Assembly (NCBI GenBank): GCA_038133845.1
Contig: JAYPUA010000014.1
Coordinates: forward strand, 1,471 to 65,470
Length of the DNA: 64,000 nucleotides
Reading direction: 5' to 3'
Origin: Deltaproteobacteria bacterium
Lineage (GTDB): Bacteria; SAR324; NAC60-12
Below the pieces are notes generated by a model. It saw nothing but the letters and a program-made list of their open reading frames with translations. It did no database searches and was not told the origin of the DNA. Position numbers and translations under genes: made by a program. How positions within the stretch are numbered: position 1 is the stretch's first letter; every line of letters starts with the position of its first letter. This document shows positions 1 to 64,000 of the stretch, piece after piece.

Positions 1-56
1 CGGGGCGGTGAGTTGGGCATCTTGGACGTTCTGATCCTTGCAATTCCTCAGGGTTT

Positions 57-623
57 GTGTCCGTCTATTGGATATCTCACTCTCTTGGGAGACACAAGCA
101 AGTGCCGGTAGAAGAAATAGACAGAATGTTGGAGTTGCATCGACTTTGGGTAGAAAGCGAGCGGGTCGAAGGGGAGCAGGCGAAGCTGGCCCAGATGGAC
201 CTGACCGGGGTTGACCTGGCTGGAGCGTTGCTCTGGGGAGCGGATCTGGAAGAGGTGAGCCTGGAGGGCGCCAACCTGGAGCGGACGATCTTTCAGCATG
301 CGAACCTCAGCGGGGCCAACTTGCGTGGGGCCAACCTGGAGCGGGCCAACCTGTGGGGCGCGTACTTGATGAAGGCGAACCTACGGGAGTGCCGAATGGG
401 AAGGGTGCAGGCAAAGTTTGCAGACTTTAGCGGTGCCGATTTGACCAACGCCGACTTGCGACGCGCGAACCTGTGGGGCGTCAATCTCAGCCAGGCGACG
501 GTTGCACATCCGGATCACGAACCTCTTCGCTTCGTCGGAACCAACCTGCAGATGGCGACTTGGACCGATGGCCGCAAGTGTCAGCGCGGATCCGTCGGAC
601 GCTGCATCTGGGAAGCGCCTTAA
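57..623 (+). CDS. Pentapeptide repeat protein
   Basis: Repeated A(N/D)LxG units (ANLSGANLRGANLERANLWGA); typical N-terminal LELHRLW segment; C-terminal TWTDGRKC...GRC. Start uncertain. Confidence 0.85.
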   Translation: MSVYWISHSLGRHKQVPVEEIDRMLELHRLWVESERVEGEQAKLAQMDLTGVDLAGALLWGADLEEVSLEGANLERTIFQHANLSGANLRGANLERANLWGAYLMKANLRECRMGRVQAKFADFSGADLTNADLRRANLWGVNLSQATVAHPDHEPLRFVGTNLQMATWTDGRKCQRGSVGRCIWEAP

Positions 624-955
624 AACGTCCCGGACATCCCTTCCTTGAGCCGCGTGCGTCCTTCGGCAAAGCCAATGGCCCGGTAGGCGGCCTGCTTGGC
701 CTGTTCACAACGCTCGCATTCACATCCTACACCATCCTCATGAAGTGCCGCCTCCACAGAGAGCAGCAGCTCCTTGAGCGCATCATAAAGCATCGGTGCG
801 GCAGTGATCAGGTGCGCATCCGGAGCCATGGCGTCTTCGTCACGGTTTTGAACTGCGGCGACCTTTTCCCCTTCCGAGGAGTACACCACGAACTCTCCCG
901 GAGTGCCGTGATGGTATTTCTCCTGCCAGGGAGTCGTGGATGTGGAAAGGGTCAT
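620..955 (-). CDS. Small hypothetical protein with phage-type TP(G)PW...A(R)LIAAAP-like motif
   Basis: ATG overlaps the methyltransferase stop (ATGA); sequence TTPW...DAHLITAAPMLYDALKELL...AYRAIGFAEG. Confidence 0.7.
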   Translation of the reverse strand: MTLSTSTTPWQEKYHHGTPGEFVVYSSEGEKVAAVQNRDEDAMAPDAHLITAAPMLYDALKELLLSVEAALHEDGVGCECERCEQAKQAAYRAIGFAEGRTRLKEGMSGTF

Positions 956-1827
956 GCGCTCTCCTGATGACGATAGACAAGCAGCCGGTAGGTCTTGAAA
1001 CGGAAGAACTGGGCACCGTTGGTGTTCCCGGAGAGGTACTTCCGGTGGGCCTGAGAGATCTTCCTCTCAAAGACTTTGCTGAACCCTGCAGAAAACCGGG
1101 GGTAGTTGCTCCGGAAGTAGTAGGAGAACGCATGCCAAGTGGGGGCAATCAACTCCTGAATCAGGTCCCGCATGATGTCCAGAGAAGGCGCGGTCTCCCG
1201 GGTGATCTCCATCTCATGGACCTGCACGAAGGGCTGGCTGTTGATGAAGGTCTGGAAGCGTTGCCAACCGTGTCCCCCGCTGATCGGGCTCTTTTCGCCA
1301 GGAGCAAAGGGCTGCCCATCTGGGGCCTCGTCCCGCTTGAAGAAGTCACAGATCAGCAGCGCTCCGTTCGGGTTGAGCAAGGTCCGGGCGACCTCGAACG
1401 CCCTTTCGAGCAGCAGGTACTGAAAGCTCTCGCTGAAGAGCAGCAGGTCATAGCGTTTGTGGGTTTCCAGGTCTTCAAAGCGACACTCAAACACATGGGC
1501 CCGATCGCCCAGGCGCTTGCGGGCATGCTCGGTGAGCTTCGGGCTTGGAGAAACACAGTCCACGGTGTACCCGCGCTCAACCAGAACCTCGGCAAACTTT
1601 CCGGAACCGCAGCCCACATCAAGGATGCTCTGGACGCCTTCCGGAATATGCTGCAAGAGCAGGTTTGCATAGTTTTCCTGAGCCTGCCGCACATTGGCCG
1701 GGAGTACCTCCAGGCCTTCCGGCCAGTAGCCGTAGTGCAGGTAGTCTGTACGGTAGACGTGTCGGGCGAAGGCCAGACCGATGTCCAGACCGATTTCCTT
1801 GAGTTCAACCTTGTGTTGCAGTTTCAC
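952..1827 (-). CDS. Class I SAM-dependent methyltransferase
   Basis: YLHYGYW motif and motif I ILDVGCGSG; resembles sterol/tocopherol-type methyltransferases. Confidence 0.85.
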   Translation of the reverse strand: MKLQHKVELKEIGLDIGLAFARHVYRTDYLHYGYWPEGLEVLPANVRQAQENYANLLLQHIPEGVQSILDVGCGSGKFAEVLVERGYTVDCVSPSPKLTEHARKRLGDRAHVFECRFEDLETHKRYDLLLFSESFQYLLLERAFEVARTLLNPNGALLICDFFKRDEAPDGQPFAPGEKSPISGGHGWQRFQTFINSQPFVQVHEMEITRETAPSLDIMRDLIQELIAPTWHAFSYYFRSNYPRFSAGFSKVFERKISQAHRKYLSGNTNGAQFFRFKTYRLLVYRHQESA

Positions 1828-1867
1828 GGGCGGTCCCTGAGGAGGAAGGAGGTTCTCGGTTCCGGAG

Positions 1868-1894
1868 GAGGCGAGGGCCGGAAGCCCTCGTCTC
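1868..1894 (-). other. Intergenic stem-loop after gap, with no U-tract
   Basis: GAGGCGAGGGC-CGGAA-GCCCTCGTCTC inverted repeat just downstream of the gap stop; may stabilise or process mRNA. Confidence 0.5.
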
Positions 1895-1900
1895 GGAAGC

Positions 1901-3001
<1,101 letters not shown>

Positions 3002-3036
3002 TCAGCTGCTTTCCATGAAGCGAGCCCGGCGCCAAG

Positions 3037-3714
3037 TCAGGATGCGTTGCGTTTCGTAGTCCAGGTGTTGGTACCGTCCGAAACAATCAACGTGGTGCAC
3101 AAGTTGATAAAGAGCCCGTTCTCTACCACGCCAGGGATCAAGTTCAATTGAGCCTCCAGCCGCTCCGGATCTTCGATAGCTCCGAAGTGACAGTCCAGGA
3201 TGACATTCTCTTGATCCGTGACTACAGGCTTCCCCCCGGACTCCCGGAACACAGGGTTTCCGCCGAGGTCCGCAATTTTTCGGGCAACCAGCGGCCAACT
3301 GAACGGAATCACCTCAACGGGCAGAGGAAAGGCTCCCAGGCGAGAGACCTCCTTGCTGGCGTCCACCACGATGATTTCTTCCGTGGAAGCCGAGGCGACG
3401 ATCTTCTCCCAAAGCAGCGCCGCACCACCTCCCTTGATCAACTGGAGTTGAGGGTTCACCTCATCTGCGCCGTCAATGGTCAGGTCCACTGTGGTTGTCT
3501 GATGAAAGTCAATCAGTTCGATGCCTTCTTCAATCGCAAGATCCCGGGTTGCACGAGACGTGGGAATCCCCTGAATCCGCAGGCCTGCGCGCACCCGGAC
3601 TCCAAGCTGCCGAACAGCTTCCGCCGCAGTTGAACCAGTGCCCAGCCCGACGACCATTCCGGACTGGATTTGCTCCACAGCTGCCCGTGCTGCCAGCCGT
3701 TTGGCCTCACTCAT
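3037..3714 (-). CDS. rpiA: Ribose-5-phosphate isomerase A
   Basis: GLGTGST, DGADEV, LIKGGG and IPGVVENGLF motifs. Confidence 0.97.
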   Translation of the reverse strand: MSEAKRLAARAAVEQIQSGMVVGLGTGSTAAEAVRQLGVRVRAGLRIQGIPTSRATRDLAIEEGIELIDFHQTTTVDLTIDGADEVNPQLQLIKGGGAALLWEKIVASASTEEIIVVDASKEVSRLGAFPLPVEVIPFSWPLVARKIADLGGNPVFRESGGKPVVTDQENVILDCHFGAIEDPERLEAQLNLIPGVVENGLFINLCTTLIVSDGTNTWTTKRNAS

Positions 3715-5762
3715 GCGTCGCTTTGCTCATCATCCAGTGGTTGTTCTTCCAAAAGGGCCAGAACGTCCTCCACAATCCGGTCGGTGGTCAGTTCGTAGTG
3801 AGCAAACAGCTCGTCTCCCGGAGCGGACATGCCAAACTCGTCGATCCCGATCACGTGATCGGCGTATTGATACCAAGGACGTGTGACTCCAGCTTCGACG
3901 ACCACCAGATAAGCGGAGAGTGGGAGGACGCCTAGCTGATAGTCCAGGCTCTGCTTCTCGAAGCGTTCCAGGCAGGGCATCGAAACGTGCCGCACCGCCA
4001 GGCCCTCCTGAGAAAGACGTTCACAGGCCTCCTGCGTGATGCCGCCTTCCGAACCGGTGGAGATCAGGATGACCTCCGGATCGTCGCCATAGTTGCGGAC
4101 GATGTACCCGCCGCTGGCAACTTCATACGGATCAAACCCGTTGCTACGGTTGAGGATTGCGGTCTTTTGACGGGTGAGCAGAATCGCGCTTGGGTGCGTT
4201 TGACTTCCTTCCTGCTCCAGCATGCAGGCCCAGGCCGCAGCAGTCTCCAGACCATCGGCTGGTCGCCAGACTTCCAGCCCCGGGATCAGACGCAAGGCCC
4301 AGTGCTGCTCAATGGGCTGGTGCGTCGGACCATCCTCTCCGACGCCTATGGAGTCGTGAGTAAAGACGAAGACGCTAGGCAGGTGCGAGAGCGAGGCCAG
4401 GCGCAAGGTAGGGCGCATGTAGTCGGAGAAGACCTCGAAGGTGCCGCAGTAGGGCAGCCACCCTCCAAACAGGGCCATTCCGTTGACGATGCCTCCCATC
4501 CCGTGCTCACGGATGCCGAAGTGAATGTTGCGGCCGGCGAAAGCGGGGTCTGGAAGCGTCAGGTCGGAAACGCTTGCCGGGCGGATGCTCTCGGCACTCT
4601 TGAGCAGCGTCTTGTTGCTTGGCTCCAGGTCCGCAGAACCTCCCACCAGCGCGGGCACAAGCTCGGCGATCTTTTGAAGCACCGCTCCGGAGAGGTTGCG
4701 TGTGGCGTCGGCTTTCTCGCCGACTGCTTCGACCAGCGCGTCTAGCAGGTCCTCCGGAATCGTCCGCTCCCAGTGCGCGTCCCAGAGTTGGGCCGCGTCC
4801 GGATTCTGCCTGGCCCACGTGCGGAAGGCTTCCTGCCAGGCGTCATACTCTTCTTGGTTGGCCTGTGCCCGGAGCGCAAACACGTCCCGGACCTCATTCG
4901 GTACATGAAAGGCCTCCGCAGGCCAGCCGACGAGTTCCTTGGCTGCCTGAATCTCATCGGCACCGAGCGGGGCTCCATGCGAGTCGGAGGTGTCTGCCTT
5001 GGAGGGGGCTCCCTTGCCAATGGTTGTCCGGGCCAGCACCAGAGAGGGCTGCATGGTGTTGGAGGTCGCCGACTCCAGCGCTGCAGCGATGCCTTCCGGA
5101 TCATGACCATCACACTCGATGGTGTGCCATCCGTAGGCTTCAAAACGCTGTCGAACGTTCTCGCTCATCGAGACGCTGGCGCGCCCTCCGATGGTGATGT
5201 CGTTACAGTCGTAAAGTGCGACCAGGTTCCCCAGCTTGAGGTGTCCTGCCAGCGAGGCAGCTTCGGAGGCGACGCCTTCCTGCAAATCTCCATCGCTACA
5301 GAGGACAAAGGTCCGAGCCGTGACCAAGGGGGCCTGCTGGTTGAATCGAGCGGCGAGCATCCGGGCGGCGAGGGCCATGCCGACTCCGTTGCTGAAACCG
5401 GCACCAAGAGGCCCGGTTGTACACTCGACCCCCGGGGTCAGTCCCGCCTCCGGATGTCCGGGAGTGATGCTGCCTTTTTGCCGAAACTGCTGCAGATCCT
5501 CCAGCGAAACCTCATAGCCACTCAGGTGCAGCATGGAGTAGAGCAGCATGGAGGCGTGCCCGGCAGAGAGCACAAAGCGGTCCCGATTCGGCCACTGAGG
5601 GTCTTGAGGTTGGTAGCGCAGGAAGCGGGTCCAGAGCACAGTGGCCAGGTCGGCCATGCCCATCGGCGCTCCGGGGTGTCCGGAGTTGGCCTTTTGCACC
5701 GCATCAGCGGCCAGGAAGCGGATGGTGTTGGCGCACAGGTTGTGTTGTTCAGGTGTCAACAT
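3711..5762 (-). CDS. tkt: Transketolase
   Basis: ANSGHPG, RDRFVLSAGH, TTGPLG, SDGDLQEG, GEDGPTHQP. Confidence 0.98.
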   Translation of the reverse strand: MLTPEQHNLCANTIRFLAADAVQKANSGHPGAPMGMADLATVLWTRFLRYQPQDPQWPNRDRFVLSAGHASMLLYSMLHLSGYEVSLEDLQQFRQKGSITPGHPEAGLTPGVECTTGPLGAGFSNGVGMALAARMLAARFNQQAPLVTARTFVLCSDGDLQEGVASEAASLAGHLKLGNLVALYDCNDITIGGRASVSMSENVRQRFEAYGWHTIECDGHDPEGIAAALESATSNTMQPSLVLARTTIGKGAPSKADTSDSHGAPLGADEIQAAKELVGWPAEAFHVPNEVRDVFALRAQANQEEYDAWQEAFRTWARQNPDAAQLWDAHWERTIPEDLLDALVEAVGEKADATRNLSGAVLQKIAELVPALVGGSADLEPSNKTLLKSAESIRPASVSDLTLPDPAFAGRNIHFGIREHGMGGIVNGMALFGGWLPYCGTFEVFSDYMRPTLRLASLSHLPSVFVFTHDSIGVGEDGPTHQPIEQHWALRLIPGLEVWRPADGLETAAAWACMLEQEGSQTHPSAILLTRQKTAILNRSNGFDPYEVASGGYIVRNYGDDPEVILISTGSEGGITQEACERLSQEGLAVRHVSMPCLERFEKQSLDYQLGVLPLSAYLVVVEAGVTRPWYQYADHVIGIDEFGMSAPGDELFAHYELTTDRIVEDVLALLEEQPLDDEQSDA

Positions 5763-5784
5763 GGGCTGTTTCGGGAGTCCGATG

Positions 5785-6228
5785 TCATGTGGAAGAGAGT
5801 TGTGTCAACTCGATGTCATCTTGCAGGCGCCGGAAATCTGGCGGAATTTCAGGGCGTCCAGAGGCATTGAGTACCGTGCCGGTCACCCGCGCCCAAGCAA
5901 AGGGCCGGGGCCGGCTCAACGGTTTGAGGGTCTGCACGAATGTGAAGCGAACCCGGGTCACGGCCTCGACGGCCAGGGTCACGAGGAAGCGGTCCCGGCT
6001 TCTCAAAGAGTGAAGAAAAGCCAGATCGATCTTGGTGACAACTGGACTGAATCCGCGGCTCCAGAGGTCGTCCAACGAAATCCCACGTGCGTGCAGGTAC
6101 TCATGCCGAGCATGCTCGAGGTAGTTTTGGTACACGGCATTGTTCACTACCCCAAAGCGATCCAACTCGTAATCCCGGACCTCCAGCTCCAGCGTGAAGC
6201 ACGGCCTTGGCTCCGGGAATCGAGGCAT
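5785..6228 (-). CDS. Acyl-CoA thioesterase (4HBT/YbgC/FadM hotdog family)
   Basis: VRDYELDRFGVVNNAVYQNYLEHAR motif. Confidence 0.88.
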   Translation of the reverse strand: MPRFPEPRPCFTLELEVRDYELDRFGVVNNAVYQNYLEHARHEYLHARGISLDDLWSRGFSPVVTKIDLAFLHSLRSRDRFLVTLAVEAVTRVRFTFVQTLKPLSRPRPFAWARVTGTVLNASGRPEIPPDFRRLQDDIELTQLSST

Positions 6229-6231
6229 GCC

Positions 6232-10488
<4,257 letters not shown>

Positions 10489-10589
10489 CGCTTCTCCTTG
10501 TAAATCAGCTAAATCTTCCCGGAACCTGCCGGCGTCTTACAAAAATCGAGATACTCTCCCGGAGGCGTTTTGCTCCGAGAGAGCCTGAA

Positions 10590-13500
10590 TCACTGATCGG
10601 CAACCGCTTCCTCAGCCTCTGTCGTAGCCGTGCTTGCCTTCGCCGCAGATCCCTCTTCCTCCTCCTCTTCCTGTACCTCCTGAAGCAGTTCGATGTTCAG
10701 ACACAGGCTCTTGAGTTCACTGATGAGGACCTTGAAGGATTCCGGAATTCCGGTATCGCTGGTGTGCTTGCCCTTGACGATGTGCTCGTAGATTTTGTTT
10801 CGTCCTTGCACGTCGTCGGACTTGACGGTCAGCAGTTCGCGGAGCGTGTGGGCTGCGCCGTAGGCTTCCAGCGCCCAGACCTCCATCTCGCCGAAACGCT
10901 GCCCTCCAAACTGGGCCTTGCCGCCGAGAGGTTGCTGGGTCACCAGGCTGTAGGGACCGATGGAGCGAGCGTGAATCTTCTCGTCCACCAGGTGGTGAAG
11001 CTTCATGATGTAGGCGTAGCCGACGGTGACCTTTTGCTCAAAGCGCTCCCCGGTACGTCCGTCATAGAGCCAGACCTGTCCAGACTTGGGCAGGTTGGCG
11101 AGTTCGGCCATCCGGTGAATGTCCGGCTCCTGGGCTCCATCAAAGACCGGAGTGGCCATCGGGATGCCATGTTGGTGTCTTCGGGCGAAGTCGATCACCT
11201 GCTCGTCAGGCATCTGTGCAAAGTGAGCATCGACCTGCTCGCTCTCATAGACCTTGGAGAAGAACCCTCGCAGGTCTTGAGCAGCCTCGGCACGAGAGCT
11301 TTCCAAGGCCTCTTGAATCTTTTTGCCAAGCCCGGAGGCCACACGTCCCAGGTGGGTCTCCAGGACCTGCCCGATGTTCATTCGGCTGGGAACTCCCAGG
11401 GGGTTGAGGACGATGTCCACCGGGGTGCCATCCTCCAGGTAGGGCATGTTCTCCGCAGGCTGGATAGTACTCACGACCCCTTTGTTTCCGTGACGCCCGG
11501 CCATCTTGTCGCCCACGCTGAGCTTGCGCTTGGTGGCGATGTAGACCTTGACCATCCGAATTACCCCCGGAGGCAGGTCATCTCCTTTGGAGACCTTCTC
11601 GCACTTGTCCTGGAAGAGGTTCTCGAGCAGATACATCTGCTGTAGCGCGTTCCGGACAAGCGTGGCGACCTGAGTCTGGATGTTGTCCTTCCCAGAGTCG
11701 TCAACCTCCACCTGGTCCCAGCAACGCAGAGGAATGCCCTTGAGCAGCTCCTCTCCGGCCTCGTCTCCTCGGCGAGCCAGCGTTTCCCCTTGGAGGTCGG
11801 CGACCTCTCGGGCCAGCTTGCGTCCAGAGGCAAGCAGGGCGACACGTCGGGCCAGGTTGGTCTGGACGATCCTCAGCTCGTCCCGGTGGTCCTTCTCGAG
11901 GCGGGCGAGTGTCTCCGACTCGATCTGTCGAGTACGTTCGTCCCGCTCCACGCCTTCGCGGTTGAAGACGACGACATCGGTCACAACGCCCTCCATGCCC
12001 TGAGGCACCCGGAGTGACGTGTCGCGCACGTCTCCGGCCTTCTCCCCAAAGATGGCACGCAGGAGCTTCTCCTCCGGATTGAGCTGGGTCTCGCCTTTGG
12101 GAGTGACCTTGCCCACCAGGATGTCACCGGTCCGGACGTAGGTTCCGATCCGGATGATGCCGCTCTCGTCCATGTTCCGCAGAGCCTCTTCGCTGACGTT
12201 GGGGAGGTCGCGGGTGATCTCCTCTTTCCCCAGCTTGGTGTCGCGTGCCACGGTGTCGAGAACGTCAATGTGGATCGAGGTGTAGACGTCTTCGCTCAGG
12301 ACTCGCTGGGAGACCATGATCGAGTCCTCGAAGTTGTATCCGTTCCACGGCATGAAGGCGATGAGCACGTTCTGCCCCAGCGCCAACTCTCCGCTCTCCG
12401 TGCTCGCTCCATCGGCGATCACGTCTCCGGCCTTGATCACGTCTCCCTTGCGCACAATTGGGCGCTGAGTGATGACGGTGTTCTGGTTGCTTCGGCGGTA
12501 CTTCACCAAGTGGTAGATGTCCACGTTTGCCGGAACCACTCCGTCTTCTGCAGAGAGGTCTACCTCGGCCTGAATGACGATCCGGCCGGCATCGGCGCTA
12601 TCCACGATCCCGGAGCGCTTGGCGACCACGCAGGTCCCGGAATCCACGGCGGCCTGGTGCTCCACACCCGTTCCGACCAGCGGGGCCTGAGGCCGGACCA
12701 GCGGAACCCCCTGGCGCTGCATGTTGCTGCCCATCAGAGCCCGGTTGGCATCGTCATGTTCCAGGAACGGAATCAAGCTGGCAGCGACAGAGACCAACTG
12801 CGAGGGGGAGATGTCCATGTAGTCCACCTCGTTTCGAGGCATCGTACTGAACTCGCTCCCCATGCGCACGCTCACGAAGTCCTCGGTGAAGCTGCGCTGC
12901 TCATCCATGGGCGAGTTTGCCTGGGCGATCTTGTACAGGTCTTCATCAATGGCAGAGAGGTACTCGATCTGCTCGGTCACGACCCCATCTTCCACTTTGA
13001 GATACGGAGTTTCGATGAAGCCAAACTCGTTGATCCGTCCATAGGTTGCCAGCGAAGCGATCAGGCCGATGTTCGGACCTTCCGGAGTCTCGATGGGGCA
13101 GATGCGTCCGTAGTGCGAAGAGTGCACGTCCCGGACGTCAAAGCCTGCACGCTCACGAGTCAGACCTCCCGGGCCCAAGGCGCTGAGACGACGCTTGTGC
13201 GTGATCTCGGAGAGTGGATTGGTCTGGTCCATGAACTGGGAGAGCTGACTGGAGCCAAAGAACTCGTGGATCGCTCCGGCAACGGGCTTCGCGTTGACCA
13301 GATCGTGTAGCATCATGGTCTCTGCATCGTGCAGGGACATGCGCTCCTTGACGGTGCGCTCCATGCGGACGAGGCCGATGCGGAACTGTGTCTCCAGAAG
13401 TTCGCCAACACTCCGGACCCGGCGGTTCCCAAGGTGGTCGATGTCATCAACCTGACGTTTCGGGTTGCCCTCGCGGAGCTCCAGCAGATAGCGTACGGTC

Positions 13501-14822
13501 TCCACGATGTCGTTGACGGTCAAGACCTGCTGATCCAAGGAGTAGTCAAGCCCCAGCTTCTTGTTGATCTTCAGACGCCCGACTCGGCTGAGGCTGTAGC
13601 GGTCCTCCGTGAAGAAGAAGTTGCGGATCATCATCTCTGCGGCATCAAGCGTCGGTGGATCCCCTGGTTTCATGCGCTTGTACAGCTCAATCTTCGCCTG
13701 ATCCGGGCTTTGAACTTTGTCCGTGGCCAGGGTCTCATGCAGGGCAATGCCCACGCTCTGTGATCCGGTGAAGAGCACGGAGACGGAGTTGATGCCTCGG
13801 CTGAGCAAGGTTTGCAGCACCTCGGAGGTCAGCGGCATGTTGCACTCCGCAAGCACCTCCCCGTCCAAGGTGACATTCTTTGCCAGGATTCGTCCGTTTA
13901 CCTCGTCCCAGGTCAGCGGAACCTTGTTCACGCCTGCGGCCTCCAACTTGGAGATGACCCGCTTGTTCAGACGAGCGTTGGGCTTGACCAGCACCTCTCC
14001 CGTCTTGGGGTCGGTGATCGGGAGGAGGGTGCGCTGATCAAGCAGAGTCTCGGCGTTGAACTGCTTCCAGAAGCTCTGTGCGCCCAGGTCCTCTTCCGGG
14101 CTCAGGCCTTCCAACAGGATCTCTTCCGAGTCATAGAACTCTTCGAGGATCTGCTCTACGGTGAAACCCAATGCCTTGAGCAAGATCGTTGCGGGTAACT
14201 TGCGGCGACGGTCGATGCGGGCGTTGAGCAGGTCCTTGGAGTCAAATTCGAAATCCAGCCAGGAGCCCCGCTGTGGGATGAGCCGGGCGGAGTAGAGGAC
14301 CTTCCCGCTGGCTCCGCTCTTGCCCTTGTCGTGCGTGAAGAACACGCCGGGACTTTTGTGCATCTGGCTGACGATCACCCGCTCCGTTCCATTGATGATG
14401 AACGAGCCGGTAGGAGTCATCAGCGGAATCTCGCCGAGGTAGATGTCCTGTTCCTTGATCTCTCGGATGTGCTTTTGTCCGGAACCGTCATCTTTTTCCC
14501 AGACGATCAGGCGCAACGCGACGCGGATTGGGCAGGCGTAGGTGACGCCTCGGACCCGGCACTCCTCTACGTCGTACTTGGGATCTCCCAGGCGGTAGTG
14601 GACGTACTCGAGAGTGGACATGCCGCTGAAGTCGGAGATGGGAAAGACCGAGCGGAAGACCGCTTCGAGTCCATCCCGGCGGCGTTGGTCCGGAGGGACA
14701 TCTCTTTGCAAAAAGCGCTCGTAGGAATCCAGCTGAATGCGGAGCAGGTGCGGAACACCAATGGGCGGATTGATCTTTCCGAAGGAGCGCCGAATGCGAT
14801 GACGGTTTTGAAGTGAGGACAT
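10590..14822 (-). CDS. rpoB: DNA-directed RNA polymerase beta subunit
   Basis: [45 protein letters not shown]. Confidence 0.99.
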
Positions 14823-15189
14823 GGATCTTCCTGCGTTGGAGATGCGGTCAAAATCTCGTGAATGCCTGTTCCCAGAAACTGGCCAGACGAGCTAAAAACC
14901 AAAGGATTTTCCGTTACCGTGACAGTCTGTGTGGGGCTTGTGCCCCGAAGAACCGTACCTGAAAGCCGCTGAGGGGCGAGGTGAGGAGGGGCAGGACACC
15001 AGGGAAAGTGAGGGGTGCTTGCCGAGGTCGTGAAGCCTTATGGGCTTCCGGAAGAGTTGCGGTAAGGCGGGCGACAGTCCCTTGAAAGGTGCTGGCGAGG
15101 AAGGTGTTTGAAATCCTTGAGAGAGTTTCTTCACAGGGCGAGAAGAACGGACAGGAGGCACGGTGGCGAATAAAAACAACCAAACATAT

Positions 15190-15219
15190 ATCAATAAAAC
15201 ATCCGTCGACTCTTGTCAA
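15190..15219 (-). promoter_or_regulatory. Candidate sigma70 promoter for rpoBC
   Basis: Perfect TTGACA at 15219-15214 on the minus strand, followed by AT-rich TATTGATATAT; the -10 match is imperfect. Confidence 0.4.
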
Positions 15220-15261
15220 TGATCTTTTTTGTTTTTGCCTGATTTCCCCCCTCTGGAGGGT

Positions 15262-15756
15262 TCACAGGAGAGAGCGAGCAGAGGCGCTTCTTTGCTGGGC
15301 CTTGAGGATGGTTTGCTGAATGCGGGGGTCTTGCTGGAGGGTCTCGATGATCTGGTCGAGGTTTCGGTATTCGAGGTAACGGCAGAAGATGGAGAGGTAG
15401 AGGCGGTTGATACGGTGCTCCGGGTGAGGTGTGGCACTGAGTTCCACATCGACGATCCTGCGGGCCAGGTAGGGGATCAGCCATGGTTGACTCTCGATCT
15501 TCTTCCGGAAGGCCTCGAAGATCTCGTGGTTGAACACCTCGATCAAGGCTGTGGAGAATTCATCGCTCAGGTCTTCCGGATGAAAACCGTAATGCTCGCT
15601 CACCCGGTGCTTGAGGTGCTCCAGCATCCGCCCTTGCAGCATGTTGGTGAGCAAGTGCCCTACCGGACAGTGAGCGTCGATCTCATCCGGCAAGTCGCCG
15701 TCCAGTGAGGAGAGACACTCGTGCATCACCCGCGTGTACGGGCTGGGTTCAGTCAT
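15262..15756 (-). CDS. Hypothetical protein
   Basis: Protein-like helical composition; GGAGG upstream of ATG 15756; no recognised family. Confidence 0.7.
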   Translation of the reverse strand: MTEPSPYTRVMHECLSSLDGDLPDEIDAHCPVGHLLTNMLQGRMLEHLKHRVSEHYGFHPEDLSDEFSTALIEVFNHEIFEAFRKKIESQPWLIPYLARRIVDVELSATPHPEHRINRLYLSIFCRYLEYRNLDQIIETLQQDPRIQQTILKAQQRSASARSLL

Positions 15757-15862
15757 GTGGTGCTTCACCTCCAGAGCCTCTGAGGAAGCTCCGGGCTGAA
15801 AGAGTTGAGAAAGTTGGGGAAGGCGCCCCTCTCAAGAAACCTAAAAATCCCACGATGAATAA

Positions 15863-16702
15863 TCAAGCCTCTCGCACTGAAGATTCCTGGCAAGCAAGAA
15901 GCGTCCCGGAAATCGAGGGAAACTCTCGAGACTTCTCCTGAATGGCTTGAAGCTCTTCCGGGCTCCAACTCTGCTGCCTCCAACTCACCTGTAATGCGGC
16001 AGAGAGGGACTCGAGCAAGAGGGCCTCCAACTCATCCGGAGAACAGCGGCTCAGCCCCGCACAGGTTTCCAGCGAGTGCATCTCCCGACGGAGCGTTTCC
16101 TCCTGAGCATGGGGAAAGATCTGCAGCATCAACGGGACAGGGTCTTCCACTGGAATCGAACCATGCTGCAAGAAGACCCGCTGGGGCCCTTGAGACGTCC
16201 GGACCGAGCGGACCCGTTGGGCGTTTCCGATGAGCTTGCGGCCCTGGACCAGGATTTCGTAGGCCGAGGGGTCGGAGAAGCAGATGTGTGGCTCGCCAGA
16301 GTCCGAGGCTCGCTCGCTCTGGATCTCAGGGGCGAGCCCAAGATTTTGAAAAAATTGTTTAAATCCTTGAGCCAGAAAGCGGTAATTGTCCAGAACTCCT
16401 CCGGCAAACTGCGGATGAAGCACGGCTCCGGTGACAGAGTAGGTCAGGTCGCCTCCGTGCAACACGGCCTTCCCGCCGGTGACCCTCCGGATGACCGGGA
16501 TGCCGAGTGCTTGCAGGGCGGGGCTATCGAGCAGATCGTCGAGTGGCTCATTGCGCCCCAGGGAAAGGGTTGGCCGAGTCCAGCGATAAAGGCGCAGAGT
16601 GGGAGGCGTCTCGGGAGTGCAGGCTTCCAGCAGCACGGAATCGGCGGCCATGTTGAAGCTTCCCGGACGCCGCCCATCCCGGATCAACCTCCACTCCCGC
16701 AA
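15863..16702 (-). CDS. Lipoate-protein ligase / octanoyltransferase (LplA/LipM family)
   Basis: NMAAD, TLRLYRW, RRVTGGKAVLH, GRKLIGNAQ, LQHGSI. Confidence 0.92.
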   Translation of the reverse strand: MREWRLIRDGRRPGSFNMAADSVLLEACTPETPPTLRLYRWTRPTLSLGRNEPLDDLLDSPALQALGIPVIRRVTGGKAVLHGGDLTYSVTGAVLHPQFAGGVLDNYRFLAQGFKQFFQNLGLAPEIQSERASDSGEPHICFSDPSAYEILVQGRKLIGNAQRVRSVRTSQGPQRVFLQHGSIPVEDPVPLMLQIFPHAQEETLRREMHSLETCAGLSRCSPDELEALLLESLSAALQVSWRQQSWSPEELQAIQEKSREFPSISGTLLACQESSVREA

Positions 16703-16705
16703 GGC

Positions 16706-17041
16706 TCAGCGTCCTCCCGGAAAGAAATTCTGCAGGTTCATTCCGCCCATCATGCCACCGAATTGCTCTCCGAGCATCTGCTTTGCGCGCTCCTGGGCCT
16801 GGCGGATGCCTTCGTTGGTTGCAGAGATGATCAGGTCCTGCAAGGTCTCGACATCGTTGGGGTCGACGATCTCCGGGTCAATCTTCATGGACACCAACTC
16901 CATCTTTCCGTTGAAGGTCATTTGGACCATCTCTCCTCCAACGGAGACATCAAAGGTTTCTCGGCCCATCTCTTCCTGCTTGGCCTGCATGTTGGCCGAA
17001 AGCTCCTGGGCCTTTTTCATCAGTTCATTCATGTCAATCAT
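16706..17041 (-). CDS. ybaB: YbaB/EbfC nucleoid-associated protein
   Basis: MNELMKKAQ...GGEMVQMTFNG...IDPE...LQDLIISATN; lies downstream of dnaX. Confidence 0.95.
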   Translation of the reverse strand: MIDMNELMKKAQELSANMQAKQEEMGRETFDVSVGGEMVQMTFNGKMELVSMKIDPEIVDPNDVETLQDLIISATNEGIRQAQERAKQMLGEQFGGMMGGMNLQNFFPGGR

Positions 17042-17087
17042 GACGCACTCCTTGGTGCTGAGGTTAGGGAGGATGGGGAGAGGGTGC

Positions 17088-18983
17088 TCAAACCAGGCGA
17101 ACCTCTACGCGACTTCCGGGGAAGAGCTGGATCAGGGTTTGGACCAGAGGAAGGTTCTCTCCGTCGTGCAGTTTGCGGGCACGCTCGGCTTGCTCCAGGT
17201 GCTGCTGCTGCTCGCTGAGGGTTCGCCACGGACCTTCTCGACTTTCCAGAGAAACAGAAATGGGCCGTCCCGTAAAGCTCTCCGCCTCGGCTTCTACCTG
17301 TTTGAGGTGCTCTTCGGAGATCAGGCTGTTCATCCCGTCCTGTCGAAAGGAGAGCCGTAGGGCTCCGGACTCCAGCAGATCGGGGATGGCATTCCGCAAA
17401 AGCCCTCCGAGGCGTGCCGAGCGTTCGGAGACAGCCTGAACGAATCGGACCCAGATCTCCGGGGGGGGCTCCTGTGAAGTCACCGCCTCAGTCTGAAACT
17501 CTTCGAGAGCTACCGGGCTTGGGGGAGGAGTTGGCTCTTGCACGCTTACAGGAGGAGGAGCTTGGGGCTCCTGTGAAGCGGCCGGATGCGCCTGAAGGAC
17601 TGGAGAACCGGTCGTCGAGGGCGAGGGGGGAGGAGGAACCTCCGGAGATCTGGAGGGAGCGGGAGGCACTGCCTCGCGCTTGCTCACTCGAGGATCCTCT
17701 CCCTTGAGTACCGAGGTGATGGAGCGTGCAGAGGGCCCGGCAAAACTGCTCGATGTCGTGGTCGTATCTGGGGCCCCAGGGGCACGTGGAGGCATGCCCA
17801 AATTCGGTTGCGGGGAGGGAGGCGAGGGGGAAGTCCTTGAACCAACTCCCAGCCCCTGCAATTCGTGGATCAACTCCGGAAGTCCAACCAACGGCTGTAC
17901 GGAGGCCAACTGCAAGATAGTCATCTCAAAACAGATCCGAGCATAGGCGCTCTGCTTCATCCGCTCCTCCAACTCCAGCAGCAACTGAAACATCTGCTGA
18001 AGAACGTCCCCTGTCACCTTGGAGGCAAAGTTCTGGTACTGCTCCAACTCTTCTGTGGATAGATCCTGAAACACTCCGGGGGTTGGACCAAGGGACTGAA
18101 CCAGCGAGATGTTTTTGACCGCCTGTAGCAGTTCGGCAAGCAGATCGTGGAGGTCGTAGCCACGGGCAAGCAGGTCCTGGAAGCTCTGGATGGCCTCCGG
18201 AGCCTGGCGGCGCAGCAGCGCTTGCAGGAGCGCAAGACGCCCCTGAGAGTCCATCCAGCCCAGCGCTTGGGCGACCTCCTCCTCGCTAGCCTCGGAACCT
18301 GCGGAGCTGAGGACCTGGTCAATTGCCGTCAGAGCGTCACGCATTCCTCCCACGGAGTGACGGGCGATCAATTCCAGCGACTTTCGGGGCAGCTGGATGC
18401 CTTCCTGAGCGACAACCTGCTCCAGGTAGTCTGCCATCTTCTGCACCGGAATTCGCAGGAAGTCGTAGCGCTGACAGCGGGAGACGATGGTCTGGGGAAC
18501 TTTGTGAGGGTCGGTGGTTGCCAGGATGAACTTGACGTGCCCGGGGGGCTCTTCCAAGGTCTTCAACAGAGCGTTGAAGGACTCCAGGGTGAGCATGTGG
18601 GCTTCATCGATGATGTACACCTTGTAGCGACAGCGCGCCGGGGTGTAGTTGACGTTCTCCCGCAACTCCCGGATGTTTTCGATGCCTCGGTTGGAGGCTG
18701 CGTCGATCTCGAACACATCCGGAGAAGCGTTCCCGAGGATTTCGTGGCAGATGTCACAGCTCCCGCAGGGCTCGCCCTCCTCAGGAGTCAGGCAGTTCAG
18801 CGCGCGAGTGAGGATCCGGGCTGCACTGGTTTTTCCGGTTCCCCGGGAGCCGCAAAAGAGGAACGCATGCGCGACACGGTCCTGCACGAGGGCGTTGCGG
18901 AGGATTCGGGCGGTGGTTTCCTGTCCGATGAGATCGGAAAATCGGGAGGGACGCAGCTTGCGCGCCAGAACGACGTAAGCCAT
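17088..18983 (-). CDS. dnaX: DNA polymerase III subunit gamma/tau
   Basis: LARKLRP, GSRGTGKTS Walker A, CGSCDIC, IDEAHML, KTLEEPP; long Pro-rich linker. Confidence 0.97.
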   Translation of the reverse strand: MAYVVLARKLRPSRFSDLIGQETTARILRNALVQDRVAHAFLFCGSRGTGKTSAARILTRALNCLTPEEGEPCGSCDICHEILGNASPDVFEIDAASNRGIENIRELRENVNYTPARCRYKVYIIDEAHMLTLESFNALLKTLEEPPGHVKFILATTDPHKVPQTIVSRCQRYDFLRIPVQKMADYLEQVVAQEGIQLPRKSLELIARHSVGGMRDALTAIDQVLSSAGSEASEEEVAQALGWMDSQGRLALLQALLRRQAPEAIQSFQDLLARGYDLHDLLAELLQAVKNISLVQSLGPTPGVFQDLSTEELEQYQNFASKVTGDVLQQMFQLLLELEERMKQSAYARICFEMTILQLASVQPLVGLPELIHELQGLGVGSRTSPSPPSPQPNLGMPPRAPGAPDTTTTSSSFAGPSARSITSVLKGEDPRVSKREAVPPAPSRSPEVPPPPSPSTTGSPVLQAHPAASQEPQAPPPVSVQEPTPPPSPVALEEFQTEAVTSQEPPPEIWVRFVQAVSERSARLGGLLRNAIPDLLESGALRLSFRQDGMNSLISEEHLKQVEAEAESFTGRPISVSLESREGPWRTLSEQQQHLEQAERARKLHDGENLPLVQTLIQLFPGSRVEVRLV

Positions 18984-18994
18984 CAACAGTCAGT

Positions 18995-19094
18995 GGGAGA
19001 CCGGGTAACTGCGGCACATCTCCAAAATCTTAGTGCTGCTTCCGCTAGGACCTGACACGGTTCGAAATCTTTGATTGCGCAATCCCCGGCCATC
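18995..19094 (-). ncRNA. ffs: Small bacterial SRP RNA (4.5S)
   Basis: Minus strand reads GTGTCAGGTCC-TAGC-GGAAGCAGCAC (helix 8 signature) inside a long hairpin whose GGCCGGG and CCCGGTC ends pair; classic position upstream of dnaX. Confidence 0.9.
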
Positions 19095-19290
19095 AGAGCG
19101 TGCATCGAGAGTATCGAGACCGCCGGGATTCATCCTCCGGAGGCTGAAAAATCAAGGCCCTCCGGAATTGCTTTGCCAGTTTGTTGGGATTTGACTGGCA
19201 AGACCATCCCATGATCTTAACGCCCTGGCAAATCGATGCAAGCAGAATACGTGGATCGTCTGAGTTTCTGCGGATTGCGAGGTGTTCAAA

Positions 19291-19333
19291 TCTGTGAAAC
19301 GTGGTTCTGTGAAACGCGGTTCCGTGTTATGCT
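19291..19333 (+). promoter_or_regulatory. 15-bp tandem direct repeat abutting an extended -10 upstream of mscS
   Basis: TCTGTGAAACGTGGT / TCTGTGAAACGCGGT / TCCGTG, then TGtTATGCT. Confidence 0.4.
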
Positions 19334-19487
19334 GAGTTCCCTCAACTGCTCTTCATGCAGATCCCCGGAGGCCTCTTCCTGAAGAGGTGCTGGCTTGGGG
19401 CGGTCTTCAAGGAGCTTCGAGATAAAGTCAGGGACCCCTCAGCCTCCTGAAGAACAACAGCCCGTCCACTCGTTTTGACAAGAATCC

Positions 19488-20369
19488 ATGACTGAAAACC
19501 TGACCCAGTACTGGGCAGAGCATGCTGAGCTGATCCTGGGAAGCGGATACAAGATCCTGCTCAGCCTGTTCATCCTGACCACAAGCTACCTGGTGAGCAA
19601 GGCGTTCCGGCGCCTGATCGACAGAACCTCCGAGCATCTGGCCTCCAAGCTGGACCCGACGCTGATTCCGGTCCTCATCACAACGGCGACCTACTCGGTC
19701 TATATCATTGGGGCGGTCCTGATTCTGGACATCTTTGGGGTCAATACCACCAGCATTATCGCGCTGTTGGGAGCCGCGGGCCTGGCGATCGGTCTGGCGC
19801 TCAAGGATACCCTGAGCCACATCGCCGCGGGCATCATGCTGCTGATTCTGCGGCCCTTTCACACAGGAGACTTCATCCAATTCGACTCAACCATGGGAAC
19901 CGTCCGGGAGATCAACCTGTTCACGACGGTGCTGGAGTCTGCAGACGGGCTCTACCTGTTCACTCCAAACAGCATCATCTGGGGCAGCAACATCACCAAC
20001 TTCACCCGCAACCACAAACGCCGGATGGACATTGTCGTGGGGATCTCCTACTCGGACTCGATCGAGGCCGGCCTGGGGGTGCTGCGCCAGATTGCAGCTG
20101 CGGAATCCCGGTTTCTCCCGGAGCCGGCTCCGCAGGTGATGGTCTTGTCGCTTGGGGACAGCTCGGTCAACCTGCAACTGCGGGGGTGGGCCTCCACGGA
20201 CGACTACTGGCAGACGTATTGGGACCTGAATCAGCGGGTGAAGCTGGAGATTGAACAGGCTGGGCTCACCATCCCCTTCCCCCAGGTGAGTTTGCATGTC
20301 GAGTCAACACCAGGCATTGCTGCTAACGGCCAGGTACTCTCGTCGACGGAAGCCGCTCCAGTGGGCTAG
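19488..20369 (+). CDS. mscS: Small-conductance mechanosensitive channel
   Basis: Three TM helices, GAAGLAIGLALKDTLS, RPFHTGD, IPFPQ. Confidence 0.93.
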   Translation: MTENLTQYWAEHAELILGSGYKILLSLFILTTSYLVSKAFRRLIDRTSEHLASKLDPTLIPVLITTATYSVYIIGAVLILDIFGVNTTSIIALLGAAGLAIGLALKDTLSHIAAGIMLLILRPFHTGDFIQFDSTMGTVREINLFTTVLESADGLYLFTPNSIIWGSNITNFTRNHKRRMDIVVGISYSDSIEAGLGVLRQIAAAESRFLPEPAPQVMVLSLGDSSVNLQLRGWASTDDYWQTYWDLNQRVKLEIEQAGLTIPFPQVSLHVESTPGIAANGQVLSSTEAAPVG

Positions 20370-20411
20370 CCGCAGTACTCCATTCACCTCATTCACTTCG
20401 ATTTCGCACCC

Positions 20412-21029
20412 ATGAAAACTCGAGTACTTCTCATTCGGCACGGCGCAACGATCGTCTCCACTCAAGATCCTTTTGCAGGGTCCTCCAACGTTCCACTTTC
20501 AGAAGAAGGTCGTCAACAGGCCTCCAAGCTGGCAGAGCGACTCAGTCATGGGAGGCTGGATGCGGTCTACTGCAGTCCAATGGACCGGACCATCGAGACG
20601 GCAACCATCATTGGCGCGCCACACGACCTGAAACCAACCTCCATTCCGGGGATTCGAGAAATTGACTATGGAAACTGGGAGGGCTTGGAGAAGTCCGTTG
20701 TCGCCTCGAATTTTTCGGGAAACTGGGAGCAGTGGCAGGAGGACCCCTACGCTGTTGCTCCAGCAGGAGGCGAATCCGGGGTGAGGGTTCTCAGTCGTGC
20801 GCTTCCGGCACTGCTGAGTATTGTGGAAGAGAACCGAGGCAAGACGGTGGCGGTCATTGCTCACAAGGGAACCAACCGTTTGCTGATCAGCAGCCTACTG
20901 GGGCTTGACGTCCGCAGGTTCAGGGATCGGCTCGATCAAAAACCCGCAGCCCTCAACATTCTCGACTTTGATCTCCACTTCAAAGCTTTTCTTTGCCTGT
21001 TCAACGACACCTCCCATTACGAGCGTTAG
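20412..21029 (+). CDS. Histidine phosphatase (phosphoglycerate mutase family)
   Basis: LIRHG, CSPMDRTIETA, EIDYGNWEG, VIAHKG. Confidence 0.9.
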   Translation: MKTRVLLIRHGATIVSTQDPFAGSSNVPLSEEGRQQASKLAERLSHGRLDAVYCSPMDRTIETATIIGAPHDLKPTSIPGIREIDYGNWEGLEKSVVASNFSGNWEQWQEDPYAVAPAGGESGVRVLSRALPALLSIVEENRGKTVAVIAHKGTNRLLISSLLGLDVRRFRDRLDQKPAALNILDFDLHFKAFLCLFNDTSHYER

Positions 21030-21072
21030 CGGCCCCTCTGACCTCCATGGTGAGCCCGGAGGTCAACGTGCC

Positions 21073-22347
21073 TCACGACCTCGTGACGTCCAGATCAGGA
21101 AGCAGGCCACACGCCCGGTAGTAACGCTCAGCGGCTCGCTGCACGTGCCTTTCACAGAGTGCCACGGCATCTGCCGGGACTTCGGCAAACTCGTAGGCTC
21201 CGAAGTACTGCGTCACCACTCCCATGTTCAAGGGAGCTTGAGCCAGATTTTCAAATAGGCGTGAGAGGGCCTCAGGTACTCCCTTGGCTTGCCAGTAGTA
21301 GCGAATCCGGTCGCTCAGGCTGAAGTGCTGAAGCAGCCGGACCTCTTTAGGTGTCCCCGTATAGTAGGCATCCCAATCACCCGGGCTTTGCGCCATCGCG
21401 GCATCCACAACCTCCTTGAGGTTCGAGCGTGTTTCGGGGTAAAGCAGATCTTCAATCGCAGCGAGAGCAAAAACTCCCTCGCGAAATCGAAACGTCAACT
21501 CCGGTCCAACCTTGAGGAAGAAGACGTGATGGTTGACCAACTCTCCCAGCGAGGAGGTGGGCTGATAGTCAGTCGAGTGTCCTTCGAAGGTCAGTCCGTT
21601 GTAGTTTTGAATCGCTGAGGCCAGCCCTTTTGCCTTGTTGGGCTCAAAGCGGTGAACGGAGGTGTGGTTGAAGTCCACTCCGGGCTGAGTAACCACCGAG
21701 ACCACACGGCTCCATGCGTCCTCCACCCCCTCGTCATGAAAGGCCTGCTGATGGGTCTCGATCGTCTGCTCCAAGCGCTCTGGGCTCGTGATCTGCAACC
21801 CGGACATCTCGTCGGTTTCCCCTCCAGGAACCGGGACCTCGGTGCCAATGACGTAGATCAAGGCAGAGGGATCCGGGGAGGCTTTTTCAGCAACTCGACA
21901 GAGCCGGGCTGCCCTGCGGGCAATCTCGGTGAAACTGGGTCGAGGCTCCTGTCCACAAGCCATGCTCGCGTCAAGGTGGATTTTTCGGAATCCGGCTTTT
22001 GCATACTCTCGGACCAACACTTCCGCTTTTGCCATCGCTTGGTCAACGGGCTCCTTTCTCCACGGGTTTGGCCCCAGGTGGTCTCCCCCCAAGAGCATCT
22101 GGCCGTCTGAAATCCCGGCCTGCTCGGAAAGCTGTGAGAGCCACGTGACAAAATCCTGCGGCTGCATCCCGGTGTACCCTCCATCTTGATTGACCTGGTT
22201 GCAGGTTGCCTCGATCAGGATGGGCAAGTGCCGCTCAACGGCAAATTTGAGCAGCGCACGCAGGACCGTTTCGTTTGCCGTACAAAAGCTTGGCAGGCCA
22301 ACTTGGCTGCCTGCTCTGTTCTTGAAGATCAGTTCTTGGATGTCCAT
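21073..22347 (-). CDS. GatZ/KbaZ-family protein, likely D-tagatose-6-phosphate 4-epimerase
   Basis: EATCNQVNQDGGYTG, LGGDHLGP, KIHLDASM, GTEVPVPGG, LKVGP, SDRIRYYW. Confidence 0.88.
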   Translation of the reverse strand: MDIQELIFKNRAGSQVGLPSFCTANETVLRALLKFAVERHLPILIEATCNQVNQDGGYTGMQPQDFVTWLSQLSEQAGISDGQMLLGGDHLGPNPWRKEPVDQAMAKAEVLVREYAKAGFRKIHLDASMACGQEPRPSFTEIARRAARLCRVAEKASPDPSALIYVIGTEVPVPGGETDEMSGLQITSPERLEQTIETHQQAFHDEGVEDAWSRVVSVVTQPGVDFNHTSVHRFEPNKAKGLASAIQNYNGLTFEGHSTDYQPTSSLGELVNHHVFFLKVGPELTFRFREGVFALAAIEDLLYPETRSNLKEVVDAAMAQSPGDWDAYYTGTPKEVRLLQHFSLSDRIRYYWQAKGVPEALSRLFENLAQAPLNMGVVTQYFGAYEFAEVPADAVALCERHVQRAAERYYRACGLLPDLDVTRS

Positions 22348-22361
22348 GGGGGGCTTTGAGG

Positions 22362-23306
22362 TCAGGGGTTCGTTTGAGCTTGAAGGAAGGCCTCCAGGTC
22401 CTGCAGGCTGGTGCTTCCCTCCATCGGGCCTCTTTGGGTGACCGCCAAGGCCCCCGCAGCGGTGGCGTAGCGCAACGCCTTGTCCGGAGCCTCACCGCGA
22501 AGCCATAGGGTTGTAAACGCTCCTCCAAAGCAGTCTCCGGCACCTGTCGGGTCAACCTCCCTCACCGCAAAACCGGGAGCAAAGTGATTGCCTGTGCGAT
22601 CATAGTATCGGGCACCGTCTGCTCCCTGTTTGTGGACAATGACGTCGATGCCTTGACCCAGCAGCTCTGAAACGGCCCCCTCGGCAGTGGTGGACTGTGT
22701 CAGCAGAAAGAGTTCCTCTCCGCTTGGCAGAAACACGTCCGTGACTGCAAGAATTTTGGCCATGGCTTCGCGCATTCCGGGAGAATCAAGGATCTCTTTA
22801 CGGAGGTTGGGATCAAAAGACACGGTCCCGCCACGCTCCTTCAGGGAGTGTGCTGCGGTGAGGTTGACCTCAATGAACTCTGGGCTGGAGAGAGAGGACC
22901 CCATCACGTGCAGGTGATCCGCGGTGTCCAGCAGACGCTGCGCGACCTCCAGAGTGGGGACTCGACCGCAGGCGCTGTGCCGAATGTTGAACACAAAATC
23001 ACGCCCTCCATCTTCTCGGTAGCGGACAAACGCTGTCCCTGTGGGGCGTTCCGAGTCGATGGCAATGCCGGAGGTATCAACGCCATCACGCTCCAGCCGG
23101 TCAAGGTTGACGCGGCCAAAGTCATCTTTTCCCACTGAGGAGATGATGGCGCAAGGCTGCCCCATCTTGGCCACTTGATCGATATAAATTGCTGGTGCTC
23201 CAGACGGAAAAGGACCCGTTAAGGCAATGGTCTCCAGAAATCCCTCACCGGGATGATCTGCCATGATCTCAACAAGGATTTCTCCAACAACCACAATTTT
23301 CTTCAT
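22362..23306 (-). CDS. PfkB-family sugar kinase (putative tagatose kinase)
   Basis: GPFPSGAPAI, SFDPNLR, DPTGAGDCFGG; adjacent to the GatZ-family gene. Confidence 0.88.
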   Translation of the reverse strand: MKKIVVVGEILVEIMADHPGEGFLETIALTGPFPSGAPAIYIDQVAKMGQPCAIISSVGKDDFGRVNLDRLERDGVDTSGIAIDSERPTGTAFVRYREDGGRDFVFNIRHSACGRVPTLEVAQRLLDTADHLHVMGSSLSSPEFIEVNLTAAHSLKERGGTVSFDPNLRKEILDSPGMREAMAKILAVTDVFLPSGEELFLLTQSTTAEGAVSELLGQGIDVIVHKQGADGARYYDRTGNHFAPGFAVREVDPTGAGDCFGGAFTTLWLRGEAPDKALRYATAAGALAVTQRGPMEGSTSLQDLEAFLQAQTNP

Positions 23307-23367
23307 TTCAGAGGGCTCCTGATTCGTATGACGTGCTGGTTTGGGGGGACTCGGTTGATTTCTACGG

Positions 23368-23477
23368 GATCTGCTCTTCCGGAGGCATTTGGGTATCGTT
23401 CCTCAACCCAGACTACGAGCGGTCTGCTGGGTATCGTTCCTCAACCCAGCCTACGATCTGCTCTTCCGGAGGCATTA
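23368..23477 (-). repeat. Pair of GTAG-family REP-like palindromes flanked by a duplicated 22-bp unit
   Basis: Minus strand GTAG(G/T)CTGGGTTGAGGAACGATACCCA at 23390-23416 and 23426-23454; GATCTGCTCTTCCGGAGGCATT occurs on both sides of the pair. Confidence 0.75.
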
Positions 23478-24950
23478 CTGCCCAGAGGCGTAGTGATCCA
23501 GAGCCTGAAGCACCCCGGCAGAACTCAGGCGAGCCAGCGCTTTGGCAAAGGTCTTCTGGAAAGCCGGAGCTTGTCCCAAATCTCCAAACACCTCCCTTAC
23601 CTCCAGGAACGCCTCCGGGCGCTCTGAGGCTGCGTGGGCAGCAGGAACCAGCCGATCTCCGTTCACATCGTCCACGTCAATTGGTGCCCCGGATTCGCTG
23701 GTCCCTTGCAGGTAGCGACACCAGAGAGCGCTGACCAGCGCGAGCCCGTCCACCGGAAGGCCTTGCCGGATGCGGTCTTGGGTGGAGGGCAGGATGAACT
23801 TGGGCTGACGGTTGGATCCATCCTGGGCCAGGCGCGAGATTGTGTCTGCAATCTCCGGGTTGGAGAAGCGTGACTCGATCTGCCGGAAGTAGTCGGACAG
23901 GTCCGTTTTGGGCACTGGAGGAACAATCGGAATGACCTCCTCTTGCATCATCCGCTGGAGGAATTTCCGGAGGGCGGGGTGCTCCATCGCCTCGTGGGCA
24001 AAGTGCAGGTCGAGCAGTGCCCCCGGGTAGGCAATCGAGGCGTGGCTCCCGTTCAGGATGCGCAGTTTCATCAACTCGAAGGCCGCCACCTGGTTGGTGA
24101 AGGTCACTCCAACTTCCTCCAGCTCCGGACGCCCGAGTGGAAAGTGATCTTCCAGCACCCACTGACGGAACGGCTCACAGAAGACGGGCCAGCGGTCCGT
24201 GATGCCGAACTGCTCTTGCAGCAAGGCCTTCTCCCGGTCTGTGGTGACGGGGGTGATTCGGTCGACCATCCCGTCCGGAAAGGCCACCTCGTCCTCCACC
24301 CAGCGGGCCAACTCCGGATCAACCTGTTGAGCGAGGCCGACCACCGCATTCCGCGTCGCCTTGCCGTTTCCGGTGAGGTTGTCGCAGGAGAGTACCGTGA
24401 ACGGAGCGACCCCGGACTCACGACGGAGTCGTAGCCCTTGTAGCAGGGTGCCGAAGACGCCTTGGGGAGCTTGCGGGTTGCGGGCGTCCGCGACGATCTC
24501 CGGATGATCCGGGTCAAACGTCCCGGTTGCCGAGTTGATGCAGTAGCCGCCTTCGGTGATCGTCAGGGAGACGATTCGGATCCGGGGGTTGGCCAACGCC
24601 TGAATCAAGGCTGCGTTGGTGGGCTCTACCGGAAGAAAATCCAGCATGGACCCGCAGATGCGTGCTCGGCGTGCCCCGGGTTCCAACTCGACAACCGTGG
24701 TCAGCCAGTCCTGTGACTGCAAGGCATCGCGCACCCGGGCATCTCCCGGACGGACCCCAGCCCCAAGAATGCCCCAGTCCAGCGCCTTTCCCTGATTGAA
24801 GAGGTCCTCCAGGTACAGAGCCTGGTGGGCCCGGTGGAAGTTCCCCAAACCAATGTGAATGATCCCTGGAGATTGCTCCTCCCGCCGGTAGCGAGGGGTC
24901 TGCACTTGAGAGAGCGTGGCGAGTTGGTTCCAAGACAGGGACGTGTTCAT
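23475..24950 (-). CDS. mtlK: Mannitol 2-dehydrogenase family protein
   Basis: HIGLGNFHRAHQ, SLTITEGGY, VLSCDN, MVDRITP, MKLRILNGSH; ATG at 24950. Confidence 0.92.
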   Translation of the reverse strand: MNTSLSWNQLATLSQVQTPRYRREEQSPGIIHIGLGNFHRAHQALYLEDLFNQGKALDWGILGAGVRPGDARVRDALQSQDWLTTVVELEPGARRARICGSMLDFLPVEPTNAALIQALANPRIRIVSLTITEGGYCINSATGTFDPDHPEIVADARNPQAPQGVFGTLLQGLRLRRESGVAPFTVLSCDNLTGNGKATRNAVVGLAQQVDPELARWVEDEVAFPDGMVDRITPVTTDREKALLQEQFGITDRWPVFCEPFRQWVLEDHFPLGRPELEEVGVTFTNQVAAFELMKLRILNGSHASIAYPGALLDLHFAHEAMEHPALRKFLQRMMQEEVIPIVPPVPKTDLSDYFRQIESRFSNPEIADTISRLAQDGSNRQPKFILPSTQDRIRQGLPVDGLALVSALWCRYLQGTSESGAPIDVDDVNGDRLVPAAHAASERPEAFLEVREVFGDLGQAPAFQKTFAKALARLSSAGVLQALDHYASGQ

Positions 24951-24951
24951 T

Positions 24952-25671
24952 TCAGGTCTCTTGAAGAGCATGTTGAGTGAGCAGTTGCCGAAGCTCCGGA
25001 ACATCCTGCACCATCCCGGAGATGCCAGACTCTGCCAGCCGTTGGAGGTGCTGAGGGGTCATGTGGCTCCCGCCGGCAAATCCATAGACCGTCATGCCTG
25101 CGTTCAGGCCGGCTTGCACTCCGGTGGGAGAGTCCTCCAAAACCAAGGTGTTTCGAGGCAGAACTCGATATTTTTGGGCAATGTGCAGGTGCAGGTCGGG
25201 AGCCGGCTTGGGACGAAAGGACTCTGTGCTGAACACGTGCGGACGGCATACATCCCACAGTCCGGCGGCCGACAGCGTGGCCCGCAGTCTGGAACAGGAG
25301 CTGTTGGAGGCTACCGCCCAAGGCTGAGGAAGCTCGGTCAGCAACTCCCGCATTCCCGGGATGGCGCGAACCTCTGGGATCAGGTCATCTTCAATCTGCT
25401 GTTCCATCTGGGTCGCCTGCTCCGGAGCCAGCGCGACGTCACACTCCTGGGCGAGCTGGGCCAGGATGACCTGGACCGGTTGCCCCAGTCGCTGGTCCAC
25501 CCAGCGGGAAAAGGCCTGCAGGTCTCGCAGCGGATGATCAGGAGAGCTGTGATCCGTGAGGAACTTGCGGGCTTGGAGGTGGAGGGCCTGCTCGGCGATG
25601 ACTTCGCTGTCCAGCAAAACCCCATCACAGTCGAAGATCACAAATTTTGGCATCTTGGGCAGTTCAGACAA
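24952..25671 (-). CDS. HAD-family phosphatase
   Basis: IFDCDGVLLDSE, VASNS, KPAPD, LEDSPTG. Confidence 0.9.
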   Translation of the reverse strand: MSELPKMPKFVIFDCDGVLLDSEVIAEQALHLQARKFLTDHSSPDHPLRDLQAFSRWVDQRLGQPVQVILAQLAQECDVALAPEQATQMEQQIEDDLIPEVRAIPGMRELLTELPQPWAVASNSSCSRLRATLSAAGLWDVCRPHVFSTESFRPKPAPDLHLHIAQKYRVLPRNTLVLEDSPTGVQAGLNAGMTVYGFAGGSHMTPQHLQRLAESGISGMVQDVPELRQLLTQHALQET

Positions 25672-25673
25672 AA

Positions 25674-26444
25674 TCAGCTCATCCAGTTGCCACCATCGAC
25701 ATTGTAGGTCTGTGCAGTGATGTATCGAGCATCATCGGACGCCAGAAATACAGCAGGATCTGCGATGTCTCGCGGATCGCCCATGCGACCAAGTGGAACT
25801 GACTCCCCGACCAAACGCTTCTTTTCTCCAAGCGGACGGTTTTCGTATTGGGAAAAGAGAGAGTCAACATGATCCCACATGGGAGTGTCGATGACTCCCG
25901 GAGCAATCGCATTGACCCGAATGTTGTGCTTGGCCAACTCCAGCGCCAAGGATTGGGTCACACTGATGATCGCGGCTTTGGTAGCGCAGTAGAGGACGAT
26001 ATAGGGCTCACCTCGACGTCCGGCCTGTGACGAAAAATTGATGATCGCTCCGCCGCCACGCGTGATCATGTGAGGGACTGCCGCCTGGCAGGTGAAGATG
26101 GTTCCGGCCACATTGACATCAAACTGATGGCGATAGCGCTCCTCCGTGATTTCTTCCAGGCGGCACATGTCAAAAATACCGGCATTGTTCACCAGCAAGT
26201 CGATGCCTCCGAAGGCTTCGACAGTCGCGCTGACGGCTTCCTGAATGGAAGTCTGATCGGTGACATCCATACGGGTGCTCCGGGCCTGAGAGCCGAGTTC
26301 CTTGGCCAAGGCCTGAGCCGCATCATCCAGCAAATCCGCAATCATCACCTGGGCACCTTCACGGACGTAGGCTTCTGCAATGCTCCGGCCGATTCCTCTT
26401 GCTGCCCCGGTAATCAGGGCAGACTTGCCTCCTAAACGTTTCAT
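25674..26444 (-). CDS. smoS: Sorbitol (L-iditol) dehydrogenase, SDR family
   Basis: [35 protein letters not shown]. Confidence 0.9.
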
Positions 26445-27445
26445 TGGATTCTATCTCCCTTTGAGTCGAATTTGTGAATCATGTTTGGCCTCGGGGTCAT
26501 GTAGATGGTGTCCCCTTGAGCGAAACCAACCTCACCACTGACGCGGACTGTCACTTGACGCTGTAGGCTGCTGTCTTGAATGTGAAAAAAGGTATCCGAA
26601 CCCAAATGTTCAGAAAGTCCCACCGTTCCTTTCCAGCGACCTTCGTTTTCGGAGACGTCAATGTGCTCCGGCCGAATCCCTATCGTATGGGCACCGTGTT
26701 CGGAAGCTCGCTCTCCTTCAATAAAATTCATTTTGGGAGATCCGATGAATCCGGCAACGAACAAGTTTTTGGGGGCACGATACAGCTCAAGTGGCGATCC
26801 CACCTGTTCGATCACTCCGGCGTTGATCACTACGATCTTATCGGCCATGGTCATGGCTTCGACTTGGTCGTGCGTAACATAAATCATGGTTGTCGCCAAG
26901 CGCTTGTGCAACTCGCTGATTTCTAGGCGCATGCCAACACGCAAAGCGGCATCAAGGTTCGACAGCGGCTCATCAAACAGGAACGCCTTTGGCTCGCGAA
27001 CGATGGCTCGCCCGATGGCAACACGCTGCCGTTGTCCACCAGACAGCTGACTTGGTTTCCGATCAAGGTAGTCAGTAAGGTTGAGTGCTTTCGCTGCCGA
27101 TTCGATCCGCTTGTCTTGTTCTGCCTTCTCCAAGCCAGCCATGCGCAGTGGAAAGGCAATATTCTTGCGAACAGTCATGTGGGGGTAGAGCGCATAGCTC
27201 TGGAACACCATTGCCAACCCTCGCTTGGCAGGAGGAAGGGTTGTGGCATCCTGACCGTCAATGAAGATGGCCCCTTCGGTGACATCCTCCAGCCCGGCAA
27301 TCAATCGCAACAACGTGGATTTCCCACAGCCAGAAGGGCCGACAAAGACGACAAACTCACCATCTTCAATTTGCAGATTCAGCGGTGGGATGACCGTCAA
27401 TTCGTCAAAATTTTTACTGACTTGCTTGAGAGTTATTTGTCCCAT
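26441..27445 (-). CDS. smoK: Polyol ABC transporter ATP-binding protein
   Basis: [25 protein letters not shown]. Confidence 0.93.
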
Positions 27446-27454
27446 GATTTTTCC

Positions 27455-28288
27455 TTACTTCACCGCACCAAAAGTGAGTCCGCGAACAAGTTGTTTTTGA
27501 CTAAACCAGCCCATGATCAGGATTGGGGCGATTGCCATCACTGAGGCCGCACTGAGTTTTGCGTAGAACAATCCTTCAGGGCTGGAATAGCTGGCGATAA
27601 AAGCTGTAAGAGGGGCTGCTTGTGCTGCCGTCAGGTTTAATGTCCAGAATGCCTCATTCCAGGCCAGAATGATGTTCAATAAAACGGTGGAAGCCATTCC
27701 CGGGACCGCCATTGGGGTCAGGACGTAAAGGACCTCACTGCGCAAGGAAGCCCCGTCCATTCGTGCAGCTTCCAAAATTTCATTTGGAATCTCTCGAAAG
27801 TAGGTGTAGAGCATCCAAATGATGATCGGCAAGTTGATCAGCATCAACACAACAGTGAGTCCCAGGCGGCTATCCAGGAGACCAAGGTCGCGGAAAATCA
27901 GGTAAATCGGTACCAACACCCCAACAGGAGGCAGCATTTTTGTGGACAGCATCCACATTAAAACATTCTTTGTCCTTTTGGCAGGAACGAATGCCATCGA
28001 CCAAGCTGCAGGGACGGCGACCAACAAACCAAGAAATGTGGACCCAAGCGAAATGATCACCGAGTTGGAAAAGTGCTTTAGGTAATCAGATCTTGCCTGG
28101 ACGGTGCTGAAGCTTTCCAGGGTCCAGCCGGAACTGAACAAGATTTCCAGTGGGGCCCGGATGGCATCTTCCTCTGTTTTGAAAGACAGGATCAGAATCC
28201 AAAGGATTGGGAAGAAAAGCAGGGAACCGAAAAGCCCGGCTATTATGGTGTTGGTGATCTTGACTGAGCTGGTAACTGCGCGTGCCAT
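27455..28288 (-). CDS. smoG: Polyol ABC transporter permease
   Basis: Hydrophobic helices; EAA loop EAARMDGAS; ends LVRGLTFGAVK. Confidence 0.92.
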   Translation of the reverse strand: MARAVTSSVKITNTIIAGLFGSLLFFPILWILILSFKTEEDAIRAPLEILFSSGWTLESFSTVQARSDYLKHFSNSVIISLGSTFLGLLVAVPAAWSMAFVPAKRTKNVLMWMLSTKMLPPVGVLVPIYLIFRDLGLLDSRLGLTVVLMLINLPIIIWMLYTYFREIPNEILEAARMDGASLRSEVLYVLTPMAVPGMASTVLLNIILAWNEAFWTLNLTAAQAAPLTAFIASYSSPEGLFYAKLSAASVMAIAPILIMGWFSQKQLVRGLTFGAVK

Positions 28289-28298
28289 GAGTTCTCAC

Positions 28299-29171
28299 CT
28301 ATGCGTCGAGATTCTTGCCGATCATCCGCATGAGGAAGATCGCAACGATATTGGCCAAAATGATAGCAATGACACCACCGGCACTTCCCATTCCAACATC
28401 GAACTGTAACAACGAAGACACGTAAATCAGATAGGTAAGATTAGTCGTTGCGGTACCTGGTCCACCGTTTGTGGTGACGAGAATCTCTGCAAAAATCGAG
28501 AGCAGGAAAATGGTCTGAATCAAGATCACGACCGTGATCGCTCGAGATAGGTGCGGAAGCATGATGTGCCAGAATCGGCTCAACCGATTTGCGCCATCCA
28601 TCTCAGCCGCCTCAATCTGTTCCTGATCAAGCGATTGCAGTGCTGTGAAGAGAATCAGTGTGGCAAACGGGAGCCATTGCCAACTGACAATGACGATGAT
28701 TGAGGTGAGTGGGATCTGACCAAAAAAATCAATTGCTTCAAAGCCCAGGCCGGTTGCGATGCGCCCGAAGATTCCGTTCACTGGATTCATGAACATGTTT
28801 TTCCAGACAAGGGCGGAAACGGTAGGCATCACAAAGAAAGGTGCAATGACCATGACCCGAATAATCCCCTGCCCGAACATGGGCCGATCCAGCAACAGAG
28901 CAAGCAGGATTCCTCCGATCACCGTAATCAAGAGGACACCCCCGACCAATAACAAAGTATTGATCATGGCCTCTTCGAAGCTGGGATCAGTGACAAACCA
29001 GTAGTAGTTTTCAGACCCCACAAATGGATTCCCACTTGGCGTGATCAGGTTGTATCTCAGAAACGAGAAATAGACTGTCAGCACAAGCGGTACGATCATC
29101 CAGCCCAGCAAAAGCAGTACGGCCGGTGAAATCATCATCCTCGCGGCGGCGCGGGAAGCTTTGGTTGCCAT
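28299..29171 (-). CDS. smoF: Polyol ABC transporter permease
   Basis: WQWLPFATLI, EAAEMDGAN, TTNGGPG. Confidence 0.92.
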   Translation of the reverse strand: MATKASRAAARMMISPAVLLLLGWMIVPLVLTVYFSFLRYNLITPSGNPFVGSENYYWFVTDPSFEEAMINTLLLVGGVLLITVIGGILLALLLDRPMFGQGIIRVMVIAPFFVMPTVSALVWKNMFMNPVNGIFGRIATGLGFEAIDFFGQIPLTSIIVIVSWQWLPFATLILFTALQSLDQEQIEAAEMDGANRLSRFWHIMLPHLSRAITVVILIQTIFLLSIFAEILVTTNGGPGTATTNLTYLIYVSSLLQFDVGMGSAGGVIAIILANIVAIFLMRMIGKNLDA

Positions 29172-29194
29172 GTGAACAGTTGGGTCGAAATTAT

Positions 29195-29741
29195 CAAGAA
29201 AGCAGGTCGATCTTCAGGGACCGGCTCGCACTCTTTAATCAAATCTTACTGGTGGTAGCCCGCTTTGGTCGTCTCACGAAGGGCAAACTCTTGGCTGTTG
29301 GCCAAATCGGTTTCAACCGGGTTGAGAGCCTGCCAATGCTACAGCGTCTTGTTGCTCTGCGTGGTAGCCGGTTCCTTGGGAATCAGGAAGGCCACAAATT
29401 GTATACTGGTGCCAGGAACTGGGAGCAGGTTCAGCCGAGAAGACAGTGTCTTTGATACTGGCCACAAACGGGGCCGCTTTCAGCAGGCGTGGGGTCTCGT
29501 GAATGGGAGCACAAGCTCCGCTCGGAACCAACCCCTGGCCTTCGGTTTCACCAGCCTGCAAATACTTGCTTGAGACTCTCCATTTCAGGAAGTCTTTACA
29601 ACGTCCGCTTTGGTGGAGCTTGCTGGGAGGACAAGGCCCAAGACCAACCGGCCCCTTTTGCAGTTGCCCGCTTGGGGGCCTGGAAGAAATTGGTCTTGTC
29701 AGCAACTGGAGGAGTTGACTGGACTGCGAACGTCATTCGCG
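29195..29741 (-). pseudogene. Decayed tandem copy of the 3' part of smoE plus its terminator
   Basis: Collinear with 29742-30307 (e.g. FLKW...GETEG...PRLLKAAPF.ASIKD, ALAGSQ) but with frameshifts, deletions and stops. Confidence 0.9.
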
Positions 29742-29742
29742 C

Positions 29743-29774
29743 AAGAAAAACGGGCCGACCCTCAGATCGGCCCG
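29743..29774 (-). terminator. Intrinsic terminator / attenuating hairpin after smoE
   Basis: Minus strand CGGGCCGATCTGAGGGTCGGCCCG followed by TTTTTCTT. Confidence 0.75.
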
Positions 29775-29788
29775 CATTCTTTGAGACC

Positions 29789-31129
29789 TTACTTGTAGTA
29801 ACCCGCCTTGGTCATCTCACGAAGGGCGAACTTTTGGCTGTTGGCCAAAGCAGTTTCAATCGATTGAGAGCCTGCCAATGCAGCAGCTACTTGCTGTCCT
29901 ACGTAGTTGCCGATTCCCTGGAACTCAGGAATGGCGACAAACTGAACACCGGTGTAAGGAACCGGCAACAGGGAGGGATCTGCAGGGTCCACCGAGAAGA
30001 TGGCGTCTTTGATGCTGGCCGCAAACGGTGCCGCTTTCAGCAGACGTGGGTCCTCGTGAATGGAGGCACGAGTTCCACTTGGAACCGCCACCCAGCCTTC
30101 GGTTTCACCCACCATCTGGAAGTACTCTTTCGAGGTCCCCCATTTCAGGAAGTCTTTGGCAACGTCCGCTTTGGTGGAGCTTGCCGGGATCGCCAGGGCC
30201 CAAGACCAGAACCAACCGGTTCCTTTTGCAGTGGCCTGCTTCGGGGCCTGGAAGAAGTCGGTCTTGTCAGCGACAGAGGAGTTGGCTGGGTTGCGAACGT
30301 CATTCGCAGCGGAAGTCGCGTCAATCCAAGTGGCACACTTGCCGTCCTTGAACAGGGCACGGTTTTCATTGTGACCGTTTCCGGTTGCTCCCGGAGGTCC
30401 GTAGTTGGTCATCAGATTCACGTAGTACTCGATTGCAGCGTTCCACTCAGGAGAGTCCAGCTGCGGCTGCCATTTTTCGTCGAACCAGCGAGCACCAAAG
30501 GCATTTGCAAGCGTTCCAACAAAAGCCATGTTCTCTCCCCAGCCAGCCTTACCACGCTGACAGGTGCCGTAGATGCCGTTTTCCGGGTCATGGACCTTGG
30601 AAACCATGTCGGCAAACTCTGTATAGGTGATCTGCTCCTTGGGAATGGAGATCCCCGCCTTTTTGAAGACATCCGTACGGTAATACGTAAAGGATGTTTC
30701 CGAATACAGCGGAACCGCATAAAGGTTGCCGTTTGCCGACAAGCCATTTCTTACGAGCTGAAAGATGTCGTTGACATCATAACCCGCATCATCTCCAAAA
30801 TCATTCAGTGAGGTCAGCCAGCCGTTGGCTCCCCAAATCGGGGTCTCGTAAGCACCAATGAACATGATGTCAAAAGAACCCCCATTGGTTGCGATGTCCT
30901 GAGTCGTTCGCTGACGAAGGACATTTTCCTCAAGCACCACCCAGTTGATCTTGTTGCCTGTAGCCTGCTCCCACTTCGGGGCCAGCTTCTGCATCACGAT
31001 CATGTCGTTGTTATTGACTGTGGCGATAGTGATCTCCTCCGCGGTGACGGTCGTGGAGGCAACTGAAGCCACTGCCAAGCCGGCGACAAGGCCAGCAAAT
31101 GTTTTGGTCAGCTTGGATATGCGACGCAT
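29789..31129 (-). CDS. smoE: Polyol ABC transporter substrate-binding protein
   Basis: Signal peptide; ITIATVNNNDM, WVVLEENVLRQR, RGKAGWGEN, PYTGVQFVAIPEFQ. Confidence 0.93.
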   Translation of the reverse strand: MRRISKLTKTFAGLVAGLAVASVASTTVTAEEITIATVNNNDMIVMQKLAPKWEQATGNKINWVVLEENVLRQRTTQDIATNGGSFDIMFIGAYETPIWGANGWLTSLNDFGDDAGYDVNDIFQLVRNGLSANGNLYAVPLYSETSFTYYRTDVFKKAGISIPKEQITYTEFADMVSKVHDPENGIYGTCQRGKAGWGENMAFVGTLANAFGARWFDEKWQPQLDSPEWNAAIEYYVNLMTNYGPPGATGNGHNENRALFKDGKCATWIDATSAANDVRNPANSSVADKTDFFQAPKQATAKGTGWFWSWALAIPASSTKADVAKDFLKWGTSKEYFQMVGETEGWVAVPSGTRASIHEDPRLLKAAPFAASIKDAIFSVDPADPSLLPVPYTGVQFVAIPEFQGIGNYVGQQVAAALAGSQSIETALANSQKFALREMTKAGYYK

Positions 31130-31298
31130 TTTCTTCTCCGTTGATCAGTTATGGCTTTCTGCACAAGAAAATTCCCATGCCTTCAAGCCAAGGGTTAGGA
31201 CCTGTTGGTGCCCCTTTGAACTTAAAGGGACGATCAATCGTAAGTGGAGATAGCTGGGTAAATGGCAGCTATGATCACCAACGATTAATTGCTCACCA

Positions 31299-31328
31299 AC
31301 TCTACAGGGGATGAGAAAATCTTGTCAA
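31299..31328 (-). promoter_or_regulatory. Candidate sigma70 promoter of the polyol operon
   Basis: Minus strand TTGACA-18 nt-TAGAGT in the smoE/deoC divergent spacer. Confidence 0.45.
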
Positions 31329-31477
31329 GCAAAAATTTCATCTCGGTTTTGGGCCGTTCAACGGGTTTCTGCTTACGCATTGCGGAAAGTTCGTTTACAC
31401 TACGTTCCCAATCGACCCCTGGCGCTTTCTCTGCAGAAACACACGGGGCCTCAAGACCTCTGAACGGACATTGAAAA

Positions 31478-32437
31478 ATGGAGACAACACCGCTGCGCAA
31501 CCCCATAGGCGAACTGGATCTGGAGTGGGTGTCAGGGCTTCGCGTCAACCGCAGCGCCTCGGAGCGTCGAGCCGCAACGCTAGGAACGCGCCGCAGCGTG
31601 AAGAAGCAGTGGCAGGCAGCGTGGCTGCTCAAGGCGATCGCCTGCATGGACCTGACAACCCTTTCCGGCGATGACACCCCGGACCGCGTGAGACGCTTGT
31701 GCGCCAAGGCTCGTCGTCCGCTACGTGAAGACCTGGTCCGGAGCCTGGGGATTGAGTCGCTGAACCTGAAGGTCGGGGCGGTGTGCGTCTATCACGCGTT
31801 TGTGGAGACGGCGGTCCGGGCCTTGGAAGGCTCAGGCGTTCCGGTGGCGGCGGTCTCCACCGGGTTCCCTCATGGACTGAGCCCGCTTCCTGTGAAGCTC
31901 GCAGAGATCCGGGCCTCGGTGGAGGCCGGGGCTCGGGAGATTGACATCGTGATTACGCGCTCACATGTGCTGACCGGTAACTGGCAGGCGCTGCATGACG
32001 AGGTGTCAGCCTACCGAGAAGCTTGTGGAGAGGCGCACCTGAAGACCATTCTGGGCACCGGAGACCTGGGAACCCTCCGGAATGTGGCGCGAGCGAGCGC
32101 GGTCTGTCTGCAGGCCGGAGCAGATTTCATCAAGACCTCCACCGGGAAAGAGTCCGTGAACGCCACCCTCCCGGTGAGCCTGACCATGGTCCGGATGATC
32201 CGCGAACACGAAGAGCGCACCGGCTTCCAAGTTGGCTTCAAGCCGGCAGGAGGCATCCGGACCGCCAAGCAGGCGCTGGAGTGGCTGATTCTGATGAAAG
32301 AGGAGCTGGGCGGTCCCTGGCTCACCCCGGAACTGTTTCGCTTTGGGGCCAGCGGACTGCTGACCGACATCGAGCGCCAGCTGGAACACCACGTTACCGG
32401 ACGCTACGCGGCCGCCCACCGTCAGCCTGCGGCCTGA
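31478..32437 (+). CDS. deoC: Deoxyribose-phosphate aldolase (long type)
   Basis: MDLTTLSGDDT, VSTGFP, EIDIVI, FIKTSTGK, GFKPAGGIR, RFGASGLL. Confidence 0.95.
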   Translation: METTPLRNPIGELDLEWVSGLRVNRSASERRAATLGTRRSVKKQWQAAWLLKAIACMDLTTLSGDDTPDRVRRLCAKARRPLREDLVRSLGIESLNLKVGAVCVYHAFVETAVRALEGSGVPVAAVSTGFPHGLSPLPVKLAEIRASVEAGAREIDIVITRSHVLTGNWQALHDEVSAYREACGEAHLKTILGTGDLGTLRNVARASAVCLQAGADFIKTSTGKESVNATLPVSLTMVRMIREHEERTGFQVGFKPAGGIRTAKQALEWLILMKEELGGPWLTPELFRFGASGLLTDIERQLEHHVTGRYAAAHRQPAA

Positions 32438-32549
32438 AATCAAAAGGAACCTTGGGGACTCTTCCCAATCTTTGGGGAGCGATGCCCCGCTGTTTCGGGG
32501 AGAATGCTTCCCGAAACCCTCAACGTCAACGTTCTGCCAGGAGCACCTC

Positions 32550-32960
32550 ATGAGTTCAACATCCGGGCGATGCCTGTGTGGCGCCGTTACCTTTGAAGTG
32601 ACCGGAGAGCCGGCGATGCAGGGCAACTGCCACTGCCTCGACTGCAAACGTGCCACGGGTGCCGGCTTCGCCACCATTGCCTTCTTCAAGGAGGGGCAGT
32701 TCCAGCTGCTCTCCGGAACCCCAAAGTCCTTTGCGCACACCGCAGATAGCGGAAGCGAGATGAGCAAGTCGTTCTGTCCGGACTGCGGATCCCTGCTCTT
32801 CGGGAGCAACTCCAGCCGGCCCGGCGTGATCTCGGTCTACGCGGGCTCCCTGGAGGCTCCGGAGTGGCTCAAGCCGCAGTTCAACGTCTGGACGGTCCGG
32901 GCGTGGTCTTGCTCCACAATCGATCCAACGCTCAACAACTTTGAGAAGGGGCGTCAGTGA
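32550..32960 (+). CDS. GFA/CENP-V family Zn-binding protein
   Basis: GRCLCGAV, CHCLDCKRATG, FCPDCGS; AGGAG before ATG 32550. Confidence 0.92.
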   Translation: MSSTSGRCLCGAVTFEVTGEPAMQGNCHCLDCKRATGAGFATIAFFKEGQFQLLSGTPKSFAHTADSGSEMSKSFCPDCGSLLFGSNSSRPGVISVYAGSLEAPEWLKPQFNVWTVRAWSCSTIDPTLNNFEKGRQ

Positions 32961-32992
32961 AGGCAACTCGAGCCTGATGTGGAGGGCGTGTC

Positions 32993-33745
32993 GTGAACCC
33001 TGAAGAGGCGCTCCGCCTGCTTGAACAGGTGGCTGCCGGACAGTTGGCTCCACCGGAGGCGCTGGGAAAATTGCGCGCGTTCCAGGTGGAGACGCTGGGG
33101 TTTGCCGAGGTGGATCACCACCGCGAGTTGCGCAAGGGCTTTCCGGAGGTGATCTACTGTGAGGGCAAGACCGAAACGCAGGTTGCGGAGATTCTGGTTT
33201 CGCTGAACAGGGCCAGCCCGCACTCTTCCATTCTGGGAACTCGCGCGACTCCGGAGCAGTACGCCGCAGCAAAACGGCGCCTCCCGGAGGTGGGCTACTG
33301 CGAGGTTTCGCGCTGCCTCTTCCTGGATCGCACCACAGAAGACTCCTTGCTGGGCGATGTGCTGCTGATCAGTGCTGGGACTACGGATCAGCCGGTGCTC
33401 TGGGAAGCCTGGCACACCGCGAGGCTCACGGGCAGCCGAACCGAGGTCATTGAAGACCTCGGGGTGGCCGGACTGCAGCGCATTGTCCAGAGGCATGAGC
33501 GGCTCCTGCAGGCCCGGGTGATCGTGGTTGCTGCCGGAATGGAGGCCGCCCTCCCGACCGTCATCGCGGGGCTGGTCGGCTGCCCGGTGATCGGCATCCC
33601 CACCTCGGTGGGCTACGGGACGGCGTTTGGAGGCGTCACTGCGCTGCTCGGAATGTTGAACAGTTGCGCCTCCAACCTCTGTGCGGTGAACATCAACGCC
33701 GGCTTCCGGGCCGGATTTCTCGCCAGCTTGATCAACAGGCCCTGA
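32993..33745 (+). CDS. larB: Nickel-pincer cofactor biosynthesis protein LarB (NaAD carboxylase/hydrolase)
   Basis: VDHHRELRKGFPEVIYCEGKT, AGTTD, DLGVAG, AGMEAALP, PTSVGYG, LNSCA. Confidence 0.95.
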   Translation: MNPEEALRLLEQVAAGQLAPPEALGKLRAFQVETLGFAEVDHHRELRKGFPEVIYCEGKTETQVAEILVSLNRASPHSSILGTRATPEQYAAAKRRLPEVGYCEVSRCLFLDRTTEDSLLGDVLLISAGTTDQPVLWEAWHTARLTGSRTEVIEDLGVAGLQRIVQRHERLLQARVIVVAAGMEAALPTVIAGLVGCPVIGIPTSVGYGTAFGGVTALLGMLNSCASNLCAVNINAGFRAGFLASLINRP

Positions 33746-34923
33746 TGCACCTCCACGTCCACTGCACCTCCGGAATCAGCGGAGACATGCTCGTTGGCGC
33801 ATTTCTCGACCTCGGCCTGCCCTGGGAACACCTGCAAGCCAGCCTGAACGGCCTGGCGCTGGAGGGCTGGCGCATCCGGCACCAGCAGGTTCGGAAGGGA
33901 GGTCGGGATGCGGTGCAGTTTCAGGTCGAGTGGGAGGAGCAGACCCGGCACCGCCACCTCCGGGACATCCTGGAAATTTTACAGCGTTCAAAGCTTCCGG
34001 AGCCTGTTCAACGGGTCGCCATCGACCTCTTCCGAACCTTGGGAGAGGCCGAAGCGCAGGTGCATCAGGTACCGCTGGAGCAGGTGCACTTTCACGAGGT
34101 GGGCGCGGTGGACACGATTGTGGACATCACGGCCATTGCTGTGGCGCTTGACTACTGGAAGATCCGGAGCGTGACCTCGACCCCTGTGGTGGAAGGTCTC
34201 GGCTCGGTGCGCTACTCCCACGGGACCACCGAGTTGCCGGTTCCGGCAGTACGTGCTCTCCTGGCCGATGCCTCCTGGCACCGGATTCCACTGGATTCGG
34301 AGCTGGTCACTCCCACCGGTGCGGCATTTCTCAACCGCTGGGTGTCTGCCTACACCGAGCTTTCTCCGCTGCTGAAACCTGCAGGGGGCGTGGGCTGCGG
34401 ATCCAAGGACTTTGAGCATCCGAACGTGCTGGAGCTGCAGCTTGGAGACCAGCTGCTGGAGTCGGAAACCCTGCTGCGTCTGGAGACCAACCTGGACGAT
34501 GTGAGCCCTCAGATCCTGGCGAGCTGCCTGAAGCTCGCCTTGCAGGAAGGCGCGCTGGATGCCTGGGCCTCTCCGGTGTGGGGGAAGAAGGGGCGGTTGG
34601 GACAGCAGCTGGTGCTGCTCTGCACCGAGCCGAATCGTGATGCGCTGATCCGCTGGATGATGAAACAGGCGGGCACTTACGGGGTGCGCGTGGTTCCGGT
34701 CTCTCGGTTGAAACTTCTCTCTCAACATGAACACTTTCCGAGCGAGTGGGGCCCGGTCTCGGTCCGGACGGGACAGCTGGGAGACGAACTGCTGCACTGG
34801 AAACCCGAGCATGATGACGTGGAGCGTATCGCCCAGGAGACGGGAGAAAGCATGCTCTGGGTTGAGGCGCGCATCCGGGAGGCCTGGGGAAGCCGCATCC
34901 GGAAGCATGGAAAGGACACATGA
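33745..34923 (+). CDS. larC: Nickel-pincer cofactor nickel insertase LarC
   Basis: SGISGDM, VHFHEVGAVDTIVDI, ELVTPTGAA, LETNLDD, KKGR, KPEHDD; ATG overlaps the larB stop. Confidence 0.93.
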   Translation: MHLHVHCTSGISGDMLVGAFLDLGLPWEHLQASLNGLALEGWRIRHQQVRKGGRDAVQFQVEWEEQTRHRHLRDILEILQRSKLPEPVQRVAIDLFRTLGEAEAQVHQVPLEQVHFHEVGAVDTIVDITAIAVALDYWKIRSVTSTPVVEGLGSVRYSHGTTELPVPAVRALLADASWHRIPLDSELVTPTGAAFLNRWVSAYTELSPLLKPAGGVGCGSKDFEHPNVLELQLGDQLLESETLLRLETNLDDVSPQILASCLKLALQEGALDAWASPVWGKKGRLGQQLVLLCTEPNRDALIRWMMKQAGTYGVRVVPVSRLKLLSQHEHFPSEWGPVSVRTGQLGDELLHWKPEHDDVERIAQETGESMLWVEARIREAWGSRIRKHGKDT

Positions 34924-35807
34924 ACCACACGAACCTCTGGAGCCGGCTGGAGTCTGTCCTGAACGGTCCGTCCCTCCGGGTAGTCGCCTGCAGCGGAGGG
35001 GTGGACAGCTTGTTGCTCGCCACGGTTGCTCATCGGTTGGACGCAGGAAGGACGCAGGTCGCCCACGCAGTCGGGCCTGCAGTCCCGGAGGCAGCAACCC
35101 GCAGGGTGCAGCGCTGGGCGGCTCAGGAGAATTGGGATCTGCAGTTGGTGAATGCCGGAGAGTTTGAGGATCCGCAGTATCTGGCCAACCCGGTGAACCG
35201 CTGCTTCTACTGCAAAAGCCACCTCTACCAGTCCCTTGGTCGAATCCGAGACGTGCTGGATCCCTCCGGAGTCCTGATGAGCGGCACCAACACGGACGAC
35301 CTGCAGGAGTTTCGTCCTGGACTCCAAGCCGCGGAGTTGGCGCAGGTTCGGCATCCCTTTGTGGAGGCGCAGTTCAGCAAGACACAGATCCGCGAGCTGG
35401 CCCGGGAGATGGGCCTGCCTTTTGCGGAGCTGCCGGCCTCTCCATGCCTGGCCAGCCGCCTCTATACTGGAACTCCGGTCTCGGCACCGGTGCTGGAGGT
35501 CATCGACTGGGCCGAGTCGCTGATTCGAGAACGCACCGGGTGGAATGTGGTCCGGTGCCGTGTCCAGCAGGACGTGATGCGCATCGAGGTGGAGGCTCCG
35601 AGCGCGTTTGTGGAGTTCCCCGAACTGCTGGAGGAGGTCGCCGCCCGAGCGCGTCGCTCTCCCGCCATCCGGCACGTCGAGATCGACTCGGAACCCTACC
35701 GCTCCGGGCGGGCCTTTGTCCCACCGAACCCCCTTGAGGCTGAGGCGTCAGGGCACACGCGACTTTCTCGCGCAATGAGAGAGTCTGCAGACTTCAAACC
35801 CGCATGA
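34920..35807 (+). CDS. larE: Nickel-pincer cofactor sulfur transferase LarE
   Basis: PP-loop SGGVDS, NPVNRCFYCK, GTNTDD, RPGLQAA, SPCLASR. Confidence 0.92.
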   Translation: MNHTNLWSRLESVLNGPSLRVVACSGGVDSLLLATVAHRLDAGRTQVAHAVGPAVPEAATRRVQRWAAQENWDLQLVNAGEFEDPQYLANPVNRCFYCKSHLYQSLGRIRDVLDPSGVLMSGTNTDDLQEFRPGLQAAELAQVRHPFVEAQFSKTQIRELAREMGLPFAELPASPCLASRLYTGTPVSAPVLEVIDWAESLIRERTGWNVVRCRVQQDVMRIEVEAPSAFVEFPELLEEVAARARRSPAIRHVEIDSEPYRSGRAFVPPNPLEAEASGHTRLSRAMRESADFKPA

Positions 35808-35819
35808 GGAAACGCAAGC

Positions 35820-36686
35820 ATGACGATTGAAAAGCGAAAGTTTGGCCGAACCGGTCACATGAGTTCAGCCGTTCTCTTTGGAGGTGCGGCCTTGGGAGGA
35901 GTTGACCAGTCCACGGCCGACCAGGTGCTTGACCTGCTCTTTGAGCATGGCATCAACCACATCGACACAGCCGCAAGCTACGGAGATTCGGAGAAGCGGA
36001 TTGGCCCTTGGATGAAGCGCCACCGCAAGCAGTTCTTTCTGGCAACGAAGACGGGCATTCGCGATTACGCCGGCGCCAGGCAGCAGATCCACGAGTCGCT
36101 GGACAAGCTCTGTACCGACCACGTGGACCTGATTCAGTTGCACGCCCTCATTCATCCGGACGAGTGGGAACAGGCTCTCTCGGCAGGTGGAGCGCTGGAG
36201 GCGTGCATCGAAGCCCGAGAGGCCGGGCTGGTCAAGTACATCGGAGTGACGGGTCACGGCTGGAACGTGGCGACCATGCACAAGCGCAGCCTCGGACGGT
36301 TCAACTTCGACTCGGTGCTGATGCCCTGGAACTACTTCGCGGCACAGCATGAAACCTACGGTCCGGACTTTATGGAAACCTGGGAACTCTGCAAGGAGCG
36401 CAACTTGGCGGTGCAGACCATCAAGTCGATTGCCCGGGGGCCTTGGGCGGCAAATGCCGAGAAGAACCGGACCACCTGGTATCAGCCTCTGGAGCAGGAG
36501 AAGGATATCCAGCGTGCGGTCAACTGGCTGCTCTCTTACGACGGGTTGTTTCTCAACTCGGTTGGAGATGTGAACCTCCTGCCCTCCGTGCTCAAGGCGG
36601 CAGACAACCGGGGCAAGCGGCCGTCCAGGAAGCAGATGGAGGACCTGAGTGAGCGCATGGGCTTCTCCAGCATCTTCGGACTCTGA
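35820..36686 (+). CDS. Aldo/keto reductase family protein
   Basis: [33 protein letters not shown]; starts 12 bp after larE. Confidence 0.92.
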
Positions 36687-36695
36687 GGCGCGTCG

Positions 36696-37829
36696 ATGCT
36701 TTGGAACGACCCACACCTCCCGGCCACCAGCGACTCCGGGGTTCTGAGAGCCGGTTGGACGTCTCCGGAAGCGCAAGCCGAGCCCACCGGCGCCTCCGTC
36801 TGGAGTTCTGGCCTGTGCGATCTGCAGATCAATGGATTTGCTGGCGTGGACTACAACCAGCCCACGATGACTCCGGAGGCCTTCGAGCGGTCAATGGAAG
36901 CGATGTTGCGTTCCGGAGTGACGCGGTGCCTCCCCACTGTGATCACCGGCGATGAGGCTTGGCAGTCCGGATGCTTTCGGGCGTTGGAGGCCGGGAGACA
37001 GGCCTCTGCCCTGGGACGGGAGATGGCCGTGGGCTATCACCTGGAAGGGCCATTTCTCAACCCGGAAGAAGGGTTCCGGGGCTGTCATCCGCATCAGGAC
37101 ATGGCCCCCGCACGCTGGGACCACTTCCAGCGCCTGCAAGAGGCGGCTGGAGGAAACATCCGCCTGATTACCGTCGCGCCGGAGATGGAGGGCGTGATGG
37201 AGTTGATCCCGCGTTGGGTCGAGCAGGGAGTCGTTGTGGCGCTCGGACACTGCAACCCGAGCCGAGACCAGGTTCGCCAAGCCGTGGAGGCTGGAGCGAC
37301 ACTTTCCACCCACCTGGGAAATGGAACGGCCTCGCCCCTGCCCAAGTCGGACAATGTCATCCTGCGGCAGCTCGCCGAAGACGGCCTGAGCGCGAGCTTC
37401 ATTGCGGATGGCATTCATGTGCAGCCTCACGTACTGGGCGTCTACTTGCGCGCCAAGCAGTCTCCCCGGACCATTCTGGTCACCGATGGCACTGCCGGTG
37501 CGGCCACGCTCCCCGGACGGTACACACTCGGGCCGGTACCGCTGGAGCGCCAGGAGCAGGACATCGTCTACATCCCGGGGACACAGAGCCTTGCAGGTTC
37601 GGCAGCGACGCTCTCCAGCTGCGTGCGCAACGTGACCCGTTGGTTCAAAACACCTCTTTCCGAAGCCGTTCAGTGGGCCTCGGAGCATCCTCGCCAGCTG
37701 CTGGGGATGAGCGCGACTCCGGAGGTTGGAGCATTGGCTGAAGGGGTGCGGTGGGTGCGTGAAGACTCCGGATGGCAGGTGGCTGAAGTGTTGCTGGGCA
37801 ACCGCCGAGTCTCGGTGCTCGAGTCGTAA
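36696..37829 (+). CDS. NagA-like N-acetyl-aminosugar deacetylase (amidohydrolase)
   Basis: DLQINGF, GYHLEGPFL, TVAPE, ALGH, STHLGNG, IADGIH, LVTD, LAGS. Confidence 0.85.
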   Translation: MLWNDPHLPATSDSGVLRAGWTSPEAQAEPTGASVWSSGLCDLQINGFAGVDYNQPTMTPEAFERSMEAMLRSGVTRCLPTVITGDEAWQSGCFRALEAGRQASALGREMAVGYHLEGPFLNPEEGFRGCHPHQDMAPARWDHFQRLQEAAGGNIRLITVAPEMEGVMELIPRWVEQGVVVALGHCNPSRDQVRQAVEAGATLSTHLGNGTASPLPKSDNVILRQLAEDGLSASFIADGIHVQPHVLGVYLRAKQSPRTILVTDGTAGAATLPGRYTLGPVPLERQEQDIVYIPGTQSLAGSAATLSSCVRNVTRWFKTPLSEAVQWASEHPRQLLGMSATPEVGALAEGVRWVREDSGWQVAEVLLGNRRVSVLES

Positions 37830-37857
37830 TCCGCAGAAGGGTGTGCCTTCCGGGAGT

Positions 37858-39207
37858 TCACGGATGGACGGTTTGGGGCCGGCGTGAGAGCAGGTGGAAC
37901 CTGATGTTGTGCAGCACTGCGGCCACGGTGAGTCCTGCAATCAGTCCAGCCCAGATGCTCACCGGTCCGGTCTCCCAGACAAACCCCAGGAGATAGGCCA
38001 GTACCAGCCCGACGCCCCAGTAAGAGACCAGGTTGGCGATCAGTGGAATTCGGGTGTCCTTCAGCCCACGCAAGGCTCCCGTGGCGGAGACCTGAAGTCC
38101 ATCTGAAAGCTGAAAAAGTGCGGCCATTGCCAGAATCTGCACGGCCATGGCGGTGACCGCCTCGTCGCTGGTGTACAAGGAGACGATCGTCTCCGGAAGC
38201 AGCCAGAACGCGCTGGCAGTCCAGGTCATGCAGGCCACGCAGAGCAGCACACCGACCCTTCCTCGAAACCGGACGGCATCCCAGTCTTTCTTTCCCACCG
38301 CATGGCCTACACGCTGGGTGATGGCAACAGAGAGGCCCATCGGGATCATGAAGGTTAGCGCTGCGATGTTCATCGAGATCTGGTGTGCCGCCAGAGTGGC
38401 GACTCCGAACGTTCCCATCATCAGGGCCACCACGGCAAACATTCCCACCTCCGCAGCAAAGCTCAAGCCGCTGGGCAGACCGACTTGCAGAATTTCACGC
38501 CAATATCCCCAGCGAGGAGGGTCAAAGCGGGAGAGAAATTTGAGAGGTTGCAGCCTCCGAGAGCGCAGGAGGTAGAGCCACATTCCGAGGAGCATGATCC
38601 AGTGGGCGAGCGCGCTGGTCCAGCCTGCACCGATCGCACCCATCCGGGGAAAGCCGAAGTTGCCGAAGATCAGCGTGTAGTTGCCGAGGACGTTGACCCC
38701 CAGTCCAAGGAGGCTCAAGAGCATGTTGGGACGCGTGACCCCCAGCCCCTCCAGTCCGTGCTTCAGCGCCAGGTAGGCATAGGCAGCCGGGAGTCCCCAG
38801 CAGAGCGCCTCGAGGTAGCCATCGGTGATGCGGATCACCTCCGGGTCGTACTCCATGGCCTCCAGCAGCGGCTCGAGGTTGGGAAGCAGGAGGAGGCTGA
38901 GCAAGGCCAGGAGCTGGCTGACCCACAGACCCTGGCGCACGCTCGGGGCAATGCGCCGGTGACGCCCGGAGCCTTGGAGTTGTGCGACAATCGGCGTCAT
39001 GGCGACCAGGACTCCGATCACGAAGCAGACCAGCGGGTGAAAGAGAGCGCTGGCCGTGGCGATTGCGGCCAGCTCGTTGGGGCCGGCATGTCCGGACATG
39101 ACGGTGTCGACAAACTGCATCGAGAGGCTCAGCACCTGAGAGATCACCACCGGGAGACCGATGTGGATCAGAGCGCGCAGCTCCTGCAGGACGGGTGCAG
39201 GCTTCAC
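37858..39207 (-). CDS. MATE family efflux transporter (NorM-like)
   Basis: About 12 hydrophobic helices; FVDTVMSGH, LAAHQI, FQLSDGLQ, GALRGLKDT. Start uncertain (GTG 39207 or further upstream). Confidence 0.9.
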   Translation of the reverse strand: MKPAPVLQELRALIHIGLPVVISQVLSLSMQFVDTVMSGHAGPNELAAIATASALFHPLVCFVIGVLVAMTPIVAQLQGSGRHRRIAPSVRQGLWVSQLLALLSLLLLPNLEPLLEAMEYDPEVIRITDGYLEALCWGLPAAYAYLALKHGLEGLGVTRPNMLLSLLGLGVNVLGNYTLIFGNFGFPRMGAIGAGWTSALAHWIMLLGMWLYLLRSRRLQPLKFLSRFDPPRWGYWREILQVGLPSGLSFAAEVGMFAVVALMMGTFGVATLAAHQISMNIAALTFMIPMGLSVAITQRVGHAVGKKDWDAVRFRGRVGVLLCVACMTWTASAFWLLPETIVSLYTSDEAVTAMAVQILAMAALFQLSDGLQVSATGALRGLKDTRIPLIANLVSYWGVGLVLAYLLGFVWETGPVSIWAGLIAGLTVAAVLHNIRFHLLSRRPQTVHP

Positions 39208-39584
39208 GAAGGACGTCGAGGCTCCGCCTGGAGGCGGTCCATGATCTGCTCGCGTTCCTTTGCCGACATTGCGGTCCAGCGAGCGATCTCCTCCAGCGTC
39301 CGGCCACACCCCAGGCACTGGCCGTTGCGGTCCAATTCACACCTTTTGATGCAAGGAGAGGGGATGAGTGTGGGAATGGACATTCCGGAAGCGCAGAAGG
39401 TTGCGGAGTCGGTTCAGGAAGAAAATTCAAATATCCTGAAAGCCGACCCCGGAAAGACCAAGTCAAATCAGGGAACCCGGGCAATGCGTAACATTTCGTT
39501 TTTTCGTTTATCCCGTCAATCGAGGTATGATAGACTTTCAAAAAGCAAAACCATTCTGAATGGTGAAACTCATCGAGAGTACTT

Positions 39585-41420
39585 ATGAAAGGAATGAAGA
39601 GCGAAAATCTGTTGATCATCCTCAGCATCTTGGTCCTGTCCTTGTTCCTGGTGAACATGTTCAACGGATCTTCGATGGGCCCGCGGGTCAATGAGATCAT
39701 CTACAGCGACTTCCGGAGCCAGGTGCTGAGCGGGGAAGTCATCAGCGCTCAAATGATCGGAGACTCGCGTGTCGAAGGGTTCCTCGCGGATGGCAACCCC
39801 TACCGGACCTATGTCCCCCCAGAGCATCCGGGGGTGGTCGAGATGCTTCGAGTGAACGGGGTGCAGTTCAGCTTCATGCCGGAACCTGGACTGCCCTGGT
39901 ATCTGAGCCTGTTCATCCACTGGGGGCCGTTCCTGCTGATCTTTGGTATCTGGATCTTCCTGATGCGCCGTATGCAGGGCGGAGGAGCCGGGAAGATGTT
40001 CTCTCTGGGAAGGAGTCGGGCCAACAAGATTGAGCCGGATCAACTGCAGATCACCTTCGAGAACGTGGCCGGAGTCCAGGAGGCCAAAGAGGAGTTGCAC
40101 GAGACCATCGAGTTTTTGAGAGACCCCGCCAAGTTCCGCAAGCTGGGAGGGCGCATTCCGAAGGGGATGCTGATGTCCGGACCTCCCGGGACCGGAAAGA
40201 CCTTGCTGGCCAAGGCCGTTGCCGGAGAAGCTGGAGTCCCGTTTTTTAGCATGAGCGGCTCCGATTTTGTGGAAATGTTTGTGGGCGTTGGTGCGAGCCG
40301 GGTCCGGGATCTGTTCGAGGAGGCCCGCCGCAACGCACCGTGCATCGTGTTCATTGATGAGATTGACGCCGTGGGCCGGAGCCGGGGGGCTGGGCTGGGG
40401 AGCGGAAACGACGAGCGCGAGCAGACGCTCAACCAACTGCTTGTTGAGATGGACGGGTTCGACGCCACCGAAGGCATCATCGTGATCGCGGCGACGAACC
40501 GCCCAGACGTACTGGACCCCGCCCTGATGCGTCCGGGACGTTTCGACCGGCAGGTGCATGTCCCTCTTCCGGATGTGCGCGGACGTGAGGAAATCCTGAA
40601 GATCCATGCCGCCAAGGTGCAGATGTCTGAAGGGGTGGACCTCTCGGTTGTGGCCAAGGGAACCCCCGGGTTCTCCGGTGCTGACCTGAAGAACCTGGTC
40701 AACGAAGCGGCTCTGGGAGCAGCACGTCACAACAAGACGGCACTGACTCTGGCGGACTTCGAGTGGGCGCGGGACAAGGTCCTGATGGGTCCGGAGCGTC
40801 GGTCGATGGTGATGAGCGACAAGGAGAAACGCACCACGGCCTACCATGAGGCCGGACACGCGCTGGTGTCGTCGCTGTTGCCGAAATCGGACCCGGTGCA
40901 CAAGGTCACCATCGTGCCGCGCGGACGGGCGATGGGCGTGACCTCGTACCTCCCGGAGAACGACAACCGAAGCTATGACCGCGAGTACCTGAGTCACCGC
41001 ATCGCCACGGCGATGGGAGGCCGTGCGGCGGAGGAGGTCATCTTCAACGAGATCACCACCGGCGCGAGCAACGACATCCAGCAGGCGACCGACATGGCCC
41101 GGAACATGGTCATGCGCTGGGGGATGAGCGACTCCCTGGGGCCGATCGTTCTGGGAAGCGATGAAACCCACGACATCTTTGGGCGCGACATGCGGATGGA
41201 TCGCGAGTACAGCGAAGAGACGGCGGTGGAGATCGACGAGGAGGTCCGGCGCCTGGTTCAAGGGCACCACGATCTGGCAGTCAAGCTCCTGAAGGAGAAC
41301 CTGGACGTGCTGCACCGCATCGCAGAAACCCTGCTCGAAGAGGAGATCATCGACGGCTCGCGCATTCTGGCATTTCTGGGAGAACCTTCGGGTTCTCCCG
41401 CCCTGCAACCTGAAAGGTGA
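39585..41420 (+). CDS. ftsH: ATP-dependent zinc metalloprotease FtsH
   Basis: Two TM helices, [26 protein letters not shown]. Confidence 0.98.
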
Positions 41421-42289
41421 TGGGTCCCAAGCCGCTAGCCTTTCACCTCCTCCAGTACCTGCCCCGCAAGCACTTCAGCCGCCTGTGTGGGCAGGTTGCG
41501 GACCTTCCCCTCCCCGGAATCCTGCTCCAGCCCCTGATTCGCACCTTTGCCTGGGCGTTTGGGGTCGACTGGTCGGAAGCCGCTCTTCCTCCGGGAGCCT
41601 ACCGCAATTTCACCGAATTCTTCACCCGGGAACTCAAGCCGGGAATGCGGCCGATTGCTTCGGGCGAGACCACTCTGATCAGTCCGGTGGATGGTACGAT
41701 TGGGCAGTACGGGACCATCCGAGACGGGCGCTTGATTCAGGCCAAGGGGATCGACTATTCGGTGGAGGCGCTCCTGGGTGATCCGGAGCGGGCCCGGCGT
41801 TACGAGGGGGGAGAGTTCTTGACCATCTACCTCGCTCCCCACAACTATCACCGGATTCACAGCATGGTGGATGGCGAGGTGCAGGCGTTCTCCTACATCC
41901 CCGGAGACCTCTGGACGGTCAGCCCCTTGGGGGTAGAGCATGTGGAGGGACTGTTTGCGGTCAACGAGCGGTTGACGTCTTTCATCACGACCTCTGCAGG
42001 AGAATGCGCCCTGGTGAAAGTGGGGGCAACGGTTGTCGGACGTATCAGAGTGCGATATGATGGCCAGATTTCAAATCGCCCTGACGCGACCACGCGTCAT
42101 GCGATTCTGAACCCTGCCTTTCCCATTCGCCGAGGCGAGGAGCTCGGTCAGTTCGAGTTGGGCTCCACCGTGGTGCTGCTGTTTCAGCCTGGTCAGGTGG
42201 AGTGGGGAAATATTCGTGTCGGACAACCGATCCGGTTGGGAGAGGCGCTGGGGAGATTTCACTATCACCGCACGGAAGACAAGCAATGA
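41417..42289 (+). CDS. psd: Phosphatidylserine decarboxylase proenzyme
   Basis: FFTRELK, SPVDG, YLAPHNYHRIH, NER, FELGST cleavage motif. Confidence 0.95.
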   Translation: MMGPKPLAFHLLQYLPRKHFSRLCGQVADLPLPGILLQPLIRTFAWAFGVDWSEAALPPGAYRNFTEFFTRELKPGMRPIASGETTLISPVDGTIGQYGTIRDGRLIQAKGIDYSVEALLGDPERARRYEGGEFLTIYLAPHNYHRIHSMVDGEVQAFSYIPGDLWTVSPLGVEHVEGLFAVNERLTSFITTSAGECALVKVGATVVGRIRVRYDGQISNRPDATTRHAILNPAFPIRRGEELGQFELGSTVVLLFQPGQVEWGNIRVGQPIRLGEALGRFHYHRTEDKQ

Positions 42290-43068
42290 TCGATTTTTCT
42301 GGAAAACGCGGGCTGGTGCTGGGAGTGGGAAACCAACGCAGCATCGCCTGGGCGATTGTGGAGCAACTTCATGCACTCGGCGCCGAGTTGGGCCTGACGT
42401 ACCTGACAGACCCCAAGGGACGCTTTGAGGCAAACGTCCGAAAGCTCGGAGAACAGGTTGGCGCGACCTTCATCCACGAGTGTGATGTCGGAGAGGATGA
42501 CTCGATTGAGAAGATGATGGCCGCGTTGCGCGACCACTGGGATGAGATGGACTTTCTGGTCCACAGCGTCGCATACGCAGACCATCAGGACCTGAGCAAC
42601 CCCTTCTCGGAAACCTCCCGAGAAGGCTTCCGGAAGGCCCAGGAGATCAGCGCCTATTCGATCCTGCCCCTGACCAACGGGGTTCTGCCGATGATGCGCA
42701 AGCGAGGAGCGGGGAGCATCATCAGCGTCAGCTTTATCGGTTCGACGCTCGCGGTACCGAACTACAACGTGATGGGGACAGCCAAGGCCTCTCTGGAGGC
42801 CTCAACGCGCTACCTGGCACGTCAGCTTGGCCCGGAGAACATCCGGGTGAACACCCTCTCTCCAGGAGCCGTCCGAACTCTGGCGGCTTCGGGGATCAAG
42901 AACTTCTCCGAAATGCTCCGGGTTGCCGGAGAGCACTCGGCGATGGAGCGCACCGTGTCCCAGCAGGAGGTCGCCAAGGCCGCAGCCTTCCTGCTCAGCG
43001 ATGCCGCCTCCGCGATCACCGGGCAGCTGCTGTTTGTGGACTGCGGTTACTCGATCATGGCGAACTGA
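42286..43068 (+). CDS. fabI: Enoyl-ACP reductase
   Basis: GVGNQRSIAW, VHSVAYA, PNYNVMGTAKASLE, RTLAASGI; ATG overlaps the psd stop. Confidence 0.95.
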   Translation: MIDFSGKRGLVLGVGNQRSIAWAIVEQLHALGAELGLTYLTDPKGRFEANVRKLGEQVGATFIHECDVGEDDSIEKMMAALRDHWDEMDFLVHSVAYADHQDLSNPFSETSREGFRKAQEISAYSILPLTNGVLPMMRKRGAGSIISVSFIGSTLAVPNYNVMGTAKASLEASTRYLARQLGPENIRVNTLSPGAVRTLAASGIKNFSEMLRVAGEHSAMERTVSQQEVAKAAAFLLSDAASAITGQLLFVDCGYSIMAN

Positions 43069-43780
43069 GCTGCGGTGGCCGTCGCAGGTTCCTGACCAGC
43101 CGAGGCTCCCCCTCCCCCCAAGCCATTTCCAGCAAAAAGGCTTTACGTTCTTCCGCAGGCAGGCTGGAGTCTGCTTCGGTCAACTCCTCTGCTCGCCGGA
43201 GGAGTCGATCCCAGTCCTTTTGCAACACGGCCTCCGATTCTCTTGAAAGCACCAGAGGACGTCGCTCCAGACGCGCCGGCATTTCCGGAAAAGCGGGAAG
43301 CTCCTTCCAGAGAGGGCTGTCCGGATTCACCAGCGCCTGCCGGGAGATCCGGAGCTTGATGCGATTGTTGGGATAAAGCTCCAAAGCCCTCAACTGATCC
43401 AGCTCCAACAGGAGACCGTTCAACTCCGGGGGCGTGAACTCAAAGTTCTGGCAGATCTCCTCCGGGCTGTAGCCGTAGGTCAACAGGTAGAGAAAGACCA
43501 GCATCCGCGGTTTGCTCTCCAGAACCTCGCGCAACTCCGGGTCCAGTACCGACTGGACCTCGGAGGCGTTGCGCTGGGTCATCTTGGCCAGCTCGTAAAA
43601 GTCGAGGTCCAGTACCTTGAGGATCCGCTCCAGACGCTTGAGAGAGAGGCTTTCTTCGGAGAACAGGCGTTTGATGCTCGACTCGCTCAGCTTCAGGCGC
43701 TGTGCCAGGTTGCGGTAGGTGATGCCCTGAACCTTGAGGTAGAACTTGAGAGCATCCAGCAGTCTTGCGGTCTGAGTCAT
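43055..43780 (-). CDS. XRE-family HTH transcriptional regulator
   Basis: LKFYLKVQGITYRNLAQRLKLSESSIKRLFS N-terminal HTH. Confidence 0.82.
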   Translation of the reverse strand: MTQTARLLDALKFYLKVQGITYRNLAQRLKLSESSIKRLFSEESLSLKRLERILKVLDLDFYELAKMTQRNASEVQSVLDPELREVLESKPRMLVFLYLLTYGYSPEEICQNFEFTPPELNGLLLELDQLRALELYPNNRIKLRISRQALVNPDSPLWKELPAFPEMPARLERRPLVLSRESEAVLQKDWDRLLRRAEELTEADSSLPAEERKAFLLEMAWGEGEPRLVRNLRRPPQLSSP

Positions 43781-43950
43781 GATACTGAAAGGAGCGGATA
43801 ACAGTACTCTGGGAATTTGGCTTCAGTTGAAGTTACCAACCGTTACAATGTAGTGTTCAGCATAATTCTGGGAAGCGACATTGCAATGCTTTTCAGACAA
43901 GTGGCTGAGAACAGACACCCTTGGGAGGCATCTAAAGAGGAAAGAAACGC

Positions 43951-45231
43951 ATGACAAAGAAAGTTGACGATTTTCGCCTGCAGCTCAGAGGAAAAGAGTA
44001 TGTTCCGATCATGGTCGGCGGAATGGGAGTGGACATCTCCACTTCGGCTCTGGCCCTGGAGGCCGCACGCCTGGGAGGAATCGGGCACATTTCCGACGCG
44101 ATGGTCCCGACCGTCTCCGATCGGCGCTACAACACCAACTTCGTGCAGCAGAAGTACCAGGCCCACAAGGCAAATGCGTCCTTGACCGACAAGACCGCAG
44201 TGCATTTCGACTTGGAACAGCTGGCTGCCGCACAGCGCCTGCATGTCGAGAACGCCATGAACGCCAAGAAGGGCAGCGGAGCGATCTTTGTCAACTGCAT
44301 GGAGAAGCTGACGATGAACAACTCCCGGGACACCCTGCAAGCCCGCCTGAAGGCAGCGATGGATGCTGGCATCGACGGCATCACCATGAGTGCCGGGTTG
44401 CACCTGAGTTCCTTCGAGTTGATCTCCGATCATCCACGCTTCCGGGACACCCTCTTGGGGATCATCGTCTCTTCGGTCCGTGCGCTCAAGCCCTTCCTCA
44501 AGCGAGCCGCGCGTGTCGAGCGCCTTCCGGACTATATTGTCGTTGAAGGTCCTCTCGCCGGTGGACACTTGGGGTTTGGCATGGACTGGGCCGATTACGA
44601 CCTGAAGACGATCACCCAGGAGGTCATCGCTTTTCTCAAGGAGAATGACCTGCAGATTCCGGTGATCCCGGCAGGAGGGATCTTCACCGGGACGGATGCG
44701 GTAGAGTTTCTGGAGTCCGGGTCAGATGCCGTTCAGGTCGCCACACGCTTCACGGTCACCCGAGAGTGCGGACTTCCGGACAGTGCGAAGCAAGAGTATC
44801 TCAAGGCCAAGGAAGAGGACGTGATTGTCAACACCGTCTCTCCCACAGGCTACCCGATGCGCATGCTCCGGCACTCTCCGGGAATTGGCTCCGGGATCAA
44901 ACCGAACTGCGAAGCCTTTGGCTACATCCTGGACAAGGGCGGCAAGTGCGCCTATGTGGAGGCCTACAACCGGGAGTTGGCAAACAGCAACGGCGGAAAA
45001 ATCGAGATCCAAGACAAGACCTGCCTGTGCACGCACATGCGCAAGTTCAAGATCTGGACATGTGGGCACTACACCTACCGTCTCAAGGACACGACCTTGG
45101 CCTTGTCGGATGGCACCTATCAGCTATTGGGTGCGGCACACGTCTTTGAGGACTACCAGTTCAGCACGGATCACGAGGTCCGGCTCCCGGAGCCTGAAAA
45201 CAACGCCGAGTCTCTGCTGGAAGTGGCTTGA
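43951..45231 (+). CDS. Nitronate monooxygenase / FabK-FabX family flavoprotein
   Basis: PIMVGGMGV, EGPLAGGHLG, IPAGGI, VQVATRF, SPTGYP; Cys-rich C-terminus. Confidence 0.88.
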   Translation: MTKKVDDFRLQLRGKEYVPIMVGGMGVDISTSALALEAARLGGIGHISDAMVPTVSDRRYNTNFVQQKYQAHKANASLTDKTAVHFDLEQLAAAQRLHVENAMNAKKGSGAIFVNCMEKLTMNNSRDTLQARLKAAMDAGIDGITMSAGLHLSSFELISDHPRFRDTLLGIIVSSVRALKPFLKRAARVERLPDYIVVEGPLAGGHLGFGMDWADYDLKTITQEVIAFLKENDLQIPVIPAGGIFTGTDAVEFLESGSDAVQVATRFTVTRECGLPDSAKQEYLKAKEEDVIVNTVSPTGYPMRMLRHSPGIGSGIKPNCEAFGYILDKGGKCAYVEAYNRELANSNGGKIEIQDKTCLCTHMRKFKIWTCGHYTYRLKDTTLALSDGTYQLLGAAHVFEDYQFSTDHEVRLPEPENNAESLLEVA

Positions 45232-45237
45232 GCGGCT

Positions 45238-45882
45238 TCAGTCGTTTCGCACGAACGAGACGTTCCGGCGGGTCAGTAGGTAGACCGGGTACTTGAGGCC
45301 TTCTGTGAGATAGTGCTGAAGTCCGACGTCGGAGGTCCACCAGTTTTCCTCTGTATAGACCTCATTCGGTGCGGCTGACATCTGCAACTGCACCGGACTC
45401 CCCTCAAAGATCTTCTCGAACGCATACAGCGCCCGGCGCGTGTGAAAGGCATCTGTGACCAGGATCACCCGATTCCAGCCTCGAGCCTCTGCCCAGACAC
45501 GCGTATCGTAGGCCTCGTCAAAGGTCGAGGTCGCTCCTCCCTTGAGCGAAGGGATGACCTCCACAGGGGCTTGGACCCCGGCCTCTGCAAGCACTGCCTG
45601 AGCAAACTCAAGATTGCTGGGATAGAGGTGGGCAAAGCGTGAATTCCCCTCTCTTTCATCAGTGACCCACAAGGTCGGAGCAAACTCCTTTTGGACCAGC
45701 TCGACTCCGTGAGGAGAGCGGGTAAGCCTGTTCCCGGAGAGGATCACAACCGCGTCCGCCCCCGGAGTAGCCGTATGGACGGTGAAGAAGCGGGCGTAGG
45801 CCGTGAGCAGCGTGGAGCGGAAGGCGTAGGCCAGACCCAACACCAGCAGCAGCGCGGCGATCGATCGGAGCAGCCCCTTCAT
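45238..45882 (-). CDS. YdcF/DUF218 (ElyC-like) protein
   Basis: N-terminal TM, ADAVVILSG, STFDEA, LVTDAFHTRRA. Confidence 0.88.
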   Translation of the reverse strand: MKGLLRSIAALLLVLGLAYAFRSTLLTAYARFFTVHTATPGADAVVILSGNRLTRSPHGVELVQKEFAPTLWVTDEREGNSRFAHLYPSNLEFAQAVLAEAGVQAPVEVIPSLKGGATSTFDEAYDTRVWAEARGWNRVILVTDAFHTRRALYAFEKIFEGSPVQLQMSAAPNEVYTEENWWTSDVGLQHYLTEGLKYPVYLLTRRNVSFVRND

Positions 45883-46508
45883 GAAGCCTCCCACCAGGTC
45901 AGCCCGGACTCGCTGAGCAGCCCGTGCATCGGGAGGTCGTGAGGCTCCGTGGGCACCTCGGCGACCTGCTGCAAGTCAAAGCCGACCCCCAGGCGCAACG
46001 CTCCGGATTGTGAGAGGAAGCGGTCGTAGTAGCCCTTGCCGTACCCCAAACGGTTGCCGCGTTGGTCAAAGGCAACTCCGGGGATGAGGATGAGGTCCAA
46101 CTGCTGGAGGACCTCCGGAGGTTCGGGGAGGCCTTCGGGCTCAAGAATTCCGAAAGCGCCCGGACGCAAGGAAGTCCCCGGACTGACGCGCAGGTGCTCC
46201 AGCAACGGCGTCCCGGGGAGCACCCGGGGAGCGAACAGAGTCTTCCCGTGACGTTGCAGCTCCGGAATCCAGGAGAGCGTGTCAGGCTCGTGCGGAGTTC
46301 CCAGGAAGAGGTGAAGGGTCCGGGCCTGCTGGAAACGGGGCTCCTCAAGCAGGTGCGCCCACATCTGTGCCGAGGCGAGGCGACGCTGCCCAGGAGGTAG
46401 GGCTTGACGGGCCTTGAGGAGGGTTGTGCGCAGAGCCTGCTTGGTGGCCGTAACGGGGTGCAGGGAGCTTCCGGGGGGCTCCTGAGCGGTCTGATCCGGA
46501 GGTGACAT
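45879..46508 (-). CDS. 5-formyltetrahydrofolate cyclo-ligase
   Basis: KQALR, GAFGILEP, IPGVAFD, RLGYGKGYYDRFL, EPHD. Confidence 0.95.
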   Translation of the reverse strand: MSPPDQTAQEPPGSSLHPVTATKQALRTTLLKARQALPPGQRRLASAQMWAHLLEEPRFQQARTLHLFLGTPHEPDTLSWIPELQRHGKTLFAPRVLPGTPLLEHLRVSPGTSLRPGAFGILEPEGLPEPPEVLQQLDLILIPGVAFDQRGNRLGYGKGYYDRFLSQSGALRLGVGFDLQQVAEVPTEPHDLPMHGLLSESGLTWWEAS

Positions 46509-47428
46509 TATGGAACAACCTGCACCACGTCCCCGCTGAGGATCTGCTCCCGGACGCTCTCCTCCACAAGGCCCCAGGCGTTTTTGGGGAGAATCTCGAC
46601 GAGCTGCATCTGGCCGACGAGGTCAAAGGTGATCTCGGTCCCTCCGGATGCAGAGGCTCGGCGGCTCCGACGGTAGATGTTCAGCGTGGTTCCCGGAGCG
46701 ACCCCCTGGCGGGGGCCGACCTCTGCGCCGAGGTTGATCAGCGCGTAGGTCCGGTTTTCTCGGGTCTCCAGAATGAAGCCCTTGCGCGGGAAGGCCTTGC
46801 GGATCAGCTCTCCAAACTCGGTCCGGTGCTCCATCAGAGTCTCCGAACTGAGAAACCAGCGCTCGTCCACAAACGACTCGTGATCCAGAAGCAGCGGGTT
46901 TCGGAGCTGCCGAGCTCCCTCCGGATCCACCCGGTAGACCTTCAGGGTGACCAACACGCTCCAACTCTCCAACGCCTCCTGCTCACGAAACGGCGTAACG
47001 CGCATCAGCGCCACGTAATGAGTGCGCAGGTAGCGTCCGACCTCAAGAGCCGTTGCCGAGCAGGTCTCATTGAGTTGGAGGCGGCATTCGCTGTCAAATG
47101 ACTGAAACTCGCTCAGGCTCAAGGCCTCCTGAACCCGCTGCTCCCGGACGATCTGCAGGTTCCCGTAGTCTTCCAGCAGAGACTGGACAAAGGCCGTGCT
47201 GAGGGCCTTGTGGTAGCGTGACAGCTCACCGATGTACTGAACCGGAAGAAAGGCGATGCTCTCGCGCTGCGGGCGGAGGATCTCCTCGTCGGTGGGGTAG
47301 GTCTCCGAGCGGAGGTAGTCGGCCTCCTGCTGAAGAATGGATTCGCCAATTTTGGGAGCGCTGGAGCATCCGGAGAGTCCGAGGAGCAGCCCCAGCAGTA
47401 AAAGGAGAAGCTCAGGCCAGTTGCGCAT
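46508..47428 (-). CDS. Hypothetical lipoprotein (possibly CsgG/FlgT-like)
   Basis: Hydrophobic signal with lipobox LSGC; C-terminal INLGAE..GV..G beta domain. Confidence 0.7.
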   Translation of the reverse strand: MRNWPELLLLLLGLLLGLSGCSSAPKIGESILQQEADYLRSETYPTDEEILRPQRESIAFLPVQYIGELSRYHKALSTAFVQSLLEDYGNLQIVREQRVQEALSLSEFQSFDSECRLQLNETCSATALEVGRYLRTHYVALMRVTPFREQEALESWSVLVTLKVYRVDPEGARQLRNPLLLDHESFVDERWFLSSETLMEHRTEFGELIRKAFPRKGFILETRENRTYALINLGAEVGPRQGVAPGTTLNIYRRSRRASASGGTEITFDLVGQMQLVEILPKNAWGLVEESVREQILSGDVVQVVP

Positions 47429-47894
47429 AGCGGCTGCTGAAATACACCAACGGCTGGCCTTCCTGCATGGATGCCTGATGGACCCTCCCGATCAGGATCA
47501 GGTGATCTCCTCCTTCGTATCGCGTCTCCAGCGTGCAGTCGAAGGTGGCGAGGCAGCCTTCAATCAGAGGGAAACGAGTCTCGGGGAGGAGCGTGAGGTC
47601 CGAGAAGTGGCGGTCCGCGTGTTCGTCGGCGAAGCGCTCGGACCAGCTTCGCTGCTCTTCACCAAGCACGTTGATCCCGAAACCGCCCTGATCCAGGACA
47701 GGGTTCAGCAGGCGGGAGTCAAGCCCCAGGCTGAACAGGACCAGGGGCGGGGTGAGAGAAACCGAACTGAAGGAATTGATGGTGACTCCCTGCGGCTGAC
47801 CTTTGGCGTCCCAGGTGGTGGCCAGGGCGATTCCTGTGGCGAAACGCCCCAGGGCGTGACGGTAGGCTCTCGGGTCAGTCGTGGGGTCAATCAT
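47412..47894 (-). CDS. Flavin reductase family protein
   Basis: YRHALGRFATG, TINSFSSVSLTPPLV, GGDHLILIG. Confidence 0.93.
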   Translation of the reverse strand: MIDPTTDPRAYRHALGRFATGIALATTWDAKGQPQGVTINSFSSVSLTPPLVLFSLGLDSRLLNPVLDQGGFGINVLGEEQRSWSERFADEHADRHFSDLTLLPETRFPLIEGCLATFDCTLETRYEGGDHLILIGRVHQASMQEGQPLVYFSSRYAQLA

Positions 47895-47895
47895 C

Positions 47896-49203
47896 TCAGT
47901 ATCGGTAGTGTTCCGGTTTGAAGGGACCTTCCTGGGCCACTCCCAGGTAGTCGGCCTGCTTGGAGGACAGGCTGGTCAGTTTGACGCCCAACCGCTCCAG
48001 ATGCAAGCGGGCGACTTTCTCATCAAGGTGCTTGGGCAAGATGTAGACCTTGCTCTCGTAGTTCCCGGCATTTTGCCACAGGTCGATCTGAGCCAGAACC
48101 TGATTGCTGAAGCTGTTGGACATCACGAATGCCGGGTGTCCGGTGGCACAGCCGAGGTTGACCAGACGTCCTTCAGCCAGCAGGATCAGGCGCTTGCCGT
48201 CCGGCCAGACGTACTGGTCCACCTGCGGCTTGATATTGATCTTGCGGATCTGCGAGTCGTTGTTTAGAGAGGCAACGTCAATCTCAATGTCGAAGTGCCC
48301 GATGTTGCAGACGATCACCTGATCCTTCATCAGGTCCATGTGCTCGCGACGGATGATGTCGCAGCATCCGGTGGTGGTGACGAAGATGTCACCGATCGGG
48401 GCAACGTCTTCCATGGTGTTGACCTCATATCCGGCCATGGCAGCCTGCAGGGCGCAGATCGGATCGACCTCGGTGACGATCACTCGAGCTCCCTGAGAGC
48501 GCAAGGACTCGGCCGAGCCCTTGCCGACGTCGCCGTATCCGGCCACAACAGCCACCTTTCCGGCGATCATCACGTCAGTGGCGCGCTTGATGCCGTCAAT
48601 GAGCGACTCCCGACACCCGTAGAGATTGTCGAACTTGCTCTTGGTTACCGAGTCGTTGACGTTGTAGGCTGGAATCTTGAGCGTCCCCTTCTGAGCCATC
48701 TGTTGCAGGCGGTGTACTCCGGTGGTGGTCTCTTCGGAGACTCCCTTGATGTTTCCCAGCAGGTTCGAATGCTTCTGGTGAACATGCAGGGTCAGGTCGC
48801 CTCCGTCATCCAAAAGCATGTTGGGCCCCTCGGCCCCGGGCCACTTCAGGGTCTGCTCGATGCACCACCAGTACTCCTCTTCCGTCTCTCCCTTCCAGGC
48901 GAAGACAGGAACTCCGGTTGCCGCGATCGCGGCGGCGGCTTCATCCTGAGTCGAGAAGATGTTGCAGGAGGACCAGCGGACCTCGGCTCCGAGGTGAGTG
49001 AGCGTCTCAATCAGGACTGCCGTTTCCACCGTCATGTGCAAGGAACCCGCAATCCGGGCCCCCTGCAGAGGCTTGCTCTCTCCATACTCTTCACGAAGAG
49101 TCATCAGCCCTGGCATCTCCTTTTCTGCAATCGTGATTTTTTTTCTGCCCAGATCAGCCAAGCTGATGTCTGCTACCTTGTAGTCTTGTGCGTTGGCACC
49201 CAT
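47896..49203 (-). CDS. ahcY: S-adenosylhomocysteine hydrolase
   Basis: [46 protein letters not shown]; GAGGAG before ATG 49203. Confidence 0.98.
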
Positions 49204-49390
49204 GGAACTCTCCTCAGGAAATTTGTGAAAAGAGATCAGTTTCCGGAGTTTCCTCGCAAGTTTCAAGAACAAATCACTAAATCTGAATGTAGCGATTTGA
49301 AAAAAAACACATCGATCACTTGTCCTCCGGCTCAAATCAGGCTATCCAGATTGGGTGCGTGCCCTCGTGGCCATGTCCTGAGCGGACAGG

Positions 49391-50953
49391 ATGAACATTC
49401 GTTCCCAGACTTCATGGATGAAGCCCAAGAATCAATCCCCCGCCCGTCGTAGCAAGAAGCCCCTTACCCGAAATCCTCCCCCACAGAGCCGACTTAGTAG
49501 CAGTCGACAGGAAAAGCCGCTGGAAAGCGTCGCGCTGAAGAAGCGCTATGTGGCCCTGATTGCTGCCGGAATCTTCGGCCTGGTGTTTTGGTTGACAGGC
49601 CTGGAGGGGGTCCTGGCCCCGGAAGGTCTGAGCGCCAAGGGGGTCGCCGGACTGGATGCCGCACGCCAAGAGGTCTCGAGCCTGCTGCGACGCGGGGTTC
49701 GCCCGGACTCCCTGGAGTTCCAAAAACTTCTGCAGCAACCTTTTCCGGGTATCCACTCCCTGAGCTTTGTTCCACAGCAGGAATCCGAAGTGCTTGAGCT
49801 GGCCTCCGAAGTCATCGTGGTTCCGGTCAGCAGCAGGTCCATTCAGGGAATCCTGATCGCGAAGCCGCAGTGGTCGTTCTGGCAGCATTGGCCGTTGCGG
49901 CTGTTGCTCAGCGCTGGCGCGGGGCTCTTTGTCCTTGCCCTATGGCTCCAACTGCGTGCCCGGCAGGTGACTCACCTGGTGGACAAGCTCTGCCGCCAGT
50001 TTGTCCGCTTTCGCCGCGAGCAGGAGTCAGAGGAGATGGACCTGGACCGGCGGACCATGCCGCGTTCGGACCTTGAGCTTCGGGTCGAGGTGCTGCAGGA
50101 GTTGTGGGAACGCTTCCAGTCCATGCAAGGTGAGCTGGCGGCAAATGTTCGCGAGCTGGAACAGTCCAAACGAAAGCTGGAAGACACGGTAGAGGACCTG
50201 CACAAGGCCCAGCAACAAGAGCGGCGGTTGGTGGAACTCGGCTACGCAGTAGCCGAGTTCGGACACGACATTGGTAACGCCAACGGATCGATCATGAGCT
50301 TCACGTCCTTGCTCCTGCAGATGCTGAGCAAGGAGGAGGTCACCGCCTTGGAGCGCGCACGCGCGCTGACCTTCATCCGCCGGGTCTCTCAATCCTCTGT
50401 CAACATCAAGGGCCTCACCGAGGACATCCTGGAGTTTGCCGCCGGGCGCCTGGCCATCAAGGAGGAGGTGTTTGACTTCGAGGACTTCGAGTCTCAGTTG
50501 AACACCCAACTCGGCTTTGTCGACAGCGTTCCTGTCGACTACTGCATTCCCCCGCATCAAGTGAACATGCAGTTCCGAGTCGACGGGCGCAAGCTCATCC
50601 GGGTGATTGTGAACCTGGTCAAGAACGCGTGGGAGAAGCTGCGGGAGGTCGAAGGTGGGCAGATCGAAATCCGCTTCATTCCTTCAGGAGCGGACCTGAT
50701 CATTCAGGTCGTCGACAACGGCTCACCGATTCCGGAGCAAATCCTTGAGAATCTGTTTCAGCCCTTTCAAACTCAGGGCAAAGAGGGAGGCACGGGGCTC
50801 GGGCTTTCGATCAGCCGCAAGATGGTGGAGTTGCACGGAGGCAGCATCGAGGTGCGAAATCTGCCGCAGAATGCAGGGGTGCTGTTCCAGGTCGTGCTCC
50901 CGGAGCGGATCTTGACGGCCTCGGCTCCGGAAGCGCTCGCGCTGTCGTCCTGA
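49391..50953 (+). CDS. Membrane sensor histidine kinase
   Basis: Two TM helices; H-box EFGHDIGN, N-box NLVKNA, DNG, GTGLGL. Start uncertain. Confidence 0.9.
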   Translation: MNIRSQTSWMKPKNQSPARRSKKPLTRNPPPQSRLSSSRQEKPLESVALKKRYVALIAAGIFGLVFWLTGLEGVLAPEGLSAKGVAGLDAARQEVSSLLRRGVRPDSLEFQKLLQQPFPGIHSLSFVPQQESEVLELASEVIVVPVSSRSIQGILIAKPQWSFWQHWPLRLLLSAGAGLFVLALWLQLRARQVTHLVDKLCRQFVRFRREQESEEMDLDRRTMPRSDLELRVEVLQELWERFQSMQGELAANVRELEQSKRKLEDTVEDLHKAQQQERRLVELGYAVAEFGHDIGNANGSIMSFTSLLLQMLSKEEVTALERARALTFIRRVSQSSVNIKGLTEDILEFAAGRLAIKEEVFDFEDFESQLNTQLGFVDSVPVDYCIPPHQVNMQFRVDGRKLIRVIVNLVKNAWEKLREVEGGQIEIRFIPSGADLIIQVVDNGSPIPEQILENLFQPFQTQGKEGGTGLGLSISRKMVELHGGSIEVRNLPQNAGVLFQVVLPERILTASAPEALALSS

Positions 50954-51151
50954 TCAGGCGGGAATCAACCAGTCTGCAGTGGTCACCGGGCGCTCGAAGT
51001 TGAAACGGGTCCGAGTACCGTTGTGTTGCTCCTCCAGCATCATGAAGTCGAGGTCATACAGAAACGACTGCACGGCCCGATTGACACGGTGCTCGAATTC
51101 CTTGGATTGCACGCGGGTTTGCAGGTTGGCGTCCAGGTTTTGCAGATGCAT
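50954..51151 (-). CDS. Small hypothetical protein (65 aa)
   Basis: Strong SD AAAGGAG before ATG; consensus sigma28 promoter upstream. Confidence 0.7.
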   Translation of the reverse strand: MHLQNLDANLQTRVQSKEFEHRVNRAVQSFLYDLDFMMLEEQHNGTRTRFNFERPVTTADWLIPA

Positions 51152-51219
51152 GAGGTTCTCCTTTCAGGAGTGTGTTTGAACTGGCCCGGAAGGACTCCGG
51201 GCGCGATAACCTTAACTCC

Positions 51220-51246
51220 TTATCGGCATCCTCTGAAAAACCTTTA
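51220..51246 (-). promoter_or_regulatory. Sigma28 (FliA) promoter
   Basis: Minus strand TAAA-GGTTTTTCAGAGGAT(15 nt)-GCCGATAA, an exact match to TAAA-N15-GCCGATAA. Confidence 0.8.
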
Positions 51247-51317
51247 GGGAAAAATTCCTCCTTGACGAAAAAATTTTAAATATTCTGAAAATTCAAAAAC
51301 TTGTATGAGGTCTGAGC

Positions 51318-52355
51318 TCAGGCCTGAGCGACCTCGGCTCGCAGGCGCGACTTGCGCTGGGCTGCCGATTCGCGCTGAGCGACCTCGTCCTCAATGAAGT
51401 CCACCACCAGCTCCTGCAGGCGCACCCGGTTGAGCCGGTTGATGCGCGTGATGCCCCCCGGACTGCAGACGTTGACCTCCAGCAACTTCCCGTTCACCAC
51501 ATCCAGGCCCACAAAGTAGAGACCGTCAGCGACCAACTTCGGGCCGATTTTGCGACACAGCCGGCGCTCTTCGGGCGTGAGGACGTGCTTGACCGCCTGG
51601 CCGCCAGCGTGGATGTTGGAGCGAAAGTCGCCCTCTGCAGGGACCCGGCGCATCGCTCCAATCGCCTCCCCGTTGAGCATCAGAATCCGGACGTCTCCGG
51701 CCTCGGCCCCTTCGATGTACTCCTGGAGGATCACGTAGTTGCTCCCGGAGCTTCCTGCCGTTCCATCGACGTAGAAGTGCAACAGCGACTTGACGTTCTG
51801 CCGTGCGTGCTTCTCGATCACAATCACTCCCCGGCCTGCGAGTCCATTGAGCGGTTTGAGAATCATGCGTTCCTGGTCGCTCTCCTCAATGATCCTCCGG
51901 AGGTAGTCCTTGTTCTTGGAGACGTGGGTGACCGGGATGAATTCTCGGCAGGACTCGTGGAAGGCCGCGGTGTAGAGCTTGTTGCTGGCCCGGCGGAGTC
52001 CATCCACGGTGTTGAGGATGAAGGTGTCGTTCTTCACCGAGTCCATGAAGTTGAGCATGATCGGGTCCAGGGGCGGGTTGACGCGCATGAAGATGGCGTC
52101 AAATCCGGAGAGGGGAAGCATCTGCTCCTTGAACTCGATCTTGCGGAAAAATCGCTCCGTGTCCCGGGTGTCCTTCTCCTGAGGCTGGATGATCTTGCAG
52201 AAGGCGTGGGTGGCGCTGTGCCGGATGGTCAGGTTGTTGGGGTGAGTGATGGCAACACGGTGCCCGCGGCGCACACATTCGTGAATGATGCGCAAGGTGG
52301 TGTCCGATTCCGGGACCACCTTCTCCCAGGAGTACATCAGGAAGCAAATGTTCAT
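51318..52355 (-). CDS. gshB: Glutathione synthetase (ATP-grasp)
   Basis: MNICFLM, DTTLRI, IFMRVNPP, ILKPLNG, QEYI, GDVRI, FRSNIHAGG, EVNVCSPGG; ATG at 52355. Confidence 0.88.
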   Translation of the reverse strand: MNICFLMYSWEKVVPESDTTLRIIHECVRRGHRVAITHPNNLTIRHSATHAFCKIIQPQEKDTRDTERFFRKIEFKEQMLPLSGFDAIFMRVNPPLDPIMLNFMDSVKNDTFILNTVDGLRRASNKLYTAAFHESCREFIPVTHVSKNKDYLRRIIEESDQERMILKPLNGLAGRGVIVIEKHARQNVKSLLHFYVDGTAGSSGSNYVILQEYIEGAEAGDVRILMLNGEAIGAMRRVPAEGDFRSNIHAGGQAVKHVLTPEERRLCRKIGPKLVADGLYFVGLDVVNGKLLEVNVCSPGGITRINRLNRVRLQELVVDFIEDEVAQRESAAQRKSRLRAEVAQA

Positions 52356-52602
52356 TTTGAGTGACCAAAGAGGGGAAGCAGAATGGTGCGCCTGGTCGCA
52401 AACGGTGAGAATGGATGGAGGAGCACAAGTAGGCAAGATCAATGCTCTCTGGAGAAATTGCAAGCGCGGAAACGCGTGCAGGCTTCCGGGCAAGTTCCGG
52501 TGCTTCAAGCTCGATGGAAAGTTGATCTTGTGACTCCCGGAAACTCCCCATAGCATGTTGTGTTTTACCTAACTCTTTCACCAGAAAAACAGCAGTCACA
52601 TC

Positions 52603-53710
52603 ATGTTGAGCGAAGAGATCAGCAGCAGGGTCGAGGCCCTGGTTGAGCGTGTGGGCAGCTTAGAAGGGTATCTTTGAAGTCGCTCGCAAGCAGGAACGAC
52701 TGAAGGAACTCGAAGCGGAAGCCAGCGAGGAAGCCTTTTGGGAGCGTCATCAGGATGAGCGCATGCCCATCCTCAAGGAAAAGTCCGCCCTTGAGGGAAC
52801 CATCGAGGAGTGGACACAGGTTACCGGAATGCAGGATGATCTGGAGACGGCCATTGAACTGTACCGTGAGGAACAGGACCCGGAGCTGTTTCAGGAAATC
52901 CAGCAGACCTGTCAGCGACTGGAGCAGCAGCTGGACTCGATGGAGATCCTGGGGCTCTTCAGCGGAGAAAACGACACCAGCGACGCCATTGTCACCATCC
53001 ACCCCGGGGCGGGCGGAACCGAGTCGACCGACTGGGCTTCGATGCTCTACAACATGTACCTCAAGTGGGCGCAGGAGGAGGGCTACAAGGCGGACCTGCT
53101 GGACTTGCTCCCCGGAGAGGAAGCCGGCATCAAGTCCGTCTCCTTTGCGGTCAAGGGACAGTACGCCTACGGCAAGCTCAAGGCCGAAATCGGGGTCCAT
53201 CGCCTCGTCCGAATCTCCCCGTTTGATGCCCAGAAACGGCGCCACACGTCCTTCGCCTCGGTCTTTGTCTATGCCGACATTGACGAGGAGATCGAGATCG
53301 AGATCCGTCCGGACGAGCTGAAGGTCGACACCTACCGGGCCAGTGGCGCCGGCGGGCAGCACGTCAACACGACCGACTCTGCCGTCCGGATCACCCACCT
53401 GCCCAGCGGGATTGTGGTGCAGTGTCAAAATGAGCGCTCGCAGCACAAGAACCGGGCCACCGCCATGAAGATGCTCAAGGCCCGGCTTTACGACCTGCAG
53501 CAGCAGGAGCTGAACAAGGAGAAGGAGGCCGCCAACAGCAAGAAACAGGAGATCGCCTGGGGCAGCCAGATCCGCAGCTACGTGCTGCACCCCTACCAGA
53601 TGGTCAAGGATCATCGGACCGGACACGAAACCGGAAACTCTCAGTCCGTTCTGCAAGGTGGGGCCTTGACCCCCTTCATCAAGGCAGCCCTCTCCCAGAA
53701 GGTCTGCTAA
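52603..53710 (+). CDS. prfB: Peptide chain release factor 2 with programmed +1 frameshift
   Basis: ATG 52603 reads [24 protein letters not shown] to CTT TGA (52672-52677); the +1 frame joins the ORF with SPF and GGQ motifs. Confidence 0.96.
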
Positions 53711-53749
53711 CCCAACCGGTCCCTTTGGGGCCCAACTCTGGAGAACCCT

Positions 53750-54244
53750 ATGGCTTCAAGCTTTTCGTTCGATATTGTCTGTGAGGTGGATGCGCAGGAG
53801 GTTACCAACGCGGTGGATCAGGCCCAGCGGGAGATCGGCAACCGCTACGACTTCAAGGGCACGCAGTGCGCGATTGACTTCGAGCGCAACGAGATGCTCC
53901 TCAAGCTGACTGCAGATGATGAAATGAAGCTGAGCACCGTCCGGGACATCCTGCTCAGCAAACTCCTCAAGCGCAACGTCCCGGTGAAGTCGCTGGTTTA
54001 TGGAAAAGCCGAACCTTCCGGGAAGGTCCTCAAACAGGACATCACGATTCAGCAAGGCCTGAACAAGGAACAGTGCAAGACGCTCAACCTGCTGGTCAAG
54101 AACGCCAAGCTCAAGGTGCAGTCTCAGATTCAGGGCGAGTCCGTGCGCGTCACCGGGAAGAGCAAGGACGACCTGCAGGCGATCATGCAGACGATCAAAT
54201 CTCAGGACCTGGACTTCGACGTCCAGTTCACCAACTACCGCTGA
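53750..54244 (+). CDS. yajQ: YajQ family nucleotide-binding protein
   Basis: SFDIVCEVD, NRYDFKG, VQSQIQG, RVTGKSKDDLQ, QFTNYR. Confidence 0.95.
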   Translation: MASSFSFDIVCEVDAQEVTNAVDQAQREIGNRYDFKGTQCAIDFERNEMLLKLTADDEMKLSTVRDILLSKLLKRNVPVKSLVYGKAEPSGKVLKQDITIQQGLNKEQCKTLNLLVKNAKLKVQSQIQGESVRVTGKSKDDLQAIMQTIKSQDLDFDVQFTNYR

Positions 54245-54423
54245 ATCCTCCCGAGTCCGGAGCCGGGGACTCTCCGGGGAGGCCCCCGGGGTTCTGGCTC
54301 CGCAACGCTGCCTCGGAGGCCCTCCGTAGGTTTTGCCTTGACTTTCGTTTCATTTGAAACGATTTTGACTCCGGGCTTTTTCAGAAGTCCTTCCCAAAAT
54401 TCACTCTTCTTCCAACGGATCTG

Positions 54424-55437
54424 ATGAAGCTTGCCACCTTGCCTGATGGAACACGTGACGGACAGTTGGTGGTGGTCTCCCGGGACCTGCAGCGTTGCAT
54501 CGCCGTTCCGGACCTGGCCCTGACGCTCCAGCACGCACTCGACGGCTGGCCCGAGGTTGCCCGGCGCCTGCGTGAGGTGTCCGAACTGCTCAACATCGGC
54601 GGGCTGCAAAACGCCGCGGCGTTTCGCCCGGAGGCGTGTCACGCTCCGTTGCCTCGTGCCTATCAGTGGGCCGATGGCTCGGCGTATGTCAACCATGTGG
54701 AACTGGTCCGCAAGGCTCGTGGGGCGCAGATGCCGGAGAGCTTTTGGCAGGATCCGCTCATGTACCAGGGAGGCTCGGACACCTTTCTCGGACCGTGTGA
54801 TCCGATCCGGATGGCCGAGGAATCCTGGGGCATCGACTTCGAAGCCGAAGTGGTGGTGGTCACTGATGACGTGCCTGCCGGAATTTCCCCAGAGGCTGCT
54901 GGGGAGAAGATCCTGCTGCTGGGGCTGGTCAATGATGTCTCGCTTCGGAACCTCATCCCGGGAGAGTTGGCCAAGGGCTTCGGCTTCTTTCAGGCCAAGC
55001 CCTCCTCGGCGTTCTCTCCGGTGTTTGTCACTCCGGATGAGCTGGGCAGCGCCTGGGACGGGGGGAAAGTGCACCTCCCCCTGCAGGTGACCTACAACGG
55101 AGAACCGTTTGGGAAGGCCAACGCCGGGGTGGACATGACCTTTGACTTCCCGCGCCTGATCGCTCATGCCGCACGAACCCGCCCGCTGGGAGCCGGATCC
55201 CTGGTCGGCTCCGGAACAGTCTCCAATCGAGACGCGGAAGGCGGCCCGGGACGGCCCATTGCGGAGGGCGGTCTGGGGTATTCCTGCCTGGCCGAACTCC
55301 GGATGGTCGAGCAGATCCACAACGGGCAGGCGAGCACGCCGTTCATGCGCTTCGGTGATCGTGTGCGCATTGAAATGCTGGACGCTCAAGGGACCTCGAT
55401 CTTCGGGGCCATTGACCAGGAGGTTCAGCCCGAGTAG
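54424..55437 (+). CDS. Fumarylacetoacetate hydrolase family protein
   Basis: MKLATL..GTRDG, PLPRAYQWADGSAY, IDFEAE, NDVSLRN, GSGTVSN. Confidence 0.92.
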   Translation: MKLATLPDGTRDGQLVVVSRDLQRCIAVPDLALTLQHALDGWPEVARRLREVSELLNIGGLQNAAAFRPEACHAPLPRAYQWADGSAYVNHVELVRKARGAQMPESFWQDPLMYQGGSDTFLGPCDPIRMAEESWGIDFEAEVVVVTDDVPAGISPEAAGEKILLLGLVNDVSLRNLIPGELAKGFGFFQAKPSSAFSPVFVTPDELGSAWDGGKVHLPLQVTYNGEPFGKANAGVDMTFDFPRLIAHAARTRPLGAGSLVGSGTVSNRDAEGGPGRPIAEGGLGYSCLAELRMVEQIHNGQASTPFMRFGDRVRIEMLDAQGTSIFGAIDQEVQPE

Positions 55438-55530
55438 GGCACGGTCTGCCCGTATGCTGCAAACTCAAACTCTCTGAACCGCTCTTGAAGAGAGCGTTCC
55501 CTCTTTGTTGACCTCAAACGACTCAACCCG

Positions 55531-56487
55531 ATGACCACCTCCAAAGCCTTCGCCTCGGTCGGAGACACCGAAGCCAAAAACATCAGCTTCACCCAGCTTG
55601 GTGAGGGGCTCTATGCCTTCACCGCGGAAGGTGACCCGAACACCGGCGTGATTGTGGGCGACGACGCGGTCATGGTGATCGACACTCAGGCCACACCGAT
55701 CATGGCCCAGCAGGTGCTGAAGTACATCCGCGAAGTCACGGACAAGCCGGTCCGCTACGTTGTGCTCAGCCACTACCACGCGGTCCGGGTGCTTGGAGCA
55801 TCCGCCTACCAGCCTCAACAGATCATTGCTTCTGCGGCCACACGGTCCCTGATCGTGGAGCGTGGACAGGAGGACTGGGACAGCGAGTACGGACGCTTCC
55901 CCCGGCTGTTCCAGTCGGCAGAGTCGATCCCGGGGCTGACCTGGCCGACGCTGACCTTCACGAACCAGATGACCGTCTACCTGGGCAAGCGTCGAGTGGA
56001 GATCATGCACCTTGGGCGGGCCCACACTGCAGGCGACACGGTGGCCTGGGTTCCGGATGCCGGGGTCATGTTCTCTGGAGACACGGTGGAGTTTCACTCG
56101 GCCTGCTACTGTGGCGATGCACACTTTCGCGACTGGCCCGGGACGATCGGGAAACTGCGGGAGTTCCAGCCTCAGGCGCTGCTCCCCGGACGCGGTGACG
56201 CGCTGACCACGCCGGACATGGTGGAAGAAGGCATCCGTCTGACCCAAAACTTTCTCCGAGACACCTACAGCCCCGTCGCAGCGGCGGCGGCACAGGGGCG
56301 CTCGCTCAAGGATGCGATGTCCATGTGCCGCGAGGTTTGCGACCCGAAGTACTCCGACTTTGCGATCTATGAACACTGCCTACCCTTCAACGTGGCCCGT
56401 GCCTATGATGAGGCGTCCGGACTTGATCATCCGCGCATCTGGACTGCCGAGCGTGACCAGTTGATGTGGGCCAACCTGCAGGAATAG
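55531..56487 (+). CDS. Metallo-beta-lactamase fold hydrolase (cyclase-like)
   Basis: AEGDPN, LSHYHAVR (altered HxHxDH), RAHTAGD, FSGD. Confidence 0.88.
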   Translation: MTTSKAFASVGDTEAKNISFTQLGEGLYAFTAEGDPNTGVIVGDDAVMVIDTQATPIMAQQVLKYIREVTDKPVRYVVLSHYHAVRVLGASAYQPQQIIASAATRSLIVERGQEDWDSEYGRFPRLFQSAESIPGLTWPTLTFTNQMTVYLGKRRVEIMHLGRAHTAGDTVAWVPDAGVMFSGDTVEFHSACYCGDAHFRDWPGTIGKLREFQPQALLPGRGDALTTPDMVEEGIRLTQNFLRDTYSPVAAAAAQGRSLKDAMSMCREVCDPKYSDFAIYEHCLPFNVARAYDEASGLDHPRIWTAERDQLMWANLQE

Positions 56488-56490
56488 CGA

Positions 56491-58161
56491 ATGGCTCGTT
56501 ACACCTACCAGCCCTTTCCCTACCAGCCCCCGCCAGAACTGAACACAGCGACTGCCTCCGGGCGTCGGTGGCCGGTGGCCATTGTCGGGGCTGGGCCGAT
56601 CGGCCTGGCCGCTGCGATCGACCTGGCCTTGCATGGCGTGGAGAGCGTGGTGCTTGACGACAACAACGTGGTCTCCGTGGGCAGCCGGGCGATCTGCTGG
56701 TCCAAACGGACACTGGAGGTCTTTGACCGACTGGGTGTGGGCGAGCGGATGGTCGACAAGGGGGTGACCTGGCAGCTTGGACGCCTCTTCCACCACGATC
56801 AGGAGGTCTGGAACTTCGACCTGCTTCCGGAATCCGGACACAAGATGCCCGCCTTCATCAACCTGCAGCAGTACTATGTGGAGGAGTACCTCGTGGAGCG
56901 GGTGCAGGACTTCCCGGAGCAGATCGACCTGCGCTGGAAAAACCGGGTGGTGGGTTTGGATTCCTCTGCCGAGGGCGTGCGCCTGCAGGTGGAGACTCCG
57001 GATGGGACCTATGCGGTGGAGGCCGAGTATGTGCTGGCCTGCGACGGGGCGAAGTCCTCGATCCGCGAGATGCTGGGGCTCGAGTTTGCTGGCAAGGTCT
57101 TTGAGGAGCGCTTCCTGATTGCCGACGTCGAGATGCAGGCTGACTTCCCCTCGGAACGCTGGTTCTGGTTTGAACCGCCGTTCCATGCCGGCCAGTCCGC
57201 GCTGCTCCACAAGCAGCCGGACAACATCTACCGCATCGACCTGCAGCTGGGCTGGGAGGCCGATCCGGAGGAGGAAAAGCGTCCGGAGAAGGTCATTCCT
57301 CGCATCCAGGCGGCGGTGGGCGATCGGGAGTTCGAGTTGGACTGGGTTTCGGTCTACACCTTTCAGTGCCGGCGCATGGAACGCTTTGTCCACGGTCGGG
57401 TGCTGTTTGTCGGAGACTCGGCCCACATCGTCTCGCCGTTTGGGGCCCGTGGCGGAAACGGAGGGGTGCAGGATGTCGACAACCTGTGCTGGAAGCTGGC
57501 GGCAGTGCTGCAGGGGCAGGCTCCGGAGAAGTTGCTGGAGAGCTACAACACGGAGCGTATTCATGGGGCGGACGAGAACCTGCTCAACTCCAGTCGCTCC
57601 ACCAACTTCATGACGCCAAAGACCCGGACCGAGCAGGCCTTCCGAGACGCGGTGCTGAGCCTGGCCAAAGAGCACGCCTTTGCACGCCGGCTGGTGAATT
57701 CCGGGAGGCTCTCTCTCCCGGCAACCCTGGAGCCGTCTCCCCTGAACGGAGAGGCGGACGCGGACTTTGCCGGAGTGATGTGTCCGGGGGCCCCGATGCT
57801 GGATGCCCCGGTGCAGTACTCCGGCAAGTCGGCATGGCTGCTGGAGTCCTTTGGCGGGACGTTCCGCCTGCTCCACTTCCCCGGACCAGACACGCCCTCG
57901 ACTCCGGAGGCGTTGCGAGTTGCCGAGGCCGGATTCGAGGCGAACACCATCCTGGTGCATCCTCCGGAAAGCGCCCCTTCGGACGGCTTGGGGCTGGTTG
58001 ACACCGAAGGGCTGGTGCAGCAGCGCTATGAAGGACTCCCGGGCACAACCTACCTGATCCGTCCGGATCAACATGTCGCGGCGCGGTGGCGCACCTGGAG
58101 CCCGGAGGCGGTTCGGCAGGCGCTGAGGCAGGCTACAGGAAACCTCCGGAGAGACCCATGA
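56491..58161 (+). CDS. FAD-dependent aromatic monooxygenase (MhpA/PheA-TfdB family)
   Basis: VGAGPIG, ACDGAKS, VGDSAHIVSPFGARGGN, YLIRPDQHVA. Confidence 0.92.
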   Translation: MARYTYQPFPYQPPPELNTATASGRRWPVAIVGAGPIGLAAAIDLALHGVESVVLDDNNVVSVGSRAICWSKRTLEVFDRLGVGERMVDKGVTWQLGRLFHHDQEVWNFDLLPESGHKMPAFINLQQYYVEEYLVERVQDFPEQIDLRWKNRVVGLDSSAEGVRLQVETPDGTYAVEAEYVLACDGAKSSIREMLGLEFAGKVFEERFLIADVEMQADFPSERWFWFEPPFHAGQSALLHKQPDNIYRIDLQLGWEADPEEEKRPEKVIPRIQAAVGDREFELDWVSVYTFQCRRMERFVHGRVLFVGDSAHIVSPFGARGGNGGVQDVDNLCWKLAAVLQGQAPEKLLESYNTERIHGADENLLNSSRSTNFMTPKTRTEQAFRDAVLSLAKEHAFARRLVNSGRLSLPATLEPSPLNGEADADFAGVMCPGAPMLDAPVQYSGKSAWLLESFGGTFRLLHFPGPDTPSTPEALRVAEAGFEANTILVHPPESAPSDGLGLVDTEGLVQQRYEGLPGTTYLIRPDQHVAARWRTWSPEAVRQALRQATGNLRRDP

Positions 58162-58403
58162 GCTTGATCACTGAACCTCATTTCTTCGACCCTCAGGATC
58201 GTGCACTGTCTCCCACAGCGGCTGGGGACGAGTTCTACGAGGCCCTGATTGCCACCCATCAGGAACTGAGCGACGGGCAGAGCGAGGCGCTCAACGCGCG
58301 CCTGATCCTGCTGCTTTCCAACCACATCGGAGATCTTCAGGTGCTGCACGAAGCCTTGGCGCTGGCCCGTGCCTCCGGGAACGCCGGCGCGTCACCCTCC
58401 TGA
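58158..58403 (+). CDS. DUF2783 family protein
   Basis: DEFYEALIATHQELSDGQSEALNARLILLLSNHIGD; ATG overlaps the monooxygenase stop. Confidence 0.88.
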   Translation: MSLITEPHFFDPQDRALSPTAAGDEFYEALIATHQELSDGQSEALNARLILLLSNHIGDLQVLHEALALARASGNAGASPS

Positions 58404-58427
58404 TCCAACTTCTTTTCAGGACCCATC

Positions 58428-58970
58428 ATGATTGAAAAGATTCATCATGTGGCGTATCGCTGCCACGACGCCAAAGAGACCGTAGAGTGGTACCAGAAGT
58501 ACCTCGACATGGAGTTCGTGTTGGCGATTGCGGAAAACCAGGTCCCCTCGACCAAGGAGCCGGATCCGTACATGCACATCTTCCTGCGTGCCGGCGACGG
58601 CAACATCCTGGCCTTCTTCGAACTGCCCACCAAACCCCCGATGGGGGCGGACCCCAACACCCCGAAGTGGGTGCAGCACTTCGCGATGCAGGTCGACTCC
58701 CGGGATACGCTGCTCCAGGCCAAGGCGCGGCTGGAGGCTGGTGGGGTGGAGGTCGTGGGGCCGACAGACCACACCCTCTTCGAATCCATCTACTTCTTCG
58801 ATCCGAACGGGCTTCGGCTGGAGTTGGCCTACAACAAGGATACTCCGGAGATGAACCTGAAGCTGGACGAGGTGAAGTGGGAGATGCTGGAGGAGTGGTC
58901 CCGGACCAAACGCGCTCCGGAGCATGCCCGCTGGCTGCACGAACAGGCCGGATCAGTTTCGACCTCCTAG
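58428..58970 (+). CDS. VOC/glyoxalase family protein
   Basis: IHHVAYRC, PDPYMHIF, LAFFE, WVQHFA, SIYFFDPNG.RLE. Confidence 0.92.
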   Translation: MIEKIHHVAYRCHDAKETVEWYQKYLDMEFVLAIAENQVPSTKEPDPYMHIFLRAGDGNILAFFELPTKPPMGADPNTPKWVQHFAMQVDSRDTLLQAKARLEAGGVEVVGPTDHTLFESIYFFDPNGLRLELAYNKDTPEMNLKLDEVKWEMLEEWSRTKRAPEHARWLHEQAGSVSTS

Positions 58971-59106
58971 ACCGCAAGGGCCGGAAGTTGGGCGGAGCTT
59001 CGTTTTGAGTTGAGTCTGATGAATGGGGGGCCTAAGTTACTCTCTGGTGCTGAACCCCTAACCGCAGCGAGCCCCAAGCGGGCTCCCGGCTTCCGAGAAA
59101 ACGCGC

Positions 59107-59406
59107 ATGGCCACTGAAGAACGCGGAGTCTACATCTACGCCAACCTGCTTGATCTGAACAACGACGGCAAGGTCGACATGATCTCTTTCCTGGATCCTC
59201 AAGGACGCGGCATCGCCGTGGCCATCGACCGGGCACATGATGGAGAGATGGACCACATCCACGTCTTTCAGGATGTTACAGGAGACGGGAAGCTGGACAT
59301 GGAAGACAAGGAACTCATCCAGCGCGAAGCCGTGAAGATCTTCCAGAGCACCGACCTTCCGGAAGGGCAGATGCGCATCTTCATTGAAGACGGCGGCTAC
59401 GGCTGA
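59107..59406 (+). CDS. Small acidic protein with Dx(D/N)xDG calcium-loop-like motifs
   Basis: DLNNDGKVD and DVTGDGKLD. Confidence 0.7.
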   Translation: MATEERGVYIYANLLDLNNDGKVDMISFLDPQGRGIAVAIDRAHDGEMDHIHVFQDVTGDGKLDMEDKELIQREAVKIFQSTDLPEGQMRIFIEDGGYG

Positions 59407-59760
59407 GCCGTGCCGGAGTTGGCCCGAGACCACTCTCCCTTGAGGTGAAACGGAGCCTTGGGGGCCCGGCTGGGAACCAGCGAGATTGAGCAGTGCGCCG
59501 ACCGGGTGAACTCCGGAAGCTGTGCGCAGTGCGCCCGCCCGTTGTGCATGTTCTCCTGAATCTGCCAAGAGGTCCGCATGCTCTCCAGCACCTCCACCTG
59601 GAGCCGCGCCTCCTCGCGACGTTCACACGCCTCCAGATCCTCTGTCTGATACTCCTCCCAGCACTCTGCATGCTTGGGGATGTGCTCGTGCACGGTAATT
59701 GCAGTTTGACACCCCAAGAGCATTCCCCCTCCGAGACATCCCAACACCGCCAAGGCTTGG
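59397..59760 (-). CDS. Possible small lipoprotein
   Basis: Hydrophobic stretch ending LLGC followed by a Cys-containing domain; start unclear and almost abuts a divergent gene. Confidence 0.35.
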
Positions 59761-59795
59761 CCTGCTCGGAGTTTCTTTCTCCAATTTGCCAGAAG

Positions 59796-60041
59796 ATGGC
59801 TCGTAAGAACAACCTGGACGTGATTATCAACAGCCTCGAGCGCAAGCCCGATGAGTGGCGAGTCGATGAATTTTGGGCGCGGCATCAAAGTGGGGTCACC
59901 CTGTGGATTGGCAATGGCTTCCTCGGCTACCATGTCGAGAAGCCCGAGTATCAGGAGTTCGGTCTGCTGGAACGCATCCGACTCCACAAGGCAGTCAAGG
60001 CCTTGCTGGACTTGAAGCAAGCCCAGGGCCCCTTTCAGTAA
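59796..60041 (+). CDS. Small hypothetical protein (81 aa)
   Basis: MARKNNLDVIINSLERKPDEW...LWIGNG; protein-like composition. Confidence 0.6.
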   Translation: MARKNNLDVIINSLERKPDEWRVDEFWARHQSGVTLWIGNGFLGYHVEKPEYQEFGLLERIRLHKAVKALLDLKQAQGPFQ

Positions 60042-60045
60042 AACC

Positions 60046-61413
<1,368 letters not shown>

Positions 61414-61551
61414 GAATTCCGCAGTGGGTCTGTGCTCGGTGATCGAAGGGGTGTTGATACAGATGACAGAAAAATGTGCTGACTCTCGACAGAGTTTCGG
61501 GTTATTTTGGCCAAGCAAAGGATATTCCATGATCTTGGCTTTGACAGACGC

Positions 61552-62895
61552 ATGAGCAATCTCTTGAAACTCCAGGGCGGTTGGCTCGCCCGATACCTCC
61601 AATTTCGCAGCACTCAGCCCTTTCCCAGCCGGCTCCCGGCCATCTTTCCTCCACCTCCGCCTCCGGATGAGGAGGCGCTGGACCGGCAACTCTATGCCAA
61701 GGTCCATGAGACCGGCATGCTGCTGGGATGCCCGGTGGTCTCTGCAGAGATGCAGCAGCAGGCACGCCGCCTGCGGTTCCCGGAACCTCAAGGGGGAACG
61801 CTGTTTCTCTTTCTGGAGACACTGCTGCGGCTGGTTCGGGAAGAGGAGGAGCTGATTCAGACGCCCAGCCACCCGATTGAGGTGCGGACCACCTGGCACC
61901 TGGTACAACTGCTCCAGTACTTTCTCCCGGAGAGCTACTATCAACTCCCGACCAACGTCCCGCTTCCGGAGCTCCTGCAGAACTCCGAGGTGCTGCACAG
62001 CGCCCTGCACCGTGTGGAGAAGGCGCTGCTGGAAGAGGTGGCCATTGCCGGCTACTCCAACGACCCGCGGCAGAACGCCTTCGTGTTCCTGCACATCTAC
62101 ACCTTCCTGCGCTGGCAGCGGGCCCTGCGCCTCCCGGCAGGCCCTCCTCTGGCGGTGATCCGTCAGCAGGACATGCAGTTTCGCAAAGAGCTGCTGCTGG
62201 CCCTCATCGCCCTGATCTGGGCGGATGATCAGATCACCGACATCGAGCGGCAGGTGATCACCAACTACCTGGACCAGTCCGGGCTGCCCTTCTCGGTCCG
62301 CCGGGAGATGCTGCAGCACCTGCAGCGTCCGTATCGCCTGGAGCTGCTCCGCCTCGAGCGCACCACTCCCATTCTGCGTCAGTACCTGATTGAGCAGATG
62401 ATCCTGCTCTCCCTCATCGACAACAGCCAGGCTCGTGAAGAGTTGGAGCTGATTGCCGGGACGGCCCGTCAGCTGGGAACCTCGGAGGAGGAGCTGGAGC
62501 TGATCTATGCGGCGGTCGCGGACTTCTTCTCGCGCTATGCCAGCCGTTTCACCTTCCTGCACAACAACCCGGCGGTTCGTCAGATGCAGGAATACGTCGA
62601 GGAGAACGTGATCAAGGTGGTCAAGCTGAACCTGGGACGAATCATCCGGGAGATTCAGGAGACCCGAGAGCTTTACGATCTGCTGATCAAGGCCGGGACC
62701 ACGCCGCTGACCGAAGAGGAGCGCCGTCGGGTCAACGAGCAGATCAAGGACATCCTCAAGGCGATCCCGGCGCTGGCGCTGTTTGCGCTCCCCGGAGGCT
62801 CGCTGTTGCTGCCGGTGGTCATCAAGCTCCTGCCCTTCAACATCCTGCCCAGCTCCTTCCAGGAGGCTCCTGAGGGAGCCGGAGCGCGCTCATGA
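61552..62895 (+). CDS. TerB-like / LETM1-related protein
   Basis: LIWADDQITDIE and IDNSQAREE TerB-like repeats; C-terminal DILKAIPALALFALPGGSLLLP...LPSSF LETM1-like motif. Confidence 0.75.
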   Translation: MSNLLKLQGGWLARYLQFRSTQPFPSRLPAIFPPPPPPDEEALDRQLYAKVHETGMLLGCPVVSAEMQQQARRLRFPEPQGGTLFLFLETLLRLVREEEELIQTPSHPIEVRTTWHLVQLLQYFLPESYYQLPTNVPLPELLQNSEVLHSALHRVEKALLEEVAIAGYSNDPRQNAFVFLHIYTFLRWQRALRLPAGPPLAVIRQQDMQFRKELLLALIALIWADDQITDIERQVITNYLDQSGLPFSVRREMLQHLQRPYRLELLRLERTTPILRQYLIEQMILLSLIDNSQAREELELIAGTARQLGTSEEELELIYAAVADFFSRYASRFTFLHNNPAVRQMQEYVEENVIKVVKLNLGRIIREIQETRELYDLLIKAGTTPLTEEERRRVNEQIKDILKAIPALALFALPGGSLLLPVVIKLLPFNILPSSFQEAPEGAGARS

Positions 62896-64000
62896 GGTGG
62901 CTTGGGGAGTGGGAGCTTCGCTTGTGGCAGGGCGTGTATCCGGTGCTGTTGCAGGCGCTGCTGCAACTGGTCAAGCGCAAGGCGCTCCGGGACAAGAACC
63001 TGCAGGACGGGCTTCAGGGACGCGAGGGGCTGTGGGAGCGGCTGGGGGCGCAGGTTGCAAAACGGAGCTGGGGCCGCCCTCTCGTCTGGTTCCATGTCGC
63101 CAGCGCCGGAGAGTTCCTGCAGGCACTCCCGGTGATGGAGCGCTGCGTAGCCCGGGGGTGGGAGTGCGGCCTGACCTACAGCTCCGTCAACGCCTTGCGC
63201 TGGCTGGAACGGATGTCGTCGCGCCTCCCCCTCGGTGTGGTGTTTACCGAGTTCCTCCCTGCAGACACGCGCTGGAACGCGCAGCGGCTGCTGGCCACCG
63301 TCCAGCCCCAGTCCCTGGTTTTCGTGAGTTACGATCTCTGGCCTCAGCTGATCTGGGAAGCTTCCCGGCAGCAGGTGCCGCTGTTCCTGATCTCGGCGAT
63401 CGTCCACTCCGGGTCGTTCCGGGAGGCGCACCCCCTGGGGCGCAGCCTCTACCGCACGCTGTATCGGCAGTTTGATCGGATGTTTGCCGTCTCCGAGGAA
63501 GATGCCGCGCGCATCCGGAGGAGCGTGGGAGGGGGCGTGAACCTTCAAGTCACCGGAGACACTCGCTGCGACAGCGTCCTTGAACGCCGAGATCGCATGG
63601 CCCCGCTGGAGTGGCCGGAGTGGCTTCGAGAGCGGTTTGTCTTCGTGGCCGGGAGCATCTGGCCGGAAGATGAGCGGTGCATCGCTTCCACGCTGAATCA
63701 GAGCCTCCACAAGCATCCGGAGCTGTTGGTGATTCTGGCTCCGCACGAGCCGACCCCGGAACACCTCAACTCCGCAGAGGAAGCTTTTCAGGACTGGCCG
63801 CAGGCGCGCTGGAGTGAGTACGGCGTCAAATTGTCACCGGAGACACGTGTGCTGGTGATTGATGCGGTCGGAGTGTTGGCGCAATTGTACCAGGTGGCTC
63901 AGGCGGCCTTTGTCGGGGGAGCGTTCACCACGGGGGTGCACAACACCATGGAGCCCGCCTCGTTTGGGGTTCCGGTGGTGTTTGGTCCCCGGTTCGACAA
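62892..64000 (+). CDS. waaA: Kdo transferase, truncated at the window edge and absent from the ORF track
   Basis: Manual translation from ATG 62892: VWFHVASAGEF, VTGDTRCD, AGSIWPED, ILAPHEP, FVGGAF...HNTMEPASFGVPVVFGP. Confidence 0.92.
   Translation, partial: MRWLGEWELRLWQGVYPVLLQALLQLVKRKALRDKNLQDGLQGREGLWERLGAQVAKRSWGRPLVWFHVASAGEFLQALPVMERCVARGWECGLTYSSVNALRWLERMSSRLPLGVVFTEFLPADTRWNAQRLLATVQPQSLVFVSYDLWPQLIWEASRQQVPLFLISAIVHSGSFREAHPLGRSLYRTLYRQFDRMFAVSEEDAARIRRSVGGGVNLQVTGDTRCDSVLERRDRMAPLEWPEWLRERFVFVAGSIWPEDERCIASTLNQSLHKHPELLVILAPHEPTPEHLNSAEEAFQDWPQARWSEYGVKLSPETRVLVIDAVGVLAQLYQVAQAAFVGGAFTTGVHNTMEPASFGVPVVFGPRFD

Follow-up and report, generated by a model that had tools for sequence, protein, structure and literature searches.

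The closest described relative of the enzyme considered here is NphT of Alicyclobacillus cellulosilyticus (PDB 9YEB), a hydride transferase that depends on nickel-pincer mononucleotide (Semersky et al., Nat Chem 2026, June; PMC13524815). In NphT, K200 tethers the cofactor covalently, H144 binds nickel, and D47, Y52, K75, and H106 are catalytic, while T142, I199, W218, Y219, and the backbone of A20/A21 and G248 make further cofactor contacts (PMC13524815). The enzyme acts at C1 of free aldoses by intermolecular hydride transfer and not by racemization; it is reported to give no products with NAD(P)(H), and canonical aldo-keto reductases (AKRs) are reported to be without the His/Lys cofactor motif (PMC13524815). 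The NphT family is further marked by a cofactor cavity too short to take the AMP half of NAD(P). LarA-family 2-hydroxyacid racemases/epimerases (PF09861) share the cofactor and the logic of a Lys tether and a His nickel ligand (PMC13524815), whereas the AKR described below has an unrelated fold, no sequence similarity to LarA, and a chain about 140 residues shorter.

The larBCE-AKR locus

Within the window, by which we mean the whole 64-kb stretch of DNA analyzed, ORF listings and sequence reads indicated five close-packed genes on the + strand, confirming the content, order, and packing given in a first-pass annotation. The five genes and their left-hand neighbor are as follows.

32472..32960, + strand: GFA-family (PF04828) small zinc protein gene (Pfam GFA, 117 bits), the left border of the cassette
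32993..33745, + strand: larB, NaAD carboxylase/hydrolase, first step of nickel-pincer cofactor synthesis (NCBIfam NF033503)
33745..34923, + strand: larC, LarC1+LarC2 fusion, nickel-inserting cyclometallase (PF01969, 362.6 bits)
34920..35807, + strand: larE, ATP-dependent sulfur transferase (TIGR00268, 233.5 bits; cut-off, 150)
35820..36686, + strand: NphT-family AKR-fold enzyme, 288 aa, predicted nickel-pincer-dependent hydride transferase (homology to 9yeb_A)
36696..37829, + strand: NagA-like amidohydrolase, last gene of the row (TIGR00221, 183.3 bits, under the cut-off of 225.65)

LarB (254.2 bits; cut-off, 175), LarC1 (166.5 bits; cut-off, 90), LarC2 (103.4 bits; cut-off, 50), and LarE all scored higher than the curated equivalog cut-offs. 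The TGA of larB and the ATG of larC at 33745 share one base, larC and larE overlap by ATGA, the AKR gene starts 12 nt after larE behind a GAGGAA, and the NagA-like ATG lies 9 nt after the AKR gene behind a GAGG. The arrangement is not an assembly artifact, as contigs from two other studies (X6 records 21 and 26; X10 records 4 and 5) span both the GFA/larB and the AKR/NagA-like junctions. The larC frame could also be read from a TTG at 33664, but the Pfam match begins only at residue 30 of that longer ORF. The GFA gene probably starts about 25 codons 3′ of its TTG.

The window AKR aligned with NphT chain 9yeb_A from end to end (residues 3 to 287 against 4 to 289; 242.3 bits; E = 5.4e-71) with about 44% identity by hand count on the alignment, and the two proteins are of one length class (288 aa and about 290 aa). 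The runner-up among AKRs in the PDB scored only 58.5 bits. Residue numbers in the window AKR are offset by +2 from those of NphT, and conservation was counted over an alignment of 131 family members. Invariant in all 131 were the tetrad D49, Y54, K77, and H108 (NphT D47, Y52, K75, and H106), K202 at the position of the tether K200 in a segment that aligns with NphT TIKAIARGPW, and H146 (in GVTGHG) at the position of the nickel ligand H144 (in GITGHG). The contacts T144, I201, W220, and Y221 (NphT T142, I199, W218, and Y219) were likewise invariant, and G249, standing for G248, was nearly so. G22 and A23 occupy the positions of the backbone contacts A20 and A21, such that NphT A20 is replaced by Gly; of the 131 sequences, 74 have Ala at position 22 and 57 have Gly. 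An AlphaFold2 model (pLDDT 94.9, pTM 0.92) gave the AKR (alpha/beta)8 TIM barrel. Foldseek matches to the model were all AKRs at probability 1.00, the best being ordinary AKRs with TM values of 0.67 to 0.77 in a library (to 2026-04-08) that does not contain 9YEB. The first-pass annotation had proposed the AKR as a possible nickel-pincer client, and the protein proved to be a full-length NphT homologue carrying every cofactor-binding and catalytic residue. We conclude, on the basis of homology and conserved residues, that the window AKR is very probably a nickel-pincer client.

Like nphT as reported (PMC13524815), the AKR gene adjoins larB, larC, and larE in a carbohydrate-metabolism neighborhood. 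The two differ in host phylum, the family of the window AKR including a SAR324 MAG record. The window AKR also belongs to a highly conserved subfamily, in which the best 120 database matches are 68 to 100% identical. The first-pass annotation had further noted that AKR-fold nickel-pincer enzymes might have been reported recently; the NphT family is indeed in print (PMC13524815), so that neither the class of enzyme nor the annotation's main idea is new. The window AKR opens no new enzyme class. It adds a confident, sequence-verified member of the NphT family whose host lineage is uncultured and marine or estuarine and whose subfamily is widespread and unusually conserved.

Our overall explanation, which we hold at a probability of about 0.85, is that larBCE and an NphT-type nickel-pincer AKR constitute the module and that the NagA-like gene is not a dedicated partner of it. 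In the proposed mechanism, larB, larC, larE, and the gene for the 288-aa AKR form a four-gene module in which LarB, LarE, and LarC make nickel-pincer mononucleotide from NaAD. The AKR would bind this cofactor through a thioamide tether at K202 and a nickel ligand at H146, and its tetrad, D49/Y54/K77/H108, would pass hydride between carbonyl and alcohol substrates without recourse to NAD(P); sugars and aldehydes derived from them are the most likely substrates. The NagA-like gene is probably co-transcribed without being an obligate partner, as its orthologues in relatives work without the AKR and the cofactor pathway.

The NagA-like gene and its adjacency to the AKR

Although its TIGR00221 score fell below the cut-off, the NagA-like protein was the best NagA-like match of the genome, and over about 310 residues its barrel aligned with the solved NagA structures 7NUT, 2VHL, and 1YMY (E = 1e-35 to 1e-18). 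E117, H185, H206, and D264 aligned with the HLEGPF, GH, THL, and TD motifs of 7NUT and 2VHL and, together with Q44 and N46, were invariant in the alignment of orthologues (A1). We take E117, H185, H206, and D264 to be the amidohydrolase metal ligands and catalytic Asp, and the Gln-x-Asn in place of His-x-His matches the mononuclear type of Escherichia coli NagA. The protein shares with NagA the amidohydrolase barrel and the four site residues (Glu, two His, and Asp), but the NagA motifs THL(F/Y)NAM and HHR(D/E)PG are replaced by THLGNGT and LPKSDN, and its orthologues adjoin Opp-type ABC ATPases and hexuronate genes instead of nagB/nagE. Identity as a NagA equivalog was rejected on the TIGR00221 score. 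We conclude that the gene encodes a putative deacetylase paralogue of the mononuclear type.

Orthologues of the NagA-like protein (57 to 64% identity) were found in five relatives that are without LarC and the AKR (G001, G002, G013, G033, and G035), and G021 carries an unlinked one in the same identity range. In G013, G033, and G021, the orthologue lies amid Opp-type ABC ATPases and hexuronate or sugar-acid genes. Two congeners with genomes 96 to 97% complete had no AKR, LarC, or LarA genome-wide, and in both, the NagA-like gene is truncated at its N terminus and directly overlapped by a GFA gene 73% identical to that of the window. In G001, the stop codon of the GFA gene overlaps the GTG start of a NagA-like gene without the first ~30 residues, and alignment A1 indicated that those residues are common to the window protein and the orthologues in G013, G033, G035, and G021. 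The overlap looks like a deletion scar. We therefore favor, with some reserve, the reading that adjacency of the cassette and the NagA-like gene is ancestral in the genus and that a deletion in the congeners took the cassette together with ~30 NagA-like codons. Together, larBCE and the AKR behave as one module of four genes, which can disappear in its entirety along with LarA.

Somewhat unlikely, by comparison, is a recent insertion of the cassette into an existing GFA/NagA-like pair, in which case the congeners deleted nothing and the adjacency is an accident of the landing site. The GFA/NagA-like overlap in nearly complete genomes without AKR, LarC, or LarA is what an insertion would predict, and gene order around the locus is otherwise disrupted from genome to genome. 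An insertion, however, cannot recreate the ~30 N-terminal residues that the window shares with three other genera and the congeners lack, and it requires that the cassette and LarA were gained separately and that the congeners, in another event, underwent a small deletion. Moreover, the cassette proteins are 59 to 83% identical to their counterparts in the sister genus g2, where the order larB-larC-larE-AKR holds in 6/6 loci; that range is no lower than the 54% of the NagA-like paralogue and is compatible with vertical descent. Ancestral adjacency, if correct, would leave room for a local functional link.

The first-pass annotation had read the pairing of AKR and NagA-like genes as pointing to an amino-sugar pathway. 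In such a pathway, the NagA-like enzyme would free an amino sugar (phosphate) for dismutation or epimerization by the nickel-pincer AKR, and all five genes would form one functional operon. The 9-nt spacing and the Shine-Dalgarno-like GAGG indicate that the NagA-like gene is probably co-transcribed with the AKR here, and no terminator-like site was seen on the + strand in the spacer between them. An RNA-library contig (X15 record 13) extends from the AKR across the spacer and 22 nt into the NagA-like gene, and counts for little because DNA carry-over is possible. The common NagA-like N terminus suggests that the adjacency is older than the split from the congeners, and a deacetylated amino sugar would offer a free-aldose C1, the site at which NphT is reported to act (PMC13524815). 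Against such an operon, of the 22 other AKR loci that could be read for 1.2 kb or more downstream of the AKR, none has a NagA-like gene there, leaving this genome as the only case among the loci examined. Furthermore, the orthologue persists in five genomes without LarC and AKR and sits in Opp-ABC and hexuronate clusters in other genera. The recurrent AKR neighbors at other loci are ALDH-SDR-larBCE, TRAP transporters, or LarA directly alongside, not amidohydrolases; they also set this subfamily apart from NphT and are better leads to the physiological substrate of NphT than the NagA-like gene. Given the 0/22 count and the orthologues in relatives without LarC and AKR, we conclude that the NagA-like gene is probably no dedicated partner of the AKR, that support for the proposed amino-sugar pathway is weak, and that a single five-gene operon of that kind is improbable.

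LarA and cofactor supply

Within the 64-kb window, no LarA was found, as first reported, and a tblastn search with the LarA described next gave nothing better than E = 0.68. Genome-wide, however, the claim of an absent LarA failed: a sole PF09861 match (186.5 bits) lies on another contig (C16, 16462-17067), in a 427-aa ORF with Lar_N and LarA_C domains whose closest solved relative is 9EID, a broad-spectrum lactate racemase (E = 1e-90). A nickel-pincer organism without LarA was thus rejected, and the presence of LarA is a further difference from NphT. Cofactor supply would be common to the AKR and this LarA-type 2-hydroxyacid racemase. The first-pass annotation had also held that a LarA elsewhere, together with AKRs unlinked to larBCE, would speak against cofactor use by the AKR. 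A LarA elsewhere was found, but of seven further genomes in which the AKR is unlinked to lar genes, six encode LarC elsewhere. G063, an AKR-bearing genome whose completeness was not established, had no LarC or LarE above cut-off. Among 61 genomes (G000 and 60 relatives), LarC was present in 14/14 with the AKR and in 28/47 without it, counts that overstate the support because related genomes are not independent.

An ordinary NAD(P)H-dependent reductase, with larBCE serving the LarA of contig C16 only, is a very improbable reading of the AKR: the genome does hold that classic client and the AKR does match PF00248 above threshold (92.4 bits), but the match covers only profile positions 2 to 201 of 291 (which bears no more than indirectly on the length of the cofactor cavity), LarC accompanies the AKR in every AKR-bearing genome of the set, the His/Lys motif reported as absent from canonical AKRs is present and subfamily invariant, and the nearest solved relative by far is NphT, which is reported to give no products with NAD(P)(H) (PMC13524815).

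In six alphaproteobacterial loci, the gene order is AKR-LarA-LarC-LarE-LarB, with gaps of 15 to 18 nt where measured, and the LarA proteins of those loci are 63 to 66% identical to the unlinked LarA of this genome. Together with a Lar_N match in 14/14 AKR-bearing relatives, these observations suggest, tentatively and as a rather doubtful proposal, that the conserved NphT subfamily and a particular LarA subfamily act one after the other in a two-enzyme nickel-pincer pathway. An aldose or aldehyde may be dismutated by the AKR to an alditol and an aldonate; the latter, a 2-hydroxyacid, may then be epimerized at C2 by the LarA-type enzyme. A link between AKR and LarA may have gone unseen because the published search reportedly retained only clusters without LarA within 20 ORFs of LarC (PMC13524815).

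On this proposal, the polyol-uptake and tagatose-kinase operon that adjoins the locus in this genome could consume the alditol half.

The lar gene row and its aldo-keto reductase

Open reading frame listings and family profile scores placed five plus-strand genes at the positions claimed by the first-pass annotation, with two further genes upstream of larB:

31478-32437, upstream of larB, deoC-type aldolase gene
32472-32960, upstream of larB, GFA-family gene
32993-33745, plus strand, larB, NCBIfam LarB score above the curated cut-off
33745-34923, plus strand, larC (ATG at 33745), NCBIfam LarC1 and LarC2 scores above the curated cut-offs
34920-35807, plus strand, larE, NCBIfam LarE score above the curated cut-off
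35820-36686, plus strand, aldo-keto-reductase-fold (AKR) gene, 288 aa, PF00248 at 92.4 bits
36696-37829, plus strand, NagA-like gene, 377 aa, nagA model at 183.3 bits, below its cut-off of 225.65

The TGA of larB and the ATG of larC have one base in common, larC and larE overlap by ATGA, the AKR gene starts 12 nt past larE with GAGGAA in front, and the NagA-like gene starts 9 nt past the AKR gene with GAGG in front. The NagA-like stop codon is followed after 28 nt by the end of a convergent MATE transporter gene. Promoter and terminator scans performed no better than shuffled sequence (one promoter-like site versus 0.8 expected and four terminator-like sites versus 5.0 expected) and were thus uninformative on operon limits beyond the short gaps. 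Contigs from RNA libraries (sets X15 and X17) lay over parts of every gene, although these libraries may hold DNA, their coverage gaps are uninformative and they mark no limits of transcripts. Both borders of the larB-larC-larE-AKR cassette were bridged by contigs of two further studies (X6 records 21 and 26; X10 records 4 and 5), and therefore the gene arrangement is real and not a chimera. LarE (34920-35807) carries a C-x-x-C pair (CFYC) plus the Cys of a PCLASR stretch. Three cysteines are the hallmark of LarE proteins of the Fe-S-cluster type, which act as catalysts and are not sacrificial, and the NCBIfam label "sacrificial" may be ill-suited to this protein.

The main text of a recent paper describes 427 clusters in which an AKR-fold protein adjoins larBCE with no LarA within 20 ORFs (Semersky et al., Nat Chem 2026, PMC13524815). 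According to that text, one of these proteins, NphT, holds a covalent nickel-pincer mononucleotide (+450 Da), dismutates galactose, arabinose and ribose to lactone and alditol, and gives zero products with NAD(P)(H) (PMC13524815). The 1.3-A structure, 9YEB, has K200 as the tether, H144 on the nickel and a D47/Y52/K75/H106 tetrad (PMC13524815). The window AKR aligned with NphT (9yeb_A) over its whole length at E 5.4e-71, and a hand count gave approximately 125 identical positions across 287 alignment columns; the next-best PDB AKR scored 58 bits, and the PF00248 match was limited to profile positions 2-201 of 291. The named NphT residues were all found at an offset of +2 (D49, Y54, K77, H108, T144, H146, I201, K202, W220, Y221 and G249), while A20 of NphT is replaced by Gly22. 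Moreover, the tetrad, H146 and K202 were invariant in 131 of 131 sequences, comprising the window AKR, 120 database hits and translations of 10 loci. An AlphaFold2 model (pLDDT 94.9) was recognized as an AKR barrel by Foldseek, the PDB set of which ends 2026-04-08 and lacks 9YEB, and NphT was compared by sequence only. Every feature of NphT membership that can be read from sequence was present. We conclude that assignment of the AKR as a nickel-pincer client, as proposed by the first-pass annotation, is well supported by homology, and that such a client is already in print (PMC13524815) and hence not new.

A literature search returned no further paper tying nickel-pincer enzymes to the AKR fold. 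The main text of PMC13524815 mentions neither deacetylase, NagA, amidohydrolase nor N-acetylglucosamine, nor SAR324. The 427 clusters and 798 homologues listed in the supplement to that paper (PMC13524815) might already include the window AKR or its neighborhood.

LarA and the linkage of AKR to lar genes

The locus had been described as lacking LarA, and the description holds for the window, in which tblastn gave a best E of 0.68, but not for the genome. PF09861 had a single match in the 3.55-Mb assembly (96.5% complete), a 427-aa protein on contig C16 that served as the tblastn query. The C16 protein contains Lar_N and LarA_C domains, its nearest solved relative is the broad-spectrum lactate racemase 9EID (E 1e-90), and its gene neighbors encode a GntR/FCD regulator, a periplasmic binding protein, an ALDH-MaoC fusion and a GST. 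Thus, the absence of LarA is valid locally only. We conclude that the nickel-pincer cofactor is probably supplied to two or more clients in this genome.

The AKR subfamily was large and tightly conserved, the best 120 hits being 68-100% identical and nearly all 288 aa long. Among 61 genomes (the source genome plus 60 relatives), AKR was found in 14, LarC in 42 and a Lar_N match in 28. LarC and a Lar_N match were each present in 14 of 14 AKR-bearing genomes (the latter weak in three, at E 1e-7 to 1e-11), versus 28 and 14, respectively, of the 47 genomes without AKR, counts that are descriptive only because related genomes are not independent. In the sister genus g2, the order larB-larC-larE-AKR was kept in six of six loci and, where the contig reached, was preceded by an ALDH (481 aa) and then an SDR (255 aa) gene (L035:4457-6715, L034:13065-15323, L036 and L044), the end of the SDR gene overlapping larB. 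A DctPQM TRAP transporter lay downstream of the cassette at one g2 locus (L035). TRAP genes also flank AKR in genus g4 (L038).

Sixteen further AKR loci were taken from a species-representative collection, and lar genes lay within 10 kb of AKR in seven of them. Six of the sixteen loci, from alphaproteobacterial MAGs (L005-L009 and L016; e.g., L008:10001-14820), had the order AKR-LarA-LarC-LarE-LarB, with gaps of 15-18 nt in L008, and the intervening LarA was 63-66% identical to the C16 protein. Of seven genomes with an AKR away from lar genes, six had LarC elsewhere. The seventh, G063, of unknown completeness, had an AKR of 66% identity (L012) and no LarC or LarE above the cut-off. Neighborhoods were clustered by naive ORF calling, which was noisy in GC-rich loci because antisense ORFs displaced real genes; clusters were treated as leads only and then checked by tblastn or Pfam. 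The AKR tree had two clades; being unrooted and having several long branches, it was not used to argue transfer. We conclude that larBCE-AKR behaves like a module, which is mildly new, as is the tight AKR-LarA pairing in alphaproteobacteria, an arrangement removed by the design of the published pipeline. In two MAGs, the AKR match was split into two frames (L015:10001-10868 and L016:10001-10865; 30+260 and 73+217 residues), which reflects a frameshift or else an indel in the assembly.

History of the GFA/NagA-like junction

The congeners G001 and G002 (96-97% complete) contained no AKR, LarC or LarA and thus seem to lack the entire nickel-pincer system. In both, the NagA-like orthologue comes immediately after an orthologue of the GFA gene (73% identity; L058:6098-7554 in G001; L059:594-2038 in G002), and in G001 the two genes share 4 nt, GTGA, which contains the GTG start and the GFA stop codon TGA. 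The congeners' NagA-like genes have approximately 11 codons ahead of a DLQ(V/I)NG motif versus 41 in the window, and the extra N-terminal residues of the window protein align with orthologues from three other genera (alignment A1). We think it somewhat probable (approximately 0.6) that larB-larC-larE-AKR was lost from the congeners' lineage in a single deletion and that LarA was lost as well. Such a deletion would have extended from just beyond the GFA stop to approximately NagA-like codon 30. It is favored because a cassette inserted into an arrangement like that of the congeners could not have restored an ancestral N terminus. Alternatively, the cassette could have been inserted in this genome and a separate small deletion could have occurred in the congeners, a history that requires more events. 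At the LarA locus, synteny with the congeners pointed clearly to neither insertion nor deletion. The only counterparts were the ALDH-MaoC and GST genes, sited on other contigs. By either the single deletion or the two-event history, the NagA-like gene outlived loss of the whole nickel-pincer system, which argues against its dependence on that system. The apparent deletion scar is mildly new.

The NagA-like gene and the wider setting

The AKR and NagA-like proteins had been proposed to form an amino-sugar pathway, and comparison lent that proposal little support. Combining the 16 collection loci with 13 others, minus two on the same contigs, gave 27 distinct AKR loci other than the window's, and in the 22 whose sequence extends 1.2 kb or more past AKR, none of the fetched flanks contained a NagA-like match. 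The NagA-like family comprises two paralogue classes. That of the window (match from residue 1-10, 57-64% identity) was found in G013, G033, G035 and G021, while G001 and G002 have versions truncated at the N terminus; LarC and AKR were both missing from five of these six genomes, and in G021 the NagA-like, LarC and AKR genes were on three separate contigs. In G013, G033 and G021, two Opp-type ABC ATPase genes lie upstream of the orthologue, and downstream lie genes either for an enolase-superfamily dehydratase, a KDPG-type aldolase and a PfkB kinase or for a glucuronate isomerase and a mannitol-dehydrogenase-family reductase, which is a sugar-acid setting. The active site retains its Glu, both His and Asp, with Gln-x-Asn in place of His-x-His, and the protein is therefore probably an active mononuclear amidohydrolase. 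Unlike in NagA, the motifs around the phosphate-binding Arg are altered, with Lys/Arg nearby. We conclude that the function of the NagA-like protein is tied to the nickel-pincer enzyme by position in this one genome only.

Other features of the window are as follows:

10590-14822, minus strand, rpoB
17088-18986, minus strand, dnaX
21073-31129, minus strand, sugar-alcohol operon of nine genes, divergent from the deoC-GFA-lar row
29789-31129, minus strand, SBP of a CUT1-type sugar ABC transporter
39585-41420, plus strand, ftsH
41417-42289, plus strand, phosphatidylserine decarboxylase gene

The minus-strand operon also encodes two permeases, a MalK-like ATPase, a HAD hydrolase, a mannitol-dehydrogenase-family enzyme, a GatZ/KbaZ-like protein, an SDR that passes the L-iditol 2-dehydrogenase cut-off (393.5 bits; cut-off, 338) and a tagatose kinase (434 bits; cut-off, 420). 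It resembles the polyol and galactitol/altritol-to-tagatose routes of alphaproteobacteria. Since NphT yields alditols from aldoses, a link between AKR and the operon is conceivable. However, a search with window 28000-31043 found counterparts of at least the SBP and neighboring permease genes on contig C19 of G001, a genome without AKR, and we regard the link as speculation. Housekeeping genes surround the locus, which places it on the chromosome rather than in an obvious mobile island.
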